In this document: one piece after another, positions 1 through 64,000 of the stretch
Numbering within the stretch: the first letter of the stretch is position 1
Layout: each line of letters opens with the position of its first letter
Source: an uncultured Actinomycetes bacterium
GTDB lineage: Bacteria > Actinomycetota > UBA4738 > HRBIN12
Direction of reading: 5' to 3'
DNA length: 64,000 nt
Assembly (NCBI GenBank): GCA_963823255.1
Contig: CAWGKU010000004.1
Location: forward strand, 35,112-99,111
The notes under the pieces: generated by a model
The model's database searches: none
What the model was told of the DNA's origin: nothing
The model's input: the letters and a program-made list of their open reading frames with translations, nothing else
Made by a program: the position numbers and the translations under genes

Positions 1-695
1 CGACCGGTGGGGACTACGCGCCGAACGGCGATGTGTACTTCGCCCTCGACGGCGAGAGCAGCCTATCGGGACACGGGCACGACTTCGACGGGCCCGTGCA
101 CGTCGCCCTGCTGCGGTGCTCGCCGACAGCGACGCAGTCGTGCGCGAACCCCACGCTGATCTCCTTCGAGGCCGCCGCCCAGCCGCCGCCCTGTCCGATC
201 TCGGGGTGCTACCCGGACTACTTCGCCGCGACGGGCTCGATCGCGATCGATGCGACCGGCCACATGGTCTTCGCATACGCGTTCTCCGACGAACCGAACG
301 CGCCGAAGCGGCTCTACGTACGTACCTCGAACGATGGGGTGCATTGGACCCCCGCCACCCTCGTGAACGCCCTTGGTGATAGCAGCGTGCCCCAGATCGA
401 CAGCGGCCCTGCTCCCGGTGACTTCCGCCTCGCGTGGCAGGACGATCGGACGGGCAGGTTCAACACCTTGTATGCGCGGAGCACGGATGGCGGGAGCACG
501 TGGGGATCGGAGGTTCGGCTCTCGAACCTCGGGTCCGGTGCTCCGTACAAGGACGCGGACGGCTACACGTTCACCGACGGCGACTACTTCGGGATCGCGG
601 TCGGCTCCACGGGCGTCGCCCATGTGATCTGGGGCGAAGCCGACGGCTCATCGCTGTACTGCTGCGGCGACGTCTGGTACACGAAGGGGTCCTGA
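1..695 (+). CDS. BNR/Asp-box repeat protein (sialidase-like beta-propeller), C-terminal part; 5' end outside window
   Basis: The reading frame stays open back to nt 1. Asp-box-like motif STDGGSTW and repeated DG..W/T patterns. Stop at 693-695. Confidence 0.6.
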   Translation, partial: TGGDYAPNGDVYFALDGESSLSGHGHDFDGPVHVALLRCSPTATQSCANPTLISFEAAAQPPPCPISGCYPDYFAATGSIAIDATGHMVFAYAFSDEPNAPKRLYVRTSNDGVHWTPATLVNALGDSSVPQIDSGPAPGDFRLAWQDDRTGRFNTLYARSTDGGSTWGSEVRLSNLGSGAPYKDADGYTFTDGDYFGIAVGSTGVAHVIWGEADGSSLYCCGDVWYTKGS

Positions 696-732
696 TCGCC
701 GCCTAACGGGGTCGCGTGAGCTGGGCCGATCT

Positions 733-1491
733 TCAGCTCCACCGGATCTGCACGGTCTCTCGCCAGAGATCGAGCAGGTCGGGTTCTCCGTCCATCTCCG
801 ATCCGGCCGCGTCTCGCCGGTTCCACAGCAACACGTAGAGCTCCGAGGCGTCGCCCGTCACGAGGAGCTCCGCGTCGTCGTCGATCGGATCGGCCTCGAT
901 CTGGAAGCCCGACGACGCGAACGTCACGCGCCAGCTCCGGGGTTCATCCTTCGCGCGCACGACCATCGACCGCGTCGTCTCGACCGTCGGCAGCGGTCGG
1001 CCGGACCGGTTCGCGAAGCGGAGCAGGAGCTCGTCGATGCCGTCCACCGCGAAGCCGGACGGGAACCCGGTGACATCCCCGCCGGCACGCTCCGCGTCGA
1101 CCCGATGGATCGCGGTCTCGTGGGCCTGACGGCGCGCCCAGAACGCGAGCGGCGTCGGAGCCTCGAGGAACGTCCACGTCTCCAGATCGGCTGGAGCCGA
1201 CGCGAGCGCTTCCACGAGGGCTCGGTGGCCGTCCGAGAACCACGCCACCAGCCCGGCGTCCTCGGGCCACCCCTCGACGAATCGCTCGAGGTCGCCGTCG
1301 GGCGGCTGGCGTCCGGCGCCCCGGACGAACCCGGTCGCCCATCGATGCACGCCACCAACGTGATGAACCAGATCGCGGAGCGACCAGTCGGGGCAGGTCG
1401 GCACCGGCGCGCCCGGATCGGCGAACGAGGCGACCGTCGCCAAGCGTTCGCCGTCGCGTCGTAGCTGGTCGACGTAGTCGGGAACTTCCAC
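733..1491 (-). CDS. Maleylpyruvate isomerase family mycothiol-dependent enzyme (DinB_2 / TIGR03083-like)
   Basis: 252-aa ORF. N-terminus LRDLVHHVGGVHRWATGF and WARRQAHETAIH(R)VD resemble the metal-binding His motifs of the mycothiol-dependent maleylpyruvate isomerase N-terminal domain family. Confidence 0.8.
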   Translation of the reverse strand: MEVPDYVDQLRRDGERLATVASFADPGAPVPTCPDWSLRDLVHHVGGVHRWATGFVRGAGRQPPDGDLERFVEGWPEDAGLVAWFSDGHRALVEALASAPADLETWTFLEAPTPLAFWARRQAHETAIHRVDAERAGGDVTGFPSGFAVDGIDELLLRFANRSGRPLPTVETTRSMVVRAKDEPRSWRVTFASSGFQIEADPIDDDAELLVTGDASELYVLLWNRRDAAGSEMDGEPDLLDLWRETVQIRWS

Positions 1492-1739
1492 GGCTGGAGC
1501 CTATGCCTTGCTGCCCACGCTAGAGACGTCGGTCCTCTGCAAGGGATCTTGTCTGCATCGGTAAGGCCTCCGGCAGCTCCGCGTAGGAGTTCGAAGAGCT
1601 CGAAGACCGCGGCGAGCAAGCCGCTGAAAGAGAAGCGCCAGGCGAAGAAGGAGAAAGCCGGTCGCTCGGGCTCTTCCTCGATGGGAACCTCTAACCAGTA
1701 AGCCTACGGAGTCAGCGGACCGACGAGGGTGTCTGCGGC

Positions 1740-2363
1740 TCAGGCTCTCTTCGATGACCGGACGATGCGGGCTGACCCACCCTTCGGTGCGATCAGGGTC
1801 TGATGTCCGTCTGCCCACCGGACCAGGTAGCTAACGCTCACCTCGCCATGGATGACTTCCAGAACTTCGCCCTCGCGAGGCGGGGAACCGACCTGAGGTG
1901 AGTCGATGACGATGAGATCGCCCGACCGGCCTGGCGCGGCCAGGGTGGGTGCGCGACTGGATGGCGTTGCGGCCCGACTCGCACGCGTCCTTCCGGGCTG
2001 AGACGAAGCTCGAGCCGTGGCCTTCTTGGCCGTGGCCTTCTTCGCCGTGGCCTTCTTGGCCGTGGCCTTCTTGGCCGTGGCCTTCTTGGCCGTGGCCTTC
2101 TTCGCCGTGGCCTTCTTGGCCGTGGCCTTCTTGGCCGTGGCCTTCTTGGCCGTGGCCTTCTTGGCCGTGGCCTTCTTCGCCGTGGCCTTCTTCGCCGTTG
2201 CCTTCTTCGCCGGCACGGTCACTCCCCGCTTCGCGATAAGCCGCCTTGTCTCCCTGATTACATCCTTCAAGGACACTTCGGGCAAGAGGCAATCCACAGA
2301 TGCAAGCTTTTTGGCGAGGACGTCGACCTCGACATCGGCCCTCGTACGTCGAACCCTACTCAA
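1740..2363 (-). CDS. Lys/Ala-rich (TAKKA)n repeat protein with C-terminal DUF1918-like domain
   Basis: 207-aa ORF: ~55-aa N-terminal region, then 13-14 perfect TAKKA pentapeptide repeats, then a C-terminal [12 protein letters not shown]...EVLEV...[13 protein letters not shown] segment that resembles DUF1918. Confidence 0.7.
2015..2208. repeat. Perfect 15-nt tandem repeat (GCCGTGGCCTTCTTG/C) x13, coding TAKKA repeats on the minus strand
   Basis: Direct inspection of the sequence: 13 near-identical 15-mers in register with the ORF 1740..2363. Confidence 0.9.
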
Positions 2364-2964
2364 CAGACAACCTGGGAAGCAGGTTGACGCTCATCGTGAC
2401 GGCCTCGGCGATCTCGATGAGTTTGTGGTTCGAGCGGCGTGCCTCGTCGCGCAGCATCTCGAACGCCAGCTGCTCGTCGATCGAGTGCCGCTCCATCAAG
2501 ATGCCTTTGGCCCGCTCCGTGATCGCGCGGCGGGCGAAAGCACCCTCCAGGCCCTGGTACTCGGCGAACCGTGAGAGCACGACGTCGAGCGAGCTCTGCA
2601 GCGCGGATGCGTCCCGTCCCAAGGTGATGTACGCGAAGATCCCGCGTTTGGCGGCTTGGTGGATGAAGGCCTCGTCCTCGACGTCGAGGATCGCGATCAC
2701 GGGGCACGCTGCCTCCGTGACGATCTTCCCGATGAGCTCGAGTGCGTGCTCCGAGCTCTCGCCGACGAAGACGATCGCAGCATCGGGGCGAAGGGAGGCC
2801 GTGAGGGCGGCGACGTCAAGGAGGGTCGCCTCGCCCACCACGTCGTGCCCGAGACTCGATACTGCGCGCGCGACCTCGTCGAGGCGCGCTCCGCGCCCGT
2901 CGGCCACGAGGATCCTGAGCCGCTCGACGACTCTCTCGTCCGTCTTTTTGACGGCCTTATCCAC
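2356..2964 (-). CDS. ANTAR-domain response regulator (AmiR/NasR-like)
   Basis: Receiver-like N-terminus, then a C-terminal ANTAR segment ([42 protein letters not shown]). Confidence 0.8.
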
Positions 2965-3170
2965 CGCGTATCGAGCCTATCGCAGGCACGCGCCGGGGTC
3001 CAGACCGAACGTAGCCTCCATGGCCCATTGATTAGTCGATCAACGAGGGATACCTTGAGCGTGCGGACCCCAAGTCCCGGCCCGCTACGCGCCTGGCTAC
3101 CAGACGCAGCATGGAGCCCAGAGACACGCTCCCAAGCCGGAGGTGACCACCTCCAGGAAGGGAGCTGCGG

Positions 3171-3497
3171 ATGCGGGTTCCCTCGGACACCTTCTCCGTC
3201 AAGGCCGTGCGATCGAACGGCGTCGCCCGCTTCCGTCTGACAGGCCGATTCGACGTGGAGGCGATCCCAGCGCTCGACGACGCGATCGGCGAGCTGCGTC
3301 GCCGTGACGTCGTCCTCGATCTCAGAGGGATAACGGCCATGGATAGCGCCGCGTGGCTTGCGGTCGTGGCCTACCAACACCGTGTGCACGACACCTGGGG
3401 CAAGGACTTCCGCCTCGTGAACACGCCCGATCATTTCCGGAGGATCTTCGAGCTCACCTCGAGCGAGTACCTGCTCTCCGAGGTGGTGAGCACATGA
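3171..3497 (+). CDS. STAS-domain anti-sigma-factor antagonist
   Basis: 108 aa; SpoIIAA-like STAS pattern (DLRGITAMDSAAWLAVV...). RBS GGAAGGGAG upstream. Confidence 0.75.
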   Translation: MRVPSDTFSVKAVRSNGVARFRLTGRFDVEAIPALDDAIGELRRRDVVLDLRGITAMDSAAWLAVVAYQHRVHDTWGKDFRLVNTPDHFRRIFELTSSEYLLSEVVST

Positions 3498-3856
3498 ACG
3501 ATTGGCGAGACCAGGAGGTCCGGAACGAAGCGCTGTCGCGCGACCGCAACGAGTGGATCGAGGACATCCATGGCGAGATGGGGGACCATGCCGCCGTCGA
3601 CGTGTACGAGTGCGAGTGCGGAGACGCGGCCTGCGTCGAGCACATCAGCCTCACCCGGCCGGAGTACGAAGCCGTACGGGGCTACTCCACGCGCTTCGCC
3701 ATCGCCGTCGACCACGAGAACCCGGAGATCGACCAGCTCGTCTCCGAGGGCGGCCGTTTCTCGGTCGTCCAGAAGATCGCTGGAAGGCCGGCCCGGATCG
3801 CACGGCAGATGGACCATCGTCACGACGTGTTGGGGGGAAAACAGTGGATCGGATGA
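3494..3856 (+). CDS. Hypothetical protein, translationally coupled to STAS gene (ATGA overlap)
   Basis: An in-frame ATG at 3494 overlaps the STAS stop (ATGA). 120 aa, non-Arg-rich composition (MNDWRDQEVRNEALSRDRNEWIEDIHG...CECGDAAC). Confidence 0.5.
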   Translation: MNDWRDQEVRNEALSRDRNEWIEDIHGEMGDHAAVDVYECECGDAACVEHISLTRPEYEAVRGYSTRFAIAVDHENPEIDQLVSEGGRFSVVQKIAGRPARIARQMDHRHDVLGGKQWIG

Positions 3857-4035
3857 TGTTCCTGCCCGGATCGGAGCGAGATCTCAATCTCATGACCGAA
3901 CGGCACATGCTTCAGGTGAGCGACCTTCCGGCGTTCCAGAAGCGCACATGCGTGCGCTGTGGTCGTCAGACGACCTTCGAGCTTCAGGATCCAGCGGGCT
4001 GGTACTCCTGCTCGGAATGCGGGCGCTACGCGTGA
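3853..4035 (+). CDS. Small zinc-ribbon protein (CxxC-x17-CxxC)
   Basis: 60 aa. ATGA overlap with the upstream gene. CVRCGRQTTFELQDPAGWYSCSECG. Confidence 0.45.
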   Translation: MMFLPGSERDLNLMTERHMLQVSDLPAFQKRTCVRCGRQTTFELQDPAGWYSCSECGRYA

Positions 4036-4053
4036 GGCATGGCCGCCCCGAGT

Positions 4054-4215
4054 ATGCAGATCTTCGGCGGCCGCGGTTACATCCGCGAGAACGTCGCCGA
4101 GCGCTTCTACCGGGAGCTCCGCGTCGAGCGGATCTGGGAGGGGACCTCCGAGATCCAGCGCAACATCGTCGCCGATCAGCTCGCCAAGCGCGGCGCGCGT
4201 ATGCTCTCCGGTTGA
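4054..4215 (+). pseudogene. Acyl-CoA dehydrogenase C-terminal remnant (~53 aa only)
   Basis: MQIFGGRGYIRENVAERFYRELRVERIWEGTSEIQRNIVADQLAKRG is a canonical ACAD C-terminal helix. No N-terminal or catalytic domains lie upstream. Its stop overlaps the next gene's start (TGATG). Confidence 0.55.
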
Positions 4216-4649
4216 TGGAACGTCAGGAGTTGTTGAGCCGAGAGGCCTCGTCCTGGGAGTCGCTCATGGCCTCGGTCGCTCGGGTGCCCGAGGGCCGCAG
4301 GACCGAGCCCGGAGTCGTGCCTGGATGGTCGGTCGCCGACCTCGTCTGGCACTGCGGGTACTGGGTCGACGACGCGGCGCGCCGGATCGAACTCATCGCG
4401 GCCGGCACGTCGGAACCCGACGACCCCGAGTCCGTCTGGCAGAAGACGAACGACGAGATCGCCGAGGAGTCCAAGGCGATGTCGTGGGACGAGATCGTTT
4501 CGCGTTCCGAGGCGGCGAGGGAGCGGATCCGCGCGGCGCTCCTCGGCCTCTCCGAGATCCCGTCCGACGCCGAGTCCGAGTTCGTCGACGAGACGTTCGA
4601 CCACTACGACGAGCACGCGGCCGAGATCGAACGGTTCGCCGGTTCCTGA
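4215..4649 (+). CDS. DinB/ClbS-like four-helix-bundle protein (mycothiol-dependent maleylpyruvate isomerase N-terminal-like)
   Basis: 144 aa. WSVADLVWHCGYWVDDAARRIE and DETFDHYDEHAAEIE motifs. Confidence 0.6.
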   Translation: MERQELLSREASSWESLMASVARVPEGRRTEPGVVPGWSVADLVWHCGYWVDDAARRIELIAAGTSEPDDPESVWQKTNDEIAEESKAMSWDEIVSRSEAARERIRAALLGLSEIPSDAESEFVDETFDHYDEHAAEIERFAGS

Positions 4650-4651
4650 GC

Positions 4652-4740
4652 CTCGATCCATCGATTCTTGCGCCAACTGACGCGACACCCGGTCTCTTGC
4701 CTGCCGTAGTTTCGATCCATGACACACGGTTCGCTACATC
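4652..4740. repeat. MIRU-like interspersed repeat, long-form copy 1 (overlaps stop codon of upstream gene)
   Basis: ~88% identical to 59897..59988. Shares core motifs with at least 9 other loci in the window. Confidence 0.75.
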
Positions 4741-5226
4741 GGCGGTCGTCGCAGTCGCCCGGCTATCCGCAGGGGACAGCCTGCCGCTTCGGGTCATGAC
4801 TCCTTCTCTGTATGGAGTCTTCTCTCCACGTATCGGCGTCGACGAGGAGGATTAGGCCATCTCGCCTGCCCCTCCCGTCCACCGGCCGAGAACCCGCCGG
4901 GTGCCTGCCCCGCCCCTCGCCGCTGATCCGCGTCGGGTCGAGGAGTTGCGCCCCCGATCCTGCTCCCAGGAGAACTGGCCGATCTCAGCCGATGGACGCC
5001 GATGGCGCCACGTTTCGTCAGGCCGAGAAGGGCCATTTGCGAACATCACAGAGGTCATAGTCAACGGATCCGACGACGTCTACGTGGATCCAGAGCGGCG
5101 GATCGAGCTGTAGCCACCGCCCTCAAAGCGGCGTCAAGACGGCCCGGCTTCCCACCGGACTGTGCTGCTGCGACCGACGCGCGTGAGTGAGCCTTCCGGA
5201 CGGATCCGTGCCGTTATGGTGCGAGC

Positions 5227-6234
5227 GTGACGGCGTTCATCCTAGCCATCGCTATGGCGTTCGCCTTCGCGCTCACGAACGGTTTCCATGACGCCGCGAA
5301 CGCGATCGCCACGCTCGTCGCGACCCGTGCCGCTCGCCCCCTCCCCGCGGTCACGCTCGCCGCCGTCTGCAATCTGCTCGGGCCGCTGCTGCTCGGGGCC
5401 GCCGTCGCGAACACGATCGAGAAGATCGTGCAGGTTCCTCCCGATCAGACGATCGCCGTGATCGGTGCGGGACTCACAGGCGCGGTGGCCTGGAACCTCT
5501 TCACGTGGATCAAGGGGCTCCCCTCGAGCTCCTCTCACGCGCTTGTCGGCGGACTCGTCGGTGCTGCCCTCCTCGACGCGGGCGCGGGCGCGGTCTACTG
5601 GGGAGGCATCGAGGACGGACGGCCGGTTGGCGTGCTCGGGACGCTGATCGCGCTAGCCGTCTCCCCGATCCTCGGACTCCTGGGCGCAGCGCTGCTCACG
5701 CTGCTCGTTAGGAGGCTCCTGCGGCGGGCGTCGATCCGCATCGAAGGCACGGTCCGCGGCAGCCAGTGGTTCACGTCTGGGTGGCTCGCGTTCAGTCACG
5801 GTGCCAACGATGCGCAGAAGGCCGTGGGGATCGTGGTGGCCCTGCTCCTCGCCCACGGCACGATCTCGACGCTCGCCTCACCCGTGTGGGTCGAGCTCGC
5901 GTGCGCGACCATGGTCACGGTGGGGACGGTGATGGGTGGATGGACGATCGTGAAGACAATCGGAAGACGGATCGTCAAGCTCCGCGCGCTCGACGGGCTC
6001 GTAAGCCAGACGAGCTCGGCTGCCGTGATCCTCGCCTCGTCGGTGGTCGGCGCGCCCGTCAGCACGAGCCAGATCGTGTCCTCATCGGTCGTCGGGACGG
6101 GGGTCGGCCGCGGTCGGGCCAAGCGCGTACGCTGGCACGTTGTGGGCAAGATCCTCCTCGCCTGGGTGACGACCCTTCCTGCCGCCGCGCTCATCGCCGC
6201 CACGGTGCTCCCGTTCTGGAGATGGTTGGCATGA
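5227..6234 (+). CDS. pit: Inorganic phosphate transporter, PiT family
   Basis: GFHDAANAIAT and GANDAQKAVGI signature motifs. Multi-TM protein of 335 aa. Confidence 0.9.
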   Translation: MTAFILAIAMAFAFALTNGFHDAANAIATLVATRAARPLPAVTLAAVCNLLGPLLLGAAVANTIEKIVQVPPDQTIAVIGAGLTGAVAWNLFTWIKGLPSSSSHALVGGLVGAALLDAGAGAVYWGGIEDGRPVGVLGTLIALAVSPILGLLGAALLTLLVRRLLRRASIRIEGTVRGSQWFTSGWLAFSHGANDAQKAVGIVVALLLAHGTISTLASPVWVELACATMVTVGTVMGGWTIVKTIGRRIVKLRALDGLVSQTSSAAVILASSVVGAPVSTSQIVSSSVVGTGVGRGRAKRVRWHVVGKILLAWVTTLPAAALIAATVLPFWRWLA

Positions 6235-6851
6235 AGCTCCCCTGGTTCCTTCCCGAGACGCCCGACGTGATCGGGCTCCTCCGGGAGCAAGCCGCCGTGA
6301 CGATCGGAGGGCTCGAGGCGCTCACCGAGTGGGCCGCGGGCGAGTCGGCCGCCGCCGAGCGGGTGCGTGAGTCCGAACACGCCGCCGACGAGAGGAGGCT
6401 CGCGCTCCTCAAGGCACTCACGGCATCGTTCACGACGCCGATCGACGCGGAGGACGTCTTCACGATGTCCGAGCGACTCGACGCCGTGATGAACGGGGCG
6501 AAGGACGCCGTGCGCGAGGCCGAGGTTATGGACCTGCCGCCGGACGAGCACGTGCTCGGGATGGCGGGGTTCCTGTTGGAGGGCGCGCGGCACCTCGCCG
6601 AGTCGTTCGTGCGACTCGGCACGGGTGGGAAGGTCACCGACGGGCTTGCGACCGATCCGGCAGACGCGGCGATCAAGTCCCAGCGGCAGCTCGAGCGCGT
6701 GTACCGCAAAGCGATGTCGACCCTGATCACGGTCGAGGATCTCCGGGAGGTGATGGGCCGCCGCGAGCTGTACCGGCGCTTCTCACGTGTCAGCGACGAC
6801 ATCGTCGCTGTCGCGGAGCGCGTCTGGTACGCGACCGTGAAGGAGGCCTGA
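6231..6851 (+). CDS. DUF47 / TIGR00153 family protein (PhoU-like Pit accessory protein)
   Basis: ATGA overlap with pit. ~206 aa helical protein. The PiT + DUF47 pair is conserved. Confidence 0.75.
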   Translation: MKLPWFLPETPDVIGLLREQAAVTIGGLEALTEWAAGESAAAERVRESEHAADERRLALLKALTASFTTPIDAEDVFTMSERLDAVMNGAKDAVREAEVMDLPPDEHVLGMAGFLLEGARHLAESFVRLGTGGKVTDGLATDPADAAIKSQRQLERVYRKAMSTLITVEDLREVMGRRELYRRFSRVSDDIVAVAERVWYATVKEA

Positions 6852-7084
6852 CCGGGCTCCCGGGGGCGTGCTCCGTCGATGCGACCAACTCGCGGGCGGC
6901 GTCGACCTCACCCTCGTCGACGAAGAAGGGTCGGCGTCCGTCCCGGGGATCTGCATCGTCCCACCCGCTGGCGCCGTGCCGAACTCGGACGGGGCAGGCA
7001 GGATAGAGGAACACGGCTCACCGCGCGCCGGGGCGGGTCTGCGCGAGCTTCTGGGTTCCAAGGACCTGTGCTACAGCTTCGTAA

Positions 7085-7106
7085 TCACGACACACGGTCC
7101 CCACCG
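7085..7106. repeat. Partial copy of the interspersed repeat core (CACGACACACGGTCCCCACCG)
   Basis: Shares ACACACGGTCCCC with the copies at 14544 and 55770. Confidence 0.4.
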
Positions 7107-7233
7107 TCGAGGCTCTTGCTCGTTGGGTTCCGGACGAGGACCGAGCCGAGAATTGGAATCTGCCCTTCCCCGCTCGCTTCCGGCCACTCGTGAGTCCGGG
7201 GGTAACCACTCACGGTCGATCAGGCCTCGTGGA

Positions 7234-7593
7234 TCATCTCGCCAACCAGTAGAAGCTGATCGCCAGGATGCTGAGGTGCAGCGCCTGGTCAGTCGCGATC
7301 ACGCCCCAAACGACGGTGGAGAAGCTCTTGCTACCGGTCGTCCCGAGGACGAGCTTGGTCGGCCATCTCCTGTCCAGGAGTGCGTGGGTCGCGACCGAGA
7401 TCGCAAGGAACCGCACAGCGCTCCAGTCGTGCCACACCGGGACCACCAGCACGGCCATCGTCAGGTGGTAGGTGAAGACATGGGCAAGATCGGCTCGCCA
7501 GCTCCTCTCCTTGTTGGTGGCCTGCCAATCGGTCTGTGCGACGAAGTCACCGAGGAGATGTCCAGCGAGAACGAGCAAGAACACATCACTCAT
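7234..7593 (-). CDS. DUF3307-like membrane protein
   Basis: 119 aa, N-terminal LLVLAGHLLGDFVAQTDW, 3-4 TM segments. ATGA-coupled to the upstream small ORF. Confidence 0.6.
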   Translation of the reverse strand: MSDVFLLVLAGHLLGDFVAQTDWQATNKERSWRADLAHVFTYHLTMAVLVVPVWHDWSAVRFLAISVATHALLDRRWPTKLVLGTTGSKSFSTVVWGVIATDQALHLSILAISFYWLAR

Positions 7594-7736
7594 GCCCGGA
7601 CCTTCACGTTCCTCTTGCCAGCATGCTGGATGGCCTTGGCTCGGAGGACCTCGACGTCCCGTGGGTCGAGCGGAAGGACCTCGAGCCAGCGAGGCTCTCG
7701 TCGAACCCTCACCTTCTCGATGCGGATCCGCTTCAT
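7590..7736 (-). CDS. 48-aa basic protein between ECF sigma factor and DUF3307 gene
   Basis: MKRIRIEKVRVRREPRWLEVLPLDPRDVEVLRAKAIQHAGKRNVKVRA. Its start overlaps the sigma factor stop and its stop overlaps the DUF3307 start (both ATGA). Confidence 0.4.
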   Translation of the reverse strand: MKRIRIEKVRVRREPRWLEVLPLDPRDVEVLRAKAIQHAGKRNVKVRA

Positions 7737-8359
7737 CGGTTCTCCTGGCCTGAGAGGGTCTGACGGAGCGTCGCGATCCCTGCTCGGACGCGGCTCTTCA
7801 CCGTTCCGCGGGGGATGCCTTGGAGCTCGGCCACCTGTGTCGACGACCGTTGCCCCAGGTAGGAGAGTTCGACGGCCGATCGCTGGCCATGCGGGAGCCG
7901 GTCCATCGCGTTCCGCGCGCGCCGCATCAGGTCGCGGTGCACCGCGTACGACTCAGGACTGAGCTCGTCCGAAACGTCCGAGTGCCAACGACCGGACGAC
8001 AGGCTCCTGGCTTCCAGCGTGCGTCGACGGAGCAGATCGATCGCGAGGCTGCGAGCGTTCAGCAGGATCCAGGCGTCCAGGGATCCTCGTTGAGGATCGA
8101 AGGACGAGCCTCTGCGCCAGACCTTGAGGATGGTGTCCTGAACGAGGTCTTCGGCGTCGGTCTTGTTCCCAAGCAGGACGAGCCCGAGGCCATAGATGCG
8201 CGACGCGTACCGATCGTAGAACGCCGCGGCGGCCCAGGGTTCCCTCTGGAGGAGCCCGACCATCAGGCTGGCGTCCGCTTCCCGTGGCACCGCATCGCGA
8301 CGGGTGTGGCTCTTTCCGCGAGACGGCCGATCTGCCTTTGGAGCCGTGAGGAGTGCCAT
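7733..8359 (-). CDS. ECF-type RNA polymerase sigma-70 family factor
   Basis: Region 2 (DAEDLVQDTILKVWRR) and region 4 HTH (STQVAELQGIPRGTVKSRVRAG). The start may instead be the internal ATG near 8263. Confidence 0.8.
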   Translation of the reverse strand: MALLTAPKADRPSRGKSHTRRDAVPREADASLMVGLLQREPWAAAAFYDRYASRIYGLGLVLLGNKTDAEDLVQDTILKVWRRGSSFDPQRGSLDAWILLNARSLAIDLLRRRTLEARSLSSGRWHSDVSDELSPESYAVHRDLMRRARNAMDRLPHGQRSAVELSYLGQRSSTQVAELQGIPRGTVKSRVRAGIATLRQTLSGQENR

Positions 8360-8535
8360 CGCTCCGATCCCTTCCGTCCGACGTGCCCACCGTTCCGGTC
8401 GGCTTCGACGCTAAGGGGAAGGGATCGGGCCGCAAACCTTGGAATCGGTACGTTAAACGCCCTTTGACCTCATGAAATGGGGGGGCCGCCCGGTTCTCGA
8501 GGCATCGAACGAATCCCCTCCGGCTCGAACGCCGC

Positions 8536-11313
8536 CTATCGCTCGGCCAGCTTCCGAGACAGTTCGGTCCGCGACCGGACGCCGAGCTTCTGATAGATCC
8601 GCCGGAGGTTCGCCTCGACGGTGCTGACGCTCAAGAACAGCGCCTGGGCCGCCTCCCGATTGGTGAGTCCGCTCGCCACCAGGTCGGCGACCCTCTGCTC
8701 CGTCGGCGTCAGGCCGACGGGACCGGGAGCCCGACCTCCCACCCTCGCGATCTCGGCCCGCGCCTTGTCCGCCCACAGAGCCGCGCCGAGCTGCTCGAAT
8801 ATCGCCAACGACCGACCGAGCGAGTCCCGCGCGAGCCGCCACTTCTTCGTTCGGCGCAGGGCTTGGCCCTGCGCGAGCAGCGTGCGCCCGAGCTCGAAGG
8901 GCTCCTCCAGGGCTGCGTGATGCTCCAGGGCCCGGTCGAACGCGGCGAGCGCCTCGGGGAGTTCGCCCCGCGAGGCGGCGAGCAGCCCCCCGCTTCGTTC
9001 GGCGGCGGCCAGCGCCCACGACCGCCCAAGCGCCTCGGCGCGAGCGAGGAACGGTTGCAGGAGCGAGTGTGCCTTCTCCGCCTCGCCCAGCGCGATGAGC
9101 GCCTCGATCTCATCGGGCAGGAACCGCAGCATGCCCGGCTCGCCGATCCCGGCCTCGAGTACGCCTTCGGCGAGCGGCCGGAGCAGGCGATCGGTCGCCT
9201 CCGCGTTCCCCAGCGACAGTTCGAGGAATCCGAGCGCCGAGAGGTTGAACTGACCGGCCTGCTTCAGACCGGACTGCCGGGCAAGCTCCAGGCCCTCATC
9301 GGCGGCGGTCCGTGCGGGCTGCTCCTGTCCCCGGTGCGCCTCGATGAGCGCCTTGGCGGAAAGGGCGAGCGCACGGTACGGCTGCTGGCCGGTCCACACC
9401 GTGATGGTGCCGCTCTCGTCCGCGTACCGACCCGCCTCGCTCCAAGCACCGGCCCAGCACTCCAGCAGCGCAAGCATGAACAGGATCACGGCGAGCGAGC
9501 CCTCATCGCCTCCGTCCCGGCAGCGCTTCTCGATGTCCGTCAACGTCGATCTCGCCGCGTCCAGGTCGTCCGTCCATAGCGACACGCAGGCCTCGCGGAA
9601 GGTCGGGCTGCGGAGAGGCCGGAGATCCCCTCCCATCTCCTCGAGCCCCACCGCGCGATTCATCACGCTGCGCTGGGTTCCCTTCCCGGAGACGAAGTCG
9701 TAGAAGGCGACCAACGCGAGACCTTCGGCAAGCATCGACTCGTCACCCTGACCCTCCGCCAGATCCACGGCGGCACGCGCGTGAACCCTCGCGCCGTCGT
9801 GGTCACCGGCTGCCTCCGAGGCCGCTGCGAGCTCCATCTGGATCCGCGTCCTCAAGTCCGGATCCTGCGCCGCTTCCGAAAGGGCCTCTTCGGCGAGTGA
9901 TCGCGCCGAGAGCGCGTCATGGCTGTGGTAGTGGATCCTGGCAAGGAAGAGCAACGCCTCCGCACGCAGCCAGCCGGTGGGAGCAGCCGCCACCGCCTCC
10001 TCGAGCAAGGCGGCAGCCCTGCCCATGTCCGCGGCCTCGAAGGCGTACTGACCGGCGTGCACCGTTCGATGGATCCGCGCCTCGGTGTGTTCGGACGGGG
10101 TCAGCTCGCGAGCGAGCTCCGACAGTTGGGCTGCGGCGTCCGGCGCGCCACGCCCGGCTGCCTTGCGGGCCGCCTCCTCCAATTCCGCGGCGACGCCCTC
10201 GGCCGGACCCTCGGCGGCGAGCGCGAGATGACGCGCCCGCTCCTCCTGATCGACCACGACCGCGGCCAGCCGTCGGTGGACATCTCTCCGTGCCTCTGCC
10301 GAGGACTCCGAGTACGCCACGGTCGCAAGCAGCGGGTGGGTCGATCGGACGCGTCCGCCGCTCCCCTCGATGATGCCGGCCTTGAAGGCATCTTCGATGT
10401 CGTCTTCTGCCGTCGGACCGCCGATCGCTCCCGCGACCAGTGAGACCGTCGGCTGGGACGCGGCCGAGATGACCAGGAGCACCTGCCTGACCGGATCGGG
10501 GAGCTCGGACAACCGATCGGTGACGAGGTCGGAGAGGTTCGACGGGACGGGAAGGTTCGCTTCCGGTACCTTTTCGATCCCACGCCGGACGAGCGCTCGT
10601 CCGAGTTCCAGAGCCAGGAACGGGTTCCCCGCCGACGCCTCGTAGATGCGAAGCAGCAGCGGGCGCGGGAAGCGCGCGGACAACTCAGAGCTCAGCAGGT
10701 TGCGCGTCGCCTGGAGCGTCATCGGCCCGACCATGACCCGTTCGATCCGGTCGTCCGAGAGAGCGCGCTCGAGTCCGAGGGGAAGCGGATGGAGCTCCTG
10801 AGCGCGCACGGTCATGACGAGACCGATCGGTGCATCGTTCAAGCGCCGAAGCGCGAACTCCAGCACTCGGGCCGAGGGCGCGTCCAGCCACGATGTGTCA
10901 TCGATCGCAACCACCAACGGGCCCCCCGAAGCGAGCGCGAGCAGGGCGCCGTGGAAGGCGGTCGAGATCGCCCGCTGGTCGGGTGGGAAGCCGGTCGCGT
11001 CAGCGCGAAGGAGAGCAACCTCGAGGGCCGATCGCTGGGGTGAGGGAAGCCGTTCCAGGCTCTCCTCGACGACCCCTTCCAAGAGGTCTCCAAGAGCGGC
11101 GTAAGAGAGCTTCGCTTCCGACTCGTCGGGTCGACACGAGAGCACCCGATAGGCACGCTCCCTGGCTTGGGAAAGGGCTTCGAGCCACAGGGTGCTCTTG
11201 CCGATGCCCGCCTCTCCGCCGAGGATGAGCGCGACCGGCCCCGAGGGTACGCCTTCCAACAGCCTCGAGACGTGGGCCAGTTCGGTCTCCCTGCCGAACA
11301 GCCCTCGCTCCAT
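8536..11313 (-). CDS. LuxR-family transcriptional regulator with N-terminal AAA/STAND ATPase domain (LAL/MalT-like)
   Basis: Walker A GEAGIGKST, long TPR-like helical middle, C-terminal LuxR HTH (LTPTEQRVADLVASGLTNREAAQALFLSVSTVEANLRRIYQKLGV). I place the start at the ATG at 11313 (MERGLFGRETEL...). Confidence 0.85.
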   Translation of the reverse strand: MERGLFGRETELAHVSRLLEGVPSGPVALILGGEAGIGKSTLWLEALSQARERAYRVLSCRPDESEAKLSYAALGDLLEGVVEESLERLPSPQRSALEVALLRADATGFPPDQRAISTAFHGALLALASGGPLVVAIDDTSWLDAPSARVLEFALRRLNDAPIGLVMTVRAQELHPLPLGLERALSDDRIERVMVGPMTLQATRNLLSSELSARFPRPLLLRIYEASAGNPFLALELGRALVRRGIEKVPEANLPVPSNLSDLVTDRLSELPDPVRQVLLVISAASQPTVSLVAGAIGGPTAEDDIEDAFKAGIIEGSGGRVRSTHPLLATVAYSESSAEARRDVHRRLAAVVVDQEERARHLALAAEGPAEGVAAELEEAARKAAGRGAPDAAAQLSELARELTPSEHTEARIHRTVHAGQYAFEAADMGRAAALLEEAVAAAPTGWLRAEALLFLARIHYHSHDALSARSLAEEALSEAAQDPDLRTRIQMELAAASEAAGDHDGARVHARAAVDLAEGQGDESMLAEGLALVAFYDFVSGKGTQRSVMNRAVGLEEMGGDLRPLRSPTFREACVSLWTDDLDAARSTLTDIEKRCRDGGDEGSLAVILFMLALLECWAGAWSEAGRYADESGTITVWTGQQPYRALALSAKALIEAHRGQEQPARTAADEGLELARQSGLKQAGQFNLSALGFLELSLGNAEATDRLLRPLAEGVLEAGIGEPGMLRFLPDEIEALIALGEAEKAHSLLQPFLARAEALGRSWALAAAERSGGLLAASRGELPEALAAFDRALEHHAALEEPFELGRTLLAQGQALRRTKKWRLARDSLGRSLAIFEQLGAALWADKARAEIARVGGRAPGPVGLTPTEQRVADLVASGLTNREAAQALFLSVSTVEANLRRIYQKLGVRSRTELSRKLAER

Positions 11314-11548
11314 CACCGCTCCCGGTGTGTTCGCCAGCATTATGCAGGTCAGCGACCACAAGTCGCGATGGAGGGGTCCCGCCACCCAGCCATCTCCCGC
11401 ACCGATGAGCGGGGATCGTCACCACGCCCACCCGAGTGCCTGCCCGGAACTCGTGCGCGCCAAACGGATGGGCCAAGCGCCCTACTCGTCCGTACACCTG
11501 ACGATGTGGTCGACCGACCGCGTCGCCACGAGAGAAGGGAGAGCGTCG

Positions 11549-12118
11549 ATGATCAGAGACCGCTCACGAACGATCCGTAGGGGATCGCCGAAGCCGCACC
11601 GTCTCCTGCTGCTCGCAGGTGCCGTGCTGGTGATGGTTCAGCTCACGGCGTCCGCAGCGGGTGCGGCCGGTTCGCACGTCGGGTTCGGGTTCAACGCCCG
11701 CCAGATCAAGGGGTTCCCCACCGGGGAGGTCGCATTGACCGGTGGCGGTGCATTCGACCTCACCGCCGGATCGGTGCACGCCGGCGGTTCGTTCAGCTGC
11801 GTCGCGCAGGTGGACCAGGTGCCGCTCGCGGGGTGCCTGGCGGGGCAGGGCGTGCGGTGGGACGCCGAGGCCCTGCTGTCGAGCACGACGTTCAAGTGCA
11901 CCGGCGCGGCGACCGAGGCCCTCAAGACCGCGAACACGAGCGATCGGACCGTCGTGGTGCAGGCCGACTTCTATCGAGCCGGCGATGGCAACGATGAGTC
12001 GTTCACGGCGAAGATGATCGTCTCGGCCGTGGACATCGCTCCCGACATCACGGGCATCCAAGACGTCTGGGTGCAGGGCGTGGGCTGCACAGACGGGCTC
12101 GTGAACTTCAGCTCCTGA
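11549..12118 (+). CDS. Secreted hypothetical protein (signal peptide)
   Basis: RBS GAAGGGAGAG. N-terminus MIRDRSRTIRRGSPKPHRLLLLAGAVLVMVQLTASAAGAAG followed by a Gly/Ala-rich mature domain. Confidence 0.55.
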   Translation: MIRDRSRTIRRGSPKPHRLLLLAGAVLVMVQLTASAAGAAGSHVGFGFNARQIKGFPTGEVALTGGGAFDLTAGSVHAGGSFSCVAQVDQVPLAGCLAGQGVRWDAEALLSSTTFKCTGAATEALKTANTSDRTVVVQADFYRAGDGNDESFTAKMIVSAVDIAPDITGIQDVWVQGVGCTDGLVNFSS

Positions 12119-12175
12119 TGAACGTCCGAGAGCACCGTTCCATCCGGTGACGCAACACGAGATAGGGAGGTTCGT

Positions 12176-12634
12176 ATGCGAGGGATCAGAGCCACTTCAA
12201 GGATCGGAGTCATCCTCGTCACGGGGGGCCTGTTCGTTGCCCTGACGGGTGGCGCAGCGTTCGCAGCAGGGGGGAGCCCGAACGGCGCTGCGAGCCAACG
12301 GCCCGTCTTCTACGAGGGGAAGCAAGTCACCGTCAACATGTTCGAGGTGCCGTCGTCAGAGACGCTGCTCGATCACAACCGAAGCACCAACACGATCTAC
12401 GCCACGAACGACCTCGACGATGAGCAGGACTTCCTTTCGGTGATCGATGCCATCCAGGGTGAGGGGATGAACCCCCTGTGGCAGCAGGTCCTGATCGTCT
12501 TCAACGACGGATTCACTCCCCACCAGTTCACCTCCGAAGATGAGGTCCTGGCGGCTGCGGCCGGAGCCGATCCTGAGATCACGCTCGTCCCGACGGACGA
12601 GGTCTACCGCTGCTCGATCGTTCGAACGAAGTAG
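12176..12634 (+). CDS. Secreted hypothetical protein (signal peptide)
   Basis: RBS GGGAGG. Signal peptide MRGIRATSRIGVILVTGGLFVALTGGAAFAAGG. 152 aa. Confidence 0.6.
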   Translation: MRGIRATSRIGVILVTGGLFVALTGGAAFAAGGSPNGAASQRPVFYEGKQVTVNMFEVPSSETLLDHNRSTNTIYATNDLDDEQDFLSVIDAIQGEGMNPLWQQVLIVFNDGFTPHQFTSEDEVLAAAAGADPEITLVPTDEVYRCSIVRTK

Positions 12635-12640
12635 CAGGAT

Positions 12641-12694
12641 GACGGAGACAACCCGCCTCCAAGCCAGACCGCAGGAGGCGGGTTGTCTCCGTCA
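12641..12694 (+). terminator. Strong hairpin (perfect 20-bp stem, 14-nt loop) immediately after stop codon
   Basis: GACGGAGACAACCCGCCTCC...GGAGGCGGGTTGTCTCCGTC. No U-tract, so a GC-rich intrinsic-terminator-like element. Confidence 0.6.
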
Positions 12695-12900
12695 CCTTCG
12701 CTTGGTCCGTTGGACGAAGACGTGGAGCCGACTGCGCGATCAGACTGAACAAGAAGCAGATTCGCCCCCGGTGCCACCGTGGCTCGCCTAGCACCCGGTG
12801 ATCTTCATCACCCTCCCGATCGGAAGTCGCGCGTGCGTCCAGCCGTTGTGGAGGGGTAAGCACGCAGAATCCGAGCAAGACAAGCCGAAGGAGGTCCAGC

Positions 12901-13041
12901 ATGGATGATTCGAGCGGCATGCAGCGGCGCAGTGGTTGGACCTGGAAGGTCTGGGTCGGGATCCTGGTGGGCCTGGCGGTCGTGGCCGGGCTCGTCGTCC
13001 TCATCGCGAACGGCGGCGGTGGCTCGGGCGGCATCTACTGA
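12901..13041 (+). CDS. Small membrane protein (46 aa, one TM)
   Basis: Strong RBS GAAGGAGG 6 nt upstream. MDDSSGMQRRSGWTWKVWVGILVGLAVVAGLVVLIANGGGGSGGIY. Below the 60-aa cutoff of the ORF track. Confidence 0.5.
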   Translation: MDDSSGMQRRSGWTWKVWVGILVGLAVVAGLVVLIANGGGGSGGIY

Positions 13042-13213
13042 CGAACCCGTTCGAACCCGGATCCGTGTCGGCCGTGGGATCGGAAACCCCCACGGCCGTG
13101 CCGCACGGCGAAGCGGCGAGAGGTCACGGCCGCGGTTTCCAGGAAGGTGACGGATCCCGTCGGCAACCCTTCGACCCCGCTCGAACGGGACCTCAACTTG
13201 CGCACCTGGCCGG

Positions 13214-13405
13214 TTACGAACCCACCGGGACGATCCTGTACTTCTTCGCGGCGTTCAGCAGGCGTCTGCGCGCCCGCTCCTCGGCGGCGTCGTCTTCGAA
13301 CGCGACGCGATCGAACCTGGCGAGCGCGTTCCGGACATGCGCTTCGTCGTGGATCGGCACGCGGCGGTGACCCTGCGAGTCGCGGCGGTGACCCTGCGAG
13401 TCCAC
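13214..13405 (-). CDS. Small conserved actinobacterial protein with HVRNALARF motif (possibly DUF6582-like)
   Basis: C-terminal ...IHDEAHVRNALARFDRVAFEDDAAEERARRRLLNAAKKYRIV. The start is uncertain (GTG 13405 or 13360). Contains an in-frame 21-bp tandem duplication (DSQGHRR x2). Confidence 0.35.
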   Translation of the reverse strand: MDSQGHRRDSQGHRRVPIHDEAHVRNALARFDRVAFEDDAAEERARRRLLNAAKKYRIVPVGS

Positions 13406-13717
13406 GTACGCGAACGCACGGTCAGGGAGCCCGCCCGCTCTTTCTTGGTCAGCTCCGCCACGCCCGCCCCAACCTCCCTGCACCACCCGCGATTCCCGGG
13501 ATGGATCTCGCCGGAAACGCTCGCGAGACCGCCACGCTACTCCCGGGCGCAGACATCGAGGAAGGCGCACTGCGCCGCTGAACGTCGAACCGACGTGACG
13601 AATGTCACACGACCGGCTTGTGGGCCCGGCCGTACTACCACCAGGTACCGAGGCACGCTCCTGCGGAGGGAACGAGGAGTGGAAGAGCCTGCAGTTGAGA
13701 TGGAAGGAGGAAGAGTG

Positions 13718-14386
13718 ATGTCTGCACAACCTCGATGGGAACAGAGTGAGGAGCGCTTCCGCCCGGCCGAAGTGCCGGCACAGGGAACGCTCGCCGACCA
13801 GGATCGGAACGCGGCGGCTATCGTCACGGTGATCGCGATGGCCAGCATCGCCTCCGGTGCGATCAACATCGCGGCAGCTGCTTCGATCCCCGGCCTCAAC
13901 GGGCAGAGCCTGGCGTTCTTCTGGACGATCGGCGTCGCGCAGGTCGTGTGGGGTCTCGTGACGCTGGTCTGGGCTCCGCGATGGTGGCTCGCGCTCGGCG
14001 CCTTGGGCAACGCGGTCGTCGCGGCGACCTGGCTGGTGTCCAGGACGGTGGCGCTCCCGTTCGGCCAGTTCGCCCACGTCGTGCTGCCCGCTCGGTTCGC
14101 CGATGCCCTCGCCCAGATCCTTGCGGTAGTCGTCGTCATCGGTGCCGCGTGGCTCGCCGTTCGAGGCTCAGCCCCGGCTCGGTCCGCTTCACGGGTGCGC
14201 GGATTCGCGCTCGCGGCCGCCATCGTGATCGGCGCTTTGGGTGTCGCCGGCGTGATCTCGCAGGCCAATGCGTTCGCGTCGGGTAGCGGCGGAGGCGGCG
14301 GTCAGAACGGCCCGAACGCACCCTACGGCGGGGGCGGTGGAGGCGGTTACGGCGGCAGCGGTAGTGGTGGTGGCTACGGCTACTGA
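13718..14386 (+). CDS. Membrane protein (4 TM) with Gly/Tyr-rich C-terminal tail
   Basis: RBS GGAAGGAGG. MSAQPRW..., four hydrophobic helices, and a GSGGGGGQNGPNAPYGGGGGGGYGGSGSGGGYGY tail. Confidence 0.6.
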   Translation: MSAQPRWEQSEERFRPAEVPAQGTLADQDRNAAAIVTVIAMASIASGAINIAAAASIPGLNGQSLAFFWTIGVAQVVWGLVTLVWAPRWWLALGALGNAVVAATWLVSRTVALPFGQFAHVVLPARFADALAQILAVVVVIGAAWLAVRGSAPARSASRVRGFALAAAIVIGALGVAGVISQANAFASGSGGGGGQNGPNAPYGGGGGGGYGGSGSGGGYGY

Positions 14387-14543
14387 CGCCTCCCGCTCGA
14401 CAGAGAATGGTGGCTAGCGGCGCTCGGCCGGATCCGGCCGAGCGCCGCGCTGGCTACCCGCGCGATCGGTCCCGGCAACCCGTAGATCCTTTCGCAAGAC
14501 AGACGGTGCTCTACCCTTCGATCCAGCGATTGTTTCTCGATAG

Positions 14544-14565
14544 ACGGACACACGGTCCCCGCGGT
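14544..14565. repeat. Partial copy of the interspersed repeat core (GACGGACACACGGTCCCCGCGG)
   Basis: Shares ACACACGGTCCCC with 7085 and 55770. Lies in a lower-GC patch. Confidence 0.4.
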
Positions 14566-14794
14566 TCTGACTCGCGGTCCACATCTTCGACGAGAGCGTG
14601 TTTGTCACCTACCCAAAGATTCCTGGGTAGGTCTGAAACACAGGGTTGGTCCGCCCTTCTACCCCTCGGCATGCGATCGGTGACCGCCAGCTGAGTCGCG
14701 TGCTCGCCCGAGCGAGGCAACTCTGTTGCCTCGCTATCCGGACTTTCCTGCAGAGCTCCTAGTCGACTGAAAGGAACAACGGACACTCCGAGCA

Positions 14795-15175
14795 GTGCTC
14801 GTCGGCATGCTACAGGGAGAGCGATCGCTCCCTGGCAATGACGCGGGCCTCCATCTTGCCGAGCGTCCCCTCGATGTTGTCCCGAGTGACTCGGCATTCT
14901 CGGGGATCAGCGAACGGTCGAGCCTGGGCCAAGGAAGTGGGCATTACCCAATCCTTAGGTCGAAGGGTGGATACAGAGCCGCCTCAAATGTCCGACTCAG
15001 CCATGTCCTGTGCAATCAAGAGGATTGGAGCATCCGTGATCGAATATCGACAATGCTCGACGATGGCATGTCCCTCCAAGACATAGCGGACGCCCTGAAC
15101 CAAAGGAAGAGACGCGAGCCCTTCAACAGCATCCTTTGGACGCCAGTGATTGTGCGCACATCGCTGGTGTCCTGA
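14795..15175 (+). pseudogene. Possible serine-recombinase/resolvase C-terminal fragment (decayed)
   Basis: ...GMSLQDIADALNQRKRREPFNSILWTPVIVRTSL resembles the HTH/recombinase-domain tail of serine recombinases (xSLRxIAxxLNxxG...W.....V..IL). No catalytic N-terminal domain. Local GC is lower, ~58-60%. Confidence 0.25.
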
Positions 15176-15311
15176 TGGACTTCGGGCTGACCGGCGGGGT
15201 GAGCCCGCCGGACCCGAGGGCCGGCGGTCCGATGTCGTTCGAGACGTTCAAGCCGGCTCGCTTCGCCATGGGCGACACCGTCCGATACGCCGAGCGGGTC
15301 GGTTCGTCGAC

Positions 15312-15560
15312 ATGGAGCTGCGACCGGATCTCAGCCCCACACGGTTCACGCTGGCGAACGCGGACCTCGAATACCTGGCCCTGCAACCCGAACGCGGCGA
15401 TTTCACCGTCACCCTCGAGCCGGGCACGTACTCCGTCGAATGGTTCCGAGTCGACGGCCGAGAGACGGTCGAGTCCAAGGACGTGACGGTGGGCGCCGGG
15501 GGCCCGGTCCGCGTCCATCCGTCGCTCGACACCGAGCCTTCGGTTGTATTTGCGTTCCGC
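15312..15560 (+). CDS. Hypothetical small beta-rich protein (C-terminus unclear)
   Basis: MELRPDLSPTRFTLANADLEYLALQPERGDFTVTLEPGTYSVEWFRVDGRETVESKDVTVGAGGPVRVHPS has protein-like composition. The frame then runs into the ABC gene without a stop, so a possible indel. Confidence 0.2.
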
Positions 15561-15639
15561 GTAACGGCCCTGAGCGCGCTCGCTGCGTGGCGGCGACGGC
15601 GAGTCGAGAGACCACGCCGTCCCGCATCATGGATGGCTC

Positions 15640-17445
15640 ATGGAGACCGCCGAGGCCGACCGGACGGAACCGGCCCTCGCCGACGGAGGCGAGGGCCCGC
15701 GGGACCTGTTCGGCCGCGGCGTGCGCCTGGTGGTCTCGTACATCCGGATGCACCCGCGGCCGTTCGCGATCGCCGTGTTCGGGGCGTTCCTGTTCGCGAT
15801 CGGCTCCGTGGCGGTCACGGTCGCCCTCGGGTGGGTGACCGACCAGGTCCTGCGGCCGGCGTTCACGCCTGAAGGGGTGGACGCCTCCACCGTCTGGATC
15901 GGTATCGGCGCGGTGATGGGCCTGACCGCCCTACGGGCGCTGGGCATCGGGATCCGCCGCTACTACAGCGGCGTGACGGGGGCGGCCGTGGCCGCGACGC
16001 TGCGCGAGCGCGTCTCGGACCGATACCGCGACCTCGCGCTCTCCTACCACCGCACTCGGCCGACCGGCGAACTGCTCGCGCACATGGAGGCCGATGTCGA
16101 GGCGGCGATCGAGGTCCTCTACCCGGTCCCGTTCGCGATCGGCGTGATCTTCCTGGTCCTGTTCGCGCTCGTCTCGCTGGTGGAGACCGACCCCTTCCTC
16201 ACGCTGATCGGGCTTCTGACGGTGCCTGCGCTCGGTCTGATGAATCGCTCGTTCGCCCTGCAGATGCAGGCTCCGGCCCGGCGGGTCCAGGAGCGGATCG
16301 GCGAGGTGTCCGCCGTGGCGCACGAGTCAATCGACGGGGCGCTCGTCGTGAAGACGCTCGGGCGCGAGCGCGTCGAGGTAGGCCGCTTTCGCGAGAAGGC
16401 CGAGCAGCTGCGGACCGAGCGCGTCGCGGCCGGCTACATCCGCGCCTGGTTCGATGAGGCGCTCGAGGCACTCCCGACCCTGGCCGTGATCCTGATGCTC
16501 GCGATCGGTGCCTGGCGGGTCTCGACCGGCGATATCACGCTCGGGACCCTCGTGCAGGTCGTCACGCTGTTCGGCCTGCTCGCGTGGCCGATGCGCTTCG
16601 TCGGCTGGATCCTCTCGGAGCTTCCGCGGGCCGTCGTCGGCCACGGCCGCATCCTCGAAGTCCTCGAGCAGCCGGACACCATGACGCGGCCGGCTGAACC
16701 CATCTCGCTACCGCCCGGCCTGCTCGATGTCCGGGCCGAGTCACTCACGTACGGCTTCGCCGGCGCTTCCGTGCTCGACGCGGTGTCGTTCCACGTCGAG
16801 CCAAACGAGTCGGTCGCGATCGTGGGGGCCACGGGCGTCGGCAAGTCGACGCTCGCGCAGCTCCTGGTGCGCCTGGACGACCCGGCGGACGGTCGGATCC
16901 TGATCGGCGGCGTCGACATCCGTCAGGTCGACTCCGACGAGCTGCGCCGGGCCACGTCGCTCGTCTTCCAGGAGTCCTTCCTGTTCGCGACCACGGTGGC
17001 CGAGAACATCGCCCTCGACTCCGGCGCGACCCGGGACGAGACCGAGCGCGCCGCCGCGATCGCGCAGGCCGACCGCTTCATCCGAGCACTCCCCCAGGAC
17101 TACGACACCGTCCTTGGCGAGCGCGGGCACACGCTCTCCGGCGGCGAGCGGCAACGCGTGGCGCTGGCCCGCGCGCTGGTCCGGCAGCCCCGCGTGCTGA
17201 TCCTGGACGACGCCACGAGCGCCGTGGACCCGACGATCGAGGCGGAGATCCTGGCCGGCCTTCGGCGGGAGCTGGAGACCACGCTGATCGTCGTCGCGTA
17301 CCGCCTGTCCACGATCCGGCTCGCCGACCGTGTGCTCTTCCTGGAGGAAGGCCGCTTGCAGGCGACCGGCTCGCACGAGCAGCTGATGGCATCCCAGCCA
17401 GGCTACGCTGCGATGATCCGCGCGTACGAGCGGGGCGGGCGATGA
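15640..17445 (+). CDS. ABC exporter, fused permease/ATP-binding subunit (type I exporter, half-transporter 1)
   Basis: Six-TM N-terminal domain plus an NBD with Walker A GATGVGKST, signature LSGGERQRVALARAL and Walker B ILILDDATSAVD. Confidence 0.9.
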   Translation: METAEADRTEPALADGGEGPRDLFGRGVRLVVSYIRMHPRPFAIAVFGAFLFAIGSVAVTVALGWVTDQVLRPAFTPEGVDASTVWIGIGAVMGLTALRALGIGIRRYYSGVTGAAVAATLRERVSDRYRDLALSYHRTRPTGELLAHMEADVEAAIEVLYPVPFAIGVIFLVLFALVSLVETDPFLTLIGLLTVPALGLMNRSFALQMQAPARRVQERIGEVSAVAHESIDGALVVKTLGRERVEVGRFREKAEQLRTERVAAGYIRAWFDEALEALPTLAVILMLAIGAWRVSTGDITLGTLVQVVTLFGLLAWPMRFVGWILSELPRAVVGHGRILEVLEQPDTMTRPAEPISLPPGLLDVRAESLTYGFAGASVLDAVSFHVEPNESVAIVGATGVGKSTLAQLLVRLDDPADGRILIGGVDIRQVDSDELRRATSLVFQESFLFATTVAENIALDSGATRDETERAAAIAQADRFIRALPQDYDTVLGERGHTLSGGERQRVALARALVRQPRVLILDDATSAVDPTIEAEILAGLRRELETTLIVVAYRLSTIRLADRVLFLEEGRLQATGSHEQLMASQPGYAAMIRAYERGGR

Positions 17446-19259
17446 GTGCCACCGCGATCGACGAGGCGCCGGTGGAAGCTCCGGGCCGCGAGGAGCTCCC
17501 GATCCCCGAGCACCTCAGGAGCGCGTGGCGCGTCCTGATTGCCGGGCTCCGGCTCAGCCCGGAGCTGCGCCGGGGTCTGGTCCTCACGGTCGTCGTCTCG
17601 CTCGGCGCCGTCGCGGGCAACCTCGTCGTTCCGATTCTGGTGCAGCAGATCTTCGACCACGGGTTCGAGGGCGGATTCCGCCCGGGGTTCGTCTTCGGGC
17701 TCTGCGGCGCGGCGTTCGCGCTGGTCTTCGTCGCGTTCGTCGCGGGCCGGGCGGCGGCGCGCCGGCTGGTGCGGGCCTCCGAGGAGGCGCTGATGGCGCT
17801 CCGCGTGCGGGGATTCGAGCACATCCACCAGCTCTCGATCGCAACGCAGTCGCGGGAGCGCCGGGGCGTGTTCGTGGCGCGCGTGACCGCGGACGTCGAC
17901 ACATTGTCCGAGTTCACCGAGGAGGGCGGAATCGAGTGGATCTGGGCGGTCCTGCAGATCTCGGCGACGCTCTTAATAATGCTTCTGTACTCGTGGCAGC
18001 TCACGATCCCCGTCGTCCTGATGGTCGCACCCCTGCTGCTCGTCATGGGCAAGCTCCAGGGCAAGCTGTCTGAGGCGTACGACCTGGTGCGCGGGCGGGT
18101 CGGCGAGATGCTGGCCGAGGTCTCCGAGAGCGTGATGGGCGCCGACGTCGTGCGCGCCTACGGTCTCGAGGACCGAGTGGACCAGCGGGTCAAGCGCTCG
18201 ATCCACGACCGGTATCGGGCGCACGTCCTCGCGCACCTGCGGACGGCGAGGCTCTGGCCGATGGGAACGATCTTCTGGGGACTCGCGCTCTCGACGGTCA
18301 TCCTGGTCGGCGCGACCTTCGGACCCGATTGGGGGCTCACGTTCGGCACAGTGTCGGCGTTCCTGTTCCTCGCCGACCTGTTCCTGCACCCGTTCACCGA
18401 CCTGCCAGAGATCTACGCGCAGACCCAGACGGCGATCGCCGGGTGGCGCAAGATCCTCGCGCTGCTCGAGCTGCCGGTCGAGATCGCCGAGCCGACATCC
18501 GGGGTGACGCTGGGCCACGGGGCGCTCGCCGTGCGGGCGGAGCGCGTCTCGTACCGATACGGCGACGGGCCGGTGGTGCTCCGGGACGTGTCCTTCGAGG
18601 TGCCGGCGGGCGCGCACGTGGCGATCGTTGGCGAGACCGGCTCGGGAAAGACCACGTTCTGCAAGTTGCTCACACGGCTCGCGGATCCCCTGCGCGGTCG
18701 GTTCGAACTCGAGGGCGTCGACCTGCGCGAGGTTGCGCCGGCCTCGCGCAGGGGCGCTGTACGGATGGTGCCGCAGGACGGATTCCTGTTCGACCTCACG
18801 GTGCGCGAGAACGTCCGGGCGGGCCGCGAGGGCGCGACCGATCACGAGGTCGAGGCCGCGTTCGACGATCTCGGCCTCGGCGACTGGGTCGAGTCGCTGC
18901 CCACGGGCATCGACACGCGCGTGGGCGAGCGGGGCGAGTGGCTCTCGGTCGGCGAACGCCAGCTCGTCTCCCTCGCGAGGGCGCAGATCGGCAACCCGGG
19001 CGTGCTGATCCTCGACGAGGCCACGAGCGCCGTGGATCCCGCCACCGAACGACGGATCACCGAGGCGCTCCGTTGGCTGTCGGCGGGCCGCACCACGATC
19101 ACGATCGCACACCGCCTGAGCACGGCCGAGGACGCAAACGAGATCTTCGTCTTCGACGCCGGGCACATCGTGGAGCGCGGGACGCACACAGAGCTCGTCG
19201 AGGTCGGCGGGACCTACGCCGGCCTCTACCGCAGCTGGCTCGGGAACGTTCGAATCTGA
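17442..19259 (+). CDS. ABC exporter, fused permease/ATP-binding subunit (half-transporter 2, heterodimer partner)
   Basis: ATGA overlap with the upstream gene. Walker A GETGSGKTT, signature LSVGERQLVSLARAQ, Walker B LILDEATSAVD. Confidence 0.9.
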   Translation: MSATAIDEAPVEAPGREELPIPEHLRSAWRVLIAGLRLSPELRRGLVLTVVVSLGAVAGNLVVPILVQQIFDHGFEGGFRPGFVFGLCGAAFALVFVAFVAGRAAARRLVRASEEALMALRVRGFEHIHQLSIATQSRERRGVFVARVTADVDTLSEFTEEGGIEWIWAVLQISATLLIMLLYSWQLTIPVVLMVAPLLLVMGKLQGKLSEAYDLVRGRVGEMLAEVSESVMGADVVRAYGLEDRVDQRVKRSIHDRYRAHVLAHLRTARLWPMGTIFWGLALSTVILVGATFGPDWGLTFGTVSAFLFLADLFLHPFTDLPEIYAQTQTAIAGWRKILALLELPVEIAEPTSGVTLGHGALAVRAERVSYRYGDGPVVLRDVSFEVPAGAHVAIVGETGSGKTTFCKLLTRLADPLRGRFELEGVDLREVAPASRRGAVRMVPQDGFLFDLTVRENVRAGREGATDHEVEAAFDDLGLGDWVESLPTGIDTRVGERGEWLSVGERQLVSLARAQIGNPGVLILDEATSAVDPATERRITEALRWLSAGRTTITIAHRLSTAEDANEIFVFDAGHIVERGTHTELVEVGGTYAGLYRSWLGNVRI

Positions 19260-19270
19260 GCCGCGAGCGT

Positions 19271-19300
19271 CTCGATCAATGACACGCGGTTCGCTGCCCG
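19271..19300. repeat. Interspersed repeat, short form (CTCGATCAATGACACGCGGTTCGCTGCCCG), just after ABC gene stop
   Basis: Matches the short form at 62881..62910 and the 3' module of the long-form copies. Confidence 0.6.
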
Positions 19301-19752
19301 TGAGTCCGACTCTGCTTGGATACGCTGCCACCGATCTACGGCCGAAGTCGGCAATGACTCCCTTCCTGTGTCCTCAACCTCCTCGGGGTGCCACGCGCAT
19401 GCTTCGCCGCTCCGACGCGAGGGGACAGAGTCGGCCCCTGGGATCGGCGCAAGGTCACGGCGCGGGCGAACCGCTGGCGGGAGGAGTAGACCCAGGTTGC
19501 CACGATTGTGCAGGGAAAGATCGACTTCGCCAGAGAAGCAGACCTTCGCTCGGCTTGGGAAGGACCCACGGCCCGCGATCCCCAGCTGGTCTTCGTGGAT
19601 CAAACCGAACCGACGGCGAGCGGACAGCGGTACCTCCCGTGCGAGCTCGTGAAGAATAGGGCGCGAGGGTGGCATCGATGTGCATTCGCCGCGTACAAGT
19701 GTGTCTCAGGGCTGGCAGGCGCCGGCCCAAGTCGCCGCAAGAGAGAGGGGAC

Positions 19753-19940
19753 GTGAAGAAGGCACTCGCTGTCGCTCTAATCGTCGGGTTCCTGCTGGTG
19801 GACTTCCTCTTCTTCCACGACATCTTCAAGGCAGGAGAGGTCGGACGTTCGCGCAGTACCTCACCGGAGCGCTAAGCATCCCCGTGCTCGTCTTCTCCGC
19901 GTTCTTCCTCTTGCGAGGCACCCACGCCGGACAGAAGTAG
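19753..19940 (+). CDS. Possible small 2-TM membrane protein, apparently frameshifted
   Basis: GTG start: VKKALAVALIVGFLLVDFLFFHDIFKAGEV. It continues in the +1 frame as FAQYLTGALSIPVLVFSAFFLLRGTHAGQK, with the indel near 19840. Confidence 0.25.
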
Positions 19941-20003
19941 TTCCGCCTCCCCGTCGTGAGTTGGTCCTCGAGCAGTCCATCCCTTCGCCGCGATCGCGAC
20001 AGA

Positions 20004-20070
20004 CTCCGTGCCTGCGCCACCCAACCCTCTCGATCCGCCGATTGTGCTCCACAGAGACGACACGATCCAC
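20004..20070. repeat. Interspersed repeat copy (5' module + variable spacer), in 5' UTR of M20 peptidase gene
   Basis: CCGTGCCTGCGCCACCCAACCCTCTCGATCCGCCGATTGTGCTCCACAGAGACGACACGATCC aligns with the copies at 52150, 53520, 55030 and 55710. Confidence 0.7.
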
Positions 20071-20208
20071 GCGGTCGAAGGTCCAGTTACGACGCCTACA
20101 CGAAGCAACTGCGTTTGCCATGCTCCGGCATCAGCTGCGGATCCTTGACCGGCGGGAGCCCTGAATGATGCTCCTGCCGGACTGAGGACGGCTGGTACCC
20201 TCCGCGCC

Positions 20209-21582
20209 ATGACGACCCACGCACACGATCACGGCGCCCACGGGAGCGGCCCGCCGTTGGCCTCGGAGCTGGAACCTCCAAAGCATGCGTTCGACGGAGT
20301 TGGGCATCCGGCCCACACCGTCCTCGCCCACGAGGACGAGCTCGAGCGCGAGCTCCACCACGCCGTCGCCGCCGAGGCGCCGGCGATCGAAGACCTCCTT
20401 CGGACCCTGATCGAGCAGCCGACGACGTTGGGGAACGAGGAGGCCGGCCAGGCCGTGATGCGAGACGCGCTGCGGGATCTCGGCCTCGAGCCGGTCAACG
20501 TGCCGATGGACTCCGAAGGGTTACGCGCCCACCCCGCCGCCGCCCCCTTCGACTGGGACGTGGAGGGAAAGGCCAACGTCGTCGCGACGTGGGGTCGGGA
20601 CGGCGGCGGTCGCTCGTTGATCCTGAACGGGCACATCGACGTCGTCCCGCCTGACCCGATCCCCGAATGGTCGCAACCGCCCTTCTCGGCGACCCGGGAC
20701 GGGGACTGGATCCACGGGCGCGGCGCGGCCGACATGAAGTGCGGGCTCGCGGCGATCGTCGGAGCGGTGCGGGCGATCCGCCGCTTGGGCCTGGAGCCCA
20801 CGGCGCGGGTCCACATCGAGTCGGTGGTCGAAGAGGAGTGCACGGGCAATGGCACGCTCGCCACGGTGATGTCGGGCTACACGGCCGACGCGGCCGTGAT
20901 CGCGGAGCCGTTCGGCGCCGCGATCACGACGTCGCAGGTCGGGGTGCTGTGGTTCCACGTCCGCGTGCTCGGGACGGCCGGCCACGCGGCCGATGGGGCC
21001 CGCGGCGGGAACGCGATCGAGCGGAGCTTCGACGTGATGCGGGGGCTTCGAGGCCTCGAGGCAGAGCTCAACACCGCTCCGCCGTCGCCCTATGACGCTC
21101 TGACGCACCCGATAAATCTCAACGTGGGTGCGATCCGCGGCGGCGAGTGGACGTCGACGGTCCCGTTCTCATGCGAGACCTCGTACCGGATCGCCTTCTA
21201 CCCGGGCACGTCGGTCGACGACGTGCGCGAGCGGATCGAGGCCGTGGTACGCCACTCGGCGGTCGGCTCGGGTCCCGCTCCCGAGGTCCGGTACGCCGGT
21301 CTCGCCTCGGAAGGCTACGAGCTCGACGAGGCTCATCCGCTCGTGACCACGCTCGCCGCGGCGTTCGCGCGCGGCACCGGGGAGCCGCCGGAGCTTGTCG
21401 CCACGACCGGGACCACGGACGCCGTCGTGCTCGGCGCCGCCGGGCGCACCCCCGCGGTGTGCTTCGGACCGTACGCCGAAGGCGCCCATGGGGTGGACGA
21501 ACGGGTGTGGTTCCCATCGGTGGTGCAGACGGCCCAGGTCATGGCATCGTTCGTCCGGGACTGGTGCGGGCTGTCCGGCTGA
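20209..21582 (+). CDS. M20-family metallopeptidase (ArgE/DapE/acetylornithine deacetylase-like amidohydrolase)
   Basis: NGHIDVVPP, GRGAADMKCGLAA and GEW...P motifs. His-rich N-terminal extension, so the true start may be downstream. Confidence 0.8.
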   Translation: MTTHAHDHGAHGSGPPLASELEPPKHAFDGVGHPAHTVLAHEDELERELHHAVAAEAPAIEDLLRTLIEQPTTLGNEEAGQAVMRDALRDLGLEPVNVPMDSEGLRAHPAAAPFDWDVEGKANVVATWGRDGGGRSLILNGHIDVVPPDPIPEWSQPPFSATRDGDWIHGRGAADMKCGLAAIVGAVRAIRRLGLEPTARVHIESVVEEECTGNGTLATVMSGYTADAAVIAEPFGAAITTSQVGVLWFHVRVLGTAGHAADGARGGNAIERSFDVMRGLRGLEAELNTAPPSPYDALTHPINLNVGAIRGGEWTSTVPFSCETSYRIAFYPGTSVDDVRERIEAVVRHSAVGSGPAPEVRYAGLASEGYELDEAHPLVTTLAAAFARGTGEPPELVATTGTTDAVVLGAAGRTPAVCFGPYAEGAHGVDERVWFPSVVQTAQVMASFVRDWCGLSG

Positions 21583-21643
21583 TCCGGGCGCGTCGCACCG
21601 CCCCCGTGGGTCGGCCGTCGCTGGGCGAGGGGGGTCGCAGGAA

Positions 21644-23107
21644 ATGGGTCACACGCGGACGACGCTTCGAGGCGTCCCGGAGATCCGCCGGTTCTTCCGA
21701 ACGAACGAGATCCCGATCTACTTCGTGAGCGCGACGGCCTTCAACCTCCTCGGGATCGATCGATGGGTCGGCAACTTCCGGTTCGTGAACTACTACGACT
21801 CGTTCGACGGCCAACATCCGAACGTCTTCGTTCCCGCCGAGCGCGAGCCGCGCCCGTTCACCTCGATCGAGGAGATCGTCAACTACCTCCTCGGGCACAA
21901 GGAGGTCGTCGACTGGGTGCGAGGAAGGGGGGGCGGCAGGGCCACGTTCCTGATGTTTGACGAGGAGACGGAGGCGCTGGCGCACGAGCTCGGCCTGGAG
22001 GTCGCGTTCCCCCCCGCGTCGCTCCGGCACCGGCTCGACTCGAAGATCGTGACGACACGGCTCGGCAACGACGCGGGCGTCCCGAGCGTGCCGAACGTGC
22101 TCGGCCGCGCGACCAGCTACCGGGACCTCCTCGAGCTGGCCGACCGCGCCGGGCTCGGACACGACCTGGTCGTCCAGCTGGCGTACGGCGACTCAGGCCA
22201 GACCACGTTCTTCGTCGCGGACGAACCCGGGTGGGCGCAGCATCGAGCGGAGATGGTGGACGAGGAACTGAAGGTGATGAAGCGGATCGAACCGCGGGAA
22301 GCGGCGATCGAAGGCGTCGTCACGCGGCATGGGACGTTGGTCGGCCCGCTGATGACGGAGCTCGCCGGGTTCACGGAACTGACGCCGTATCCGGGGGGTT
22401 GGTGCGGCAACGACGTCTTCGCGGGCGTCCTCACCGAGGCCCACCGCCGCAAGGCACGGGCGTACACCCAGGCCATGGGCGAGCGCCTGCGGCGGGAAGG
22501 CTACCGAGGCTACTTCGAGATCGACTTCCTGGCCGACGCGGCGACCGGCGAGCTCTACCTGGGCGAGTTGAACCCCCGGGTCACCGGCGCGTCGAGCATC
22601 ACCAACGTGACCGCCGTCGCCTACGGCGACATGCCGCTGTTCCTGTTCCACCTCCTGGAGTTCATGGACGTCGACTACGAGATCGATGTCGACGAGCTGA
22701 ACGAGCGATGGACGGATCCGGCCAGCATCGACGCGTGGTCCCAGTTCGTCATGAAGCAGAGCGAGGACGTCGTCGAGCTGATCACCGCGGCGCCGGCCTC
22801 CGGTCGCTGGCACCTCGACCCGGGGGGGCCCCGCTTCGTCCGGCCGGACGTCGATTGGCACACGATCGGCGATCGTGACGACGCCTTCTATCTCCGCATC
22901 GCGGGGGCGGGCCACTATCGATACAAGGGCGCCGACCTCGGGATCCTGGTGACGAGGGGCCGGTTGATGGACGACGACTACGAGCTCACGGACCGCGCCC
23001 GGGCCTGGATCTCGGGCATCAAGGCCGCCTTCCGCGGCGTCCCGGTCGAGGAGGAAATGCCCCCATCGCTCCCCGTGCTGGAGCCGTTCGGCTTCAAGAT
23101 GTTGTAG
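21644..23107 (+). CDS. ATP-grasp ligase with pre-ATP-grasp N-terminal domain (PGM1-like peptide ligase family)
   Basis: 487 aa. N-terminus EIPIYFVSATAFNLLGIDRWVGNFRFVNYYDSF (pre-ATP-grasp). Central ATP-grasp pattern (GYRGYFEIDFL...GELYLGELNPRVTGAS). Confidence 0.65.
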   Translation: MGHTRTTLRGVPEIRRFFRTNEIPIYFVSATAFNLLGIDRWVGNFRFVNYYDSFDGQHPNVFVPAEREPRPFTSIEEIVNYLLGHKEVVDWVRGRGGGRATFLMFDEETEALAHELGLEVAFPPASLRHRLDSKIVTTRLGNDAGVPSVPNVLGRATSYRDLLELADRAGLGHDLVVQLAYGDSGQTTFFVADEPGWAQHRAEMVDEELKVMKRIEPREAAIEGVVTRHGTLVGPLMTELAGFTELTPYPGGWCGNDVFAGVLTEAHRRKARAYTQAMGERLRREGYRGYFEIDFLADAATGELYLGELNPRVTGASSITNVTAVAYGDMPLFLFHLLEFMDVDYEIDVDELNERWTDPASIDAWSQFVMKQSEDVVELITAAPASGRWHLDPGGPRFVRPDVDWHTIGDRDDAFYLRIAGAGHYRYKGADLGILVTRGRLMDDDYELTDRARAWISGIKAAFRGVPVEEEMPPSLPVLEPFGFKML

Positions 23108-23136
23108 GGAGGCACCGAGTTCTCTTCGATAAGCGC

Positions 23137-24133
23137 ATGCGATCGATCACGTTCACCTTCCGAGCGATGCAGGAGCCGGAGCCCGGCCCGAAGTGGCAGG
23201 GCGTGTTCGAGCAGCACTGGGCCGCCTACCGGCAGTGGTTCCTCGCCGAGGGCGAGGGGGCGCGAGCGTCCTACGCGACCTCGGCGAGGATGCTGCGCGC
23301 GCACATGCCGGAGCTGTACCCGGTCTACGAGCGCCTGGTGGAGCTCTCGGGAGGAGGCGACCTCGCGGCCCGGATGCTCTCGATCTACAAGCCGCCGCCC
23401 TACCTCGCCGCGTGCACGCAGGGCGTGTGGACACGCACCGGCCACCCGGTGCTCGTCCGGAACTACGACTACTCGCCCTCCCATCTCGAGGGGCTGATCT
23501 GGCACAGCCGTCTCCTCGGCCGGCGAGTGATCGCGATGAGCGACTGCCTCTGGGGTGTGCTCGACGGGATGAACGAGGACGGGCTGGCGGTTTCGCTCAC
23601 GTTCGGAGGGCGCCGCGTGCTGGGTGACGGGTTCGGGATCCCCTTGATCCTTCGATACGTGCTCGAGACCTGTTCAACGGCGGCCGAGGCTCAGGAGGTC
23701 CTCGCACGGCTCCCGTGCAACCTTGCGCACAACGTCACGATGGTCGACCGCTCCGGCGACGTGGTGACCGCGTTCCTGTCTCCGGATCGCGAGCCGGTCC
23801 TCAGCCGGTCGCCGGTCGCAACCAACCATCAGGGCTTCGTCGACTGGCCGGAGCAGGCGCGCGCGACCCGCACGCTCGAGCGCGAGCGGGATGTGCTCGA
23901 GCTGTTGCATCGTCCTCACATGACGGTAGGACGAGTTCGCCGATGCGTTCCTTCGCCCGGGGCTGTTCAGCCGAGCGTACGACCGCGGCTTCGGCACGCT
24001 CTACACGGCCGTCTACCGGGTCACCGAGTCGCGCGCCGAGTACCGGTGGCCGACCTTCACGTGGCCGCAGAGCTTCGACGTCTTCGACGAGGGTCTGCAC
24101 GAGGAGACGCTCGCCGAGGGTTCGGTCGCGTAG
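23137..24133 (+). CDS. C45-family NTN hydrolase (acyl-CoA:6-APA acyltransferase-like), apparent frameshift near 23930
   Basis: The first ~265 aa are C45-like (Cys nucleophile in LAACTQG). The last ~66 aa (DEFADAFLRPGLFSRAYDRGFGTLYTAVYRV...) continue in another frame. Together they make a typical ~330-aa protein. Confidence 0.6.
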
Positions 24134-24406
24134 CCGCGCCCTCGAGCTCAGGCGAGGTACGAAGCCGGTCGTCGACGAAGCCGTCCAGACAGCCCTTCCG
24201 AGTCCACCAGGGGCAGCCTCGGCCGCGTTCGACGCGGGGACGACCACGCCTCCGGGGCGAGGCCCGATCACCCGCAGGCTGGAACGGACGTCGAGTCGTC
24301 CTAACGGTTGGGGGCCCTTCGGCCCTCGGGGGGGCCCGCCCGCGTGCCTAGGGTGGAGGTGGTTCATCGAGGGGCAGTGGTTGCCCCGGTTGCGAAAGGA
24401 GTGGAG

Positions 24407-24841
24407 ATGGCTGCCATCAGTGCTACCAAGCCGTACGTCGTGGCTGACGGCGCCGTGGCGCCCGCGGTGGCGCCTCAGGTCGAAACACGAACGGGATGGG
24501 TCACGTTCGCCGGGATCGTGTTGCTGGTCGGCGCCGTGGCGAACTTCTTCTGGGGGCTCGCCGCGCTCGACAGCAAGGCGTACCTCGACGAGAGTGGGTT
24601 GCTGTACGGGACCCTGGAGACGTGGGGCTGGATCGCGGTCGGCTGGAGCGCCCTGCTGGCGATCGGCGGCATCCTGCTGCTCGCGCGGACCGGGGTCGGG
24701 CCCGTCGTCGGGATCATCCTCGCGGCCGTCAGCTGCTTCTTCTGGCTGTTCGCGCTGCCCGTGATGCCGTTCTACGCGATGACCGTCATCCTGATCGACC
24801 TCTTCGTGATCTACGGTCTCGCGGCGCACTCGACGGAGTAG
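24407..24841 (+). CDS. DUF7144-family membrane protein (4 TM)
   Basis: RBS AAAGGAGTGGAG. WVTFAGIVLLVGAVANFFWGLAALDSKAYL...LETWGWIAVGWSALLAIGGILLL...VMPFYAMTVILIDLFVIYGLAAH matches the conserved DUF7144 architecture. Confidence 0.7.
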   Translation: MAAISATKPYVVADGAVAPAVAPQVETRTGWVTFAGIVLLVGAVANFFWGLAALDSKAYLDESGLLYGTLETWGWIAVGWSALLAIGGILLLARTGVGPVVGIILAAVSCFFWLFALPVMPFYAMTVILIDLFVIYGLAAHSTE

Positions 24842-26097
24842 GACGACCACTCCGTCACGACGTCGGCTCGCGCGAGAGCACTCGGGCGAGCCGACGTCCG
24901 TATGGGGATGGAACCCGAGGATGTCTACCGTAGCGATGTCGCCGGGTGCGACGGTGCGACCTTGGCCGAGCAGATCCCGGCGACGCCCTTGGCCATCGAG
25001 ACGATCGTGAGGATCGGCGGTTGAGCAGACCGCCGGAAGCTGCGATCTCGCCCGCCTCCTCAGCCCAGAACCGCGATGCCCTCGAGGGTCGCTCCAGCGC
25101 CCTCCGTCGCTGGTCGCTCTACTCGCGGGCGGAGCCCCCAGAGCAGCTCGTCGAGATCGCCGTTCGTCGGCATGGCAGTAGATGTCCGTTGAGCCCGCGC
25201 CACGTTGGAGCGCTCGCGCTCACCATGCTCGCCGGGAGCCAAGTCGGATATCGTGATCGAGCAATCGACGAACCGCGCGTCGAACCGCGCGGGAGATGTC
25301 AAGGTTGCCGTCCACTCGGGCGGGCTCAACGTTCACCATCCCACTTGCTGTGCCACTGGGCGCCCGCGTGAGACCGGCCGCCGACTGACAGCACCGGTCG
25401 CGCTTCGACATCTAGGGTGGACCTATCTCCCAGTCGGGGGATTCCTGAGTCAGGGTATGTCGAGTCGACGGGAACCTCGGGCGCAGGCTCCGAACCTGGG
25501 GCGACCGGTGCTGGTGCCACCCCCGATCGGTACCTCGGATCGGCGACCGTCACGATCACCTGGGCGATCGGGTAGCGCAAACGGGCAAGACGCCTGCGAC
25601 GGGTCTGGTTGCAGATGGCCCTTCGTCGGCGGCCAGCATGCCGGGGTCGTGCAATGCCGCGGTCGTTGACTGGTCTCACGAGGTCGAGCGGAGCCGGGAC
25701 TTCCGGACGAGGCTCTGAGGGAGTTCGCGGATGGGTGCGGGAACTGAATCGCGGGACGTGGGCGCGGCGAATGGAACCATCTCCAGCACGGAGAAGTGGT
25801 GTTAGGGCGACAGATCGAGGTAAGGCGTGGAAGTCTTCGTGTAAGTCGTGGCGGCTACAATCCACGATGGCATCAAGAGTGGCTCGGCTCGATAGCCGAG
25901 CCCGGCAACCTGGGACGGACAACCCAAGGTGCCTTCCGCGGAAGCGGGGATGTGGCTCCACAAAGGGAGCAACAAAGTGTTCGAGGCGTGACTGCCTTCC
26001 GATGCTTCGGAGGCGGACCTTCTTCGTTCCGGAGCCGCTGCGCGCGGCCCCCCGTCCGTGACGTCACCAACGGCTCCCCGTCCGGAAGGAGGCGATC

Positions 26098-26553
26098 GTG
26101 GCGAAGCCATACTCATCCTGGTCCGGGCGGGAGATCATCCAACCGTCTGAGCTACGGCACTACCGGTTCGTCCGCGACGCTCGACGTGAAGACACCTACG
26201 AGGTCTGGCGCGACGACCACCTTGTCGTGGGCTCGGCCGTGGGCTTCGGGCTCGACCGCCTCACCGCCGACTACGTGCGCCGCGAGGAGGAGGAGCGCGA
26301 GACCGAGGCCGCCCAGCGGTCCGGTGATCCGCTCACGCTCTGCCGCCTCGGATGGCACCTCACCGACCCTGGGGTGTGGTTCCGCCTAGCGGCGGGGAAG
26401 TCGAACGATCTTTGGATCTATCGGGTCGGACCTGAGCCGTTCGACCATCTGTGCAGGACCATCTGGAGCTACGGCAACCCGCCGATTCCCTGCAACGCCT
26501 GCGGGCGTCCTATCGACCGGGACCACGCGAGACTAGACGAACCGGAATCGTAG
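26098..26553 (+). CDS. Hypothetical protein
   Basis: GTG start after RBS GGAAGGAGG. 151 aa, Trp/Tyr-rich, protein-like composition. No recognisable domain. Confidence 0.5.
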   Translation: MAKPYSSWSGREIIQPSELRHYRFVRDARREDTYEVWRDDHLVVGSAVGFGLDRLTADYVRREEEERETEAAQRSGDPLTLCRLGWHLTDPGVWFRLAAGKSNDLWIYRVGPEPFDHLCRTIWSYGNPPIPCNACGRPIDRDHARLDEPES

Positions 26554-26649
26554 ACGCACTTGTGCACGCTGATGCTCGCATTGAGTCGTCTCGATGCTCG
26601 CCCTAGCATCATGGTTGATCCCGATGACCCACGGTACGACGGCGAGGCC

Positions 26650-27852
26650 TCACGGCAGGTGCATGTATCCGTGGCGCACCTTCCAGAGGAAGTAGCGCTC
26701 GAACATGATCTTCCCGAGATGGTTCTGTGGTCCCGGGATCATCACGCCCCACTTCCGCGGGGGGAGCATCCGATCCGCGAGGATCGCCACGCCGTTGTTC
26801 CCCGCATCCATCACGCATACCGCCGGGATATCGGCGAAGTTCTCCTCGGTCGTGGGTTCCTCGCCACGCACCTGTGAGGCGATGTTGGCGGCGGCGACTC
26901 GTGCCATCGTCTCCGACGGGAACCCCGTCTTCGGCACCCCGACGGCGTTGAGCAGGTTCCATGGGGAGTTGACGGCGGCTGCGCCCCCGACGGCGTAGAC
27001 ATCCGGGTACTGCAGCGTCTGGTACGTGTCCTTCACGTCGATGAAGCCCCGTGGGTTGCCGATCCCCGACGCCGACACTGCTTCGGCACCGACGAACGGG
27101 GGCACGACCATCGCGTACCGGAAGGGGAACGTTCGGCCGTCCGTCAGGCGGAGCTGGCCGGGGCCGATCTCGTCCATCGCCACGTCGAATACACCCCGGA
27201 TGCCGGTCATCTTGAAGAACATCTCCAGCAACCTCTGGCCGCCCGCGAGCCCACCGATGCCGAAGTGCCCGGCGAACGGTTCCGCGCTGATGTAGTGGAG
27301 CGGAACCCGCTTCTGCAGCCCGTGCCGCTTCAGCTGATACGCGACGTTGAAGACGAACTCGTAGGCGGCGCCGAAACACGCGGCACCCTGTGTCGCTCCG
27401 ACGACGACCGGTCCAGGTTCGTTCACGAACCTGGACCATCCCTCGGCGGCATCGACGGCCCCCTCGAGCGCGGTGATCGAGTACGCGTTCCCCTCGGGTC
27501 CGAGGCCGGGGACCACGTCGAAGTCGTTCATGAAACCGGTGGCGATGATGAGGTAGTCGTAGCCGTGCACAGACCCGGTCGTCTCGACCTTTCGCGACGC
27601 CGGATCGATCTTGGTCACCTCGGCGTGGACGTACTCGATACCGTGCTCCTCGAGCATCCGAGCGATCGGAACCGAGATGTCCCGCGCCGTCCTCTTCCCG
27701 AACGGCACCCAGATGAGCGAGGGATAGAAGACGAACCGATCGGACTTCGACACAAGGGTCACGTCGACGTCGCCACCGAGTTCGCGCTTCATGGTGATGG
27801 CTGCCGTGAGCCCGGCGAAGTTCCCTCCGAGGACCAGCGCCTTCGGTGGCAT
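26650..27852 (-). CDS. FAD-dependent pyridine nucleotide-disulfide oxidoreductase (sulfide:quinone oxidoreductase / NDH-2-like)
   Basis: Dinucleotide-binding N-terminus KALVLGGNFAGLTAA. 400 aa. SQR-like flavoprotein pattern. Confidence 0.8.
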   Translation of the reverse strand: MPPKALVLGGNFAGLTAAITMKRELGGDVDVTLVSKSDRFVFYPSLIWVPFGKRTARDISVPIARMLEEHGIEYVHAEVTKIDPASRKVETTGSVHGYDYLIIATGFMNDFDVVPGLGPEGNAYSITALEGAVDAAEGWSRFVNEPGPVVVGATQGAACFGAAYEFVFNVAYQLKRHGLQKRVPLHYISAEPFAGHFGIGGLAGGQRLLEMFFKMTGIRGVFDVAMDEIGPGQLRLTDGRTFPFRYAMVVPPFVGAEAVSASGIGNPRGFIDVKDTYQTLQYPDVYAVGGAAAVNSPWNLLNAVGVPKTGFPSETMARVAAANIASQVRGEEPTTEENFADIPAVCVMDAGNNGVAILADRMLPPRKWGVMIPGPQNHLGKIMFERYFLWKVRHGYMHLP

Positions 27853-28312
27853 CGCGATACCTCCTCGAGATCGGCTGCGGGAGCGAATCTCACTCTAGCC
27901 GCCTGGGGGCGGATCCCGACCGCATACCCGCAGGGAGCTCAGGCTTGCCGCTCTGGCCCTCGAGAGCGCGGCTCGACGTGGTCTCGCGACGGCTCGAGCA
28001 GGCCTGCCGGGAAGGCGACCAGTGATGCAATCCCGTCAACGTCGTGGCCTGCCCGAAGGAGGATCTCCAGTCCACGTGCTCGCCGACCCCTCCCCCTCTC
28101 GCGGCTCGACCTGACGGAGCTCCCAATACCGTGGGCAGGTTGGCGAACCCGTGGGTACCGCAGATGGACCCCTGACACGTCGAGGCCCCGGCTAAGAGGG
28201 GTCGCAAGCCCGTTAGGTCGCCGGACCTGCTGACTGCAGGCCGGACGGCCCTTCGCTCACGGCAGCCTCACAAATACGATGAGCTGTCGCGTTCAGAAGA
28301 AGGAGGAGTGTC

Positions 28313-28708
28313 ATGAACGCCTCCGACATCATGCGCCGGCCTGTGGTCGCGGCCACCCCGACCGCCACTGCTCGGGACGTTGCGATCCAGCTCCTCATGG
28401 GTGAGTTCAGCGGGGTTCCGATCGCTCAGAGCGACGGGAGCGTGGTCGGGATCGTGACCGAGCTCGACCTGATCCGAGCTGTCCTGCGCGCTGGAAAGGC
28501 TTTGGAGACCACGCTCGCCCAGGACATCATGACGAGGGACGTCACGACCGTAGACGCGCAAACGCCCATGGAGGAGGTGATGAGGGTCCTGGAGGAGAAG
28601 AACATCATCCGGGTCCCGGTGACCGACGAGGGCAAGCTCGTTGGGGTCATCTCGCGGTCGGACATTCTGAGGGCCATGATCGAACCAACGTTCCTACGGT
28701 TCGCCTGA
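28313..28708 (+). CDS. CBS-pair domain protein
   Basis: Two CBS motifs (IMRRPVVAATPTATARDVAIQLL...GVPIAQSDGSVVGIVTELDLIRAV and IMTRDVTTVDAQTPMEEVMRVLEEKNIIRVPVTDEGKLVGVISRSDILRAM). Confidence 0.85.
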   Translation: MNASDIMRRPVVAATPTATARDVAIQLLMGEFSGVPIAQSDGSVVGIVTELDLIRAVLRAGKALETTLAQDIMTRDVTTVDAQTPMEEVMRVLEEKNIIRVPVTDEGKLVGVISRSDILRAMIEPTFLRFA

Positions 28709-28859
28709 GGTCATCGCGGTTGCTCGGACGATCGCGGCCGGGCTAGTGCCTCCTGCAGGGATAGGGCTCGCGCCGAGTCTAAAGACCCTGTCCCAGGGGG
28801 TCCTTCTCCCCTGTCTCCGTTCACGTGCCGCCTTCTAATGTTGCCCCAAGGAGGCCGTC

Positions 28860-29135
28860 ATGGGGAACTGGATGCAGTTCGAGAAGTGTGCCGGGTGCGG
28901 TTGGGACATCGGGACAGGCGAGGGCGAGCGGAGCTGTTCGTGGGGCGAATGTGCGTACCTGCCCGAGGAATTGGATGTGTACTGCGAGCAGTGCCGCTTC
29001 AACTACTTCAGCCTCGAGGGCAATCCCTCCTGTGATGATCCGTTGACCTGCGAGCACGCCTCGGTCCCTCTCGCACACGCAGAGAACTACCGCCGGTGGG
29101 CGGCGGGGCGCGGCGTCTCTGTCGTCGCCTCATGA
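28860..29135 (+). CDS. Cys-rich small protein (8 Cys; putative metal-binding)
   Basis: RBS AAGGAGG. CAGCGW...CSWGEC...CEQC...C...C pattern. 91 aa. Confidence 0.5.
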   Translation: MGNWMQFEKCAGCGWDIGTGEGERSCSWGECAYLPEELDVYCEQCRFNYFSLEGNPSCDDPLTCEHASVPLAHAENYRRWAAGRGVSVVAS

Positions 29136-29160
29136 GCGGCACGGAGCCTCGAGGAGACGC

Positions 29161-29565
29161 ATGAGCACGACGGCGGCCCCTCCAATCCTACTTGTGGAGC
29201 ATGACGAACAGCGAAGGGCTCTCATCGGCGGCTGGCTGCAAGACGCCGGTTACGATGTCCTCACGTGCCCCGGCCCGTCAGCCCCAGAGTACTCCTGTAT
29301 CGGCAGTCGAGCAGGTGGATGCGCGCTGGTCGATCCCGCCTCGGTGGTCGTACTCGACCTCTCGTTCTCGCCCGACGCGACGGTCCGAGCTCCGATCGGC
29401 GCCCATCTCCTCGGTTTCTACCTCCTCACCGGCAAACCAATCATCGCGATGGGACGCGGGGACGATCTCCTCGCAGATCCGCTCGAGAACCAACTCGTCG
29501 CTCTCGAGCGGACGCCAGATCGTGGCGACCTCCTCGCGATGGTCCGCTCGGTGATCCCCGCTTGA
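29161..29565 (+). CDS. Stand-alone receiver (REC-like) domain protein
   Basis: PILLVEHDEQRRALIGGWLQDAGYDVLTC...VVVLDLS has the CheY-like fold pattern. No output domain. Confidence 0.55.
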   Translation: MSTTAAPPILLVEHDEQRRALIGGWLQDAGYDVLTCPGPSAPEYSCIGSRAGGCALVDPASVVVLDLSFSPDATVRAPIGAHLLGFYLLTGKPIIAMGRGDDLLADPLENQLVALERTPDRGDLLAMVRSVIPA

Positions 29566-29901
29566 GCTAACGTTGCGACTCCGCTGCGTTCATCAACCGC
29601 CCGTCATCCCTCGGGCGGCGAAGCCCATCATGCCCCGTGTGAGCATCCACATCATCCCTCAGCCTCCTGGTGCTCCCGTACCTTCCGTCGAGGCGAACGC
29701 TCGTCGACTCCGGTCATTACAGGTATCTCCAAGCTTCCTGCGGGTCCGCTCCTCCGAAACTCGGCACGATCTTCGTGCCCGCAGCCTCCTCGATCACGAC
29801 ACACGATCCACGTCCCCGCGAGTCAAGCGCCGGGGAGGAACGGGGATCCGTCTCGCCGCGATCAGCATCGGGCGTCGTCCGAAGGTGCGGGCCGAACGGA
29901 G

Positions 29902-30237
29902 TCAGTCCGAAGCGAGCACCCACATCTCCTCGAACGGTGTCGTGACGTGCCAAGTCGTCGCGATGCCCGGCGGAAGCGAGAACAGATCCCCGACCCCGAC
30001 ATCCAGCGTGTCACCACCCGCGATCTCGATCCGCACGGACCCCTCCAGGATCAACGCGACCTCTCGCCCCTCGGGGGTCCATGGCACCGGACCGTCCACG
30101 CTCGTGAAGCGTGTCAGCCCGGCGTGGACGCCGTCGGCGTGGACGAGCTCGTGCATCACGCTTCCGGGCACCTCGGGGTCGGATTCCCACTCGTCGGTCG
30201 AGGCCTTCGAGACGAACACGCCGGGGTACGGCTCCAT
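29902..30237 (-). CDS. Cupin-domain protein
   Basis: 111 aa. ALILEGSVRIEIAGGDTLDVGVGDLFSLPPGIATTWHV has the cupin beta-barrel motif. Confidence 0.7.
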   Translation of the reverse strand: MEPYPGVFVSKASTDEWESDPEVPGSVMHELVHADGVHAGLTRFTSVDGPVPWTPEGREVALILEGSVRIEIAGGDTLDVGVGDLFSLPPGIATTWHVTTPFEEMWVLASD

Positions 30238-30387
30238 CCTTCGCCCTCCTTCGGGTCCTCAGGTCAGCGAGAGCACGCTACAGGGCGAACCCCCGAGCTG
30301 GTCGAGGGTTCTCGATGGGACAAGGGGTTGCCGTAGCTCTCCGGTCCGGGGCTAGGATCTTCTGAGTTGGATGAGGAAGGAGCATCG

Positions 30388-30699
30388 ATGCCCATCTTTC
30401 AGACCGCGCACTACCAGGTGAACAGCGACGCCGTCGGGAAGGTGAAGGATGCGATCGAGGATTTCGTCGGCTACGTCGGCGAGCATGAGCCGGGTACCAA
30501 AATGTATGCGGCGTGGCAACAGCTCGACGACCCGACGCGGTTCGTGCACCTCTTCATATTCGAAGACGAGGCCGCGCACGCAACACATGGCGCGTCCGAG
30601 GCAGTGCGGCGATTCGAGGCCGTCTACAAGCCGGAATTAGTCGATGGACCGGTCGTGTTCACCGATTACTCACTCGTGGCGGCGAACACCGAGACGTGA
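30388..30699 (+). CDS. Antibiotic-biosynthesis-monooxygenase (ABM) domain protein
   Basis: RBS GAGGAAGGAG. ~104 aa ferredoxin-like ABM pattern (FVHLFIFEDEAAHATHGASEAVRRFEAV). Confidence 0.6.
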   Translation: MPIFQTAHYQVNSDAVGKVKDAIEDFVGYVGEHEPGTKMYAAWQQLDDPTRFVHLFIFEDEAAHATHGASEAVRRFEAVYKPELVDGPVVFTDYSLVAANTET

Positions 30700-30892
30700 A
30701 TCTGAGGATGGCTCGTCCTCATTTCGGCGGCAACTGTCGACTTCGGCCATCCCTGTTCGACCATCACGAGGGGGAGGACGAGCTGGACGAGGAGGACCGA
30801 TGAAGTATCTGCTCTTGCTGGCGGGCGAGCCGGGCGTTGGGCCGGCCCCCGGATCCGCCGCGTGCCCGCCTCGACGTTGCACGCGGACAGGA

Positions 30893-31684
30893 CTAACGAG
30901 AGCGCTCGCGGTTGTACAGCTTCAGCGCCCACCCGTAGCTGATCAGCGTGATTCCCAGACACCAGGCGACTGCAAGTAGAGCGCTGTCGCCGATCGCCGC
31001 GCCGAGGAGCAGCCCGCGCAGCGTCTCGATGATCGGGGTGAACGGCTGGTGCTCCGCGAACCACGCCAGGCTGGCCGGCATCGATCCGGTGGGGACGAAG
31101 CCGCTGCTCAGGAAGGGCAGTAGGATCAGCGGCATGGGGAGGTTGCTCGCGGCTTCCACGCTCTTCGGGAACAGGCCGAGCGCGACCGCCAGCCAGGTGA
31201 TCGCCAGGGTCGACATCAGGAGCACGCCGGCGGCAGCCATCCACTCGACCGGCGACGCGGTGGGCCGGAACCCGATCACGAAGGCAACACCGACGACGGC
31301 GGCCAGCCCGAGCATCGTCTGGACCGTGCTTCCCAGGACGTGACCGGTCAACACCGAGGCGCGGGCGATCCCCATCGTGCGGAACCGGGCGATGATGCCC
31401 TCGGTCATGTCCATCGAGACCGCGATCGCCGTTCCCTGGGACGAGCCCGCGATCGCCATGAGCAGGATCCCCGGAACGACGTAGTCGACGTAGGCGCCCC
31501 GGCCGCTCGAGGCGATTCCGAGACCCGCGCCGAGCGTGCCGCCGAACGCGTACACGAACAGGAGCAGGAGCACGACGGGGATCCCGAACACCATGAAGGT
31601 AACCGCCGGGTAGCGCACCGCGTGTTTCAGGTTGCGTCGCAGCATCGTGTTCGAATCGCTGAGGGCATTGGCGATGGTGCTCAT
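30893..31684 (-). CDS. ABC-2 type transporter permease (DrrB-like)
   Basis: 263 aa, 6 TM. ATGA overlap with the upstream ATPase. Confidence 0.85.
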   Translation of the reverse strand: MSTIANALSDSNTMLRRNLKHAVRYPAVTFMVFGIPVVLLLLFVYAFGGTLGAGLGIASSGRGAYVDYVVPGILLMAIAGSSQGTAIAVSMDMTEGIIARFRTMGIARASVLTGHVLGSTVQTMLGLAAVVGVAFVIGFRPTASPVEWMAAAGVLLMSTLAITWLAVALGLFPKSVEAASNLPMPLILLPFLSSGFVPTGSMPASLAWFAEHQPFTPIIETLRGLLLGAAIGDSALLAVAWCLGITLISYGWALKLYNRERSR

Positions 31685-32640
31685 GGCGAGGCCATCCCTT
31701 CCGTGTCGGAGTCACCGGTGAGGGTGAGGAAGACGTCGTCCAGGTCGGGTGTGTGGACCGAGAAGCTCTCGACCTCGATCGATGCCGCGATGAGGCGATC
31801 GAGGAGGTCGTGGAGCGATCGGACGTCGGCATCGCTCGGGACCATCAGCACGAGGCCGCCCTCGTCCCGCGCGGAGCCCGGGATGATCGAGGCGGCCGAC
31901 GCAAGGGACCGCGCATCCGCGAACTGCAGCCGGACGTGCGCGCCGGGGATCAGGCGCTTGAGCTCGTCGGGGGTCCCTTCGGCGACGATCCTGCCCCGGT
32001 CCAGGACCGCGACCCGATCCGCCAGCTGATCCGCCTCCTCCAGGTAGTGCGTCGTTAGGAAGATCGTGACCCCGTCGGCGACGAGCCCGCGGATGATCCG
32101 CCACATCGTGCGGCGGCTGCGAGGGTCCAGGCCGGTGGTCGGCTCGTCGAGGAAGATGATCCGAGGCTCGCCGACCAGGGTCATCGCGAGGTCGAGCCGT
32201 CGACGCTCACCGCCCGAGTAGGTCGAAGCCGGCCTGCCCGCCTCCTCCACCATGTCGAGGCGGTCAAGCAGCTCCGCCGTGACACGCCTGCCTTCGACCC
32301 TGCCGAGGTGATGCAGGTCGGCCATGAGCGTCAGGTTCTCCTCGCCCGTGAGGAGCGTGTCCACGGCGACGAACTGGCCGGTGACGCCGATCACGCCCCG
32401 GACCGCATCCGCCTCCCGGACCGGGTCGTGGCCCGCCACGCGAACCTCCCCCGCGTCGGCCCCGATCAGCGTGGACAGGATCTGCACGATCGTGGTCTTC
32501 CCGGCGCCGTTCGGCCCGAGCAGTGCGAAGATCGTGCCCTGCCTGACGCTCAGGTCGATGCTGTCCACGGCCACCGTGTCGCGGTACGACTTGCGGAGCC
32601 CTGTCGCCGTCAGTACGGGCCGGTCGATACTGATGGTCAT
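31681..32640 (-). CDS. ABC transporter ATP-binding protein (DrrA-like)
   Basis: I start it at MTISIDRPVLTATGLRKSY. Walker A GPNGAGKTT, signature YSGGERRRLDLAMTL, Walker B IIFLDEPTTGLD. Confidence 0.85.
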   Translation of the reverse strand: MTISIDRPVLTATGLRKSYRDTVAVDSIDLSVRQGTIFALLGPNGAGKTTIVQILSTLIGADAGEVRVAGHDPVREADAVRGVIGVTGQFVAVDTLLTGEENLTLMADLHHLGRVEGRRVTAELLDRLDMVEEAGRPASTYSGGERRRLDLAMTLVGEPRIIFLDEPTTGLDPRSRRTMWRIIRGLVADGVTIFLTTHYLEEADQLADRVAVLDRGRIVAEGTPDELKRLIPGAHVRLQFADARSLASAASIIPGSARDEGGLVLMVPSDADVRSLHDLLDRLIAASIEVESFSVHTPDLDDVFLTLTGDSDTEGMASP

Positions 32641-33524
32641 GAACCCCCCTTCCGCGTGCCGGCCTCCAAGGAGCGGCGGATCGTGATGTCGCCCATGGAC
32701 AGTCTGGGCGTGTACCTCGACCGCATCCTCGCTCGCCTCGGGACGGTCCCCCGCCTCGAGATCGTTCTGCACCGTGCCGAACTTCGTATCGAGATCCAGC
32801 CAGGCGGGGACGCCATCGCGGACGCCGACCTCGACGCTGCCGAACGCGCTCTGAGCAACCACGGCGCCGCGTTCCACCTGGTTCAAACGGACGTTGCCGT
32901 TGGCGGTCTTGGCGACCACCCCCGCGTGTGCGCGATCGATCGAGATCCTGCCGTTGGCCGCGTTCACCCGCGCCTCCCCCGTGACCTCGCCGATCCACGT
33001 GTCGCCGTTGCCGTTCTTGACGATCGCCCGTCCGTCGACGCTCGCGATCGCGACGGAACCGGATCCCGTGTTGACCTCGGCGGTGCCGTCGATCCGGTCG
33101 ACGATCACGTCGCCGGCGCCGGTCTTGAGGTCGGCCTGACTGGCCCCTTCGACACGGATGTCCCCGACGCCCGTGCGGAAGCGGCATCCGCCGATGCGAC
33201 CCGTGGAGCGGACCGCCCCCACGCCGGTCTGACCCGAGAGGCTGGAACCGGCGGGGACGTCGATCTCCACCTCGATCGATTCCGATCGCCCCGTGGGCCC
33301 AACGGGCTCCACTGCCTCCAGCCCTTGGGAGCGCGAACCAGGAGCCGGCCGTTCGCGTACTCGACCCTGGTCTGCTCGGCGGCCATGACGTCGGAACGGT
33401 TCGTCGGGTCTCTCGGGCGCACGTCGACACTCGTGTCGGGTCGATCGGTGGCTGCGATCTGGACGCCGCCGACGCCGAGCTCCACGGTGACCGCGATGGG
33501 TTCGGGGGTTTCGAAGGTCTGCAT
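32638..33524 (-). CDS. DUF4097 family beta-strand repeat protein (putative adhesin-like), two apparent frameshifts
   Basis: The N-terminus MQTFETPEPIAVTVELGVGGVQIAATDRPDTSVDVRP (ORF 33105..33524) continues in another frame as SIEVEIDVPAGSSLSGQTGVGAVRSTG... The C-terminus switches frame again at a C7 homopolymer (32641-32647) next to the DrrA start. Confidence 0.6.
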
Positions 33525-33540
33525 GGATGACTCCTTTCGG

Positions 33541-34068
33541 CTAGCGCGCCCAGCCCGTGTATCGCTGGGCGCCGTACGACCTTCGCCGTTCGCGCCGCCG
33601 CGGCGGATCCGTCCAGTCGAGCGCTGCGGCGGCGGCCCGGACGAGCCACGAGTTCACGGACAGGCCGTCGTCCGCCGCCGCGCGCTCGATCCGCGCCTTC
33701 AGGTGCTCGGGCAGGCGAAGGTTGATCCGCGAGATGGCACCCTCGTCGCCCTCCGGGGTCCGCACCACATCGGGCCACGCCGACGCGTCGTCCCCCTCCC
33801 GGACCTCCTCGACGGAGGGATCGTTGGGGGGCGGGGTCACCACGAACTCCGGATCGCGGCCGCGCAGACGCAGCTCGACCGAGCCCGGCGCCAGCTCGAC
33901 CGTGATCTCCTCCGCCGCGGCCGCCAGAGCGTCCTGCAACGAGAGGCGGATCGACGCGTCGAGGGGTGCGAGCAGGCGCTCCACGAGGAGCCGGGCGTCC
34001 TCGCCGCCTGCCTCCGCGGATGCTTCGAGCTGGCGATGGATGGCCTCGATAAACGGTGAGAGGTTCAT
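33541..34068 (-). CDS. HicB-like / ribbon-helix-helix antitoxin-family protein
   Basis: C-terminal RINLRLPEHLKARIERAAADDGLSVNSWLVRAAAAAL is an RHH motif. Commonly found upstream of DUF4097-DrrAB modules. Confidence 0.55.
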   Translation of the reverse strand: MNLSPFIEAIHRQLEASAEAGGEDARLLVERLLAPLDASIRLSLQDALAAAAEEITVELAPGSVELRLRGRDPEFVVTPPPNDPSVEEVREGDDASAWPDVVRTPEGDEGAISRINLRLPEHLKARIERAAADDGLSVNSWLVRAAAAALDWTDPPRRRERRRSYGAQRYTGWAR

Positions 34069-34527
34069 GGCAGCATGATGGCATCATGTTGATGTCATGT
34101 CAACCCACTTTGGTACCGTGATGATGTCTCCGCTTCTACCTTGCCGACGTGCAGTACTCCGGGTCCGACCACGTGCTCGTCGTGACCATCGAGGGACGCG
34201 AACAGGAGCATCTCGACGCCTTCGGGTCGATAGTCGAGCCGCTTCTGCCTACCGTGACCGTTCCGGCGCACGCTCGTAGCGCGTGAGCAATGTCCTGCCT
34301 CGAACTGCCTTGGAACGTCGGGCGCTACCGATCCGTCGCGACGGTCACGGTGCCTGTGTCGGGTCCTGGGATGCACCAAGGCTTCGGTTGCTGGGGCGCA
34401 TGAGGCCTCTGACGGCAGCGAGGTAACCCCAGCGACGGACGGCTACTTCGACCAGCGCGATCAAGAGCGGGGTCGCCACGTGGTCAAGGGCCGAGCCACC
34501 CATGCGCCCCAGCGGCTCCTCCAGCGT

Positions 34528-35703
34528 TTACGCGCCGAGGGCGCGCTTGATCCCTCGGGTCGCCTGACGGATCCGGTGCTCGTTCTCGACGAGGGCGAAG
34601 CGCACGTGCCGGTCACCGGCGACCCCGAAGCCGACACCGGGCGAGACCGCCACTTTCGCCTCCCGTAGAAGGAGCTTCGTGAACTCCAGGGACCCCCCAC
34701 TACGATGTGGTTCGGGGATCTCCGCCCAGACGAACATCGTCGCGCGGGGTGCCGGAACCTCCCAGCCGGCGCGGGCCAGCCCGGCGATCAACGTGTCGCG
34801 CCGGGAGAGGTACACGTTTCGGTACTCCTCGGTACGGTCCTCGCACTCGTTGAGCGCGATGATCCCCGCGATCTGGATCGGCTGGAACACACCGTAGTCC
34901 AGGTAGCTCTTCAGCCGAGTCAGCGCCTCGACCATCTCGGCGTTGCCGACGACGAACGCCAGGCGCCACCCCGGCATCGAGTACGACTTGGACATCGAGA
35001 AGACCTCGACGCCCACTTCCTTCGCGCCGGGCACCTCGAGGAAGCTCGGCGCTCGGTAGCCATCGAAGCACAGGTCTGCGTAGGCGAAGTCGTGGATCAC
35101 GGCGACGTCGTGCTCGCGGGCGAACGCCACAAGGTGCTCGAAGAACGACCGCTCGACGCAGGAGGTGGTGGGGTTGTGCGGGAAGCTCGTGATGATGAGG
35201 CGCGGGCGAGGCCAAGTGCGTTCGAACCCCTCCTGCAGCTCTGAGAAGAAGTCCCCGTCCGCTCCGAGAGGGACCGAGCGGACGTCGGCGCCGGCCAGCG
35301 CCACCGAGAACGTGTGGATGGGGTAGGTGGGCTCAGGCACCAAGCAGGTGTCGCCGGGGGCGACGAGCGTCCACGCGATGTGCCCGATCGCTTCCTTCGC
35401 CCCCATCGTGACCACCACCTCGGTCTCCGGGTCCAGCCGGACCCCGTAGCGGCGCTCGTACCGGCTTGCGATCGCCCGGCGCAGGTTCGGGAGACCACGG
35501 CTGGTGGAGTACCTGTGGTTCCGCGGATCGCGTGCCGCCTCAGCGAGCTTGTCCACGACCGGCTCGGGCGAGGCGAGGTCGGGATTGCCCATTCCGAGGT
35601 CGACCACGTCCTCGCCCTCGCGGCGTGCCGCCGCTTTCAGGTCGTTGATAACGTTGAAGACGTAAGGGGGCAGCCTGTCGATCCGTCGGAACTCCTTCAC
35701 CAT
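34528..35703 (-). CDS. PLP-dependent class I aminotransferase (alanine aminotransferase AlaA-like)
   Basis: [23 protein letters not shown]... with PLP-lysine region [15 protein letters not shown]. ~392 aa. Confidence 0.85.
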
Positions 35704-35959
35704 GATCCCCATCGGCCGTGCGCACGCCCCCCAGATTCGGGGCCGGTCGCGCCTCCGGTGCAGTCTTGCAGAGCCCGTCGCCGCTCCACCACCCCGCCAC
35801 ACACCTCGGCCCGCGCGGTAGCGTTCCGGCCACTAGCGGGTCGCGGGGGCATCGTGTCCGGAGCACCTCCCGACCTCTATCCATACCCGTGACCTCGACC
35901 GGCCGACCGGGGCGCGCCGGACGCCTCTTGGCTCCGGCCGGGTTGACAGGGCGTGGCGG

Positions 35960-38272
35960 ATGGGGGATATCCGCCGAACGGATCGTCGGTGGGGCGGGTC
36001 GAGCGGCGGAGGCCGCCGACAACTCCCGCCGCTGGATGAGGGATCGGCGGAGCGATGGTCGAGCGAAGCGAACGGGACCGGGCGAGGAGCGACCGAGCCG
36101 CGCGGGGACGCGTCGGTCCCCATCGCGGTCGATCGGGTACCGCCGAGGCGGCAGCGCCGACCCACCGGAGCGCCGGCGCCGTTGCCGAAGACGATCGGCG
36201 TCACCGGGTGGCTCTGGGTGACGGCCGCGCTCGTCGTCGTGCTGCTGGGCTCGCTGTGGCTCTATCTCTCGCCGGGACCGCTCGACCGGTTCGACGCGGC
36301 GCTGATGCGTCCGATCGTCGCCCTCCGGACCGGGTGGCTGAACTCGCTCGCTCGCGGGGTGAACGCGATCGGCTCGACGTGGGGATTGGTCCTGCTCGGC
36401 CTCGTCACGATGGGGGTCACGGCGTACTTCCGGCGTTTCCGCCACCTCATCGTGTTCCTCGTGAGCCTGGCCGTGCTCCAGTTCGGGTCGGCGACGTTGA
36501 ACATCGTGTCGACGAGGGCTCGGCCGTTCAACGTGACGCAGATCGCCGGTTGGCAGGGATACTCGTCCCCCGCGCTCCCGATCGCTGCCCTCACGGCCCT
36601 GCTGATCGGCATCACGTTCATGCTCGTCGTCCCCGGCCGGCCGCGCTGGCGCGCGAAGGTCGCGACCGCTGCGATCGTCGCGACCGTGGGCGTCCTCCGG
36701 ATCTACCTCGGGGTCGAGCACCCGACGGACCTGGTCTTCGCGGCGATCCTCGGTGTGGCCATCCCGATAGCGTTGTTCCGCGCCTTCGTCCCCAACGACG
36801 CCTTCCCGGTCCGCTACGGCCCGCGCGGCAAGGCCGCCCATCTGGACGTGGGCGGTCGCCGGGGCGAGGCGATCCGGTTGGCGATGCAGGATCAGCTCGG
36901 GTTGACGATCCTCGAGACAAAGCTGGTGGGGCTCGAGGGGTCGGGCGGCTCGACGCCGCTGAAGCTCCGCGTCGTCGACGAGCAGGGCGTTGAGCGATCG
37001 GTGTTCGCGAAGCTCTACGCGAAGAACCACGTCCGCGCGGACCGCTGGTACAAGCTCGGTCGAACGATGCTCTACGGCGGCCTCGAGGACGAGACGCCGT
37101 TCCAGACCGTCCGGCGGTTCGTCGAGTACGAGGACTACACGCTGCGCCTGCTGGGCGAGTACGGCTTCCCAACGCCGGCACCCCTCGGCGTCGTCGAGAT
37201 CACCCCCGAGCGCGAGTACCTGATCGCGATGGAGTTCTTCGAGGACGCGCGCGAGATCGGGGAGGCGGAGGTCGACGACCAGGTCATCGAAGAGGGCCTC
37301 CAGCTCGTCCGGCGGTTGTGGGACGTCGGCCTCGCCCATCGGGACATCAAGCCCGCGAACCTGATGGTGCAGGACCGGCACCTCCGGCTGATCGACGTGT
37401 TCTTCGTGCAGGTCCGGCCCTCGCCGTGGCGCCAGGCCGTGGACCTCGCGAACATGATGCTGGTCCTCGGGCTGCGCTCGGACGCCGACACGGTGTATCA
37501 GATGGCCCTGCGGTACTTCTCACCCGAGGAGCTCGCCGAGGCGTTCGCGGCGGCCCGCGGCGTCGCGAGCCCGACCCAGCTACGGTCGATGATGAAGCGG
37601 GAGCGACCCGGGCTCCTCGACGAGTTCCGTGCGCTCGCGCCGGCCCGTCGGCCGATCGCGATCCAGCGGTGGAGCGCCCGTCGCGTCCTCCTGATCGTGC
37701 TCACGATCGTGGTCGTGGTCGTGGCGATCCCGAACACCGTGTCCCTGTTCTTCCCCGCTGCCCGGTCGCGCGGGCGGGGGCAGGTGCGCACGATCTCGAA
37801 CCGGATCGAGGGCACGGTCGGCGATCCGGGCGCCTGCGCGACGGATCGGACGGAGGTCCTGATGGCGCAGGCGGTGCCGTCGGCCAGCGAGCTGCCGTGC
37901 GTGGGGATCCTCCCCCTGGGGTGGACCGTCATCGGCGCCACGATCGTCGACGGCCGAGCGACGATCAGGATGGGCGTCGGGGCCGGAGGGGACGCGTTCG
38001 TCGTGCAGGCCGGGGAGCCCTCCGCGGTTCCGATCGTTGAGGTCACGCTCTCGAGGTCCTGCGATCCCGCCGAGCGGAGCGCCGCCACGCGGATCCTCGA
38101 CGTGCGTGGGGCGTGTATCGGGTACCGGTCCTCGGTCTCGCCGAACGCGGCGGTCGTTCCCACGTTCGATCCGGGCGGCGGGCTATCGCTCGTTCCGCGG
38201 TCGGCGCTGGTCGCCTTCGTCGAGCGTGACGAGGGGCTGAAGCTCTGCGGCGCGGGCGTTCCCTGCCCATGA
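35960..38272 (+). CDS. Fusion membrane protein: PAP2 phosphatase-like domain + protein-kinase-like (Kdo/RIO-type) domain + C-terminal TM and extracytoplasmic domain
   Basis: PAP2-like STRARP...RIYLGVEHPTDLV motifs in a multi-TM region. Kinase catalytic loop LAHRDIKPANLMV and DVF. A late TM (VLLIVLTIVVVVVAI). The N-terminal ~90 aa are Arg-rich, so the true start may be near 36200. Confidence 0.6.
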   Translation: MGDIRRTDRRWGGSSGGGRRQLPPLDEGSAERWSSEANGTGRGATEPRGDASVPIAVDRVPPRRQRRPTGAPAPLPKTIGVTGWLWVTAALVVVLLGSLWLYLSPGPLDRFDAALMRPIVALRTGWLNSLARGVNAIGSTWGLVLLGLVTMGVTAYFRRFRHLIVFLVSLAVLQFGSATLNIVSTRARPFNVTQIAGWQGYSSPALPIAALTALLIGITFMLVVPGRPRWRAKVATAAIVATVGVLRIYLGVEHPTDLVFAAILGVAIPIALFRAFVPNDAFPVRYGPRGKAAHLDVGGRRGEAIRLAMQDQLGLTILETKLVGLEGSGGSTPLKLRVVDEQGVERSVFAKLYAKNHVRADRWYKLGRTMLYGGLEDETPFQTVRRFVEYEDYTLRLLGEYGFPTPAPLGVVEITPEREYLIAMEFFEDAREIGEAEVDDQVIEEGLQLVRRLWDVGLAHRDIKPANLMVQDRHLRLIDVFFVQVRPSPWRQAVDLANMMLVLGLRSDADTVYQMALRYFSPEELAEAFAAARGVASPTQLRSMMKRERPGLLDEFRALAPARRPIAIQRWSARRVLLIVLTIVVVVVAIPNTVSLFFPAARSRGRGQVRTISNRIEGTVGDPGACATDRTEVLMAQAVPSASELPCVGILPLGWTVIGATIVDGRATIRMGVGAGGDAFVVQAGEPSAVPIVEVTLSRSCDPAERSAATRILDVRGACIGYRSSVSPNAAVVPTFDPGGGLSLVPRSALVAFVERDEGLKLCGAGVPCP

Positions 38273-38718
38273 CCCCGACGAAGAGCCCGAGCACACACGG
38301 TGCCCACCGGCTGACTCGCACGGAGGCACCCAAGCAGGTCGTGGTCTCGGCCGTGGCTCACCGTGACAGGCGGAGATCACGCGGACCCCTTCAGCTTGTT
38401 GAGAAGAGACCTGGGGATCACGCCGGGCCGCCGGGCGCACGCGGAGCCCGCGCCACACGACGAGCCTGCTGTGTAGTGCCGAACTGCTGATCGACTGCGA
38501 GGAGGACCGGACGCTCCGAGCGGTGCGGTCCGAAAAGCCGGTTGCGCAGCGACCAGCGTCAGGGTGGCCACGCCGTCAGTGTCCAAGAATGTTGCGACTG
38601 GCCTCCCGACGCTGGTCAGCCTCTTGCCCCTCACTCCTCGAGTCGGGCATACACGTGGCGTTCCGCGGCGTTAAGTAGCTAGGTCGTTCCATTCGGAAGT
38701 TGGACGGAGGTTGGACCG

Positions 38719-39123
38719 ATGTCGGACTGGAATCGAGGTGTCATCGAGGAGTTTCGCGCGAACGAGGGGAGGGTGAGGGCGTTCGCGCGGCAGCCGCTCC
38801 TGCTCCTTACGCACACCGGATCCAAGACGGGAATCCGGCGCACGAATCCGCTCGCGTCTTTCCGCGACGGCGATCGATACGTCGTCGTCGCGTCGAAGGG
38901 TGGAGCGCCAACGAACCCGGACTGGTACCGCAACCTCGTAGCGAACCCTCGGGCATCGATCGAGGATGGGAAGGAACAGCTCGCCGTCACGGCCGTGCCT
39001 GCTGGGCCGGATGAGCGCTCACGTCTGTGGGCGATGATCACCGAGAAGAACCCGGCCTTCGCCGATTATCAGAGGAAGACGACCAGGACGATCCCCGTGG
39101 TGATCCTCACACCGGACGTGTGA
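38719..39123 (+). CDS. Nitroreductase-family deazaflavin(F420)-dependent oxidoreductase (DUF385/Ddn-like)
   Basis: MSDWNRGVIEEFRANEGRV...LLLTHTGSKTGIRRTNPLASFRDGDRYVVVASKGGAPTNPDWYRNLVANP is the canonical family pattern. Confidence 0.85.
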   Translation: MSDWNRGVIEEFRANEGRVRAFARQPLLLLTHTGSKTGIRRTNPLASFRDGDRYVVVASKGGAPTNPDWYRNLVANPRASIEDGKEQLAVTAVPAGPDERSRLWAMITEKNPAFADYQRKTTRTIPVVILTPDV

Positions 39124-39380
39124 GGCCGGGTTTGGGCTGTGGGGTGGGTGCGGTGATCCCGCACCAGCCCGATGCCTGGCCCGAGGCGGTGGTCGTCGTT
39201 CTCGATCGAACCCAGCCCATGGTGACCTGGGCCTCGCGCCTTCCCGTTGCTCGTCGGAGACGCGGTTCGGGATCCGTTCCGGGATCGCTCGTCAACCCCC
39301 TTCGACTCCATGCCATGACAGTCGACGCGGCTTCATGCGAGCGTAGCGGCGACATCATCTGAGAACGGAGGCTTGCTTCG

Positions 39381-39776
39381 ATGACGCTCGAGCTGATCAA
39401 CCCCGAGGGGCTTTCGTCACCGCTGAGCTACACACACGTCGTCGCCGCGACGGGCAGCCGGCTCGTCTTCGTCGCCGGTCAGGTGGCCGACGACGCGGAC
39501 GGGAACCTCGTCGGCGACGACGATCTCGCAGCGCAGGCCCTCCAAGCGTTCGCCAACGTCGGCCGAGCGCTCGCGGCTGTAGGCGCTCGCCCCGATCACG
39601 TTGCGAAGCTCACGATCTACGTGGTCGGGCATCGCGTCGAGTACCTGCCCGTCATCTCGGAGGCGCGGATCGCGGTCTTCGGCGACCACAAGCCGGCCGA
39701 CGTGATCGTCGGCGTCGAGACGCTGGCCGAGTCCGGCTACCGGATCGAAGTCGAAGCGCTGGCCGTCGTCGATTGA
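39381..39776 (+). CDS. RidA/YjgF-family protein
   Basis: 131 aa. YTHVVAATGSRLVFVAGQVA...AKLTIYVV...GVETLAESGYRIEVEALAVVD. Confidence 0.85.
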   Translation: MTLELINPEGLSSPLSYTHVVAATGSRLVFVAGQVADDADGNLVGDDDLAAQALQAFANVGRALAAVGARPDHVAKLTIYVVGHRVEYLPVISEARIAVFGDHKPADVIVGVETLAESGYRIEVEALAVVD

Positions 39777-40526
39777 TGCGGACCGCGATGAGCCTTCCGC
39801 CGTGGCGAGACACTACGATCGTCGCGTACCTCGACGAGCCGCCATTCGCCATCTCGGGGCAGGCGGGCGAGCGGCCGTCGGGGTGTGACATGGACGTGGC
39901 ACTTCACGTCCTCACGGGCGCGGGGGTCGGCGATATCCGCTACGTCCGGACGACATTCGACGAGCTGATCCCCGGGCTGCTCGATCAACGCTGGCACCTG
40001 ACGACGGCGATCTTCGTTACGGACGATCGTGCCGAGGTCGTGGACTTCAGCCGGCCGATCTGGGCGATGACGGATGGGTTCATCGTCCGCCGCCACGATG
40101 CCGCGCGGATGACCAGCTACGAGGCGATCGCCGCCGCCCATGCGACGCTCGCGGTGGTCGCGGGTCAGGTTCAGCGTGAGACGGCCATCGGTGCCGGTGC
40201 CGGCCGACCGGATCGTCGAGTTCCCCGATCAAGAGGCGGCGGTGGAAGCCGTCCGAAGGGGGGCGGTGGACGCTTCGGCGAGCACCGCCATCGGCAACCG
40301 GGCGTTCGTCGATCGGACGAACGACTCGACGCTCGCGGCCGTTGCGACCACTTCCCGGTCGGCCCGAGCGCCAGTCGGCGCCTTCGCCGTCGGCAAGAAT
40401 CTGCCAGACCTGACGGCGGCGCTCGACGACGTGATCGGCCGATACCTCGGTACACCCGACCATCTCGCGCTGATGCGCCGCTACGGCTTCTCGGACGACG
40501 AGCTCGCCCCGGTGCTCCCGGGGTGA
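39773..40526 (+). CDS. Family-3 solute-binding-protein-like domain protein (no signal peptide), apparent frameshift near 40190
   Basis: The first part (DTTIVAYLDEPPFAIS...FVTDDRAEVVDFSRPIW...ATLAVVAGQVQRETAIGAG) and the second part (VPADRIVEFPDQEAAVEAVRRGAVDAS...FAVGKNLPDL) lie in different frames. The junction is at a GTGCCGGTGCCGG tandem. Confidence 0.5.
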
Positions 40527-41008
40527 TCATCCGCCCACGGGTCCGGTGGGACCTCACGGAGCTCTTCCAGGACGCCTCCCGGCGCGAGGAACCCGGGTCG
40601 CTTGGCTGCAGCTCGCTAATCGCCCTGCGCGGTTGTTTCCCAAGGCGATCATCTTCATGCCAATCGCGCCCGAAAACCGAGGCGAGAAGTAGGGATTTCG
40701 TGCGTCACTTGACCACTTCGAATCGGAAGTGGGTGCACCGTGGTTCGCCTGTGTCGAACGGCGAACAACGTCGGAATCAATCCGGGTACGCAGGCTCCAC
40801 ACGTACGTCATTCGCAAAATGTATCGGGCTAAAGGAAGCTGCCAGCCGGCGCGCCTGTCGATGCGGGACGCCTCTCGTCGGTCGGCAGCGGAAGTGGTGC
40901 TCCCCATGCAGGCGCATGTCTGGAAGCGCACGCGCCGAGCGGGCCTCGCCCGATGAGTAAGAGATTGGTTGACCGTACGTCCCGGATCGCTGATCGGGTA
41001 TCGCCCGA

Positions 41009-41362
41009 TCAGCTCCGTCCATGAGCGATGGGGTGGCGGGGCTCGTAGAGCAAGACGTCCACGCCACCGGGCAAGACCATGGTCGTTGCGACCCCCCATC
41101 GCTGTTCCTCAGGCTCACCCCGGAACGTGATCCCCTTCGACTGGAGCTCGGCCACAGTGGTCGCGATGTCGTCGCACATGAGCGAGAACTCGTGGCGCGG
41201 CTGGTCGCTTGGGTGGACGCCGAGCTCGGCCGGAGGGAGTGTGAAGATCAGCCACCCCTCCCCCGCGTCGACGGTGGACCAGCCGATCGCATCGGCGAGG
41301 ACGGCGCGGAGTGCGTCGGCCTCAGGCGTGTAGATCAGTGCGTGGACTCCGGTGATTGCCAT
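41009..41362 (-). CDS. VOC/glyoxalase-family protein
   Basis: 117 aa. MAITGVHALIYTPEADALRAVLADAIGW...HEFSLMCDDIATTVAELQSKGITFRGEP. Confidence 0.75.
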   Translation of the reverse strand: MAITGVHALIYTPEADALRAVLADAIGWSTVDAGEGWLIFTLPPAELGVHPSDQPRHEFSLMCDDIATTVAELQSKGITFRGEPEEQRWGVATTMVLPGGVDVLLYEPRHPIAHGRS

Positions 41363-41601
41363 GTCTCGCCTCCTGAACGGATCGTGACACCCGCGACCCC
41401 AGCGGCCGAGTCTACCGAGCTGTCCCACTTGATCCGTAGGGCGTTCTGCGTGGGACGGGTGCCGAACGGGCCGGCAAGGATGCCTCATGCGCCGGGACTC
41501 GTGACAAGGTTATGGCGGTATCGGGAGTCGCGCGGGCGAAGGGAACGTGCAAGAACCCGCGGGCCGCTCAGGATCACACGTTCGATGCCCCGACCAACGA
41601 C

Positions 41602-41991
41602 CTAAGTCCGTGTGGGCTCCGGCGGGAGCGCCATCCGGAACATCACCATGTCACGGGCGCGGATGCCGTTCTCGACCACCGCCATCGGGTAGGTATCGAA
41701 GTAGCCCTCGCGGACACCGGCGAACCGGAAGCCCACCTTCCGGTAGAAGGCGATCGTGCCGAGGCTGCAGTCGGAGGTGCCGACCGTCAGATGGGAGGCT
41801 CCGGCCCGCGTGCAGCGATCTGCGACGGCCTCGATCGTCGCCCGCCCGAGCCCGCGCCCGCGGTAGTCCTCGGCGAGCGCGATGTTCCAGATCTCGATCT
41901 CATCGGCCTCGCGAACGAGGACCGCGACGCCGATCATCCCGTCGGCGTCGTGGACCTCGAGCAGCTCCCCGCCGTCGAGGTAGCCACGCAT
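41602..41991 (-). CDS. GNAT-family N-acetyltransferase
   Basis: Motif A RGRGLGRATIEAV and a C-terminal AFYRKVGF pattern. The start could be further upstream (GTG near 42070). Confidence 0.7.
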   Translation of the reverse strand: MRGYLDGGELLEVHDADGMIGVAVLVREADEIEIWNIALAEDYRGRGLGRATIEAVADRCTRAGASHLTVGTSDCSLGTIAFYRKVGFRFAGVREGYFDTYPMAVVENGIRARDMVMFRMALPPEPTRT

Positions 41992-42030
41992 GTGCTCCTC
42001 GGCGTCGTCCGCCTCGAGCAGAAGCGGCAG

Positions 42031-42774
42031 ATGTCGCTCTCGATCGAACGGAGCCAGGACAAGGGAGACTTCCACCACGTCGGAGCCGACTCTACAGTGC
42101 GGAAGGATGCGAACGGACCGCGGTTCGCGACGTTGCGCCCGTCTCGACGTGAGGAGCCGCTGGTGGAGTTCTTCATCTACTGCCGAGACAAGCCGGATAC
42201 CGATGCCCTCCTCGAGGAGCTCGCCGAGGCGCATTGGTCGTTCATGGATGGATACGCCGATGCGATGATCGCCCGGGGTCCGACCTTGACCCCAGACCGC
42301 ACGAGGCACACGGGCAGCATGCACATCATCGACGTGACCGACGACGACGCGGCGCACGCGTTCGCCTTCGAGGAGCCGTACTTCCAGGCGGGCGTGTACG
42401 CGCAAGTGCTCATCTACCGGTGGGTCAACGAGCTCGGGCGCACCATGTGGGACTTCCGGAGCGAGGCAACGGATCATCCGCGCTTCCTGGTCATCGGTCT
42501 CGGACGCCCGGGCGCGAGTTCCCTCGTGAACTCGCGGCTCGAGGATCATCGCCGGTATCTGGCGGAGAAGCGATACGAGCAGCGGATCATACAGCGCGGC
42601 CCACTCCTGTCCGACGGCGGCAGGGGATGGGTCGGCGATGTCATGCTCGTCGAGGTGCCCGGTCGCGCCGCGGTCGAGGCCATGGTGAGCGGCGACCCGT
42701 ACGTGTCGGCCGGGTTGTACTCGAGTGTCGAGATCCACGACTGGGAGTTCGGCGGACGACCGCAGGGGATGTGA
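42031..42774 (+). CDS. Tandem YciI-like domain protein
   Basis: Two YciI-like repeats (LVEFFIYCRDKPD...FEEPYFQAGVYAQVLIYRW and FLVIGLGRPGASS...MVSGDPYVSAGLYSSVEIHDWEF). The start is uncertain (ATG 42031 or GTG 42097). Confidence 0.6.
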   Translation: MSLSIERSQDKGDFHHVGADSTVRKDANGPRFATLRPSRREEPLVEFFIYCRDKPDTDALLEELAEAHWSFMDGYADAMIARGPTLTPDRTRHTGSMHIIDVTDDDAAHAFAFEEPYFQAGVYAQVLIYRWVNELGRTMWDFRSEATDHPRFLVIGLGRPGASSLVNSRLEDHRRYLAEKRYEQRIIQRGPLLSDGGRGWVGDVMLVEVPGRAAVEAMVSGDPYVSAGLYSSVEIHDWEFGGRPQGM

Positions 42775-42811
42775 TGCCTTGGGGTGTTCGCTGTGCTCGA
42801 GCCTCGACGCC

Positions 42812-45775
42812 TCACTTCGCGGCCTCAGTTGCCAGCGCGACCGCCTCCTCCAAGGACATGGCACCGCCCTCCGTGCGTAGACGTTGCGACTCCGCTTCGC
42901 CTAGAGCGCTCCCTAGCACCTCGATCACGTTTCGTTGGGCCTCCGCCCTCGGTCCTTGCGGATGCATCCCCACCTTCTCTTGCATGGCTGTCGCCGCACC
43001 GAGCAACAGAGCGGCGCGTTCGCTCTCACCGTTGTTGGCCAGCATGTGTGCAACACCGGTCAGGCCGAATGTCGTCTCCCACTCCGATCCCTGGGAGTGG
43101 GCGCCGCGGAGCCCGTTTCGAAACTCGCGTAGGGCGCCCGCGTAGTCCCTCTCGGCCTCACCCAGATGGCTCGCGAGGATGTACTGGCCCAAGACGGTCG
43201 CTTCCGGGGTCCCCTCCTCCTTCACGATCTCCAAGGCTTCGTCGACCGCTCGCTTCGCTCCATCGAGATCTCCCTCCATCCTCCGTCGATGAGCCAGTTG
43301 CCGGAGCCACACGATCTGCATCATCCGATTCCCGGTCTGTCGCAGCACTCCGACCATCTCTTCGAGCGCTGGGCCCGCATCGATGTCTTCGCTCACGTAC
43401 GACAGCCCTACCAAGACGTTCATAGCCATCCACCGCTCCCCGACCTGCTGCGAGAGATCCAACGCTTCTGCGTAGAGCTCACGCGCGCGGTCGTTGTCGC
43501 CCGCACGAACATGCAAACGGCCCAGCGCGTAGAGGAGGTAGATCTGGGAGACGGCATCTTCTGCCTTGCGCGCCACCTCGAGGCCCTCCTCGTAACGAGC
43601 GCGGGCTTCATCTCGATCGTCATCCGCCAACAGCCGACCGAGGACCTGCAGGGCGAAGGCGAGGTCGGCCGCGGCCCCATGAGCCCGACTCAGCTCAACC
43701 GCTTTGTTCGCCGAGTCGATCGCGGACGCCCGATCCCCCACGCGCTGCTCGATCACCGCTTCGAATCGAAGTCCTCGCGCCTCGGTTGGCTTGTCGTGTG
43801 CGCGGACGGCCGCGGCTAGGCCTTCGGTCACCATCGAACGCGCCGACTCGAGCTGGCCGCGATAGAAGGCGAGGAAGGACGCCGCGACCAGCGCGCGTCC
43901 GCGAAGTACGTCATCCGCGTCGGGGGCTCCAGCGAGCGCGTCTTCGAGCCAACCCAACCCTTCGGACCAGTGTCCCCGGACCTCCCAGAATCTCGAGAGC
44001 GCGGCACCGAGTCGGAGCCCGAGCGCGGGATCACCGTCGCCCAGGCTCCAAGCCAGAGCGGTTCGGAAGTTGTCGAGCTCCGATCCGATGCGGTCGAACC
44101 AGGGCGCTTGATCCGGTCCTCCGAGCATCGACTCGGCTCCGGTCTCGGCAAGGTCCGTGAACCACTCCGAGTGCTTGCTCCGGAACTTCTGCGCCTCAGA
44201 AGATGAGACGAGCTTGTCCAGCGCGTACTGGCGCGAGGTCTCCAGCAATCGAAATGCGGCACGGTCACCCGAGCGTTCTCTCATCACCCAGGATGTCGCC
44301 ACCAACCTTCGAAGGAGGGTCACCACCTCCGTACGATCGATCCCGTCGCCGACGCAGACCGCCTCGACATCCTCCAGTGAGAACGACCCCGACATCACCG
44401 ACAGCCTGCGCAACAGAACGCGCTCGGGTTCGGACAACAGGTCGTGACTCCACTCGACCGTCGCCAGGAGCGTCTGCTGCCGTCCCAGGTTGCGTCCGCC
44501 TCCGCCGGTCAGTAACCGGAACCGGTCGTCGAGCCGGGCGAGGATCTCTCCGACGCTCAACGTCCCGACCAAAGCAGCGGCCATCTCGATCGCCAACGGG
44601 ATCCCGTCGAGCCGGATGGTCAGGTGAGCGATCTCGGCGAGTTCCGTTTCGCCCCATTCGAACTCCGGCTCGTGACTCCTCGCCCGTTCGATGAAGAGTT
44701 GGACGGCCTCAGAGGTTTCGCCGGTATCGGTGTCCGAAGGGATCTGCAGACCTCCCACCCGGCGGATCACCTCGCCCGCGACACCGATCGGTTCCCGCGC
44801 AGTCACGAGGACCGTGAGGCCCGGGGCGGCCGAGAGCCACTTCTCCGTGAGCGCTGCGCAGGTCGGGATCAGGTGCTCGCAGTTATCCAGGATCACCAGA
44901 GGTCTCCCTGTCGACAGGAGATCGATCAAGGCGGAGTCGGCAGAGGCCCGGCTCTCTTGAACCCCCATCGCGTTCGCCGCAACCGAGAGAACGAGCTCCC
45001 GGTCGGAAACCGGCGCAAGGTCGACGAACCAGATCCCATCCGGTCGGACGGGGAAGGACGCGGAAGCTGCTTCGATAGCGAGGCGCGTCTTCCCGCAACC
45101 TCCCGGACCGGTCAACGTGACGAGCCGGGCGGTTTCCAAGAGCTCCGCGACCTCCGCCACGTCGCGGTCCCGGCCGATGAAACTCGAGATGGCCTTCGGC
45201 AGGTTGTGTCGTGCGCCGGGAGCGGTGCGTGGAGCGGGGAAGTCGCCCTGAAGGTCGGGGTGATGCAACTGGAACAGGTCTTGGGGCTCGGGGAAGTCCT
45301 TGAGCCGAAAGCGTCCTATCGGCTTCAGTGACACTTCCGGCGGCACCCGCTGTTCGGCCTGAGCTTGGACAGCCTTCGAGGTCAGGACCTGGCCTCCGTG
45401 CGCGGCGGCCGAGATACGCGCGGCCTGATGCACTGCGAGGCCGACGTAGTCATCGTCCTCGTCGATCGTGACTTCGCCGACGTGGATCCCCATCCGCACC
45501 CGCACGTGCGAGTCGGCGGGCCACGTGGCGTTGGCCAGCGCCAGTTGTCCGTCGATCGCACCGAGTATCGCCGACGAGGGATCGGCGAAGGTCACGAACA
45601 GGGCGTCTCCTTCACGTTGCAAGACCGTGCCGCCGTGAGCGGCGAATGCATCGCCGAGCACACGCCGGTGCTCGGCCAGGAGCGTCCGGTACTCGGCTCC
45701 CAGGGTTCTCAGGAGGTTCGTCGAACCCTCGATGTCGGTGAAGAGCAGAGAGAGCGTTTCGATTCGCTCGGCCAC
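42812..45775 (-). CDS. Class III adenylate/guanylate cyclase fused to NB-ARC/AAA (STAND) NTPase and TPR repeats
   Basis: GTG start at 45775 with GGAG overlapping the upstream stop. Cyclase domain (LSLLFTDIEGST...GIHVGEV). Walker A GPGGCGKTRLA. Long TPR-like C-terminus. Confidence 0.8.
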   Translation of the reverse strand: MAERIETLSLLFTDIEGSTNLLRTLGAEYRTLLAEHRRVLGDAFAAHGGTVLQREGDALFVTFADPSSAILGAIDGQLALANATWPADSHVRVRMGIHVGEVTIDEDDDYVGLAVHQAARISAAAHGGQVLTSKAVQAQAEQRVPPEVSLKPIGRFRLKDFPEPQDLFQLHHPDLQGDFPAPRTAPGARHNLPKAISSFIGRDRDVAEVAELLETARLVTLTGPGGCGKTRLAIEAASASFPVRPDGIWFVDLAPVSDRELVLSVAANAMGVQESRASADSALIDLLSTGRPLVILDNCEHLIPTCAALTEKWLSAAPGLTVLVTAREPIGVAGEVIRRVGGLQIPSDTDTGETSEAVQLFIERARSHEPEFEWGETELAEIAHLTIRLDGIPLAIEMAAALVGTLSVGEILARLDDRFRLLTGGGGRNLGRQQTLLATVEWSHDLLSEPERVLLRRLSVMSGSFSLEDVEAVCVGDGIDRTEVVTLLRRLVATSWVMRERSGDRAAFRLLETSRQYALDKLVSSSEAQKFRSKHSEWFTDLAETGAESMLGGPDQAPWFDRIGSELDNFRTALAWSLGDGDPALGLRLGAALSRFWEVRGHWSEGLGWLEDALAGAPDADDVLRGRALVAASFLAFYRGQLESARSMVTEGLAAAVRAHDKPTEARGLRFEAVIEQRVGDRASAIDSANKAVELSRAHGAAADLAFALQVLGRLLADDDRDEARARYEEGLEVARKAEDAVSQIYLLYALGRLHVRAGDNDRARELYAEALDLSQQVGERWMAMNVLVGLSYVSEDIDAGPALEEMVGVLRQTGNRMMQIVWLRQLAHRRRMEGDLDGAKRAVDEALEIVKEEGTPEATVLGQYILASHLGEAERDYAGALREFRNGLRGAHSQGSEWETTFGLTGVAHMLANNGESERAALLLGAATAMQEKVGMHPQGPRAEAQRNVIEVLGSALGEAESQRLRTEGGAMSLEEAVALATEAAK

Positions 45776-45783
45776 CGGGGCTC

Positions 45784-46158
45784 CTACGCGGTTCGGACGA
45801 AGCGGCGGACCACGTCCATCAGACCTTCGAGCTCGGGCGCCGTCGGGGGCAGCTCGTAGGAACCATGATGGCAGGCTCGCGACAACGCCCACCATGCCAG
45901 GTTCACCTCGTGCGCGGTCTCAGTGTCCTCGAGGTAGGACTGGAGACAGAGCAGCTGCACCCGAACCGGAGCGTGCCGTATACCTGGGACTTTTTCCGAG
46001 AGCGCCTCGTGCAGACCGACCTCGAGAGCCTGTCGCGCCAGGACCGCGGTCGCACGCGGCCACAGCCCGGCGGTCTCCGCGGTCGGATGGTTCAGGAGAC
46101 CCGTGGCCCGCTCGAGGATCTCGGCCGACGTCATCTCGCTGGATCCACTTATGCTCAT
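45784..46158 (-). CDS. Small helical protein (124 aa), possible HEPN-like; coupled to upstream Rad50-like ATPase
   Basis: Its start overlaps the ATPase stop (TGATG). It contains an Rx6H (RATGLLNH) segment. The stop lies 8 nt before the cyclase-STAND gene start. Confidence 0.5.
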   Translation of the reverse strand: MSISGSSEMTSAEILERATGLLNHPTAETAGLWPRATAVLARQALEVGLHEALSEKVPGIRHAPVRVQLLCLQSYLEDTETAHEVNLAWWALSRACHHGSYELPPTAPELEGLMDVVRRFVRTA

Positions 46159-48609
46159 CAGGGAAGTTGCACCAGTCCGCGGGCGAGCCTCTCGCTCTCC
46201 TTGACCAAGGTCAGCACGGCCGCCTGGCTCACCGGCTTGTGCGCCGCCTCCTGCACCCGCCGATAGGCTTCGACCGCCCACGCTCCGATCCCTCTGTCGA
46301 GCCGCGGGGCCAGGTCCTTGGTCTTGGTGATGTCGTCGAACAGGGCCAGTGCCATCAGCTCCGAAAGGCCCTTGGCGGAATCGAGGAGAGCCTCGATCGA
46401 CTCGTAGTCCTCGCCGTTGGCGAGCCTTCGCCGCGTGACCGCCTCGGTGCACGCGGCCTCCATCGCCAGACGGCAGAACACCCCCACGATACGAACCTTC
46501 ACCGCGGGATCGAGGTCCTCGCTCTTCGCCACCGCCCACGCGTCGTTGCAGTAGCGGCTGACCGGATCCTGACCGGGGCGCAGCTCGACCACCGACTCGG
46601 GCCTTCGAGTCACCTCGACGATCTTGGCGTCGATCCCCAACAGGCGGCACGAACGTGCAAGGCGCTCGTCGTGCGTGAAGACGACGACCTGGCGTGTTTG
46701 CGCCGCCCTCTCGAGCATGCGCGCCAGCCCATCGACCCGCGCCGGGTCCATCGACTGCACGGGGTCGTCGATGACCACGAAGCGGAACGGGCTCTCCGGG
46801 AGCGTCGCCCTCGGCATGAACAGACTGAGCGCGAGTGAGTTCAACTCCCCCTGACTCATGACCCCGAGCGCAGCGCCCTCCATCCCGTCGACGCTCACGT
46901 CGAGGACGACCTTCCGTGCCGATCCGGCACCGGTGAGCACGATCTTCTTCAGCAGCACGCTGCTTTGCATCCGGAGCATGTCCCAGACGCCCTGAGCCTG
47001 ATCGGCGATGGGAGCGAAGCGCTCGTTGCGTATGTCGTTGGAGGCAGCACGGATCCATTTCTCGGCGGCACTCAGGTCCTTCAGCACGTCCTCACCGCTG
47101 CGGGCTCGCTTCGCGGTGTCGAGCCATCCCGCGAGATCGGTTGCGATCGGACGCCAGACGTCCTCCCTTCGCTGAAGTTCCTTCGAGGCCGTCGCCTTCA
47201 GCCTCGTCACGCCCTCGGAGACCGGCTGAAGAGATGCCCGGAGATGCTGCGCGAGGGCCTCCGACTCCTCGATCGACGCGCCAGCCGACCACGCCTTCCA
47301 CGCGCCGATCACGTCTTCGACGTCCAGCCCGATCTCGGAGGCGCTCGACAGCACCGCGGGCACCGGCAACAGATGCGCTCGGGCGCTCTTGATCGACTCT
47401 TCCATCAACTGGTGGGCCAGGTCGACCTGCTCCGCCAGCTGACGGAGGCGGCCGAGCTCCTCCTCGGTCGCCGTGCGCCACTGGGCGTTGAGCGCTCCCT
47501 CTCCGCACACCGGGCAGCCCTGATCGCCGTGTCGTTCGTGGAACGCGAGCGCGGCCCCCAGGAGCTCTGCGGTCTGGCGCGCCTTGGCCGCCTCGGTGCC
47601 TCCCATCTCGCGAAGGGCGGACGCGGCGGCCTCGAGTCCGTCGGCGGCCGTCTTCACCTCATCGGCATCGGGCGGCTCCAAGACCGCGAGCTGTCGAAGC
47701 ACCGCGAGCTGACTCTCCTCTCGGTCGGCCTCCTCGGTTCCGATGACGGCCTTCTCCACCGCGTCGAGATCCCAGGTCTTGGCCGAAATTGCCTCGATGC
47801 ACACGCTCGCCCTCTCGTCTTCGACCATGGCGAGCCGTTCGAGGATCGGCGGCAGAGCCAGCTTCGCCTCGTCGGAGAGTTTCTTCCTCTGTTTGCTCGC
47901 TTCCTTGAGTCGAGCCTCAGCTTCGATCAGTTCCTCGAGACCCAGGATCGCGGAGAGGGCGTCATACAGAGCGGAAGGGCCGGCGTCGAGCATCGAGCCG
48001 AGCTCGCTGTAGGACAGGAAGGGGCGGTACATCTCGATCGCGCCCGCCCACCCCATCGTCTCCAGATCCGACTTCGTCGAACCCTGAGCTGAAACGATCG
48101 TATCGGCCTCCTCCAGCTTGGCGTCGGGCTTCCACTCCCTCGATACCACCGTCGTCCCCTTCGCCCCCTCGATGACGAACTCGGCATCGATGCGGGCGTC
48201 GGACTGGTGCAGGTTGCGCCATCCTTCCTTCCAGATGGCCGATCGGGTACTCCAACGGCTGTTGTCGCCGGTGAGCAGTAGCTCCAGTGCCTCGGCGAAA
48301 CTCGACTTGCCGCTTCCGTTGCGCCCGACGACGAGCGTGAGGCCTGGGCCGGTGGTGATCGGGAGCGACGCCGGATGGGCCAACGCCGCGAAAACCCCGC
48401 ACTTCGATCGATCGGATGTAGGCGGGATTCCGGGCAGAGGCCGCTTTGGCCTCAGCCTTCTTTGGGGATCTGGGGGCCTTACCCTCCAGCGTTACGTCGA
48501 GAGCATCGGCGCCGTGGCACGCCCCGATGACCAGGGCCCGGGTGCGCTCCGCCAGCTTGTCGTCGGCGTCTAGCCGCCCGAGGATGATGCCCTCGAGTAC
48601 GTCGTCCAT
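46158..48609 (-). CDS. Rad50/SbcC-like ABC ATPase with long coiled coil and CxxC zinc hook (apparent frameshift near 48400)
   Basis: The N-terminus ...NPAYIRSIEVRGFRGVGP (ORF 47962..48609) joins the 741-aa ORF. Walker A GRNGSGKSS, mid-protein GCPVCGEG zinc hook, signature-like MSQGELNSLALSLF, Walker B FVVIDDPVQSMD, H-loop VVVFTHDE. Confidence 0.7.
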
Positions 48610-49024
48610 CGCTTCAACGAGGGTATTTCAAATCCGGTCTAGCCGGCAGGTCAACCTGGATCCGTTGTCGACAACGAACAGGAAGGGTTGAGGTAGTTCG
48701 TAGCGTCAGCGATGGGGGTGGGAAGTCGGCGCCCCGCGCGCGGCGTTGCACCGTTGATGGTGGGTCCGCGGCAACTGAGGGTTGCGCTGACGTTTCGTTG
48801 CGTCGGGCATGTACGGCCGGGTCGCCTTGGCCCGGTATCTCGCGGCATGATCTTGATCCCTCCCACGTACCCTTTGCGCGACCGCGTGTTCGCGCCGCAC
48901 GGCGAGCCGGTCGTGCAGCCGTTTCCAAGCTCGCGGACTTGCACGAGCGCGCAAGTGCCGTCGTGGTCCTCCGGGCTGAACTAGATACTGAGAGAAGCCT
49001 CCGTCGACTTCGAGATGTCTCTAC

Positions 49025-50047
49025 TCACCCGAGCAAAGGTGCGGTTCCCCAGCGAGGTGAGCTCTCCCATCGATGCGTCCGCGTCAGCGGCTTGAAGTGG
49101 TCGATACGCATGTGGTCGTCGAAGTGCCCGATCCAGACATCCGCGTTCCCTTTCCTACCGACGCCCGGGTAGACGCCGATCGTCATCCGGGTGCCGTCCG
49201 GCGAGAACGAGGACGACGTGAAGGAGAACTCGCGGCCCCCGTCGATGAGCACCCGGAACCCGCTGCCGTCGGGGTGGCTGAGGAACACCTGCTGCGTGCC
49301 GGGAGCCTCGTCGTTCCGGTAGATGATCCACCGCCCGTCCGGAGACCAATCTGGGGAGTCCCCCGCCAAGAGACCCTTCGGCGAGACGCGCTCGACGTCT
49401 GATCCGTCGGTGGAATCCGCCGTGAAGATCGCAGGCTTCCAGTCTCGGCGCGCCAGCCTGCGCTCGAAGACGATCCGGGTTCCGTCGGGAGACCACTGAG
49501 GATCGAAATCCTCTGATCGCTGGAACCCGGTCGGTTGGGTGATCTGGCGGAGCCCTGTGCCGTCGGGATGGATCGCCCAAATGCTGACGTCAGCGGATTG
49601 GTGGTTCGTCACCGGCCCCGTGGCGAGGCTGAAGGCGATCCACTGTCCATCGGGGGACCAGGATGCCAAGAGGGCCGCACGGCACACGTCGTCGCCGGGG
49701 CACGGGAAGAGTCGGTGCGGGTTCGACCCGTCGACGTTGACGACCCAGATCTCGTGCGTCTCGGACTCGGGCGTGAACGTGACCCTCTCGAAAGCGAGCT
49801 GACTCCCGTCGGGGGACCAGTTCTGCGTGTAGTCGAGCTGGTTCGGGGCCGGGAACGTTATCCGGGTCTCGTGACTCCCGTCCGGGTTGACGACGAACAG
49901 CGCCCCGTTCGTGTGCTTGTCGTTGAAGTACCGCCGGAACGAGATCAGCCCATTCTCGCCCGGAGCGGTGGCGTGCACCGGCGCCGCCACGAGCACCAGC
50001 GTGCACAGGGCCGTCGAAAGCGCGATTGCCCGCGAAAGATGCCTCAT
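49025..50047 (-). CDS. Secreted TolB-like / PD40 beta-propeller repeat protein
   Basis: Signal peptide MRHLSRAIALSTALCTLVLVAAPVHA. Repeated WSPDG motifs. Confidence 0.8.
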   Translation of the reverse strand: MRHLSRAIALSTALCTLVLVAAPVHATAPGENGLISFRRYFNDKHTNGALFVVNPDGSHETRITFPAPNQLDYTQNWSPDGSQLAFERVTFTPESETHEIWVVNVDGSNPHRLFPCPGDDVCRAALLASWSPDGQWIAFSLATGPVTNHQSADVSIWAIHPDGTGLRQITQPTGFQRSEDFDPQWSPDGTRIVFERRLARRDWKPAIFTADSTDGSDVERVSPKGLLAGDSPDWSPDGRWIIYRNDEAPGTQQVFLSHPDGSGFRVLIDGGREFSFTSSSFSPDGTRMTIGVYPGVGRKGNADVWIGHFDDHMRIDHFKPLTRTHRWESSPRWGTAPLLG

Positions 50048-50612
50048 CGATCCCCCTTCGCGGGCGCGCTAGTAGGGGCACGGACGCTACTACGTCGGTG
50101 ACTCCGGCGTGCGAGCCGGTCATCTCCCCCTCGAGGCGAACGCCTCCACTATTCGCGGCTGCGGCCCGACGAGGCGAACCTCGATGCTCCAGCGTGGGAT
50201 TCAGCGCGTCGCCGAGTTGGCCGCAAAGGCCGACGATCTCGTCGACGAGGCGATCGCGGTCGGGCACAGCCGTCCGATCCGCTCGTCGTCCACGCGCTCC
50301 GGCTGGAACTCCTCAAGGTGACGGCCGACCTCGAACGTGAACTCGGGACGTTTCTCGACACGCGGGTCCCGGCTCGCCACGGAGAGAGCAGCTTCCTGTC
50401 TCACCTGAAGAGCGACGGCGCGAGAGCCGCTCGATGGATCTATGAGCGGGTCTGGGGACCCGTCAATAGTCCGAATGGGTGATGGTCGGGTGGGCCGCGC
50501 CGTGCCGGTCCGTAGACCCATCGTGCGACATGACCGACGGCGCGCGCGATGGTACTTAATGCGTCTCCGAAGTCGAAGTGGTCTACGACGCCCACCAGGA
50601 GCCAACGGACCC

Positions 50613-51932
50613 ATGTCGATCATCGAACGTTCCGCCTCGCCACAGGCTCCGGCCGCCGGGTCGAAGCCGCGCGGCGGCCGGTTGCGCGTGATCACGGCGG
50701 GCAGCGTGGGCAACATGGAGGCTCGGCTCGGGACGAGTGGGTTCGACGTCGTCGCGGTCGCCGAGACGGAGGAGGCGCTGATCGATGCCGTGTCGGCGGA
50801 CGAGGCGGACGCGATCGTCGTCGAGGCCGACCTTTGCGACTCGCTCGAGCGCGTTCGAGATCTGGCACCCAATGCACTGCTCATCGTCATCGGCGATCAC
50901 ACGCCCGCCGGCGCGCTCGGTCGCATCGAGCCTGGTGTGTCAGGGACCGTGATGGCCGGGCTCCTGCACGCGCTGGTCGCCGAAGGCGTCGGGGGGGCCG
51001 TCGGGTGGGGGCTCGTGCCCGCGTTGGGACCGCGGGGCGTGCTGCAAGTTCCCCAGCGCATCAGCGGATGGCTGCTATCGGCCAAAGCGGATCTCGTCCG
51101 AGAGTACGTTGCGAACGCCTTTCGCGACCACGCGGAACTCCTTACCGCGGCGAGCACCGTCGCGGTGACCGTTTCCGCGAGCCTTGTGCTGACGCTGAGC
51201 GCAGCCCACACGCACGAACGTTCACACGAACGCTCGGAGCGCGTCCATGTTTCCGCGCCGGCCGTGGAGCGCGCGCCGCTGTATCCGGCCGTCGCTGTTT
51301 CCCCCACGACGCCAACACCCGCCTATGTTCCCTCCCAGAACGAGGGCGAGCCCGGCGACCGACGAGGGCTGAACCGCGGTGAGTCAGGAGCTGATGGTCG
51401 CCCAGTGGGCCAGGACGCCGACGATATGGGCCAGATCGAGAACGCTGGCGACGATCTGGGTCAGGTCGAGACCGCCGCCAACGATCTGGGCCAAGGCGAG
51501 AACGCCGGCGACGATCACGGCCAGGACGAGAACGCCGGCGCCGATCACGGCAAGAACGAGAACGCCGGCGACGATCACGGCCAGGGCGAGAACGCCGGCG
51601 ACGATCACGGGCAGGGCGAGAACGCCGGCGACGATCACGGCAAGAACGAGAACGCCGGCGACGATCACGGCAAGGGCGGCGACGATCAGGACGGCGACGT
51701 GAGCGAGGGTGACGACCAGGACGCTGGCGACCAGGACGGTGAGAACCAGGACGGTGAGAACCAGGACGGTGAGAACCAGGACGGTGAGAACCAGGACGGT
51801 GAGAACCAGGACGGTGAGAACCAGGACGGTGACGAGGAGGACGGTGACGACCAGGACGTCGCGGGGGATACAGCGACCGCCGCCGGGACCTCGGCGTCAA
51901 GTCCAGCGACTGGAGTCGCCCTGACCTACTAG
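50613..51932 (+). CDS. Receiver-like (pseudo-receiver) domain protein with long acidic low-complexity repeat tail
   Basis: N-terminus RLRVITAGSVGNMEARLGTSGFDVVAVAETEEALIDAVSADEADAIVVEADL is REC-like. The C-terminus has ~9 copies of (ENAGDDHGQG) and ~7 copies of (GENQD). Confidence 0.55.
   Translation: MSIIERSASPQAPAAGSKPRGGRLRVITAGSVGNMEARLGTSGFDVVAVAETEEALIDAVSADEADAIVVEADLCDSLERVRDLAPNALLIVIGDHTPAGALGRIEPGVSGTVMAGLLHALVAEGVGGAVGWGLVPALGPRGVLQVPQRISGWLLSAKADLVREYVANAFRDHAELLTAASTVAVTVSASLVLTLSAAHTHERSHERSERVHVSAPAVERAPLYPAVAVSPTTPTPAYVPSQNEGEPGDRRGLNRGESGADGRPVGQDADDMGQIENAGDDLGQVETAANDLGQGENAGDDHGQDENAGADHGKNENAGDDHGQGENAGDDHGQGENAGDDHGKNENAGDDHGKGGDDQDGDVSEGDDQDAGDQDGENQDGENQDGENQDGENQDGENQDGENQDGDEEDGDDQDVAGDTATAAGTSASSPATGVALTY
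51411..51684. repeat. 30-nt coding tandem repeat (~9 units, GACGATCACGGCCAGGGCGAGAACGCCGGC-like)
   Basis: Direct inspection. The units diverge at the edges. Confidence 0.8.
51733..51830. repeat. 15-nt coding tandem repeat (GACGGTGAGAACCAG x6-7)
   Basis: Direct inspection. Encodes DGENQ repeats. Confidence 0.85.
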
Positions 51933-52129
51933 CGTCCGGTCATGTCCTTCGAGGAGATGGGAGCAAGCGCTCCGCCACGCCTTAATGGATCAGTGGAGGA
52001 TCGAGCAGCCTTCGTTCGCATGAGGGTCGCCCAGTAGCCGGGCAACCCCTCGATCCGTCGGTCAGCCACCGGGATTCCAGGGCCCGTGGCCCGGCTTCTG
52101 GGACGTCAGGAACGGAACCAACAACCCGT

Positions 52130-52207
52130 GGCGTCGTGTTCGGCGACGCTTTTCGTGCCTACGCTACCCAGCCCTCTCGATCCGCCCCCAACACTCCTTG
52201 TGCGTAC
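52130..52207. repeat. Interspersed repeat copy (hairpin + TTTTCGTGCCT...CCCTCTCGATCCGCC + tail)
   Basis: Aligns with the copies at 53499, 55017, 55693 and 20004. Leading hairpin GCGTCGTGTTCGGCGACGC. Confidence 0.7.
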
Positions 52208-52409
52208 ACCGAATGGTGATGGGTCGTGTCAGATCAGCTTCATGGCGCAGATGGCAATGGGGTCGAGTAACGGGGTCGAGTAACGGGGTGCAAGTCCGAG
52301 GGCCAGGCACTGGGCGCACCGGGAGCCCACGCCGCACGGCGAACCGGCGGCCTAGACTCCGCAGGAGAATCTGCGATCCGTGCCCGCGTGACTAGCCGAG
52401 GAGGCCGTT

Positions 52410-53444
52410 CTGAGCGAGCGGGTCTGCCTCCGGTGTGACTGGACCGGCGAGACGGAAGCGGCCGTCTGTCCCAGGTGCGGGGCACCTCTATACGGACTCC
52501 CGGAACCGACGACTCCCCACGAGGTCACCCAAGCCCCCCACATGCAACGGCATCCGGCGGATGACCGCATGGACAGCTCGCCGATCGAGGCGGCCCGAGA
52601 CGAGAGCGTCCCACCTGCCGAGCCGGTCGCCGCCAGCAGGCGGTGGGCGGTGATCGTTGGTGCCCTCGCGGTGGCGGCGGTCTGGAACGTTGTGAGCCAC
52701 GGCCCGTTCGACCGCCTCCAGATGCCCGTCGTCCCGGGAGGGGCGCAGACAGGACCGACGGTCATCATGGGGTCGTTCTACCCCGAACAGGTGGGCGCCT
52801 CCGTTCTTCCACCCGAGGGGGCATCGCCGAGCGCTCCGGAGCGCGGAAAGCTCGTCGCGGGCAAGGAAGACATCTACGTCTACGCCGACGGGCGGATGAT
52901 CTGGGGTCGAGAGGGTTTGCCCGTCTGGCTCGAGCAACGCCTCACACCTGAGGGCGTCGAGCTCGTGCGTTCGGGTGCGGTACGGCTCGATGGTCAGTCC
53001 TTGGACCCCGGGTCGGCCCTGCCGGAAGGCGTGTTGGAGCCTCGGCTGATCGAGGCGTACGTCCCGTCAAGCTTCGCCGTCTGCCCCGGGCGCTGGCCTT
53101 GGAACACGGGATCGCCCGAACCGTCGTCCATCCTGGCCCATCTCCCGGTCCCGGCCCAGGCGTTGCTCCGAGGCAATGAACGGACGTACGACGCATCCGG
53201 GGGGGTGATCGGAGGCAACCCACCACGTCCATTCACATGCTTCGAGGTGACCACCGAGGAGGCTCGAGCACTCGACGGGATCTTCCGCGATGCGGGGATC
53301 GAACGGATCGACGAACTGGATAGCTCGACACCCTCGCAATGGGTCGTCTACGAGGTCAGGGCCACGGCCGCGATTCGCCGATCGTTCATCTCGATGATGC
53401 CGCTCCTCCCGCATGGAGAGTGGGGATTCTCGGACGCCGGATGA
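52410..53444 (+). CDS. Membrane-anchored hypothetical protein with N-terminal zinc-ribbon (start codon uncertain)
   Basis: The frame is open from 52392. CLRCDWTGETEAAVCPRCG lies upstream of the first ATG (52542). RBS GAGGAGG at 52397. One TM (WAVIVGALAVAAVWNVV), then a ~250-aa extracytoplasmic domain. Confidence 0.5.
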   Translation: MSERVCLRCDWTGETEAAVCPRCGAPLYGLPEPTTPHEVTQAPHMQRHPADDRMDSSPIEAARDESVPPAEPVAASRRWAVIVGALAVAAVWNVVSHGPFDRLQMPVVPGGAQTGPTVIMGSFYPEQVGASVLPPEGASPSAPERGKLVAGKEDIYVYADGRMIWGREGLPVWLEQRLTPEGVELVRSGAVRLDGQSLDPGSALPEGVLEPRLIEAYVPSSFAVCPGRWPWNTGSPEPSSILAHLPVPAQALLRGNERTYDASGGVIGGNPPRPFTCFEVTTEEARALDGIFRDAGIERIDELDSSTPSQWVVYEVRATAAIRRSFISMMPLLPHGEWGFSDAG

Positions 53445-53498
53445 GCGCCCACGGGTTCGAACGGCCCAGGTCGGCCGCGAGCCCGAGCAGTCCACCCC

Positions 53499-53576
53499 GC
53501 CGTCGCGTTCAGCGACGGTTTCCGTGCCTGCGCCACCCAACCCTCTCGATCCGCCCTCAACGCTCCTTATGCGTCG
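53499..53576. repeat. Interspersed repeat copy
   Basis: CCGTCGCGTTCAGCGACGG hairpin + TTTCCGTGCCTGCGCCACCCAACCCTCTCGATCCGCCCTCAACGCTCCTTATGCG. Confidence 0.7.
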
Positions 53577-53786
53577 ACCGAACAAGACGGGGTTAGCGGT
53601 CTTGAGATCACGTCCGTGCTACCGGGCGCACCGGATGCCCGCGCCGCATGGCGATCCGTCCAGTCGGGGTGGCGAAGTGTCTCGTCCCGCTTATCTGCTG
53701 CAGCTCAGGTCACTCCAGCTTCGTATCCGAGGGTCGGGCGTTGGACCCGTGGCGACCTCTAAGGCCCAGAGGTATGGTTCGCGGAA

Positions 53787-54098
53787 GTGGACGACCTGCC
53801 AGCAGCCGACATGGCCGAGCTGTGCCACGAGCACCAAGACTGCATCAAGGGGTTCAAGGCGACCGCGACTGGCGACCTTGCGCCGCTGGCGGGTTGGTGG
53901 CATTTCGTGTGGGACCAGGAAGACATGCAGTGGAACATCACTGATCCGACCGGCGAGAACGGCTATGTGGTCGTCCAATCTGTGGATGCGTCGTTCCCGC
54001 CCGCGGCTCTGATCGATGCGGCTCCTGGAATATTGCTCCAGCCGATCGTCTCCATCATCGAAGAAGAGGGCCTCTTCCCTCCGATACGCCGCTCCTAG
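53787..54098 (+). CDS. Hypothetical protein
   Basis: 103 aa, protein-like composition (WWHFVWDQEDMQWNITDPTGENGYVVVQ). No known domain. Confidence 0.35.
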   Translation: MDDLPAADMAELCHEHQDCIKGFKATATGDLAPLAGWWHFVWDQEDMQWNITDPTGENGYVVVQSVDASFPPAALIDAAPGILLQPIVSIIEEEGLFPPIRRS

Positions 54099-54232
54099 CG
54101 CCAGGAGCCTCCTCGTCGCGATTTCGATGCTGGAATGAACCGGACCTGGGACCCGACCGTATTCCCAGTCGCGAACACGCGAGTGAAGAGCGTCGGCCGG
54201 GCTCGAGAGCCCCTGCCCTGAAGAGAACGAAG

Positions 54233-54769
54233 ATGAAGTCATCGACAAGAACGGCCCGCCGGGTCTGGATCGCCTCTGCGGTCGCGCTGATCGCGTTGTC
54301 CGCCTGCGCCAAGAACGCCGCCCCCAGCTCAGAAGGCGGCAGTTCCACGAGTACACACGCGGGCTCGGTCATCATCGGAACGAAGTCGGTTCCCGGGGCT
54401 GGCACCGTGCTCGTGGACTCGAGCGGATCGACGCTGTACGAGTTGGCATCTGAAACCGGTGGAACGATCATGTGCACCGGCTCGTGCGCCACGACGTGGC
54501 CACCCTTGCTCCTGCCGGTCGGCGTGAGCTCGGCAACCGCGGGAAACGGAGTCAGCGCGAGCGAGCTGGGCACGATCTCGCGACCCGACGGAGGCACGCA
54601 GGTCACGTACGCGGGGATGCCGCTGTACTTGTTCGTCAGCGACCACGACCCGGGACAGGCAACCGGCCAGGGGGTTGAAGGATTCCACACGGCCACTCTC
54701 TCGGGCTCCGGCTCAATGAGCGGGGCCAGCGGGAGCAGCGGGGGCCGGTACGGGTACGGGAGCGGGTAA
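54233..54769 (+). CDS. COG4315-family predicted lipoprotein (secreted repeat, Lipoprotein_15-like)
   Basis: Lipobox LSAC. Two repeats of the G..LVDS.G.TLY...D...G...C.G.CA..WPP and PLYLFVSDHDPGQATGQGVEGFH patterns. Confidence 0.75.
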   Translation: MKSSTRTARRVWIASAVALIALSACAKNAAPSSEGGSSTSTHAGSVIIGTKSVPGAGTVLVDSSGSTLYELASETGGTIMCTGSCATTWPPLLLPVGVSSATAGNGVSASELGTISRPDGGTQVTYAGMPLYLFVSDHDPGQATGQGVEGFHTATLSGSGSMSGASGSSGGRYGYGSG

Positions 54770-55016
54770 TTCGGGGCCTCAAACCAGCAACATGCCGAAG
54801 ATCACTGCCGAACGGGCAATCTGGTGGATCCACGACTCCGAATCGGGACTTGGCGCTGCCTTCATGACGAGAGGCAGGCAGCGAAACGACTGAAGCGAGG
54901 TCGAAGGGGGGTGGTACCGCTTGAACGGTGCTGCCCCTCGCCAACCAACAAGACTTCACCGCGGGCTCGGGGCACCGCCGCTTGGGAGTTCAGGAAGTCG
55001 TCCAAGCCGACATGTC

Positions 55017-55080
55017 TAGCGACGCATTTCGTGCCTGCGCTTCCCAGCCCTCTCGATCCGCCCTCAACGCTCCTGATGCG
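55017..55080. repeat. Interspersed repeat copy
   Basis: GACGCATTTCGTGCCTGCGCTTCCCAGCCCTCTCGATCCGCCCTCAACGCTCCTGATGCG. Confidence 0.7.
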
Positions 55081-55207
55081 AAGAGTCCACGCCCATGAGC
55101 CGCCGGGGCATGACCACCTCTTCATCCCCCCCGGATGATGCACCGCTCATGCCCTTGCGCTCGAATGGCATGAGGGTTCGGCCCTGGGTAGGAAGGCTGG
55201 TGGCGAC

Positions 55208-55618
55208 ATGATCTGGGCGATTCTCGTGCTGCTCGGGGTCCCGCTGTGGGTGTGTGCAATCGGCATCCTCGTGATCGCGTTCGGCAACCGCAAGCTACGG
55301 AAGCGCCACGGCGACATCCCGGTCCGCGTGAGGCTCCCCGGGAAGAACCGATGGACCCGAGGGCACGCGATCTGGGTGTCGGACGTGTTCGCGTGGCGGG
55401 GTAGCCCCGCCGCCTGGGACGAGGATCTCGAACGGATCTCCGACGTGACGATGCGGAGCCCCGACCCTGAGGAACGCAAGAAGCTGCACCACCTCGGTGA
55501 GGGGTTCGTGATCGCGACGCTTTCGATGAAGGACGGCGAGGCCCTCGACGTGGCCGCCGGACCGGATGACAGCTCCGCGCTCCTCGGACCCTTCGAACCC
55601 AAGATGCAGCTGGCATAA
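55208..55618 (+). CDS. DUF2550-family membrane protein
   Basis: N-terminal TM, then RVRLPGKNRWTRGHAIWVSDVFAWRGSPAAW...ISDVTMRSPDPEERKKL, matching the DUF2550 pattern. Confidence 0.6.
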   Translation: MIWAILVLLGVPLWVCAIGILVIAFGNRKLRKRHGDIPVRVRLPGKNRWTRGHAIWVSDVFAWRGSPAAWDEDLERISDVTMRSPDPEERKKLHHLGEGFVIATLSMKDGEALDVAAGPDDSSALLGPFEPKMQLA

Positions 55619-55692
55619 CGGCCCAGACCGCACGTGAGGGCTCGGAGAGGCTTCGCACGAGAGGCGTGATAGCGCGCCGCACGTCGAGCCAG

Positions 55693-55783
55693 TGCGTCGC
55701 TTCCAGCGACGGTTTCCGTGCCTGCCTCCCCAGCCCTCTCGATCCGCCGATCGTCCTCCACGTAGACGACACACGGTCCTTGC
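55693..55783. repeat. Interspersed repeat copy (5' module + spacer + GACACACGGTCC core)
   Basis: GCGTCGCTTCCAGCGACGG hairpin + TTTCCGTGCCTGCCTCCCCAGCCCTCTCGATCCGCCGATCGTCCTCCACGTAGACGACACACGGTCC. Confidence 0.7.
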
Positions 55784-55914
55784 GCTTCGGTGTCACCAGT
55801 CTCCCAAACCTGCGCTGCGTAGCACTCCGGGATGCTCGTGAACCGAGAGCCCGCGCCGAATCGACAAGCGAACGCCCCGGCTGGAACGGCCAGGGCGATC
55901 CGCAGTCGCTTGGT

Positions 55915-56304
55915 TCAGCGGCGTTGGTGGCGGTCGTAGAAGCTCGCCGGGAGCCCGTCGCTGATGATCCAGTTGGTCACGAGCTTGTTACTGATGAGCT
56001 TGTGTGTCTTGATCCCGAGCTCCAGCCGGGCTTGGGCGTTCAGTTCGCTTGGTGTGTTCGCTGTGCCGCCGAGCGTCTGCTCGGCCCCGCCCACGATCCC
56101 GGCGTTCAGCTCGCTCGGGGTGTTGACCTCGCTCGGCGTGTTGACCAGCTGACGGCCGACGGACGTTGTCTGACCCCGCTGCCCTTGGTCGACCGAGATG
56201 GCGACCACGCCGATGGTCAGCATGACGAACGACGCGAGGAACGTAGCGAGCAAGATGGAACCGCCCGCCCTAGGCGCCTGCTGCGTTCCGACCCTGGTGC
56301 TCAT
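55915..56304 (-). CDS. Membrane-anchored hypothetical protein with NTPSE(L/V)N repeats
   Basis: One TM (ILLATFLASFVMLTIGVVAI). Three NTPSEVN/NTPSELN repeats. Confidence 0.45.
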   Translation of the reverse strand: MSTRVGTQQAPRAGGSILLATFLASFVMLTIGVVAISVDQGQRGQTTSVGRQLVNTPSEVNTPSELNAGIVGGAEQTLGGTANTPSELNAQARLELGIKTHKLISNKLVTNWIISDGLPASFYDRHQRR

Positions 56305-56585
56305 CGTTCCCTCCCTTCGGCTCTGTCACTTGGATACGTCTCGAGTGGACCGTAGACCGGGCACTCTGGCGGGTCGGTGCTTCGAAGCACCTGGTTGAGG
56401 TGACCTCGCTCACTGGCGGCTTGAAGGCCCGACGGGGGCGCCGGGGGACGATCGACGAACAGCGCATACAGGCTGCACGCCGCGTCAGCGCCCGTGAGAC
56501 GGGCGACGGAGTCGACGAGCATCGCGCTCTGGCCGACCACGCAGTCGGGTTCGGGCCGTGCTCGGCTGCCGCGGATCCGGGTCGG

Positions 56586-59500
56586 TTACTGGACCCAGAG
56601 GCGACTGAGCAGGATCCCCCATTGAGGGTGGACCTGGACGTTTTCCACGCGTGCCGAGACGGCGAGCGTGGAGACCGGGTTATCCACGGGGGCCACGATC
56701 GCGTCCTCGACGAGCTGGTGATCGAGATCCGTCCACGCGCTGTTCGCGGCCGCCGGATCGGTCTCCTGGAGCCGGAGGGCGTGCTTGAACATGGCGTTCA
56801 GACTCTCGCTGCAAAAGCCCGAGTAGGGGCCCCACCGGCGCTCCGCACCAGACCTTTGGCGTTGATGAAATCGCTGGCGATCGGGTAGGTCGAGATCCAG
56901 CCGCCAAGGTATGCCTGCGCCTCGCCCGCTGTCGATCGCCGCGAACTACTGGTCGATCGTGTCCACGATCTTCAGGTTCGCTCGCAGGCCGAGATCGTTC
57001 AGGACCTCGATGACGTACCGCATGACCTCGACCTCCGCTCGGGGAAGACCGAGGGTGTCGGCATCCATACGGTGACCTTCTCCCCCATGACTCCGGCGTC
57101 CTCGATCAGGGCATGCGCTCGATCGAGATCCGGGGCGGACCACACACCGCTGTCCGGCTCAAGGGTGTATGGGCAGAACGGCTCGTAGCCCTGGAAGTTC
57201 GGCGGGAGCATCTGGCACGTCGGACGATGGCTCGAGGGGCCGCCGTGCAGCTCGACCACATGATCTCGATCGATCGCGTAGTTCAGAGCCTGCCGCACCC
57301 GAACGTCGTCGAACGGTGGCGTGAGAGACGTTGAACCCGACCCAGGAGGTGCCGCAATCGGCCAGGGCACGACCTGATCGGGGTGCTCTGCCTGGAGCGA
57401 TGCCAGGTCCTGCGGCCGCGGCACGTCGGTCATCCAGTCGAGCTCGCCCGCGCTGAGCCGATCGAAGGCGTTCGCGGGGTCCTGTCCGAACCGCCACGAG
57501 ATCGCGTCCACGAAGCCATCGGGCTGGGCCGCGCCCGACCACTCGCGGAACTCAGGGTTCCGCACCAACTCGACGCCGTCGGCGCCGGCCTCCGCGATCA
57601 TGTACGGCCCCGTCGCCGGTACGGGCTCGAGACCCTGGTCCTCGGCCGGGATCTCGACGGGGACCGGGTAGGTCACGGGCAGCGCGAGCTTGTAGGGCAG
57701 GTCGGGATCCGGCCGCACGAGGTGGAACGTCACCGCCTCGGCGTCGGCGACGATCGATCCGGAGAGATCGCATGTGGACGGCTCCGCGATGCAGGCCTCC
57801 GCACCGTCGATCGTGCTTGAACAGGTGGCGGCCTCCGCGGCGATCGCGAGAAATCGCTCCACGGCGTGCCGGAAGTCCTCGGGGCGCACGGGTTCCCCGG
57901 TCGAGTAGCTGATCCCCTGGCGAAGCGGGAACCGATAGGTGAGTCCATCGGCGGATATCTCGGGGAGCGTCGAGGCGAGGTCCGGGACCAACGTCGCGCC
58001 TCCGGGCCTCCGACCTTCTCGTAGGACAGGAGCCCGTCGTTCGTGATCGCCAGGATCTGCCCCGCGAGGGTGTCGTTGAATACAACGATCGCGGGGTCGA
58101 GCGACTTCGGAGCTCCTCTGCTCAGACGAGACGGTCAGGGTGCCGCCGCGGTGCTCTGCGGCCGATGCTCCGACGGCGAGCCACAGGCCATTACCCTCGG
58201 TCGCCAGCGAAGCCGCCGTCCCGCCGACGGGGATCGCCTGCCCGACGTCGTTCGTGCCTGGGTCGATCGCACTGATCGTGTCATCGAACTCGTTGGCGAC
58301 CCACACGGAGCCCGCCACGTCCACGAGCGCGTTCGGGCCCTCACCGAGCCCGATGATCGTGTCCTGGATATCTCCGCTCGATGGATCCAGCCGCATCACG
58401 GTGTTGTCGAGGTGGTTCGAGACCCAGATGGAGTCGAAGGCCGCGTCCACTGCAGTTGGACCGTTGCCCACCGACTGCGTCAGCGTCACGCTCACGTCGG
58501 TCGGATCGACACGCGCCACCCCGTTCGGCGCGATACGAGACCCAGACGCCGTGGGAAGTGAACGCCACGCCGGAGGGCTGTCCGGCTAACGGGACGGACC
58601 GCGTCTCACCCGAGGTCGGATCGATGCGTAGCAGCACAGCCCCTACCGAGTCGGCGACCCAAAGCGCGCCGTCGCCGAACGCGATCCCCATCGGGACCGA
58701 ACCGGCGGGGAGGGTCTGACTGACCTCGTTGGTACCGACGTTGATCCGGCGCACCGTGCCATCGCCGGCATTGGTGACCCATACCGCCCCGGCACCGATC
58801 GCGATGCCCGAAGGAGAGGCGCCCACCGGGATCGTGTCGGTGACCGAACCGTCCTCCAGGTCCAGGCGTGCGACGACGTCACGGTCCGGCTCGGCGACCC
58901 ATACGCTCCCGAAGCCGATCGCGCTCGCACCGGGGCGCTGCCCCAGAGGCGTGGCGAAGTCGAGGCTCCCCTCCTCGGCGTTCATCCGCGCGATCGAGTT
59001 CGTCCCGACATCGACGGCCTCGCCGCCATCGGACCCGAGCAGCGGGATGGCGATCGCGACGAGCGCCAAGACAACGGCGATCCCGACGACGACCGGCCAG
59101 CGCCGTGAGGTCCTCCGCCCCGCGGGAAGGGGTGGCGGCGCGAAGGGGCGCAGCCGCTCGACGGGGTCCTCGCCCTCAGGCACGACGCGGACGACCACGA
59201 TGGGTTCGTCCAGTCCTTTAAGCAACAAGGGACCGCGGTCCTCGTACCGGACGCCATCCACCCGTCGCGCCAGGTGCGTGACTTCCCGCGAGGCGAGGAT
59301 CTCGCCGGCCCGGGCCTCGCCACAGAGCCGGGCCGCGAGGTTCAGGGCTCCGCCCCGGTAGCCACCCTGGACCGCAACCGCCTCGCCCGCGTCCAGGCCG
59401 ATCCCGAACGTGAGCGGCAGCTCCGGCTCCCGGAGCGTCTCCTGCACGAACCGCCGCTGGAGGTCTACCGCGGCGCGGATCGACTCCCGGGTTGAGGAGA

Positions 59501-59768
59501 ATACGCACACCGCTTCGTCCCCACGTAGCTCGAGCAGCGTGCCCCCGCGCGCCTCGACCCCTTCGCGCGCGATGTCGGCGAACTTGGCCGCAAGCTTGGC
59601 CGCGGCCTCGTCGCCACGCTCTTGCGTGAACCGGGTCCACCCGCGCATGTCGGCGATGAGGAACGTCCGGATGTGGACGTCCTCGGTGCTTTCGGTTTGG
59701 CCTTGGAGCGGCCGATCCTCATGGACCACGGGTGAGTATGCGCTTACGTGATGATGGGTTGTAGCCAC
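56586..59768 (-). CDS. Class III adenylate/guanylate cyclase - TM - YVTN beta-propeller - family-5 solute-binding (SBP_bac_5) fusion; multiple apparent frameshifts
   Basis: N-terminal cyclase (VHIRTFLIADMRGWTRFT...GIGLDAGEAV). TM (WPVVVGIAVVLALVAIAIPLL). Propeller repeats (VWVTNAGDGTVRRINVGTNEV..., NTVMRLDPSSGDIQD). SBP5 (GGTLTV...LVPDLASTLPEISADGLTYRF...). The SBP5 C-terminus (...HPQWGILLSRLWVQ) is in a separate frame. Frame changes occur near 58400, 58085, 58010 and 56800-57000. Confidence 0.55.
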
Positions 59769-59896
59769 CCGCGATGGTGGGCTCTCAGAGAGCCAGCGGG
59801 CCGCTGCCGTTACGCTGGTCTGCCTGTACCACTTTCGACCCCCGGCCCTTCCTATCCTTCATGTGCGGGGCCACTCAAACAGAGGGTGCCGCAGGC

Positions 59897-59988
59897 TCCG
59901 ATCCATCGATCCGTGCGCCAACTGACGCGACACACGGTCTCGTGCCTGGGTTGTTGTTTCGATTCACGACACACGGTTCGCTGCCTCG
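59897..59988. repeat. MIRU-like interspersed repeat, long-form copy 2
   Basis: ~88% identical to 4652..4740 (GATCCATCGAT...CGCCAACTGACGCGACACACGGTCTCGTGCCTG...GACACACGGTTCGCTGCCTCG). Confidence 0.75.
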
Positions 59989-60006
59989 AATATCTTGTTG
60001 GTAGCG

Positions 60007-60450
60007 TCAGCCCGCGATCGGGAACGGCCCATGCGGCACGAACGCTGGCGAGATTCGCCTGCCGTCCTCCGTGGAGAGGTCGGACACGGGGAACGCCTCG
60101 TCATCGGCGAGCCGGCGGAGGTCGGTCACCTCCGAGTAGATCGCCCACTTCTCCTCGCCCTGGGTCGATTTCGGCCGATGCCGCTCGGATCTGACCGAGT
60201 TCAATCGGACCCTCCGGCGGCTCATGCCCCGTCTCCTCCTCGAACTCGCGCCGGGCGACGACCGCAGGTCCTCGCCTGCGTCCACCTCGCACTTGAGCAC
60301 GGTCCAGCGATCTGCCTCCTTCCCGGCGAAGTACGGACCCCCTGGGTGACCGAGCAGCACCGCCAGGCGACCCTCCCTCGTGCGCCACAACAGGATGCCG
60401 GCGCTGGTGCGGCCCTGCTTGTCGACCTTCGGCTTTCGGACGCGCGCCAC
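60007..60450 (-). CDS. NUDIX hydrolase, apparent frameshift(s)
   Basis: SAGILLWRTREGRLAVLLGHPGGPYFAGKEADRWTVLKCEVDAGEDL in one frame. The Nudix box (RREFEEETGHEPPEGPIELGQIR) is in another frame (ORF 60101..60388). GTG start at 60450. Confidence 0.55.
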   Translation of the reverse strand: MARVRKPKVDKQGRTSAGILLWRTREGRLAVLLGHPGGPYFAGKEADRWTVLKCEVDAGEDLRSSPGASSRRRRGMSRRRVRLNSVRSERHRPKSTQGEEKWAIYSEVTDLRRLADDEAFPVSDLSTEDGRRISPAFVPHGPFPIAG

Positions 60451-60479
60451 CGGTGTTCGCCGGAACCGAGAACGCGCGC

Positions 60480-60857
60480 TCAGGCCCTGGACGTGACGCG
60501 AGCCTTGACGATCGCCCGGATCGTGAGCAGCGCGACGACGGCGACGAACTGGGCTCCCAGGATGACCTTGTTGAGATCGACGGCGGGCCGCCACGTCACC
60601 TCGTCGCCCTTGATGAGGAACGCCCCGACCGGCCGGGCGTTGAGGCCGAAACCGCTGCCCGAGCCCTTGCCCTGACCCTCGGGACCCTCGCCGCCTCCCC
60701 CACCTGCGCCGCCCTGGACCCTGGCGGCCGGGATCACCGTCACCCCGTTCTTCTCGTACGGGTCGCCGAACACACGCTTCACGGAGAGCGTGTCACGGGC
60801 CTGCGTGATGACGTCGTTGACCTCCATCACGGCCTCCTTCCCATGTCCTCTTTTCAT
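60480..60857 (-). CDS. GerW/YtfJ-family sporulation-associated protein
   Basis: FGDPYEKNGVTVIPAARVQGGAGGGGGEG...GFGLNARPVGAFLIKGDEVTWRPAVD matches the GerW family pattern. Confidence 0.75.
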   Translation of the reverse strand: MKRGHGKEAVMEVNDVITQARDTLSVKRVFGDPYEKNGVTVIPAARVQGGAGGGGGEGPEGQGKGSGSGFGLNARPVGAFLIKGDEVTWRPAVDLNKVILGAQFVAVVALLTIRAIVKARVTSRA

Positions 60858-61075
60858 CCATCTTGCTCCTTCGACGACGAATTGGCTTGCCCGGCCGCCT
60901 CGGCCCGTTGCCGGTGCTCGAGTCAGCTCGATGATGATGCCGAGCTCGAAGACCTGGTGCGCGCATCAAACCTCAAGCGTCAGACGCAAGCGGGACCTTG
61001 TCCTGCGTCTCCTCGAACAAGCGATCTTTGGCCCCGAGCACGACGGGGCGGACCTGTAGGCCGGGCTGTCCGCGA

Positions 61076-61555
61076 TTACGTGCGATCCGGTCCTCGACGG
61101 AAGACGCTGATGACGACCCCGGCCAGCCCGGTAAGCACGGTCGCGGCAGTCGGGGCGAAGAACGCCGCCATCGGCAGCTCGGTCGGGTCGCTGCCAGTCT
61201 CGACAACGGGCAGGGTGATGCTGAGGACTGTCGCCAAGCCCCACAGAACCAGCGTGACGACGGAGAGCCCGATCCAGGTGGATCGCCAGGTGGCGTCGCC
61301 GCGGAGCTTGCCCATCGCCCACAAGAAGATCGCGGTCCCGATCCCGCTCCAGAACCAGGTGCCGAACGCGGCGACGGGGAGGTGCTCATGCTCAGAGCCC
61401 GACACGAGATCGGGAGCGAACACGCTGATCAACACGACGGCGACCCAGATCCCGCTGATCCCGAGGGAGGTCCACAGCATCCAGAAGCCGTCGGCCGTCT
61501 CGGCCCGCCGCTGCTCCGACGACACCCCGTTTCCGGTCACCGTCATCGCTGACAC
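61076..61555 (-). CDS. Hypothetical membrane protein (4 TM)
   Basis: 159 aa. Trp-rich TM helices. Confidence 0.55.
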   Translation of the reverse strand: MSAMTVTGNGVSSEQRRAETADGFWMLWTSLGISGIWVAVVLISVFAPDLVSGSEHEHLPVAAFGTWFWSGIGTAIFLWAMGKLRGDATWRSTWIGLSVVTLVLWGLATVLSITLPVVETGSDPTELPMAAFFAPTAATVLTGLAGVVISVFRRGPDRT

Positions 61556-61641
61556 AGCCTAGTCGACGAGCACCGGAGCCTCCCACCGGCCCCGGCAACC
61601 GACACTCGGCCCGGCCGAGACGGGACTGTCGACCCCCCTCG

Positions 61642-62190
61642 TTGGCCGCTCACGCGGCGACGATGGGTGCCATGAACTCGCGACCGCTCTTCGTCGCAGA
61701 GCGGCTCGCCGTCCGCGCCGTCCCCGCCGGGCTGTTCCTGTGGGCTGGCCTCGGCAAGGTGTTCGACCGGCAGGAGTCGATCCTCGCGGTTGACGCGTAC
61801 CAGGTCCTGCCCGACGCCATGGTCCGCATCGTGGCGTCGCTCCTCCCGTGGATCGAGATCGGCGTCGGGGTCCTCCTCCTCTTGGGCCTGTTCGTCCGGT
61901 TCGCGGGCATCGCCACGGCCGTACTCGCATCCGTATTTATCGTCGCACTCGTGCAAGCGAAAGCGCGCGGTCTGGCGATCGACTGCGGGTGCTTCGGAGG
62001 CGGCGGCGCGGGAGACGGCGTGACCTGGTGGGACGTCGCCCGGGACATCCCAATCGTCATCGCTGGGATCTACCTGGCCCGACGACCGGTGGGGCCGCTG
62101 CAGCTCGACAACCTTCTCGGAGTGATGGAGGACCATGATGGTGAAGACCGCGGATCGAACCAAACGCGAACGTCGGCTCGAGCGGGCTGA
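61642..62190 (+). CDS. MauE/DoxX-family redox-associated membrane protein
   Basis: AIDCGCFGGGG motif typical of MauE. 4 TM. Confidence 0.7.
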   Translation: MAAHAATMGAMNSRPLFVAERLAVRAVPAGLFLWAGLGKVFDRQESILAVDAYQVLPDAMVRIVASLLPWIEIGVGVLLLLGLFVRFAGIATAVLASVFIVALVQAKARGLAIDCGCFGGGGAGDGVTWWDVARDIPIVIAGIYLARRPVGPLQLDNLLGVMEDHDGEDRGSNQTRTSARAG

Positions 62191-62800
62191 GGCGAAGGCC
62201 GCGGCCAGACGGCGTCTCGAACGCCGGAAGCAGCTCGGGTGGATGCTCGGAGTGGTCGCCGTCGCGGGCGCGATCGCGATCGGCGTCGTCGCCTTCCTCG
62301 GTGGGAGTGGCAACCCGGGGGCGGGTCCGTCCGATCGAGCGGCGGTCGTGGCCGCGGGTCCGGCACGTTCGGAACCGCTCGCCCGTGGGGACACTGTCCC
62401 GAACTTCTCGGCACCGGGTCTACACGGGGGAACGGTCTCGTGGGAAGCCTTCTCGAACCAACCGACGGTGCTCGCCGTTTGGGCGCCCTGGTGCCCACAC
62501 TGCCAGGTGGAGCTTCCGATCCTGGATAGGGTCATGCGTGATCACCCGGGGGTCGGATTCGTCACGCTCGTGACGGCGGTGGGAGATCGTCCCGGCCCGA
62601 CGCCGGAGGCGTACATGGCCGACCACGGCCTCTCGTTCCCCGTCGCCGTGGACGACGACCAGGGAACCATCGCCAGCGCGCTCGGGGTACCGGGGTTCCC
62701 GTTGCTCTACTTCGTCGACTCCGATGGCACGGTCAGGTTCGCAGCCTCGGGCGAGGTCGACGAGGCCACACTGATCGATGCGATCTCGAGCCTCTCCTGA
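62135..62800 (+). CDS. TlpA-like membrane-anchored thioredoxin (thiol:disulfide oxidoreductase)
   Basis: N-terminal TM. WAPWCPHC redox motif. Overlaps the MauE 3' end by ~56 nt. Confidence 0.8.
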   Translation: MMVKTADRTKRERRLERAEAKAAARRRLERRKQLGWMLGVVAVAGAIAIGVVAFLGGSGNPGAGPSDRAAVVAAGPARSEPLARGDTVPNFSAPGLHGGTVSWEAFSNQPTVLAVWAPWCPHCQVELPILDRVMRDHPGVGFVTLVTAVGDRPGPTPEAYMADHGLSFPVAVDDDQGTIASALGVPGFPLLYFVDSDGTVRFAASGEVDEATLIDAISSLS

Positions 62801-62880
62801 GTTGGAGAATCTCGAATGGCGCTGCGAGTCATGGTCGAGGAGGATCGGCTGGCGCTGAACGACGGGAGACTCGCTTAGCG

Positions 62881-62910
62881 CCTCGACTCATGACACACGG
62901 TTCGCTGCAC
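62881..62910. repeat. Interspersed repeat, short form (CCTCGACTCATGACACACGGTTCGCTGCAC)
   Basis: Matches 19271..19300 and the 3' module of the long-form copies. Confidence 0.6.
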
Positions 62911-63072
62911 TCAGAGTCTCCCTCATCGACGAAGGCAGACAAGTCGAGACCGCCCTCCTGAGCACGTATGTGAACCATGTCCGACCGTTGATCGCTACGG
63001 ACACCTTCGTCATCGATCTCCTCTCGGTCGACGTTCGCTACCCTCGCGCGATCGACATGACAACGGATGGTG

Positions 63073-64000
63073 TCAGCGTGTTACACGGAAGAGAGCGACG
63101 GGCTCTGGTATGCCCTCGAAGTACGCATCCTCGATCCGCTCGAGCGCGAACGGCGCGACCTCGGAGGAGACGGCGTCGGCGACCGCCTCGCTCGTCAGAA
63201 CGTCTCCGGCTTCGGCAACGTCCGCGATCCGCGACGCCAGATTCACCGTCTGCCCGAAGACGTCAAGGTCGCGTTCGATGACGGGTCCGGCGTGGACGCC
63301 GGCGTGCGACGAGAGCGCACCCTCGCGGCTCATCGCCTCCACGAGTTCGACGGCGGCGGACACGCCTGCGGCGGGATCCGATAAGCGGAGCATCGCGCCG
63401 TCCCCGAGAAGCTTGATCAAGCGGCCTCCGTGCCTGCTGGCCGCCTCGTCGGCGCGGCGCTGGAGCGAGGTGGCGGCGCGGACGGCGGTTTCGTCGCCAC
63501 GCTCTCGAGTGAGACGGGTGAAACCGGACAGATCGACGAAGACGATCGCCGGCGGGCCAAGCGGGGCGGGGAGTCGCGCCAGCCCACGGGAGGCTAGGAA
63601 GCGCTCGAACCCTTCGACGATCCCGTCGACACTGCGGTGTTCGAGGTATCTCGCCGCAAGCCACGTGAACATCTCGGGCGCCAGGCTGATCGCATGTGTG
63701 AACGTGACGCGGACATCGTCAGGGAACCGCTCGAGCTCCCCGCGCAGCAATCGCTCCCTGGCGGGCCGCGCAAGCTGCTCGTCGAGAAGCTCCATCCATC
63801 CCAGCAGCGCCATCCGCGTCCCCTGCGCCATCAGTCGGGCGGCGCGAAGCAGCGAGTCTTCGTCCGGCGCTTGACGCCATGCGTCGAGGTAGCGTTCGAA
63901 CATCGTCTCCTCGTCGACGTGGATGGTGGTCGATGGATCCGGCGTGGGTAGACCCAGCACCTCGTAAACGGCGGGGAGGAGTTCGGCCCTCGGTCCGGCG
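63073..64000 (-). CDS. Class III adenylate/guanylate cyclase domain protein (5' end probably beyond window)
   Basis: C-terminal cyclase domain (IVFVDLSGFTRLTRERGDETAV...LLGDGAMLRLSDP...GVHAGPVIERDLDVFGQTVNLASRIA). The frame stays open upstream of the GTG at 63960 to the window end. Confidence 0.7.
   Translation of the reverse strand, partial: AGPRAELLPAVYEVLGLPTPDPSTTIHVDEETMFERYLDAWRQAPDEDSLLRAARLMAQGTRMALLGWMELLDEQLARPARERLLRGELERFPDDVRVTFTHAISLAPEMFTWLAARYLEHRSVDGIVEGFERFLASRGLARLPAPLGPPAIVFVDLSGFTRLTRERGDETAVRAATSLQRRADEAASRHGGRLIKLLGDGAMLRLSDPAAGVSAAVELVEAMSREGALSSHAGVHAGPVIERDLDVFGQTVNLASRIADVAEAGDVLTSEAVADAVSSEVAPFALERIEDAYFEGIPEPVALFRVTR

Follow-up and report, generated by a model that had tools for sequence, protein, structure and literature searches.

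What does an operon do that encodes an ATP-grasp enzyme between two different amide hydrolases? Such an operon lies in the window, i.e., the whole stretch of 64,000 nucleotides from an uncultured Actinomycetes bacterium that was analyzed here, and a preliminary description had read it as a small-molecule or peptide tailoring operon.

Organization of the operon

The operon comprises three open reading frames (ORFs) on the plus strand (20209-21582, 21644-23107, and 23137 onward), and these coordinates bear out the co-directional arrangement and the spacing (61 and 29 nt) that had been described. The GC content at third codon positions was 0.82 to 0.98 in all three genes, as expected of real genes in a genome with 67% GC. 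Judged from the sequences, a signal peptide or membrane segment was not evident in the M20, ATP-grasp, or C45 proteins. The features of the locus are as follows.

19996..20063, plus strand: intergenic, dispersed repeat; this copy precedes the operon and lies outside the conserved block (copy count in the window)
20170..24147, plus strand: 4-kb block that spans the operon and extends roughly 35 nt before and 8 nt after it (sole blastn match to the related locus L002)
20209..21582, plus strand: gene for an M20 metallo-amidohydrolase, 457 aa, ArgE/DapE-type deacylase, PRK06837 (Pfam, NCBIfam, PDB)
21644..23107, plus strand: gene for an ATP-grasp enzyme, 487 aa, NF005096/PRK06524, database name "biotin carboxylase" (NCBIfam, AF2, Foldseek)
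23137..23928, plus strand: gene for a C45 Cys-Ntn hydrolase/acyltransferase, part 1, residues 1-264, predicted self-cleavage before Cys93 (Pfam AAT, NCBIfam)
23929..23930, plus strand: GG dinucleotide with one extra G, +1 frameshift in the C45 gene (comparison with contig L001)
23930..24133, plus strand: C45 gene, part 2, residues 265-331 and stop, +1 frame, with the invariant GTLYT motif (frame translation)

Family assignment of the three proteins

The first gene had been assigned to the ArgE/DapE-like M20 metallopeptidases, and the protein indeed matched Pfam Peptidase_M20 (E = 1.7e-30) as well as M20_dimer and scored 430 bits against NCBIfam NF005306 (PRK06837; cutoff, 376). The closest solved structure was 3PFO, a "putative acetylornithine deacetylase" (E = 6e-75). 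Motifs matching the di-zinc ligands of DapE were found at H142, D175, E208/E209, E233, and H427, which by comparison with DapE are the putative metal ligands. The [LysW]-lysine hydrolase model gave a weak match (E = 1.4e-20). LysX/LysK and ArgX/ArgE likewise combine an ATP-grasp ligase with an ArgE/DapE-like M20 hydrolase, by which a protecting group is later taken off; however, there is no gene for a LysW-like carrier protein here, the ATP-grasp enzyme is not of the RimK/LysX type, and the M20 protein belongs to another subfamily (PRK06837).

The ATP-grasp protein scored 733 bits against NCBIfam NF005096 (cutoff, 684), for which "biotin carboxylase" is a misnomer. No Pfam model matched above threshold (best, ATP-grasp_3 with E = 0.04), CPSase_L_D2 and Biotin_carb included. 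Foldseek searches with the AF2 model (pLDDT, 91.6) returned biotin carboxylases and PurK at the top (TM, 0.55 to 0.61; identity, 13 to 16%), and the family profile matched biotin carboxylase domains in the PDB with E = 5e-12. By sequence and fold, the nearest relatives are biotin carboxylase, PurK, and carbamoyl phosphate synthetase (CPS), with which the protein shares a full-length three-domain ATP-grasp architecture and a Mg-binding E-x-N with a following Arg. The family conserves GE[LI]NPR[ILV][ST]G (E308, N310, and R312), K134, and a Gly-rich loop (181-186). It departs from these relatives in its low identity, in invariant motifs of its own (GGWCGN and FHLLEF), and in the exchange of the catalytic Glu for Ala: Ala316 aligns with the general-base Glu (QVEH motif) of biotin carboxylase.

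The protein had also been described as a PGM1-type ligase with a pre-ATP-grasp N-terminal domain, and neither part of this was supported. The profile match to PGM1 (E = 1e-3) spanned some 60 residues at the Mg motif, compared to 5e-12 for the biotin carboxylase domains, and Pfam gave no match to PGM1_C or pre-ATP-grasp. PGM1 (pheganomycin) and the L-amino-acid ligases are ATP-grasp enzymes that join carboxylates to amines and carry an NPR-type motif, and their reaction of an acyl phosphate with an amine is the chemistry proposed below; in contrast to the PGM1 case, no precursor peptide gene or biosynthetic cluster is present here. In a comparison with housekeeping ligases by PDB profile and Foldseek, the protein fell outside the cyanophycin and glutathione synthetases.

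For the third gene, the proposed C45 family was confirmed by Pfam AAT (E = 4.6e-26) and NCBIfam C45_proenzyme (144.6 bits; cutoff, 85), but its reading frame is broken at 23929/23930. The orthologue alignment retains a 92-residue pro-segment, followed by Cys93 in 14 of 15 sequences, and the motifs RNYDY (108-112), DGMNE (143-147), TNHQ (229-232), and, in the C-terminal part, GTLYT. By its scores above threshold for both models, the protein belongs to one family with isopenicillin N acyltransferase (IAT) and AzsT/Tri14, and like them it has a conserved Cys that follows a pro-segment of roughly 90 residues. The known reactions of IAT and AzsT/Tri14 strip small omega-carboxy acyl groups from nitrogen. 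Unlike in those systems, no β-lactam or hydrazine genes, carrier protein, or CoA-dependent enzymes lie beside the operon, and its C45 subfamily is defined by the constant ATP-grasp partner.

The ORF starting at 23137 continues in the wrong frame to 24351, and the C45 end at 24133 is reachable only by a +1 shift after Val264. At 23929/23930, where the GC3 phase changes, the window reads GGTAGGAC versus GGTAGAC in L001, a 99.2%-identical metagenome contig. With one G fewer, L001 encodes an intact 331-aa protein, the C terminus of which is identical to residues 265-331. The two contigs differ by 41 gap openings across 21 kb, and the M20 or C45 gene is split across frames in 7 other loci from metagenome-assembled genomes. 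Since the extra G is absent from L001, it is probably an assembly error.

Conservation and apparent mobility of the operon in Actinomycetota

Gene order was counted at 79 actinomycetotal loci. The C45 gene lies downstream of the ATP-grasp gene on the same strand in 78 of them (the gap has a median of about 20 nt, and some genes overlap), and an M20 orthologue lies upstream in 59; in two Thermoleophilia loci without M20, class-III aminotransferases take the upstream position. Most relatives hold the operon in a conserved chromosomal neighborhood (GroEL, Cpn10, NlpC/P60, and UPF0047), and their ATP-grasp proteins are 70 to 86% identical.

The closest relative, L002 (98% identical), has the operon in common with the window, while the flanking gene families are unrelated. 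Blastn between the two (96.6% identity) was limited to 20170-24147, and between these two loci the operon resembles a mobile cassette of 4 kb. The suggested functional link between the ligase and the amide hydrolases is thus upheld by co-conservation and by the separation from housekeeping ligases.

The repeat copy that had been noted upstream (20004..20070) has its core at 19996-20063 and is one of five plus-strand copies in the window (19996, 52143, 53512, 55019, and 55729; 0.01 expected by chance). The operon in L002 and at all other loci has no such repeat before it, and among 92 loci the repeat matches only L001; it therefore lies outside the conserved unit. A search for defense signatures around the operon found none.

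Gram-negative orthologues lie near genes for amine metabolism

The ATP-grasp/C45 pair also occurs in Alpha-, Beta-, and Gammaproteobacteria and in Bacteroidota. It was present at the 16 Gram-negative loci examined, except that L083 carries an 83-aa ORF and IS elements in place of C45. In all these groups, Actinomycetota included, the two genes form an obligate pair that is often translationally coupled, and they often overlap. A decarboxylase of about 900 aa of the Orn/Lys/Arg type (OKR_DC_1 orthologues) accompanies the pair at 13 of the 16 loci and a nitrilase-superfamily C-N hydrolase (CN_hydrolase orthologues) at 10, the latter being the second amidohydrolase in Gram-negatives versus M20 in Actinomycetota. 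Genes for arginine, γ-aminobutyrate (GABA), or polyamine metabolism often adjoin. Neighbors include arginase-family ureohydrolases, 5-guanidino-2-oxopentanoate decarboxylase, aldehyde dehydrogenase, DAO-type oxidoreductase, gabT, succinate-semialdehyde dehydrogenase, APC permeases, a dicarboxylate symporter, and MocR/GabR-type regulators. Overall, these contexts are mostly catabolic and transport related.

A conjugation/deconjugation module as the favored reading

We tentatively favor, at somewhat less than even chances, the reading of the operon as a system that conjugates a small amine metabolite at the expense of ATP and deconjugates it again. An upstream enzyme would free an amino group, either with the M20 or C-N hydrolase stripping an N-acyl or N-carbamoyl group or with the decarboxylase yielding a diamine or agmatine. 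The ATP-grasp enzyme would then activate a small carboxylate (β-alanine, GABA, glutamate, or succinate type) as an acyl phosphate and join it to the primary amine. Finally, C45 would cleave itself before Cys93, and the resulting N-terminal Cys would act as the nucleophile that hydrolyzes the small N-acyl amide or transfers the acyl group, releasing the amine.

The ATP-grasp fold with its Mg/phosphate motif, the C45 catalytic constellation, and the M20 metal-ligand motifs speak in favor of this chemistry. β-Alanine synthases/N-carbamoyl amidohydrolases exist in two nonhomologous forms, M20 and C-N hydrolase, which are just the two that accompany the pair here. Amides of the proposed kind are made by ATP-grasp enzymes such as carnosine synthase, BesA, the phevamine HsvB/C enzymes, and glutathionylspermidine (Gsp) synthetase, and IAT cleaves an aminoadipoyl amide. 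The C45 enzyme AzsT takes the succinyl group off succinyl-HAA (PMC10445470), and insect Tan hydrolyzes N-β-alanyl-dopamine, which the Ebony ligase builds from a decarboxylase-derived amine (PMC10194958). AzsT, Tan, and IAT are thus precedents for C45 enzymes that take small acyl groups off the nitrogen of small molecules. The literature searched contained no assayed member of NF005096 or of the ATP-grasp-paired C45 subfamily.

By analogy, we infer that the module works as Ebony/Tan, PuuA/PuuD, or Gsp synthetase/amidase do. In Ebony/Tan, an ATP-dependent ligase attaches a small amino acid to a decarboxylase-made amine, which a self-processing C45 enzyme then sets free (PMC10194958), and the Gram-negative module sets decarboxylase, ligase, and C45 side by side. 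The differences are that Ebony is an NRPS-like adenylating enzyme instead of an ATP-grasp enzyme, that the Gram-negative decarboxylase is of the Orn/Lys/Arg type, so that aliphatic amines are expected, and that the actinomycetotal operon has M20 in place of the decarboxylase. PuuA/PuuD, of the γ-glutamylation route for putrescine, and Gsp synthetase/amidase likewise acylate a polyamine nitrogen with ATP and reverse this with a Cys-dependent amide hydrolase, and here too the genes adjoin arginine, putrescine, and GABA catabolic genes. Gsp synthetase also has an ATP-grasp fold, whereas PuuA is glutamine synthetase-like, PuuD resembles class-I amidotransferases, and the amidase partner of Gsp synthetase is a CHAP domain in the same fusion protein. 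A Puu-like oxidase with an aldehyde dehydrogenase occurs in only 2 of the 16 Gram-negative contexts and not in the actinobacterial operon.

Several points count against this reading. A ligase and a hydrolase acting on one bond would be a futile cycle unless regulation or an intervening step parts them, and the C45 gene is frameshifted in the window. As no decarboxylase gene was found in the actinomycetotal operon, the amine link there is an extrapolation from orthologues at 50 to 55% identity.

Alternative readings

A further counterpoint, that the nearest ATP-grasp relatives activate bicarbonate and not organic acids, opens an alternative that we consider unlikely. The ATP-grasp enzyme would be a biotin-independent N-carboxylase modeled on PurK or the carboxylase half of urea/guanidine carboxylase, with urea, a guanidino compound, or an amine as its substrate, while C45, M20, and C-N hydrolases would cleave ureido, allophanate, or carbamoyl products. 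N-carbamoyl amidohydrolases occur in both the M20 and C-N hydrolase families, the motif NPRV[ST]xxS resembles that of CPS, and urea-releasing arginase-family enzymes are encoded in two contexts (L082 and L086) and urea-transporter-domain proteins in three (L093, L094, and a JGI contig). However, Ala316 occupies the general-base position, no guanidine or other riboswitch was found upstream in 15 loci, and action on ureido compounds is not known for any C45 enzyme. L-amino-acid ligases and PurT belong to the same fold neighborhood and do not use bicarbonate.

Secondary-metabolite or peptide tailoring, with a PGM1-like peptide ligase and hydrolases that process the product or confer resistance, has a decidedly low probability. 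A ligase with two amide hydrolases fits natural-product logic, C45 enzymes are known in natural-product clusters (e.g., AzsT), the operon behaves like a mobile cassette between the window and L002, and two ABC exporter genes lie directly upstream in the window; yet these exporters were not found at the other 80 loci, most relatives hold the operon in the groEL/cpn10 neighborhood, and the PGM1 similarity is confined to the Mg motif. In agreement with the earlier remark that no precursor peptide or NRPS is nearby, precomputed Pfam matches of L001 showed no NRPS, PKS, or RiPP enzyme within ±10 kb. The suggested scan of the flanks for small ORFs revealed no conserved one: with 61 and 29 nt, the spaces within the operon are too short for one, and not even L002 has the upstream flank in common with the window. 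The tailoring claim thus lacks a biosynthetic-cluster signature, and the Gram-negative pair lies instead amid basic-amino-acid decarboxylase, C-N hydrolase, and arginine and GABA catabolic genes.

Chances are just as low that the module acts on a macromolecule and not on a free metabolite, e.g., by attaching an amine or amino acid to peptidoglycan or a protein C terminus and then trimming it. RimK and the peptidoglycan branch ligases are ATP-grasp enzymes that modify macromolecules, a urea-transporter-domain/M23 peptidoglycan-endopeptidase fusion and TPR proteins lie beside the module in three Gram-negative contexts, and an NlpC/P60 cell wall hydrolase gene is a conserved near neighbor in Actinomycetota. 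The latter, however, is on the opposite strand as part of a general synteny block and was not found beside the window or L002 copies; the mostly catabolic Gram-negative contexts and the three proteins, none with an evident signal peptide or membrane segment, also argue against this.

Lower still, we rate an amidotransferase pair analogous to CarA/CarB or GatD/MurT, in which C45 as glutaminase/amidase feeds ammonia to the ATP-grasp enzyme for amidation of a carboxylate. The strict pairing, the tight and often overlapping gene coupling, and the CPS-like motifs would suit it, and class-II glutamine amidotransferases use an N-terminal Cys nucleophile. However, glutaminases are not known among C45 members; characterized C45 enzymes (IAT, Tan, and AzsT) cleave N-acyl groups, and the retained pro-segment is unlike class-II amidotransferases.

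That the middle gene truly codes for the biotin carboxylase component of an acyl-CoA or pyruvate carboxylase, as the NCBIfam equivalog name and the best PDB sequence and fold matches would have it, is close to refuted by Ala316 and the absence of a biotin carboxyl carrier protein (BCCP) or carboxyltransferase gene from any neighborhood examined, as well as by the 13 to 16% identity, the subthreshold Pfam models, and the C45 hydrolase as constant partner.

The three genes thus look like a widely conserved enzyme set that adds and removes a small acyl group on an amine, not like peptide or antibiotic tailoring enzymes. As a conjugation/deconjugation module, the operon would not take part in ribosomal or nonribosomal peptide synthesis but would serve the catabolism, detoxification, or homeostasis of amines, which may be polyamines or derived from basic amino acids.

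Gene content and coding status of the operon

The three genes of the operon are arranged codirectionally in the window (GC content, ~67%), with intergenic gaps of 61 nt and 29 nt.

20209-21582, + strand: M20 gene, 457 aa, as called as an ORF
21644-23107, + strand: ATP-grasp gene, 487 aa, counted from the ATG at 21644
23137-24133, + strand: C45 gene, third of the operon; ORF start at 23137, end reached only via a +1 shift

The mechanical ORF of the ATP-grasp gene begins further upstream, at a TTG, and a purine-rich stretch precedes each of the three starts. GC3 amounted to 0.82 to 0.98 in each gene's own reading frame; therefore, the three genes are considered to be real coding regions and not chance ORFs. 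Inspection of the ORFs bore out the gene set and the spacing of the preliminary description, which had overlooked a frameshift in the C45 gene and had assigned the ATP-grasp protein to the PGM1 type, a label that did not hold.

The product of the first gene scored above the curated cutoffs of NF005306/PRK06837 (430 bits; cutoff, 376) and TIGR01910 (265 bits; cutoff, 217.6), and it comprises the Pfam domains Peptidase_M20 and M20_dimer, i.e., the catalytic and the dimerization domain. The metal-ligand motifs are in place: H142 (HIDVV), D175 (GAADMK), E208/E209 (VEEE), E233 (IAEP), and H427 (AHGVDE), which we take to correspond to the di-metal ligands and the catalytic Glu of DapE. The substrate-specific ArgE/DapE equivalog models all scored far under their cutoffs for this protein (e.g., TIGR01892, 127.6 versus 297.7, and PRK13009, 121.9 versus 284). 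The closest solved structure, 3PFO, is an uncharacterized structural-genomics protein. Gene 1 is thus predicted to encode a metallo-amidohydrolase of family M20 that belongs with the ArgE/DapE deacylases.

The C45 protein exceeded the curated cutoffs of NF040521 (144.6 bits; cutoff, 85) and PF03417 (AAT; 92.3 bits; cutoff, 23.2). Its putative nucleophile, Cys93, lies within A-A-C93-T-Q, with a small residue before the predicted self-cleavage site. In an alignment of 15 orthologues spanning four phyla, Cys93 was kept in 14, R108, N109, D111, N230, and R249 were conserved or invariant, and the motifs RNYDY, DGMNE, TNHQ, and GTLYT were conserved. Profile comparison connected the protein weakly with choloylglycine hydrolases (E = 4e-3), and a single-sequence AF2 model reached a pLDDT of 37. 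Judged by profile scores and conserved residues, gene 3 encodes a C45 Cys-Ntn hydrolase/acyltransferase that is predicted to be autoproteolytic.

The ORF starting at 23137 extends to 24351, and its translation becomes Arg/Pro rich and out of frame from about residue 265, where the GC3 phase also moves by one. The gene is therefore not an intact ORF in the window: it carries a +1 frameshift at 23929/23930. A +1 reading from 23930 yields a clean C45 C terminus with a stop at 24131-24133, the end given in the preliminary description. The site reads GGTAGGAC in the window versus GGTAGAC in L001, a near-identical metagenome contig (ENA ERZ25039490) that encodes an identical ATP-grasp protein and an intact C45 protein of 331 aa. 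Compared over 21 kb, the assemblies agree at 99.2% identity yet show 41 gap openings, and frame-split C45 or M20 genes occurred in 7 of the other 80 MAG loci. Therefore, the extra G is probably an assembly error. If the frameshift were real, the last 67 residues of C45, including the invariant GTLYT, would be lost. Annotation of the C45 gene in the window requires a frameshift correction.

The ATP-grasp protein is a member of NF005096 but not a credible biotin carboxylase

The second gene encodes a full-length member of NF005096/PRK06524 (733 bits; cutoff, 684; residues 4-473 on profile positions 12-484 of 493), a family that NCBIfam names "biotin carboxylase." Pfam returned nothing significant for this protein; at E ≤ 10, only ATP-grasp_3 (0.041) and CPSase_L_D2 (0.093) were listed. 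An AF2 model built on an alignment of 41 homologues (pLDDT, 91.6; pTM, 0.90) displayed a three-domain ATP-grasp fold. Across these homologues, down to 29% identity, K134, 181-YGDSGQ-186, E308, N310, and R312 were nearly invariant; they represent the ATP-binding lysine, the Gly-rich loop, the Mg-binding E-x-N, and the Arg after it, as expected of an ATP-grasp enzyme. GGWCGN at 251-256 and FHLLEF at 335-340 are invariant motifs peculiar to the NF005096 family. Three remote members of the family with ~33% identity (alignment A2, rows P0211, P0231, and P0245) have lost the GE[LI]NPR Mg/phosphate motif and may represent catalytically dead paralogues.

A fold search with the model gave 601 PDB matches at E ≤ 0.001. 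The best 50 of these were biotin carboxylase-type domains and one PurK, aligned over ~470-490 columns, and the top matches had TM scores of 0.55 to 0.61 at 13 to 16% identity. A search of the PDB with the family profile likewise retrieved biotin carboxylase domains (E = 5e-12), followed by CPS (5e-5) and the gamma-glutamyl ligase BesA (1.5e-4). PGM1 (3WVQ) was matched only at E = 1.1e-3, over ~60 residues (263-323), and was absent from the 50 best fold matches. The assignment as a PGM1-type peptide ligase with a pre-ATP-grasp domain was therefore rejected: Pfam found no PGM1 domains, and biotin carboxylase domains score far better.

The database name did not withstand inspection of the active site. 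When aligned by phmmer with pyruvate carboxylase 2QF7, the protein has NPRVTGAS opposite NPRIQVEH, and Ala316 takes the place of the catalytic Glu; in the family, the consensus residue here is Gly, Ala, Ile, or Ser. Genes for a biotin carrier or carboxyltransferase were found neither in the neighborhood in the window nor in 16 Gram-negative contexts, and none of six longer ATP-grasp homologues carries a fused domain recognizable by Pfam. Because the Glu is exchanged, carrier and carboxyltransferase genes are missing, and the constant partner is C45, a function as biotin carboxylase is not credible from the sequence.

Linkage of the three genes in Actinomycetota

Conservation of the operon was surveyed with one genome per GTDB species, which yielded 80 loci, all from Actinomycetota MAGs, of which 79 were scorable. 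Their ATP-grasp proteins are 70 to 98% identical. C45 follows the ATP-grasp gene on the same strand in 78/79 loci, directly adjacent in 74 (median gap, ~20 nt, with some overlaps), and M20 lies upstream of it in 59/79 loci, directly adjacent in 57. In most loci, the operon shares a syntenic block with genes for GroEL, a Cpn10-like protein, an NlpC/P60-SLH protein, UPF0047, an S9 peptidase, and MoaA. The ATP-grasp/C45 pair is still found within this GroEL-linked block where M20 is lacking, and the M20 association is lineage specific. In two Thermoleophilia loci that lack M20, the upstream genes include two class III aminotransferases and a Rieske oxygenase.

The window copy and its closest relative, L002 (98% aa identity), are the exceptions to the GroEL-linked arrangement of the other 78 loci. 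Window positions 20170-24147 and L002 positions 6529-10502 are the sole DNA shared by the two (96.6% identity), and the flanks are unrelated. The shared stretch takes in the three genes together with ~35 nt ahead of M20 and ~8 nt beyond the end of C45. Since only the operon is shared, the three genes move as one unit, which independently supports counting M20 in. This comparison suggests relocation or exchange of the operon as a promoter-less 4-kb cassette. Two ABC exporters upstream of the window copy and a DUF7144 gene downstream were rejected as operon members because they are not conserved. The linked function suggested earlier for the three genes is thus upheld by their co-conservation and by their sharing with L002 as a block.

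The ATP-grasp/C45 pair in Gram-negative bacteria

Orthologues outside Actinomycetota were sought by tblastn against plasmids and by further protein searches. ATP-grasp orthologues with 38 to 55% identity were found in Alpha-, Beta-, and Gammaproteobacteria and in Bacteroidota. The 16 contexts include Shinella, Roseateles, Roseobacter ponti, Chondrinema, two Rhizobium leguminosarum plasmids, pSymA of Sinorhizobium meliloti RU11/001, Cupriavidus oxalaticus, C. basilensis, Variibacter, Bradyrhizobium, an uncultured Shewanella, a Gallionellaceae MAG, an Osedax symbiont, and two further MAG/metagenome contigs; an additional JGI contig is known as a gene table only. The ATP-grasp and C45 genes were adjacent in all Gram-negative contexts examined, with C45 truncated beside IS elements once: on plasmid L083, a short ORF and IS30/ISNCY elements stand in its place. 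In L089, a R. leguminosarum bv. trifolii plasmid, a 264-aa "hypothetical" ORF (8037-8831) directly upstream of the intact ATP-grasp gene corresponds to a fragmentary duplication of the ATP-grasp N-terminal region (NF005096, E = 8e-39).

An orthologous, unusually long Orn/Lys/Arg decarboxylase (OKR_DC_1; ~870-1000 aa) accompanies the pair in 13/16 contexts, with a remnant in a fourteenth, and an orthologous nitrilase-superfamily C-N hydrolase (50 to 82% identity between phyla) in 10/16. Both enzymes were absent from the window and from the 80 actinobacterial loci. In the decarboxylases of this module (870-1000 aa; L090 6116-8899, L088 5658-8669, and orthologues), OKR_DC_1 begins at about residue 290 to 370, which leaves an N-terminal extension ~160-240 residues beyond that of LdcC/AdiA-type enzymes.

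Recurrent neighbors belong to arginine, polyamine, and GABA metabolism. They comprise arginase-family ureohydrolases, 5-guanidino-2-oxopentanoate decarboxylase, aldehyde dehydrogenase, and a DAO-type FAD oxidoreductase, as well as a racemase-arginase fusion, RidA, gabT, and succinate-semialdehyde dehydrogenase. Transport and regulation are represented by APC permeases, ABC systems with family 5 peptide/opine binding proteins, a dicarboxylate symporter, and MocR/GabR- and Lrp-type regulators. The DAO oxidoreductase and aldehyde dehydrogenase lie beside the pair in Shinella and Roseateles only. A second architecture, seen in Shewanella, Gallionellaceae, and the JGI 3300072015 contig, adds a fusion of a urea transporter-family membrane domain with an M23 peptidase (~700 aa), located directly upstream of the decarboxylase/ATP-grasp/C45 module, and TPR proteins, which come after the fusion.

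L093, 2476-4569: urea transporter/M23 fusion
L094, 2502-4658: urea transporter/M23 fusion
JGI 3300072015 contig: urea transporter/M23 fusion

An unannotated protein of 294 to 328 aa recurs with the fusion: in L093 and L094 it follows C45, whereas in the JGI contig it separates the fusion from the TPR gene. An M20 gene adjoining the module in L096 was rejected as a cross-phylum M20 link, as it belongs to another subfamily (23% identity). M20 genes of the PRK06837 type on proteobacterial plasmids were found in heterogeneous, uninformative contexts.

Proposed function and rival explanations

The ATP-grasp protein is strictly paired with a Cys-Ntn hydrolase and is accompanied by a second amidohydrolase from one of two unrelated families; in Gram-negative bacteria, a basic-amino-acid decarboxylase and amine-catabolic neighbors are present as well. 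All characterized C45 enzymes, to our knowledge, act on a small acyl group on a nitrogen of a small molecule; IAT, for example, cleaves an aminoadipoyl amide. AzsT removes succinyl (PMC10445470), and insect Tan hydrolyzes N-beta-alanyl-dopamine as the counterpart of the ATP-dependent ligase Ebony, with the amine provided by a decarboxylase (PMC10194958).

We tentatively hypothesize, with a good deal of doubt, that the pair constitutes an undescribed, phylum-spanning pathway for reversible N-acylation of basic-amino-acid-derived amines (putrescine, cadaverine, agmatine, or related compounds) with a small amino or dicarboxylic acid. In the most likely mechanism, the enzyme encoded upstream, whether M20, C-N hydrolase, or decarboxylase, would yield a substrate that bears a free amino group, the ATP-grasp enzyme would join a small carboxylate to the primary amine as an amide via an acyl phosphate, and C45 would cleave or transfer the small N-acyl group. 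Amide-forming ATP-grasp enzymes include carnosine synthase, BesA, the phevamine enzymes, and glutathionylspermidine synthetase. Both an M20 and a nonhomologous C-N hydrolase form are known for N-carbamoyl amidohydrolases and for beta-alanine synthases. The alternation of the same two families here may mirror these forms, an analogy that we regard as a lead. In the hypothesized pathway, M20 or the C-N hydrolase could supply one substrate, e.g., beta-alanine from an N-carbamoyl precursor.

As part of the same doubtful proposal, the pathway might correspond in bacteria to the Ebony/Tan cycle of insects, though assembled from other parts, with the same three-role logic of decarboxylase, ATP-dependent ligase, and C45 hydrolase. 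The Puu gamma-glutamylation pathway is alike in logic alone, and the PuuA (GS-like), PuuB (oxidase), PuuC (aldehyde dehydrogenase), and PuuD (hydrolase) families are absent from the operon. Ebony/Tan, PuuA/PuuD, and glutathionylspermidine synthetase/amidase resemble the unit functionally, but the enzyme combination differs here.

The amine-conjugation model has weak points: the actinobacterial operon is without a decarboxylase, a ligase and hydrolase pair is futile unless an intervening step or regulation exists, and the closest ATP-grasp relatives use bicarbonate. We therefore retain as live rivals a bicarbonate-dependent N-carboxylase activity of the ATP-grasp protein and an amidotransferase formed by ATP-grasp and C45 together.

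Peptide or natural-product tailoring, the second half of the preliminary reading, found no such support and was rejected as a RiPP/NRPS cluster: no core genes, precursor, or peptide-biosynthetic neighbors were detected in the window neighborhood, and most relatives hold the operon in a conserved syntenic block, not in a variable island. A scan of the flank for small ORFs yielded no conserved candidate precursor; the ORFs of the 950-nt upstream spacer are at chance level for 60 to 70% GC, and the flank is unconserved. The window cluster is not a natural-product lead.

Searches for regulatory features and other elements in the window

No riboswitches were found at the operon in the window or upstream in 15 related loci, and a promoter and terminator scan gave nothing beyond shuffle expectation. 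PADLOC defence models and a megablast of the operon against plasmids gave no match. Elsewhere in the window, a SAM-I/IV riboswitch aptamer was detected (Rfam RF01725; 57.3 bits versus a gathering score of 41.1), with an ORF downstream that has no Pfam match.

25865-25986, + strand: SAM-I/IV riboswitch aptamer
26098-26553: 151-aa ORF

The window also contains five dispersed copies of an intergenic repeat (~45-80 nt; invariant core, CCCARCCCTCTCGATCCGCC), versus 0.01 expected by chance; four of them are clustered within 4 kb.

19996-20063, + strand: repeat copy
52143-52213, + strand: repeat copy
53512-53582, + strand: repeat copy
55019-55089, + strand: repeat copy
55729-55772, + strand: repeat copy

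The repeat has no Rfam match, and among 92 loci compared it matches only the near-identical L001; a regulatory site specific to the strain and a small mobile repeat are both conceivable. At 1969-2257 and 51386-51884, the window contains long tandem repeats that stay in frame, with periods of 15 nt and 30 nt (GCCGTGGCCTTCTTG, + strand; GACGGTGAGAACCAG), probably encoding low-complexity Ala/Lys-rich and Asp/Gly/Glu/Asn/Gln-rich protein segments.

Significance

The superfamilies of all genes are already known, and two curated NCBIfam models cover them. Neither the ATP-grasp/C45 pair nor the four-gene Gram-negative module was found described in the full-text literature searched, which lay mostly outside subscription journals; for S. 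meliloti sma068x, the search led only to the CATCH-N paper, in which the genes are unmentioned. For the window, the result is an annotation correction and a conserved operon, and the broader pattern offers a good target for enzymological work. If the proposal is true, a family present in more than 7,000 database clusters is misannotated, and thousands of "biotin carboxylase" names for NF005096 members are wrong. The family would then mark an unstudied route of amine/polyamine handling, distributed over soil Actinomycetota, rhizobial symbiosis plasmids, Cupriavidus, Bradyrhizobium, Shewanella, and iron-oxidizing Gallionellaceae. Polyamine and arginine catabolism is relevant to nitrogen cycling, symbiosis, and stress tolerance, and a ligase/hydrolase pair in this setting would offer testable enzymology and improved genome annotation.

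Follow-up and report, generated by a model that had tools for sequence, protein, structure and literature searches.

Genomic organization of the locus

The locus lies in a 64,000-nucleotide stretch of contig CAWGKU010000004.1 (assembly GCA_963823255.1) from an uncultured Actinomycetes bacterium, which is referred to here as the window and whose numbering is used throughout. An ORF check of the window confirmed three tightly packed genes on the minus strand (Table 1). In line with the preliminary description of this DNA, the stop codon of the ATPase gene overlaps the start of the 124-aa gene, the TGA and the ATG having one base in common in the junction TGATGA. The short GGAG-containing spacing reported before the 987-aa gene was also recovered: the TAG of the small gene is followed by 8 nt and then by the GTG of the 987-aa ORF, with the GGAG overlapping that TAG. 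A promoter and terminator scan of the operon returned nothing above the shuffle expectation. The neighbours of the three genes in the window are ordinary metabolic genes, which counts against a defence reading, and no restriction-modification (R-M) genes were found near the window locus.

Table 1. Features of the locus, in window coordinates
Feature	Position	Strand	Remarks
Rad50-like zinc-hook ABC ATPase gene with C-terminal HEPN-like domain	46158..48609	-	816 aa once the extra base is removed
ATPase as written, two frames	47962..48609 and 46158..48383	-	two ORFs
N-terminal extension before the ABC head	48421..48609	-	conserved, ~63 aa; consensus MDxxLxxxVxxRLxAD...LVLAAL.G; L37 invariant in alignment A3
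Single extra base	48375		A on + strand, T on coding strand; frame shifts between IEVRGFRGVGP and ASLPITTGPG
Walker A GRNGSGKSS	48300..48326	-	invariant in 36 homologues
Zinc-hook motif CPVCG (CxxC)	47502..47516	-	middle of the helical insert; C365, P366, C368 and G369 invariant in alignment A3
C-terminal half of the ABC head	46668..46859	-	all motifs invariant in alignment A3
ABC signature MSQGE	46845-46859	-	
Walker B/D-loop FVVIDDPVQSMD	46746-46781	-	DD instead of DE
H-loop FTHD	46668-46679	-	
ATPase C-terminal domain, predicted HEPN fold	46161..46580	-	~140 aa
Tail R713-x3-E717	46458-46475	-	helix 2
Tail H790	46233-46250	-	end of the penultimate helix
Small stand-alone protein, predicted HEPN fold	45784..46158	-	124 aa; start ATG shares one base with the ATPase stop
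Small protein R42-x3-E46	46021-46038	-	
Small protein A95-C96-H97-H98	45865-45876	-	
Cyclase-STAND-TPR gene	42812..45775	-	987 aa, GTG start

The ATPase had been described as a continuous protein of about 816 aa, a reading that silently stitched across frames. The ATG at 48609 and the stop at 46158 lie 2452 nt apart, a length not divisible by 3, and the IEVRGFRG motif and Walker A lie in different reading frames of the window. The extra base that breaks the ORF sits in the minus-strand sequence GGCCCA[T]CCGGCG, where there is no homopolymer. It is absent from the related loci L090, L092, L001, L004 and L005, so the frameshift is unique to the window. L090, which is 99.77% identical to the window over 6.1 kb, encodes an intact ATPase of 816 aa, as do L001, L004 and L005. 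Because the related long-read contig L092 contains many 1-nt indels, an assembly error at this base is plausible, though unproven. The interrupted frame reflects an assembly error or else an inactivation of very recent date, and in practice the window copy of the ATPase may be broken or mis-assembled.

Architecture of the ATPase

Pfam assigned the ATPase to SMC_N (5e-17), AAA_23 and AAA_21, and 2316 homologues of about 815 aa each were identified. Alignment A3 comprised 36 ATPase homologues. All ATPase motifs listed in the preliminary description (IEVRGFRG, Walker A, zinc hook, signature, Walker B and H-loop) were found and are invariant across the 36 homologues. The CPVCG motif occupies residues 365-369, between the two halves of the head. 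From the Pfam head matches (residues 64-170 and 583-648), the helical insert, presumably a coiled coil, is estimated at only ~330-350 aa, shorter than the ~450-aa coiled-coil region proposed before. The start codon of the N-terminal extension occupies the same position in L001, L004 and L005.

Two predicted HEPN-fold domains

The locus had been interpreted as a "split" RloC in which the nuclease forms a separate polypeptide. This interpretation overlooked a helical domain of ~140 aa after the H-loop of the ATPase. A HEPN-fold domain is still present at the C-terminus of the ATPase itself, so the small protein represents an additional HEPN. The HEPN-like fold expected for the 124-aa protein was found, in the form of a predicted HEPN helical bundle.

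The signature described for RloC is Arg-X3-Glu-X36-52-His, and mutating any residue of this triad kills the nuclease (PMC2610378). In both predicted HEPN domains, helix 2 carries an Arg-x3-Glu and the penultimate helix bears a His at its end; by analogy, these residues would form the kind of triad that is catalytic in RloC and PrrC. Conservation of the R/E/H residues reaches 68/68/67 of 72 tails and 82/78/84 of 85 small proteins, and E46 of the small protein (within helix 33-53) is replaced by Asp in 6 more sequences. E46 provides the conserved acidic residue of HEPN helix 2, and it probably lies near the His, as the family description suggests. The spacing in the small protein (R42-x3-E46-x50-H97) falls within the RloC range. 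The spacing in the tail (R-x3-E-x72-H) falls outside it, because of two extra helices. An hhalign comparison of the tail with the small protein (E 0.005, 104 columns) paired the two R-x3-E motifs and the two His residues with each other, although its low probability (7%) counts against the two-HEPN reading.

The canonical HEPN motif Rx4-6H is absent from the small protein, which has no Arg 5-7 residues before H97 (conserved in 84/85); R94, three residues before H97, is variable. The Rx6H segment previously offered as HEPN evidence does exist (R17..H24), but H24 is R, K, Q, E, S or T in relatives and does not bear out the argument. In the tail, the motif occurs only as (R/K)x6H in 47/72 sequences, and one subclade lacks the tail His; both observations count against the catalytic reading. 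The small protein of that subclade keeps an HHH motif. Apart from two noise-level matches to DUF4145, nothing was recognised by Pfam in the 100 members of the small-protein alignment, by NCBIfam in the window and L001 copies of the small protein, or by PADLOC models in the tail and the small protein. A search of PDB sequences with the small-protein profile gave only noise.

Distribution and genomic neighbourhood of the pair

Genome loci of the family (n = 80) were collected with ATPase alignment A3; the diverse small-protein alignment has no conserved stretch. The small gene directly follows the ATPase gene on the same strand in 79/80 loci, as had been anticipated for homologues of the small protein, and 52 of these 79 have a start codon available that would give a stop/start overlap of 4 nt. 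The pair spans at least six phyla (Actinomycetota, Acidobacteriota, Chloroflexota, Dormibacterota, Gemmatimonadota, Myxococcota and Proteobacteria). Scanning 185,579 species-representative genomes confirmed at least 194 loci, and the small protein alone accounts for 1094 cluster representatives at 50% identity. The family is common in soil Actinomycetota (Streptomyces, Nocardia, Micromonospora) and also occurs in several poorly studied phyla. It was observed on two Streptomyces plasmids, where PGAP gives the ATPase a "double-strand break repair" GO term. The flanks of the pair vary between close relatives. In Nocardia, synteny of the locus extends over 16 species, a pattern that resembles a stable chromosomal gene more than it does a mobile island. 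This counts against the defence reading, as does the result that no significant homologue of the module was detected in a viral fold library and a phage genome collection.

A neighbourhood that fits the defence role suggested earlier was observed in part of the family. In 19/80 loci the pair has type I R-M or McrBC genes within 8 kb, and six or more actinobacterial genera or groups are represented among these loci. Genes for hsdM/R/S adjoin 13/80 loci, and a type II R-M system adjoins locus L008. Given this frequent association, the pair probably represents a novel form of the anti-phage nuclease RloC, although no type I R-M or McrBC gene was present within 8 kb in the remaining 61/80 loci. 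UvrD-like helicases are also frequent neighbours.

The downstream cyclase-STAND-TPR gene

The 987-aa protein contains a class III cyclase-homology domain (aa 2-156), a STAND NTPase with Walker A (GPGGCGKT) and Walker B (VILDNCEH) motifs, a winged helix and a TPR sensor region. This agrees with its first description as a class-III cyclase, NB-ARC and TPR protein: Guanylate_cyc (2.6e-8) is above the Pfam cut-off and TPR_12 scores 2.2e-11, while NB-ARC, AAA_22, AAA_16 and nSTAND1 give weak matches, all below cut-off. The cyclase active site retains both metal-binding Asp residues and the Arg. In all 13 relatives the substrate Lys is missing and the transition-state Asn is changed to His, which makes cyclase activity doubtful. 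The only PADLOC matches are weak ones to TPR, mad8, PycC (E 0.0017) and Cas3fv; no Avs model matched, although the architecture of STAND plus TPR is present as such.

The three genes, proposed earlier as one system, did not prove to be a conserved unit across the family. Only in the window's own clade of uncultured Actinomycetota is the pair followed by a cyclase/STAND/TPR relative. Such a gene is present in one of the 80 genome loci (L010, on the same contig as L005), and no relative was detected within 8 kb in the other 79 (phmmer, E<1e-5). The metagenome loci L001-L005 also carry it after the pair, and L090-L092, which have it as well, were retrieved via the cyclase protein itself. In other clades, the pair is followed by a UvrD-like 1190-aa helicase, McrBC, DUF6119 or nothing. 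The third gene is probably co-transcribed with the pair in the window's clade. The trio appears to be a lineage-specific elaboration whose functional unity is uncertain, and a role of the cyclase-STAND protein as sensor or amplifier is speculation.

Comparison with known systems

RloC is a Rad50-like zinc-hook ABC ATPase of about 800 aa fused to a HEPN anticodon nuclease (Davidov & Kaufmann 2008, PMC2610378). The window ATPase shares this layout of ABC head, CxxC insert and C-terminal helical nuclease-type domain, which agrees with the RloC-like character first attributed to it. The R-x3-E lies near residue 700 in both proteins (R692/E696 in RloC, R713/E717 in the window ATPase) with a His downstream, and both families are occasionally linked to R-M loci. 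The window family differs in its obligate second HEPN gene downstream, none having been described for RloC. The actinobacterial RloCs of the 2008 census came only from Mycobacterium, Brevibacterium and Corynebacterium and differ in length from the window ATPase. The Pfam model PF13166 AAA_13 (PrrC/RloC) counts against membership: it scored 27.2 bits against a cut-off of 36, and its alignment is limited to profile positions 498-575 (signature and Walker B), leaving the tail unmatched. PrrC, an ABC ATPase-HEPN anticodon nuclease, shares the R-x3-E...His triad and the ATPase control of a HEPN-type nuclease that is predicted for the window family, but it has no coiled coil, zinc hook or separate HEPN partner. 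Its gene invariably lies within a type I R-M locus, unlike the window locus; hsdM lies within 8 kb in 13/80 loci of the family.

Like the locus, Lamassu and ABC-3C systems combine a small helical protein and a third, variable component with an ATPase derived from Rad50, which in some cases has a CxxC. The LmuB models of PADLOC matched the ATPase (1e-19 and 1e-16), covering generic ABC regions only. In Lamassu, which consists of the LmuA effector, the LmuC middle component and the SMC/Rad50-like ATPase LmuB, lmuC precedes lmuB, whereas the ATPase comes first in the window pair. The small protein of the window has a predicted HEPN fold and no HTH-like or SbcD-CTD-like one, and the window ATPase itself carries an effector-like tail. 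Lamassu/ABC-3C was rejected for the wrong gene order, the wrong small-protein fold and the lack of an LmuA-type protein. MADS MAD3 was rejected at 16.9 bits in NCBIfam against a cut-off of 420.

Cyclase-STAND proteins of the Rv0386 type, which are cyclase-ATPase fusions, occur in Actinobacteria. The third gene shares the effector-NTPase-sensor logic of STAND and Avs proteins (cyclase homology, STAND, TPR). It departs from Avs and Rv0386-type proteins in its lack of an Avs model match, its non-canonical cyclase residues and its linkage to the pair in one clade only. It is also unlike Pycsar, in which an active cyclase acts with a cyclic-nucleotide-binding effector, given the weak PycC match, the altered cyclase residues and the absence of a cNMP-binding domain from the pair.

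Preferred and alternative explanations

We consider a two-gene RloC-like module, made up of the zinc-hook ATPase-HEPN and the stand-alone HEPN, to be the functional core of the locus, with a probability of roughly 55%; its heterodimer, RNase activity, trigger and defence role are inferred. An explanation in terms of DNA maintenance or repair, in which the pair is an SMC/Rad50-like complex and its HEPN-fold domains are non-catalytic protein or nucleic-acid binders, appears unlikely. The Rad50/SbcC-type head, the zinc hook, the adjoining UvrD-like helicases and the stable Nocardia synteny are consistent with it, and HEPN domains without Rx4-6H are known as non-catalytic binders (PMC3710099). L029 (Pseudonocardia) and L018 (Acidimicrobiales) also have, directly downstream of the pair, an operon that encodes NurA, a 630-aa protein with no match in Pfam that might be HerA, a Metallophos (SbcD-like) protein and an SbcC-like protein. 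However, this operon adjoins only 2/80 loci and provides those genomes with a separate SbcCD-like pair. No Metallophos gene adjoins the pair in the window, in agreement with the earlier statement that no SbcD/Mre11 is adjacent. Housekeeping SbcC was rejected on these grounds, as had been argued before, and the scores fell far short of the NCBIfam equivalog thresholds for Rad50 (27.8 bits, with 700 required), SbcC and RecF. The repair reading is further weakened by the strong conservation of R, E and His in both HEPNs at the RloC/PrrC catalytic positions, the adjoining restriction systems, the plasmid copies and the differing flanks among close relatives.

The same pairing evidence, namely gene adjacency and overlapping starts, is compatible with a toxin-antitoxin-like arrangement, with one HEPN acting as inhibitor of the other; the small HEPN could, for instance, cap the tail and block its homodimerisation until ATP hydrolysis. 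HEPN RNases require dimerisation and are commonly kept inactive by partner proteins (PMC3710099, PMC8266594), and the subclade that lacks the tail His but keeps HHH in the small protein fits a single domain being the real enzyme. The occurrence of the same triad in both domains of most genomes is unexpected for a pure inhibitor, and we regard this arrangement as improbable. A comparably low probability is given to one defence system of three genes, in which the TPR-STAND protein would sense a phage product and oligomerise, and a cyclase nucleotide signal or NTP depletion would activate the RloC-like HEPN complex. In every relative that has the cyclase gene, it is separated from the small gene by 8-11 nt. 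The three genes stay together despite divergence to about 67% (ATPase), 70% (small protein) and 61% (cyclase) identity and in at least four different flanking contexts, and the STAND Walker A/B and both metal-binding cyclase Asp residues are intact. Against this stand the absence of the third gene from 79/80 genome loci, the different third genes of other clades, the altered cyclase residues and the PADLOC results for PycC and Avs. In addition, neither protein of the pair has a recognisable nucleotide-sensor domain (CARF, SAVED or cNMP-binding) in Pfam or PADLOC.

Proposed mechanism and significance

In the RloC-like two-gene module, gene 1 encodes an ABC ATPase head, a Rad50-type insert, presumably coiled-coil, that bears the CxxC zinc hook, and a predicted HEPN fold at the C-terminus. 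Gene 2, presumably translationally coupled to it, encodes a second, free protein of predicted HEPN fold. The small HEPN may bind the ATPase tail in a 1:1 ratio, the two together making up a heterodimeric HEPN RNase site that the ATPase/zinc-hook part would hold off. Release might follow once the ATPase detects danger at the DNA level, for instance DNA ends or a restriction system that is failing, and the freed site could then cleave RNA, possibly tRNA, leading to abortive infection. In the window's clade, the cyclase-STAND-TPR gene was added immediately after the pair. A more far-reaching proposal is a large unannotated Rad50-like zinc-hook family whose heterodimeric HEPN, with one fused and one free subunit, couples DNA-end or restriction-status sensing to RNA cleavage, and whose window lineage recruited the cyclase-STAND-TPR sensor to form an immune system of three components, with the cyclase product controlling a HEPN nuclease without CARF or SAVED; we consider it quite improbable.

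RloC and PrrC are textbook examples of ABC ATPases that restrain a suicide RNase. The pair appears to be a new two-gene variant of this kind, its defence role and RNase activity being putative. No two-gene ABC/zinc-hook plus HEPN system was found in the literature compared, which did not extend to the ABC-ATPase classification of Krishnan et al. 2020, where the clade might be listed. As the small protein and the ATPase tail go unrecognised by Pfam, NCBIfam and PADLOC, defence annotators are expected to miss the module. With its two genes and two HEPN subunits, the family would broaden the RloC/PrrC principle, and its clear predicted catalytic residues may offer a direct way into how a Rad50-type zinc hook gates an RNase.

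Gene organization and the ATPase reading frame

Three genes lie head to tail in the window, encoding a Rad50-like zinc-hook ABC ATPase, a small HEPN protein of 124 aa and a cyclase-STAND-TPR protein of 987 aa. Their junctions are those given in the preliminary description: the start ATG of the 124-aa ORF has one base in common with the ATPase TGA, and 8 nt, with GGAG, separate its TAG from the GTG of the 987-aa ORF. The ATPase gene described there is also present, but its supposedly uninterrupted reading had joined two frames unnoticed. As assembled, the ORF from the initial ATG reads MDDV...IEVRGFRGVGPS and then nonsense, while the Walker A motif (GRNGSGKSS) and all downstream ATPase sequence lie in another frame. 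DNA alignment with three relatives identified one surplus base in the window ATPase. L090, a relative fetched via the cyclase protein (99.77% identity over 6.1 kb; flanking genes shared), lacks this base and encodes an intact ATPase of 816 aa. L092 (ENA ERZ25039545 contig_36643), 96% identical and from a similar long-read assembly, shows numerous single-base indels within its coding sequence, where the gene calls divide the ATPase into a part of 724 aa and a fragment of 52 aa, which suggests that long-read metagenome assemblies of this kind are indel-prone. Because L090 is intact and L092 is rich in coding indels, an assembly error is plausible; a genuine recent frameshift in the window ATPase is also conceivable. 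The ATPase analyses below use the 816-aa protein obtained after taking out the extra base.

Coordinates of features in the window and at related loci
Sequence	Feature	Coordinates	Strand	Remarks
Window	Three head-to-tail genes	48609-42812	-	
Window	ATPase gene	48609..46158	-	Span 2452 nt, not divisible by three
Window	ORF with Walker A and downstream ATPase sequence	48383..46158	-	
Window	Single extra base	48375		Coding strand GGCCCA[T]CCGGCG; breaks ATPase frame; outside homopolymer
Window	ATPase Walker B	46746-46781		
Window	Second STAND-type regulator	8536-11385	-	949 aa; AAA_16, TPR, LuxR (GerE) HTH; unrelated to the three-gene locus
Window	ORF	35960-38272	+	770 aa; GC3 0.91; weak PAP2 and protein-kinase/RIO matches, all below Pfam cut-offs
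Window	Putative ORF upstream of the three genes	50442-51932	+	496 aa; no Pfam match
Window	Putative ORF upstream of the three genes	52542-53444	+	300 aa; no Pfam match
L006	GAF-SpoIIE gene	10663-12612		
L007	GAF-SpoIIE gene	10829-12169		
L018	NurA-type operon	3086-9797		Acidimicrobiales MAG
L029	NurA-type operon	10017-17189		Pseudonocardia MAG
L093	Region of the pair	1644-15345		Streptomyces sp. M92 plasmid pM92
L094	Region of the pair	3873-15341		S. anthocyanicus plasmid

Conservation of the pair and variation of the downstream gene

Species-representative genomes were scanned with an ATPase profile, and at least 194 loci were confirmed, 80 of which were kept. They include the actinobacterial genera Nocardia, Streptomyces, Micromonospora, Kribbella and Mycolicibacterium, as well as Acidobacteriota, Chloroflexota, Dormibacterota, Gemmatimonadota, Myxococcota and Proteobacteria. 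A small-protein HMM located the small gene directly downstream of the ATPase, on the same strand, at 79 of the 80 loci, and at the sole exception the contig ends there. At 52 of the 79, the small gene has a possible start codon that would make it overlap the end of the ATPase gene by 4 nt.

The third gene behaves differently. The trio had been proposed as one system, but relatives of the cyclase-STAND-TPR gene are limited to the window's own clade, with a single occurrence among the 80 genome loci (L010, on the same contig as L005) and others in metagenome loci L001-L005 and in L090-L092, the latter having been fetched via the cyclase protein itself. Within this clade the spacing of 8-11 nt between the small gene and the cyclase gene is maintained, and at least four distinct gene sets flank the trio. 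Six other loci have a UvrD-like helicase of 1190 aa downstream, namely three Streptomyces chromosomes and one Actinoalloteichus (L068, L071, L074, L080) and two Streptomyces plasmids; identity is 66-87%, measured on L068, L071 and the plasmids. This gene looks like another clade-specific third gene. Elsewhere the pair is followed by McrBC, DUF6119, a convergent GAF-SpoIIE gene or nothing. At L006 and L007, two relatives of about 50% identity, the convergent GAF-SpoIIE (PP2C phosphatase) genes stand directly after the pair; L007 has an FHA-GAF-SpoIIE gene upstream as well.

By Pfam and NCBIfam, the product of the window's third gene combines TPRs with a class III cyclase-homology domain and a MalT/AfsR-like STAND NTPase, in which both the Walker A (GPGGCGKT) and the Walker B (VILDNCEH) are intact. 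Across 13 trio-linked relatives the cyclase domain retains both metal-binding Asp residues and the Arg, while the Lys position that defines the substrate varies and His invariably replaces the transition-state Asn. Judged by the positions canonical for class III cyclases, cyclase activity of the product is uncertain. Nothing resembling a cyclic-nucleotide sensor was found in the ATPase or the small protein. The cyclase-STAND gene has been added to the pair in this lineage alone and may or may not be functionally tied to it.

Two HEPN-fold domains in the pair

The 816-aa ATPase matches SMC_N, AAA_23 and AAA_21, and its match to AAA_13, the PrrC/RloC model, is below cut-off. The family comprises 2316 matches with a length fixed near 815 aa. 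Comparison of 36 homologues, the most distant at 47% identity, showed no variation in the Walker A, in MSQGE (signature), DDPVQSMDP (Walker B/D-loop) and FTHD (H-loop), or in the zinc-hook residues C365, P366, C368 and G369. The Walker B follows the pattern hhhhDD (VVIDDP) instead of the usual hhhhDE, so the catalytic Glu position is occupied by Asp; both Asp residues are invariant in the family. The proposal of a split RloC had overlooked about 140 residues after the H-loop, which give the ATPase a tail domain of its own. AlphaFold models the last 153 aa confidently (pLDDT 92), and with this tail the complete RloC architecture is predicted to be present already in a single ATPase chain.

The small protein has 534 close homologues, and a full HMMER scan recovered 1094 cluster representatives (at 50% identity); the 150 matches listed are without exception stand-alone, and nearly all measure about 105-165 aa. 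Its gene is genuine and conserved. No Pfam, NCBIfam or PADLOC model matched it, even when 100 members were scanned singly. The Rx6H segment previously put forward for this protein (R17x6H24) is not conserved in relatives, and no Arg occurs 5-7 residues ahead of the conserved His. The residues that are conserved are R42 (82/85), E46 (78/85, plus 6 Asp) and H97 (84/85), and likewise S93 and Y101.

A corresponding triad is found in the ATPase tail, where R713 and E717 are each conserved in 68 of 72 sequences and H790 in 67. The models of both domains place R-x3-E in helix 2 and the His where the penultimate helix ends. The spacing is R-x3-E-x50-H in the small protein and R-x3-E-x72-H in the tail, the latter being longer because of two extra helices. 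An hhalign comparison of the two families aligned the triad residues at low probability (E 0.005, 104 columns). The RloC/PrrC nuclease is defined by an Arg-X3-Glu-X36-52-His triad, each residue of which is essential (Davidov and Kaufmann, PMC2610378). In HEPN domains the helix-2 acidic residue adjoins the catalytic His, and in some families the His is retained although the canonical Arg is missing (HEPN survey, PMC3710099). Because HEPN RNases act as dimers, the simplest reading is that the tail and the small protein would form a HEPN heterodimer. The conserved tail His is lost in an ATPase subclade (P0198, P0200, P0208, P0210, P0213, P0217, P0222, P0226 and P0235) to which L006 and L007 belong, and at these two loci the partner small protein has CHHH in place of the window's CHHG. 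Catalysis may have shifted to the small subunit in this subclade.

Genomic surroundings

Restriction systems were observed near a portion of the 80 loci. hsdM occurs within 8 kb at 13, at least two type I R-M components at 10, and McrBC at 6, for a total of 19 loci with R-M or McrBC (Streptomyces, Micromonospora, Nocardia, Kribbella, Actinacidiphila and a Mycobacteriales MAG). L008 adjoins a type II R-M system and a PIN gene. The two plasmids carrying the pair (L093 and L094) encode DUF6119 and NB-ARC/TPR proteins upstream of it and a UvrD-like ATPase of 1185 aa downstream. No phage was found carrying the pair.

A purely mobile picture is opposed by three other contexts. Sixteen Nocardia loci share synteny, with DUF5682 and DUF5691-SWIM genes alongside. 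Two loci (L018 and L029) have an operon directly after the small gene encoding a NurA-like protein, a 630-aa protein with no Pfam match that is possibly HerA, a Metallophos (SbcD-like) protein and an SbcC-like protein. In the window, the neighbours are ordinary genes (PD40 propeller, YCII, RidA, transporters and an aminotransferase). At the Nocardia-type loci (within L033-L075), the large DUF5682 and SWIM-DUF5691 genes are divergent and about 1-7.5 kb upstream in 16/16 cases. PADLOC has no model for these proteins, and the neighbourhood may be plain synteny or an association not yet recognised.

Relation to known systems

RloC is the closest known system as judged by layout and size, by the triad and by its occasional linkage to R-M systems. 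However, the ATPase family falls below the PF13166 cut-off, the pair includes an obligate second HEPN gene, and the family is absent from the 2008 list of actinobacterial RloCs. Lamassu/ABC-3C likewise has Rad50 ancestry and a small partner; it differs in gene order, partner fold and effector. When membership of SbcCD, MADS, Pycsar and Avs was tested, the window genes fell outside all four.

The preliminary description is borne out in part, and its interpretation is supported in part. Its three genes and their junctions stand, as does the RloC-like character; the unbroken ATPase frame, the argument from Rx6H, the split RloC and the trio as the conserved unit do not. What emerges robustly is an RloC-like module of two genes that has two HEPN-fold domains, is widespread and carries no annotation. 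A role of this pair in defence and an RNase mechanism are well motivated, and we infer them with a probability of roughly 0.55.

Follow-up and report, generated by a model that had tools for sequence, protein, structure and literature searches.

A mosaic interspersed repeat associated with gene shuffling in soil Actinomycetota

Small genes of one strand that alternate with copies of a short repeat resemble an integron cassette array or a repeat-mediated insertion hotspot, and the first-pass annotation of the locus described here had offered both readings. We asked which of them holds, using the whole 64-kb stretch of DNA (the window) and related contigs. The repeat, designated F1, is a previously undescribed non-coding sequence of about 85 bases from a soil actinobacterial chromosome. 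As the same genes stand in another order in relatives, with breakpoints at or in the repeats, the locus is a repeat-associated gene-shuffling hotspot and not an integron.

Repeat copies and the genes between them

Four co-oriented F1 copies punctuate four ORFs at 52125-52213, 53498-53582, 55002-55086 and 55690-55786; by the extents of the nhmmer profile the fourth copy ends at 55773 and the other three are the same. These copies agree with the repeat starts 52130, 53499, 55017 and 55693 that had been annotated before. The 20-mer CCCARCCCTCTCGATCCGCC occurs at 52167, 53536, 55043 and 55729 and once more at 20020, always on the plus strand and against a chance expectation of 0.09. In total, the 64 kb contain five F1 copies, four copies of F2 and one internally deleted F1 copy.

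Several copies are embedded in larger units, all on the plus strand. Composite repeat 1 (52095-52349, delimited by the nhmmer profile) consists of an upstream module, F1 copy 1 (52125-52213), a long linker (52214-52302) and a B2 module (52303-52349). The long linker contains the 13-nt tandem duplication reported earlier, which TRF places at 52259-52289 (period 13, 2.4 copies, 100% match), and the full-length unit including the duplication is common to L049 and L026 in unrelated contexts. Composite repeat 2 (53470-53662) starts with an M5 module (approx. 53470-53501, with GAGCAGTCCA at 53485-53494) followed by F1 copy 2 (53498-53582), a linker (53583-53612) and B2 (53613-53662). The third copy (55002-55086, tail type A) is preceded by an alternative 5′ module, M5b (GGGAGTTCAGGAAGTCGTCCAAGCCGA), forming a unit at 54975-55086, and M5b is also present in L056. 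Copy 4 (55690-55786) has a type B tail with the 12-mer ACGACACACGGT at its end (55766-55777). The type B copy 5 (19982-20064) lies with an M5 remnant at 19970-20064, within a lineage-specific segment upstream of a syntenic M20 peptidase gene. F2, a relative of F1, is found at 59895-59991 (12-mers at 59927 and 59966) and 4650-4744, as an F2-like copy at 62854-62912 (12-mer ATGACACACGGT at 62890) and as a short copy at 19266-19301 directly 3′ of an ABC transporter gene stop codon. In the internally deleted F1 copy (29766-29807) the core is fused directly to ACGACACACGAT. B2 also occurs on its own at 38423-38472 and, as a partial module, at 48881-48910.

According to the ORF list, the four small genes are all encoded on the plus strand, as had been stated. 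Module B (52410-53444) codes for a 300-aa protein annotated as a zinc-ribbon membrane protein. Its CxxC...CxxC pattern is visible, but the Pfam match is weak (E 0.02-0.18), and the ribbon is in frame only with a CTG start at 52410 behind a GAGGAGG Shine-Dalgarno sequence, whereas canonical starts begin with the ATG at 52542. The 103-aa hypothetical ORF of module C (53787-54098), 98.7% identical in L024, gave no family match. Module D (54233-54769) indeed encodes a COG4315 lipoprotein: it matches Lipoprotein_15 (PF03640, E 2e-21), and a member of its cluster at ≥90% is named 'predicted lipoprotein with Yx(FWY)xxD motif', which is the COG4315 name. Substitutions in this gene are biased to the third codon position, and it stands alone in another context in L032 (90.6% identity). 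The DUF2550 label of the 136-aa membrane protein of module E (55208-55618) remains weakly supported, since the match of 15.9 bits (E 0.013) is below the 27-bit cut-off, although profile positions 3-118 of 127 are covered and one homologue has a precomputed PF10739 match. Elsewhere its 832 homologues adjoin DUF6325 or SulP genes without a repeat, and the gene is repeat-free in seven more distant genomes. The description of the repeats as gene separators is correct in general, except that the lipoprotein gene follows the 103-aa ORF without an intervening repeat; the units therefore comprise one gene, one gene, two genes and one gene. Modules B and E, the two whose place in the window differs, each lie between direct F1 copies.

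A mosaic, lineage-restricted repeat family

F1 repeats are a lineage-restricted, non-coding, mosaic interspersed family of soil Actinomycetota. Contigs of these bacteria yielded 85 matches in 55 sequences, 59 of them distinct full copies. The unit comprises a short hairpin (CGTCGCG-loop-GCGACGG), the invariant blocks CGTGCCTGCGC and CCCTCTYGATCCGCC, a hypervariable stretch of 7 nt and one of several alternative tails; its palindromic part amounts to about 19 of about 85 nt. F1 occurs alone or in composites of 150-260 nt in the order M5, F1, linker, B2, with M5 or M5b as 5′ partner and a short or long linker plus B2 as 3′ partner. The 5′ modules (M5, M5b or GGCAG-type), the tails (A, B or B-long), the linkers and B2 all reassort freely. 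Frame-breaking indels and a lack of codon periodicity in the alignment of 59 copies mark the repeat as non-coding. No Rfam 15 family reached the gathering threshold for F1; the only passing match in the window was a SAM-I/IV riboswitch at 25865-25986, and a permissive scan of 51900-56000 returned four chance matches (E 2.8 to 7.4).

The copies are intergenic, in direct orientation and located at the edges of gene modules. In 17 multi-copy loci, all 28 additional copies lie on the same strand as the first, and one locus (L010) has four copies in 6.7 kb. Identity between neighbouring copies is only 78-85%, and stretches without a mismatch are about 16-20 nt long. F1 positions 64-87 form one tight linkage block (r2 up to 0.93) unlinked to positions 14-55, and the boundary falls within the invariant GATCCGCC.

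Gene order in relatives and the integron question

The locus is not syntenic in relatives, which supports the hotspot reading by the comparison that the first-pass annotation had proposed, and the repeat is found at homology breakpoints in many unrelated loci as well. In the closest strain (L069, 99.4%) the individual ORF-plus-repeat units are identical. L069 and L070 diverge from the window exactly after 55786, the 3′ edge of F1 copy 4, and L069 becomes collinear again from 59966, the base with which a 12-mer of F2 starts. In place of the strain-variable segment 55787-59965, L069 has a 6.0-kb segment with a 1604-aa nSTAND/WD40 gene, and the two segments have only 55860-56423 in common (80% identity). 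A relative of about 95% identity (L024) has other genes upstream of F1 copy 2, and its homology begins at 53496, the M5/F1 boundary of composite repeat 2. There, F1 is 88% identical, as against 98.7% for the adjoining ORF of module C.

Ten contigs (L081-L090) from strains of about 96-97% identity have the module order A-C-D-X-B-Z, compared to A-B-C-D-E...Z in the window, and their order forms a closed 7.1-kb cycle. In these relatives homology to module B begins at 52347, the 3′ end of B2 in composite repeat 1, and stops at 53573 inside the tail of F1 copy 2, while module Z begins exactly at the 12-mer ATGACACACGGT (62890). Module B follows the lipoprotein gene in L081-L087 instead of preceding ORF103, module C comes directly after module A in all ten, and both F1 copy 3 and module E are absent from them. 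The breakpoints observed lie at the M5/F1 boundary, in the F1 tail just past GATCCGCC, where B2 ends on its 3′ side and where ACGACACACGGT starts. The A/C junction of the relatives (52031/53711) is located 93 nt and 48 nt outside the composites, and a homology break near F1 copy 5 is about 115 nt away from the repeat. Over all loci, 31 of 156 internal homology endpoints fall within 25 nt of F1 (random expectation 5.8, maximum 15), a coincidence that is inflated because alignments necessarily extend through any shared repeat, and the random null takes no account of the fact that breakpoints generally favour intergenic DNA. The comparison contigs are mostly single metagenome assemblies and may contain chimeric joins at repeats; the window-type and the relative-type order are each supported by several independent assemblies.

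The locus shares with integrons that co-oriented sites stand 3′ of mostly promoterless, unrelated genes and that gene content is strain-variable. The integron reading is nevertheless not supported, as the DNA screened shows no integrase, no conserved core site and no attC-like fold. The absence of an integrase gene and of obvious GTTRRRY core sites had already been pointed out, and both points hold for the DNA screened. Pfam revealed no integrase among 23 window ORFs, a crude motif screen of six-frame ORFs found no integrase or recombinase motifs in about 400 kb of repeat-flanking DNA, and no recombinase clusters were seen among the proteins neighbouring the repeats. RYYYAAC/GTTRRRY sites are not conserved in the 59-copy alignment: GTT is followed by TCC or CAG, not RRR, and the sole near-match to RYYYAAC (CCTCAAC) is in the hypervariable stretch, in the wrong order and not conserved. 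Single F1 units form only the 7-bp 5′ hairpin on either strand (z -1.4 to +1.0). In the 255-nt composite the core can pair with the linker end, with 0 compensatory pairs and z about 0. Complete integrons are not known in Actinobacteria (PMC4889954, PMC9024848).

Possible mechanisms and comparison with known systems

As to the mechanism, we give an even chance to the explanation that the mosaic repeats are portable junctions and that recombination between dispersed copies shuffles gene modules. Repeats at module edges would serve as the junction sequences, and dispersed copies would recombine with the crossover inside the invariant blocks. Modules between copies could thereby be excised, deleted, relocated or replaced, and arrays of the type gene-F1-gene-F1 would be the outcome. 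Since the repeats are not accompanied by a recombinase, host general recombination or gene conversion is preferred to a dedicated integrase. Several observations speak against recombination at dispersed copies: with their 78-85% identity and 16-20-nt identical runs, adjacent F1 copies are poor RecA-type substrates; the A/C junction and the homology break at copy 5 lie outside the repeats; and the uniform repeat strand over 64 kb, in which genes are divided 50:50 between the strands, is unexplained by passive homology.

This strand uniformity, shared by all F1, F2 and B2 copies of the window whatever the gene direction and by the copies within other loci, is expected from strand-specific, replication-coupled transposition. 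F1 and its composites might be non-autonomous mobile elements of the REP, MITE or IS200-IS605-derived 'PATE' type, which a transposase from another part of the genome, either HUH-type and single-strand-specific or of some other kind, would mobilise in trans. Copy pairs could then carry the intervening gene, and the rearrangements would be by-products of insertion and later recombination. In two copies the conserved hairpin shows compensatory T-A to C-G changes, and the lineage-restricted family is missing from the surroundings of the same genes in relatives that are more distant. Moreover, F1 is seemingly inserted at one fixed point of an M5-B2 unit, M5 being joined directly to B2 in L030 and L046, and B-long tails stop at the identical base in five independent copies. 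We nonetheless consider such elements unlikely: terminal inverted repeats and target duplications are missing, the 5′ and 3′ extents vary by module without fixed termini, and the crude motif screen of the 400-kb flanks detected neither a transposase nor a RAYT-like gene. Sites that look filled or empty are not orthologous, since they differ in their downstream DNA as well, and strand is uncorrelated with GC skew (21 of 43 loci), a skew too flat to inform. A dedicated site-specific recombinase acting on F1 and the related 12-mer and moving cassettes via circular intermediates, i.e. an integron-like system with a different site and a different enzyme, would fit the layout of gene(s) followed by a co-oriented site, the bracketing of modules B and E by direct copies, and the sharp linkage boundary at an invariant 8-mer followed by the 7-nt hypervariable stretch. 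It would also fit two independent comparisons in which homology starts precisely with the 12-mer's first base (59966 and 62890), and the related 7.1-kb unit, which many samples yield as a closed cycle and none as part of a longer contig. Such an enzyme is improbable, however, given that no recombinase gene lies near any array, that breakpoints occur at several positions of the element (M5/F1 boundary, core, tail, B2 end) instead of one, and that the putative crossover point lacks dyad symmetry. No two F1 copies delimit the cycle itself, which may be a plasmid or a tandem array unrelated to the repeats. Equally doubtful is the corresponding proposal of a new non-integron cassette system with F1-type repeats and ACGACACACGGT as sites, in which modules would be cut out as circles and integrate anew at other copies, and the 7.1-kb cycle from many soil samples would be a circular carrier or intermediate.

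Finally, the repeats could primarily be cis-acting transcript elements, namely a terminator or mRNA-stabilising hairpin with a C-rich tract, or a 5′ leader. Duplication of paralogous operons would have copied them as well, and their position at breakpoints would be incidental. On the plus strand the hairpin is followed by a T-rich stretch, the core is C-rich and G-poor, and full-length units can form a long imperfect hairpin. M5 starts a few nt past the stop codon of PD40/anti-sigma paralogues at several loci, and of 16 B2 modules 12 stand before a co-oriented gene. This function is nevertheless improbable: orientation relative to co-directional gene pairs (12 against 7) is not significant, seven copies are antisense to both neighbours, terminator or promoter consensus sequences are lacking at the repeats, folding energies are no better than shuffled (z -1.4 to +1.0), compensatory pairs are confined to the small hairpin, and in other lineages the same genes work without a repeat.

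Like integron arrays and CALINs (attC clusters without integrase), the locus has co-oriented repeats after small, unrelated genes of the same strand, and neighbouring repeats have diverged. Modules are differently placed in related genomes, and no integrase is nearby, as in CALINs. The F1 array differs in that it lacks RYYYAAC/GTTRRRY and an attC-type imperfect palindrome, no IntI was found, its units can hold two genes, and copies are also scattered singly in the chromosome; it resides in a phylum without known complete integrons (PMC4889954, PMC9024848). F1 is short, intergenic and non-coding and combines a small hairpin with motifs in alternative mosaics, much like enterobacterial REP elements and BIMEs. 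In enterobacteria these elements are sites of rearrangement. In contrast to them, F1 copies are all direct and not alternating, the sequences are unrelated, and the conserved part is mostly single-stranded and not palindromic. No RAYT/HUH motif was found in the roughly 400 kb of repeat-flanking DNA screened. With MITEs and MITE-flanked mobilisation units, such as integron mobilisation units, F1 shares a small, non-autonomous, multi-copy nature and two copies bracketing a single gene (B, E), but MITE-like terminal inverted repeats, target-site duplications, fixed termini and a related autonomous insertion sequence are missing. The hairpin with compensatory changes and the uniform strand would suit a PATE, and no TnpA was seen in the same flanks.

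In Acinetobacter plasmids, short Xer-dependent pdif sites bound gene modules in varied contexts and orders, and like F1 modules these encode no recombinase. F1, however, has no 11-6-11 XerC/XerD-type dyad site, is always direct instead of alternating and is chromosomal; the 59-copy alignment has no dyad symmetry about GATCCGCC-N7-CTCC. Mosaic phages carry comparable 'linker' sequences, short conserved stretches at module boundaries where divergent genomes exchange. The context of F1 differs, being a cellular chromosome and the 7.1-kb cycle, and phage and viral collections contained no match.

Actinomycetota are major soil bacteria with very plastic genomes. How small accessory genes shuffle in this phylum, which has no known complete integrons, is poorly understood. 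F1-type repeats are likely break points for metagenome assemblies and synteny-based annotation in lineages bearing them. The F1 family with its junctions, its linkage boundary, the reordered relatives and the 7.1-kb cycle provides a concrete, testable handle on gene shuffling that is of use in either case, host recombination at portable homology or a new dedicated enzyme.

Repeat copies among same-strand ORFs

In the array at 52125-55786, four plus-strand ORFs are accompanied by a repeat, F1, present in four copies of like orientation, in agreement with the first-pass annotation, which had described same-strand ORFs punctuated by four repeat copies. Profile searches place these copies at 52125-52213, 53498-53582, 55002-55086 and 55690-55773, and a fifth at 19982-20064, all on the plus strand. 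A conserved 20-mer, CCCARCCCTCTCGATCCGCC, has five matches in the window, all on the plus strand (at 20020, 52167, 53536, 55043 and 55729), against a chance expectation of 0.09. The repeats had been said to separate all four genes, which does not hold for the interval between ORF103 (the 103-aa ORF) and the lipoprotein gene, where no copy lies. Among the proposed gene identities, the COG4315 lipoprotein is confirmed by a PF03640 match and a COG4315-type name in the protein's cluster. The similarity of the 136-aa gene product (gene E) to DUF2550 is weak (E 0.013), as is the zinc-ribbon match (E at least 0.02), which moreover needs a CTG start at 52410.

A single scan of each collection, genomic and metagenomic, and a subsequent nhmmer profile search yielded 85 F1 matches in 55 sequences, 59 of them distinct full-length copies and all from soil Actinomycetota contigs. 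In the alignment, the 5′ part of F1 is a small hairpin (arms CGTCGCG and GCGACGG), in which two copies show compensatory T-A to C-G changes. The invariant blocks are CGTGCCTGCGC and CCCTCTYGATCCGCC; a 7-nt hypervariable stretch is followed by CTCC and one of several alternative tails. Every reading frame is broken by indels and codon periodicity is absent, indicating that F1 is non-coding. Matches of the 20-mer to Opp/Dpp ATPase genes (PSPLDPP motif) came from unrelated phyla and were dismissed as chance. Folding of F1 is no better than that of shuffled sequence, and a known RNA was discarded as an identity after an Rfam search without match. Of the curated RNA families, the window contains just one, a SAM-I/IV riboswitch at 25865-25986 (plus strand; RF01725, 57.3 bits).

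Read on the reverse strand, the B-type tail gives VYVE.KGRIERV, in five copies (V)TEVMVNGPDDVYVERKGRIERV, and resembles the start of CpaF/TadA ATPases. A protein-coding tail was rejected: the best Pfam family, T2SSE, reached E 0.02-0.05, there was no PDB match, and the window has no such gene. The resemblance may reflect where the tail came from in evolution, and not what it does. An intergenic remnant at 5060-5113 (plus strand), reading ITEVIVNGSDDVYVDPERRIEL and then a stop, also resembles the N-terminal motif of CpaF/TadA (T2SSE) ATPases and corresponds to a partial F1 tail on the minus strand (5073-5107). The same motif is antisense-encoded in the B-long tails of F1 copies at four other loci (L056, L043, L035 and L013), and those tails may have evolved from it.

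F1 is one module within a mosaic. Composites measure 150-260 nt and carry all modules in the same orientation: upstream of F1, optionally, a 34-nt module M5 (containing GAGCAGTCCAYCCCGCCG) or an alternative 5′ module, and downstream, again optionally, a short or long linker plus module B2 (GCGCACCGGGAGCCCGCGCCGCAYGGCGANCC). Direct M5-B2 joins without F1 also occur. The 13-nt tandem duplication pointed out earlier is real, lies at 52259-52289 and sits in the long linker; since an unrelated locus, L049, also has it in duplicate and another, L026, has a single copy, it belongs to the repeat family. A long imperfect hairpin can be drawn in the composite, without covariation or energy signal, and a structured RNA of full composite length was therefore rejected. 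The related shorter family F2 is found at 4650-4744, 19266-19301, 59895-59991 and 62854-62912, and the window further contains B2 copies standing alone and one F1 copy with an internal deletion, all of them on the plus strand. A 12-mer, ACGACACACGGT, is common to F1 type-B tails and F2 and occurs seven times in the window, always on the plus strand, compared with 0.5 expected.

Rearrangements among relatives

The closest relative, the 266-kb contig L069, is 99.4-99.6% identical to the window and collinear with it from 45020 to 55786, so that all four ORF and repeat units are conserved there. Collinearity ends at 55786, the 3′ end of F1 copy 4, and L070, an independent read assembly, breaks at the same base. 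It returns at 59966, where the 12-mer within an F2 copy begins. In between, the window and L069 hold different genes and share a single one, only 80% identical against 99.5% in the flanks. This region (55860-56423; gene 55915-56304, minus strand) encodes a 129-aa membrane protein with NTPSE(L/V)N repeats, and its divergence suggests an imported or fast-evolving allele. The segment at 56999-59768 (minus strand) is wholly absent from L069; its two ORFs overlap (one SBP_bac_5, the other a beta-propeller of Vgb_lyase/DUF6923 type) and look like one frameshifted gene. At 62843-62847 the window lacks 840 nt relative to L069, between GATCG microhomologies, so that a CsoR-like repressor gene is cut short and a 63-aa ORF lost. 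The difference is a microhomology deletion of the ordinary kind and was set aside. A 185-nt segment at 50246-50430, bounded by TCGA microhomology, is in turn absent from L069.

In L024 (approx. 95% identical), the F1-B2-ORF103 unit follows unrelated upstream genes, with the change-over at the M5/F1 boundary; identity to the window is 88% in F1 and B2 and 98.7% in ORF103.

A different module order was found in ten contigs from other samples, with the shared modules approx. 96-97% identical. They read A (50524-52031), C (ORF103), D (the lipoprotein gene), a 1.4-kb stretch not present in the window, B (the 300-aa gene together with F1 copy 2), Z (62890-64000) and A again, whereas the window reads A, B, C, D, E and, further on, Z. 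Their junctions correspond to 52347 (the B2 3′ end), 53573 (within the F1 tail) and 62890 (where the 12-mer begins). Copies 1, 3 and 4 of F1 and gene E are missing from all ten, and the differently placed modules B and E each have direct F1 copies on both sides in the window. Three assemblies support the order seen in the window and ten that of the relatives, most of the comparison sequences being single metagenome contigs in which chimeric joins at repeats are possible.

The relatives' modules A, C, D, B and Z lie on a 7.1-kb unit that assembles as a closed cycle. L081 (7245 nt; MEGAHIT, k = 141) begins and ends with the same 141 nt, five further contigs (L082-L086) run from Z back into A, and contigs carrying this variant of the lipoprotein stay within 7.2 kb throughout 34 sample blocks, whereas other variants of the lipoprotein lie on contigs of 68-508 kb. 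The end overlap, the Z-to-A contigs and the size limit argue for a circular or a tandemly repeated unit, with a circular replicon, an excised circle and a tandem array as the candidates. No replication (Rep) or recombination protein or domain is recognisable in it. The chromosomal region of the window opens with A and closes with Z, as a linearised, rearranged copy of the cycle would. Homology to the cycle starts at 50456, a little downstream of the 185-nt segment. The ORF at 50442-51932 contains long tandem coding repeats of 30 and 15 nt, imperfect in sequence (51386-51860, plus strand), which encode an acidic (GENAGDDHGQ)n / (GENQD)n tail, at which related contigs break or differ in length. 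Another 15-nt tandem array, of approx. 14 units (GCCGTGGCCTTCTTG), lies at 1969-2257 and is probably coding on the minus strand.

Across all recovered loci, 31 of the 156 internal homology endpoints lie within 25 nt of an F1 copy (5.8 expected at random), several of them 0-2 nt from its edge, a coincidence partly built in because alignments run on through any repeat in common. Two sets of loci (L046/L067 and L030/L021/L032) considered as filled and empty sites proved to be mosaic junctions and not orthologous empty sites, and the copy 5 locus is no clean presence/absence case, as its entire upstream segment differs. For gene E there are 832 homologues; seven more distant genomes have it next to DUF6325 or SulP genes, free of repeats. 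The contig L010, from a GTDB representative MAG, is 94% identical over its first 1.35 kb (1-1352) to window 39284-40631 and then diverges into 5.4 kb with four F1 copies and genes missing from the window.

Pairs of ECF sigma and anti-sigma/PD40 beta-propeller genes recur beside F1/M5 copies (11 sources each), as in L010, L021, L023, L036, L038, L044, L046, L067 and others, and at 7733-8359 of the window. M5 often starts a few nt past the PD40 stop codon, and part of the repeat spread may therefore ride on duplication of these paralogous operons.

Candidate agents of module shuffling

The first-pass annotation offered two readings of the locus, an integron-like cassette array and a repeat-mediated insertion hotspot. 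The former was abandoned. In line with a remark made there, no integrase gene was found: Pfam detected neither an integrase nor another recombinase among 23 window ORFs, and F1 has no RYYYAAC/GTTRRRY sites and no attC-type fold. No complete integrons are known from Actinobacteria (PMC4889954, PMC9024848). The hotspot reading gains support, as L069, L024 and the ten relatives are not perfectly syntenic with the window and break at or within repeats.

Three agents come into question. Exchange at an invariant core, by homologous or site-specific recombination, fits the linkage pattern of F1, in which tail positions 64-87 form one tight block unlinked to positions 14-55, with the boundary inside the invariant GATCCGCC. 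The homologous route is weakened by the divergence of neighbouring copies, which at 78-85% identity are poor substrates for RecA-type recombination. A dedicated new recombinase is a live rival, and there is a minority chance that the repeat family is the mark of a new system of cassette recombination. Any single-site mechanism is weakened by some junctions located 50-115 nt away from the repeats. Simple motif searches of the approx. 400 kb of available flanks, together with Pfam on selected ORFs, gave no recombinase, and the genes that recur beside F1 are paralogues of ECF sigma, anti-sigma/PD40 and cyclase-STAND type. A non-autonomous mobile element is likewise a live rival.

Orientation is uniform within each multi-copy locus (28 of 28 extra copies) and across the 64-kb window, although genes there are split evenly between strands. 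No clear link to transcription emerged (12 versus 7 for co-directional gene pairs, not significant), and GC skew was too flat to bear on one to replication. No promoter or terminator consensus was found in the repeats.

In summary, the F1 family consists of mosaic interspersed repeats at module junctions, a known kind of element, in a family absent from Rfam and the phage, plasmid and viral collections searched, and not described in the literature searched. Dispersed copies would recombine and thereby shuffle gene modules, with host recombination as the likeliest agent, a reading to which we give about even chances.
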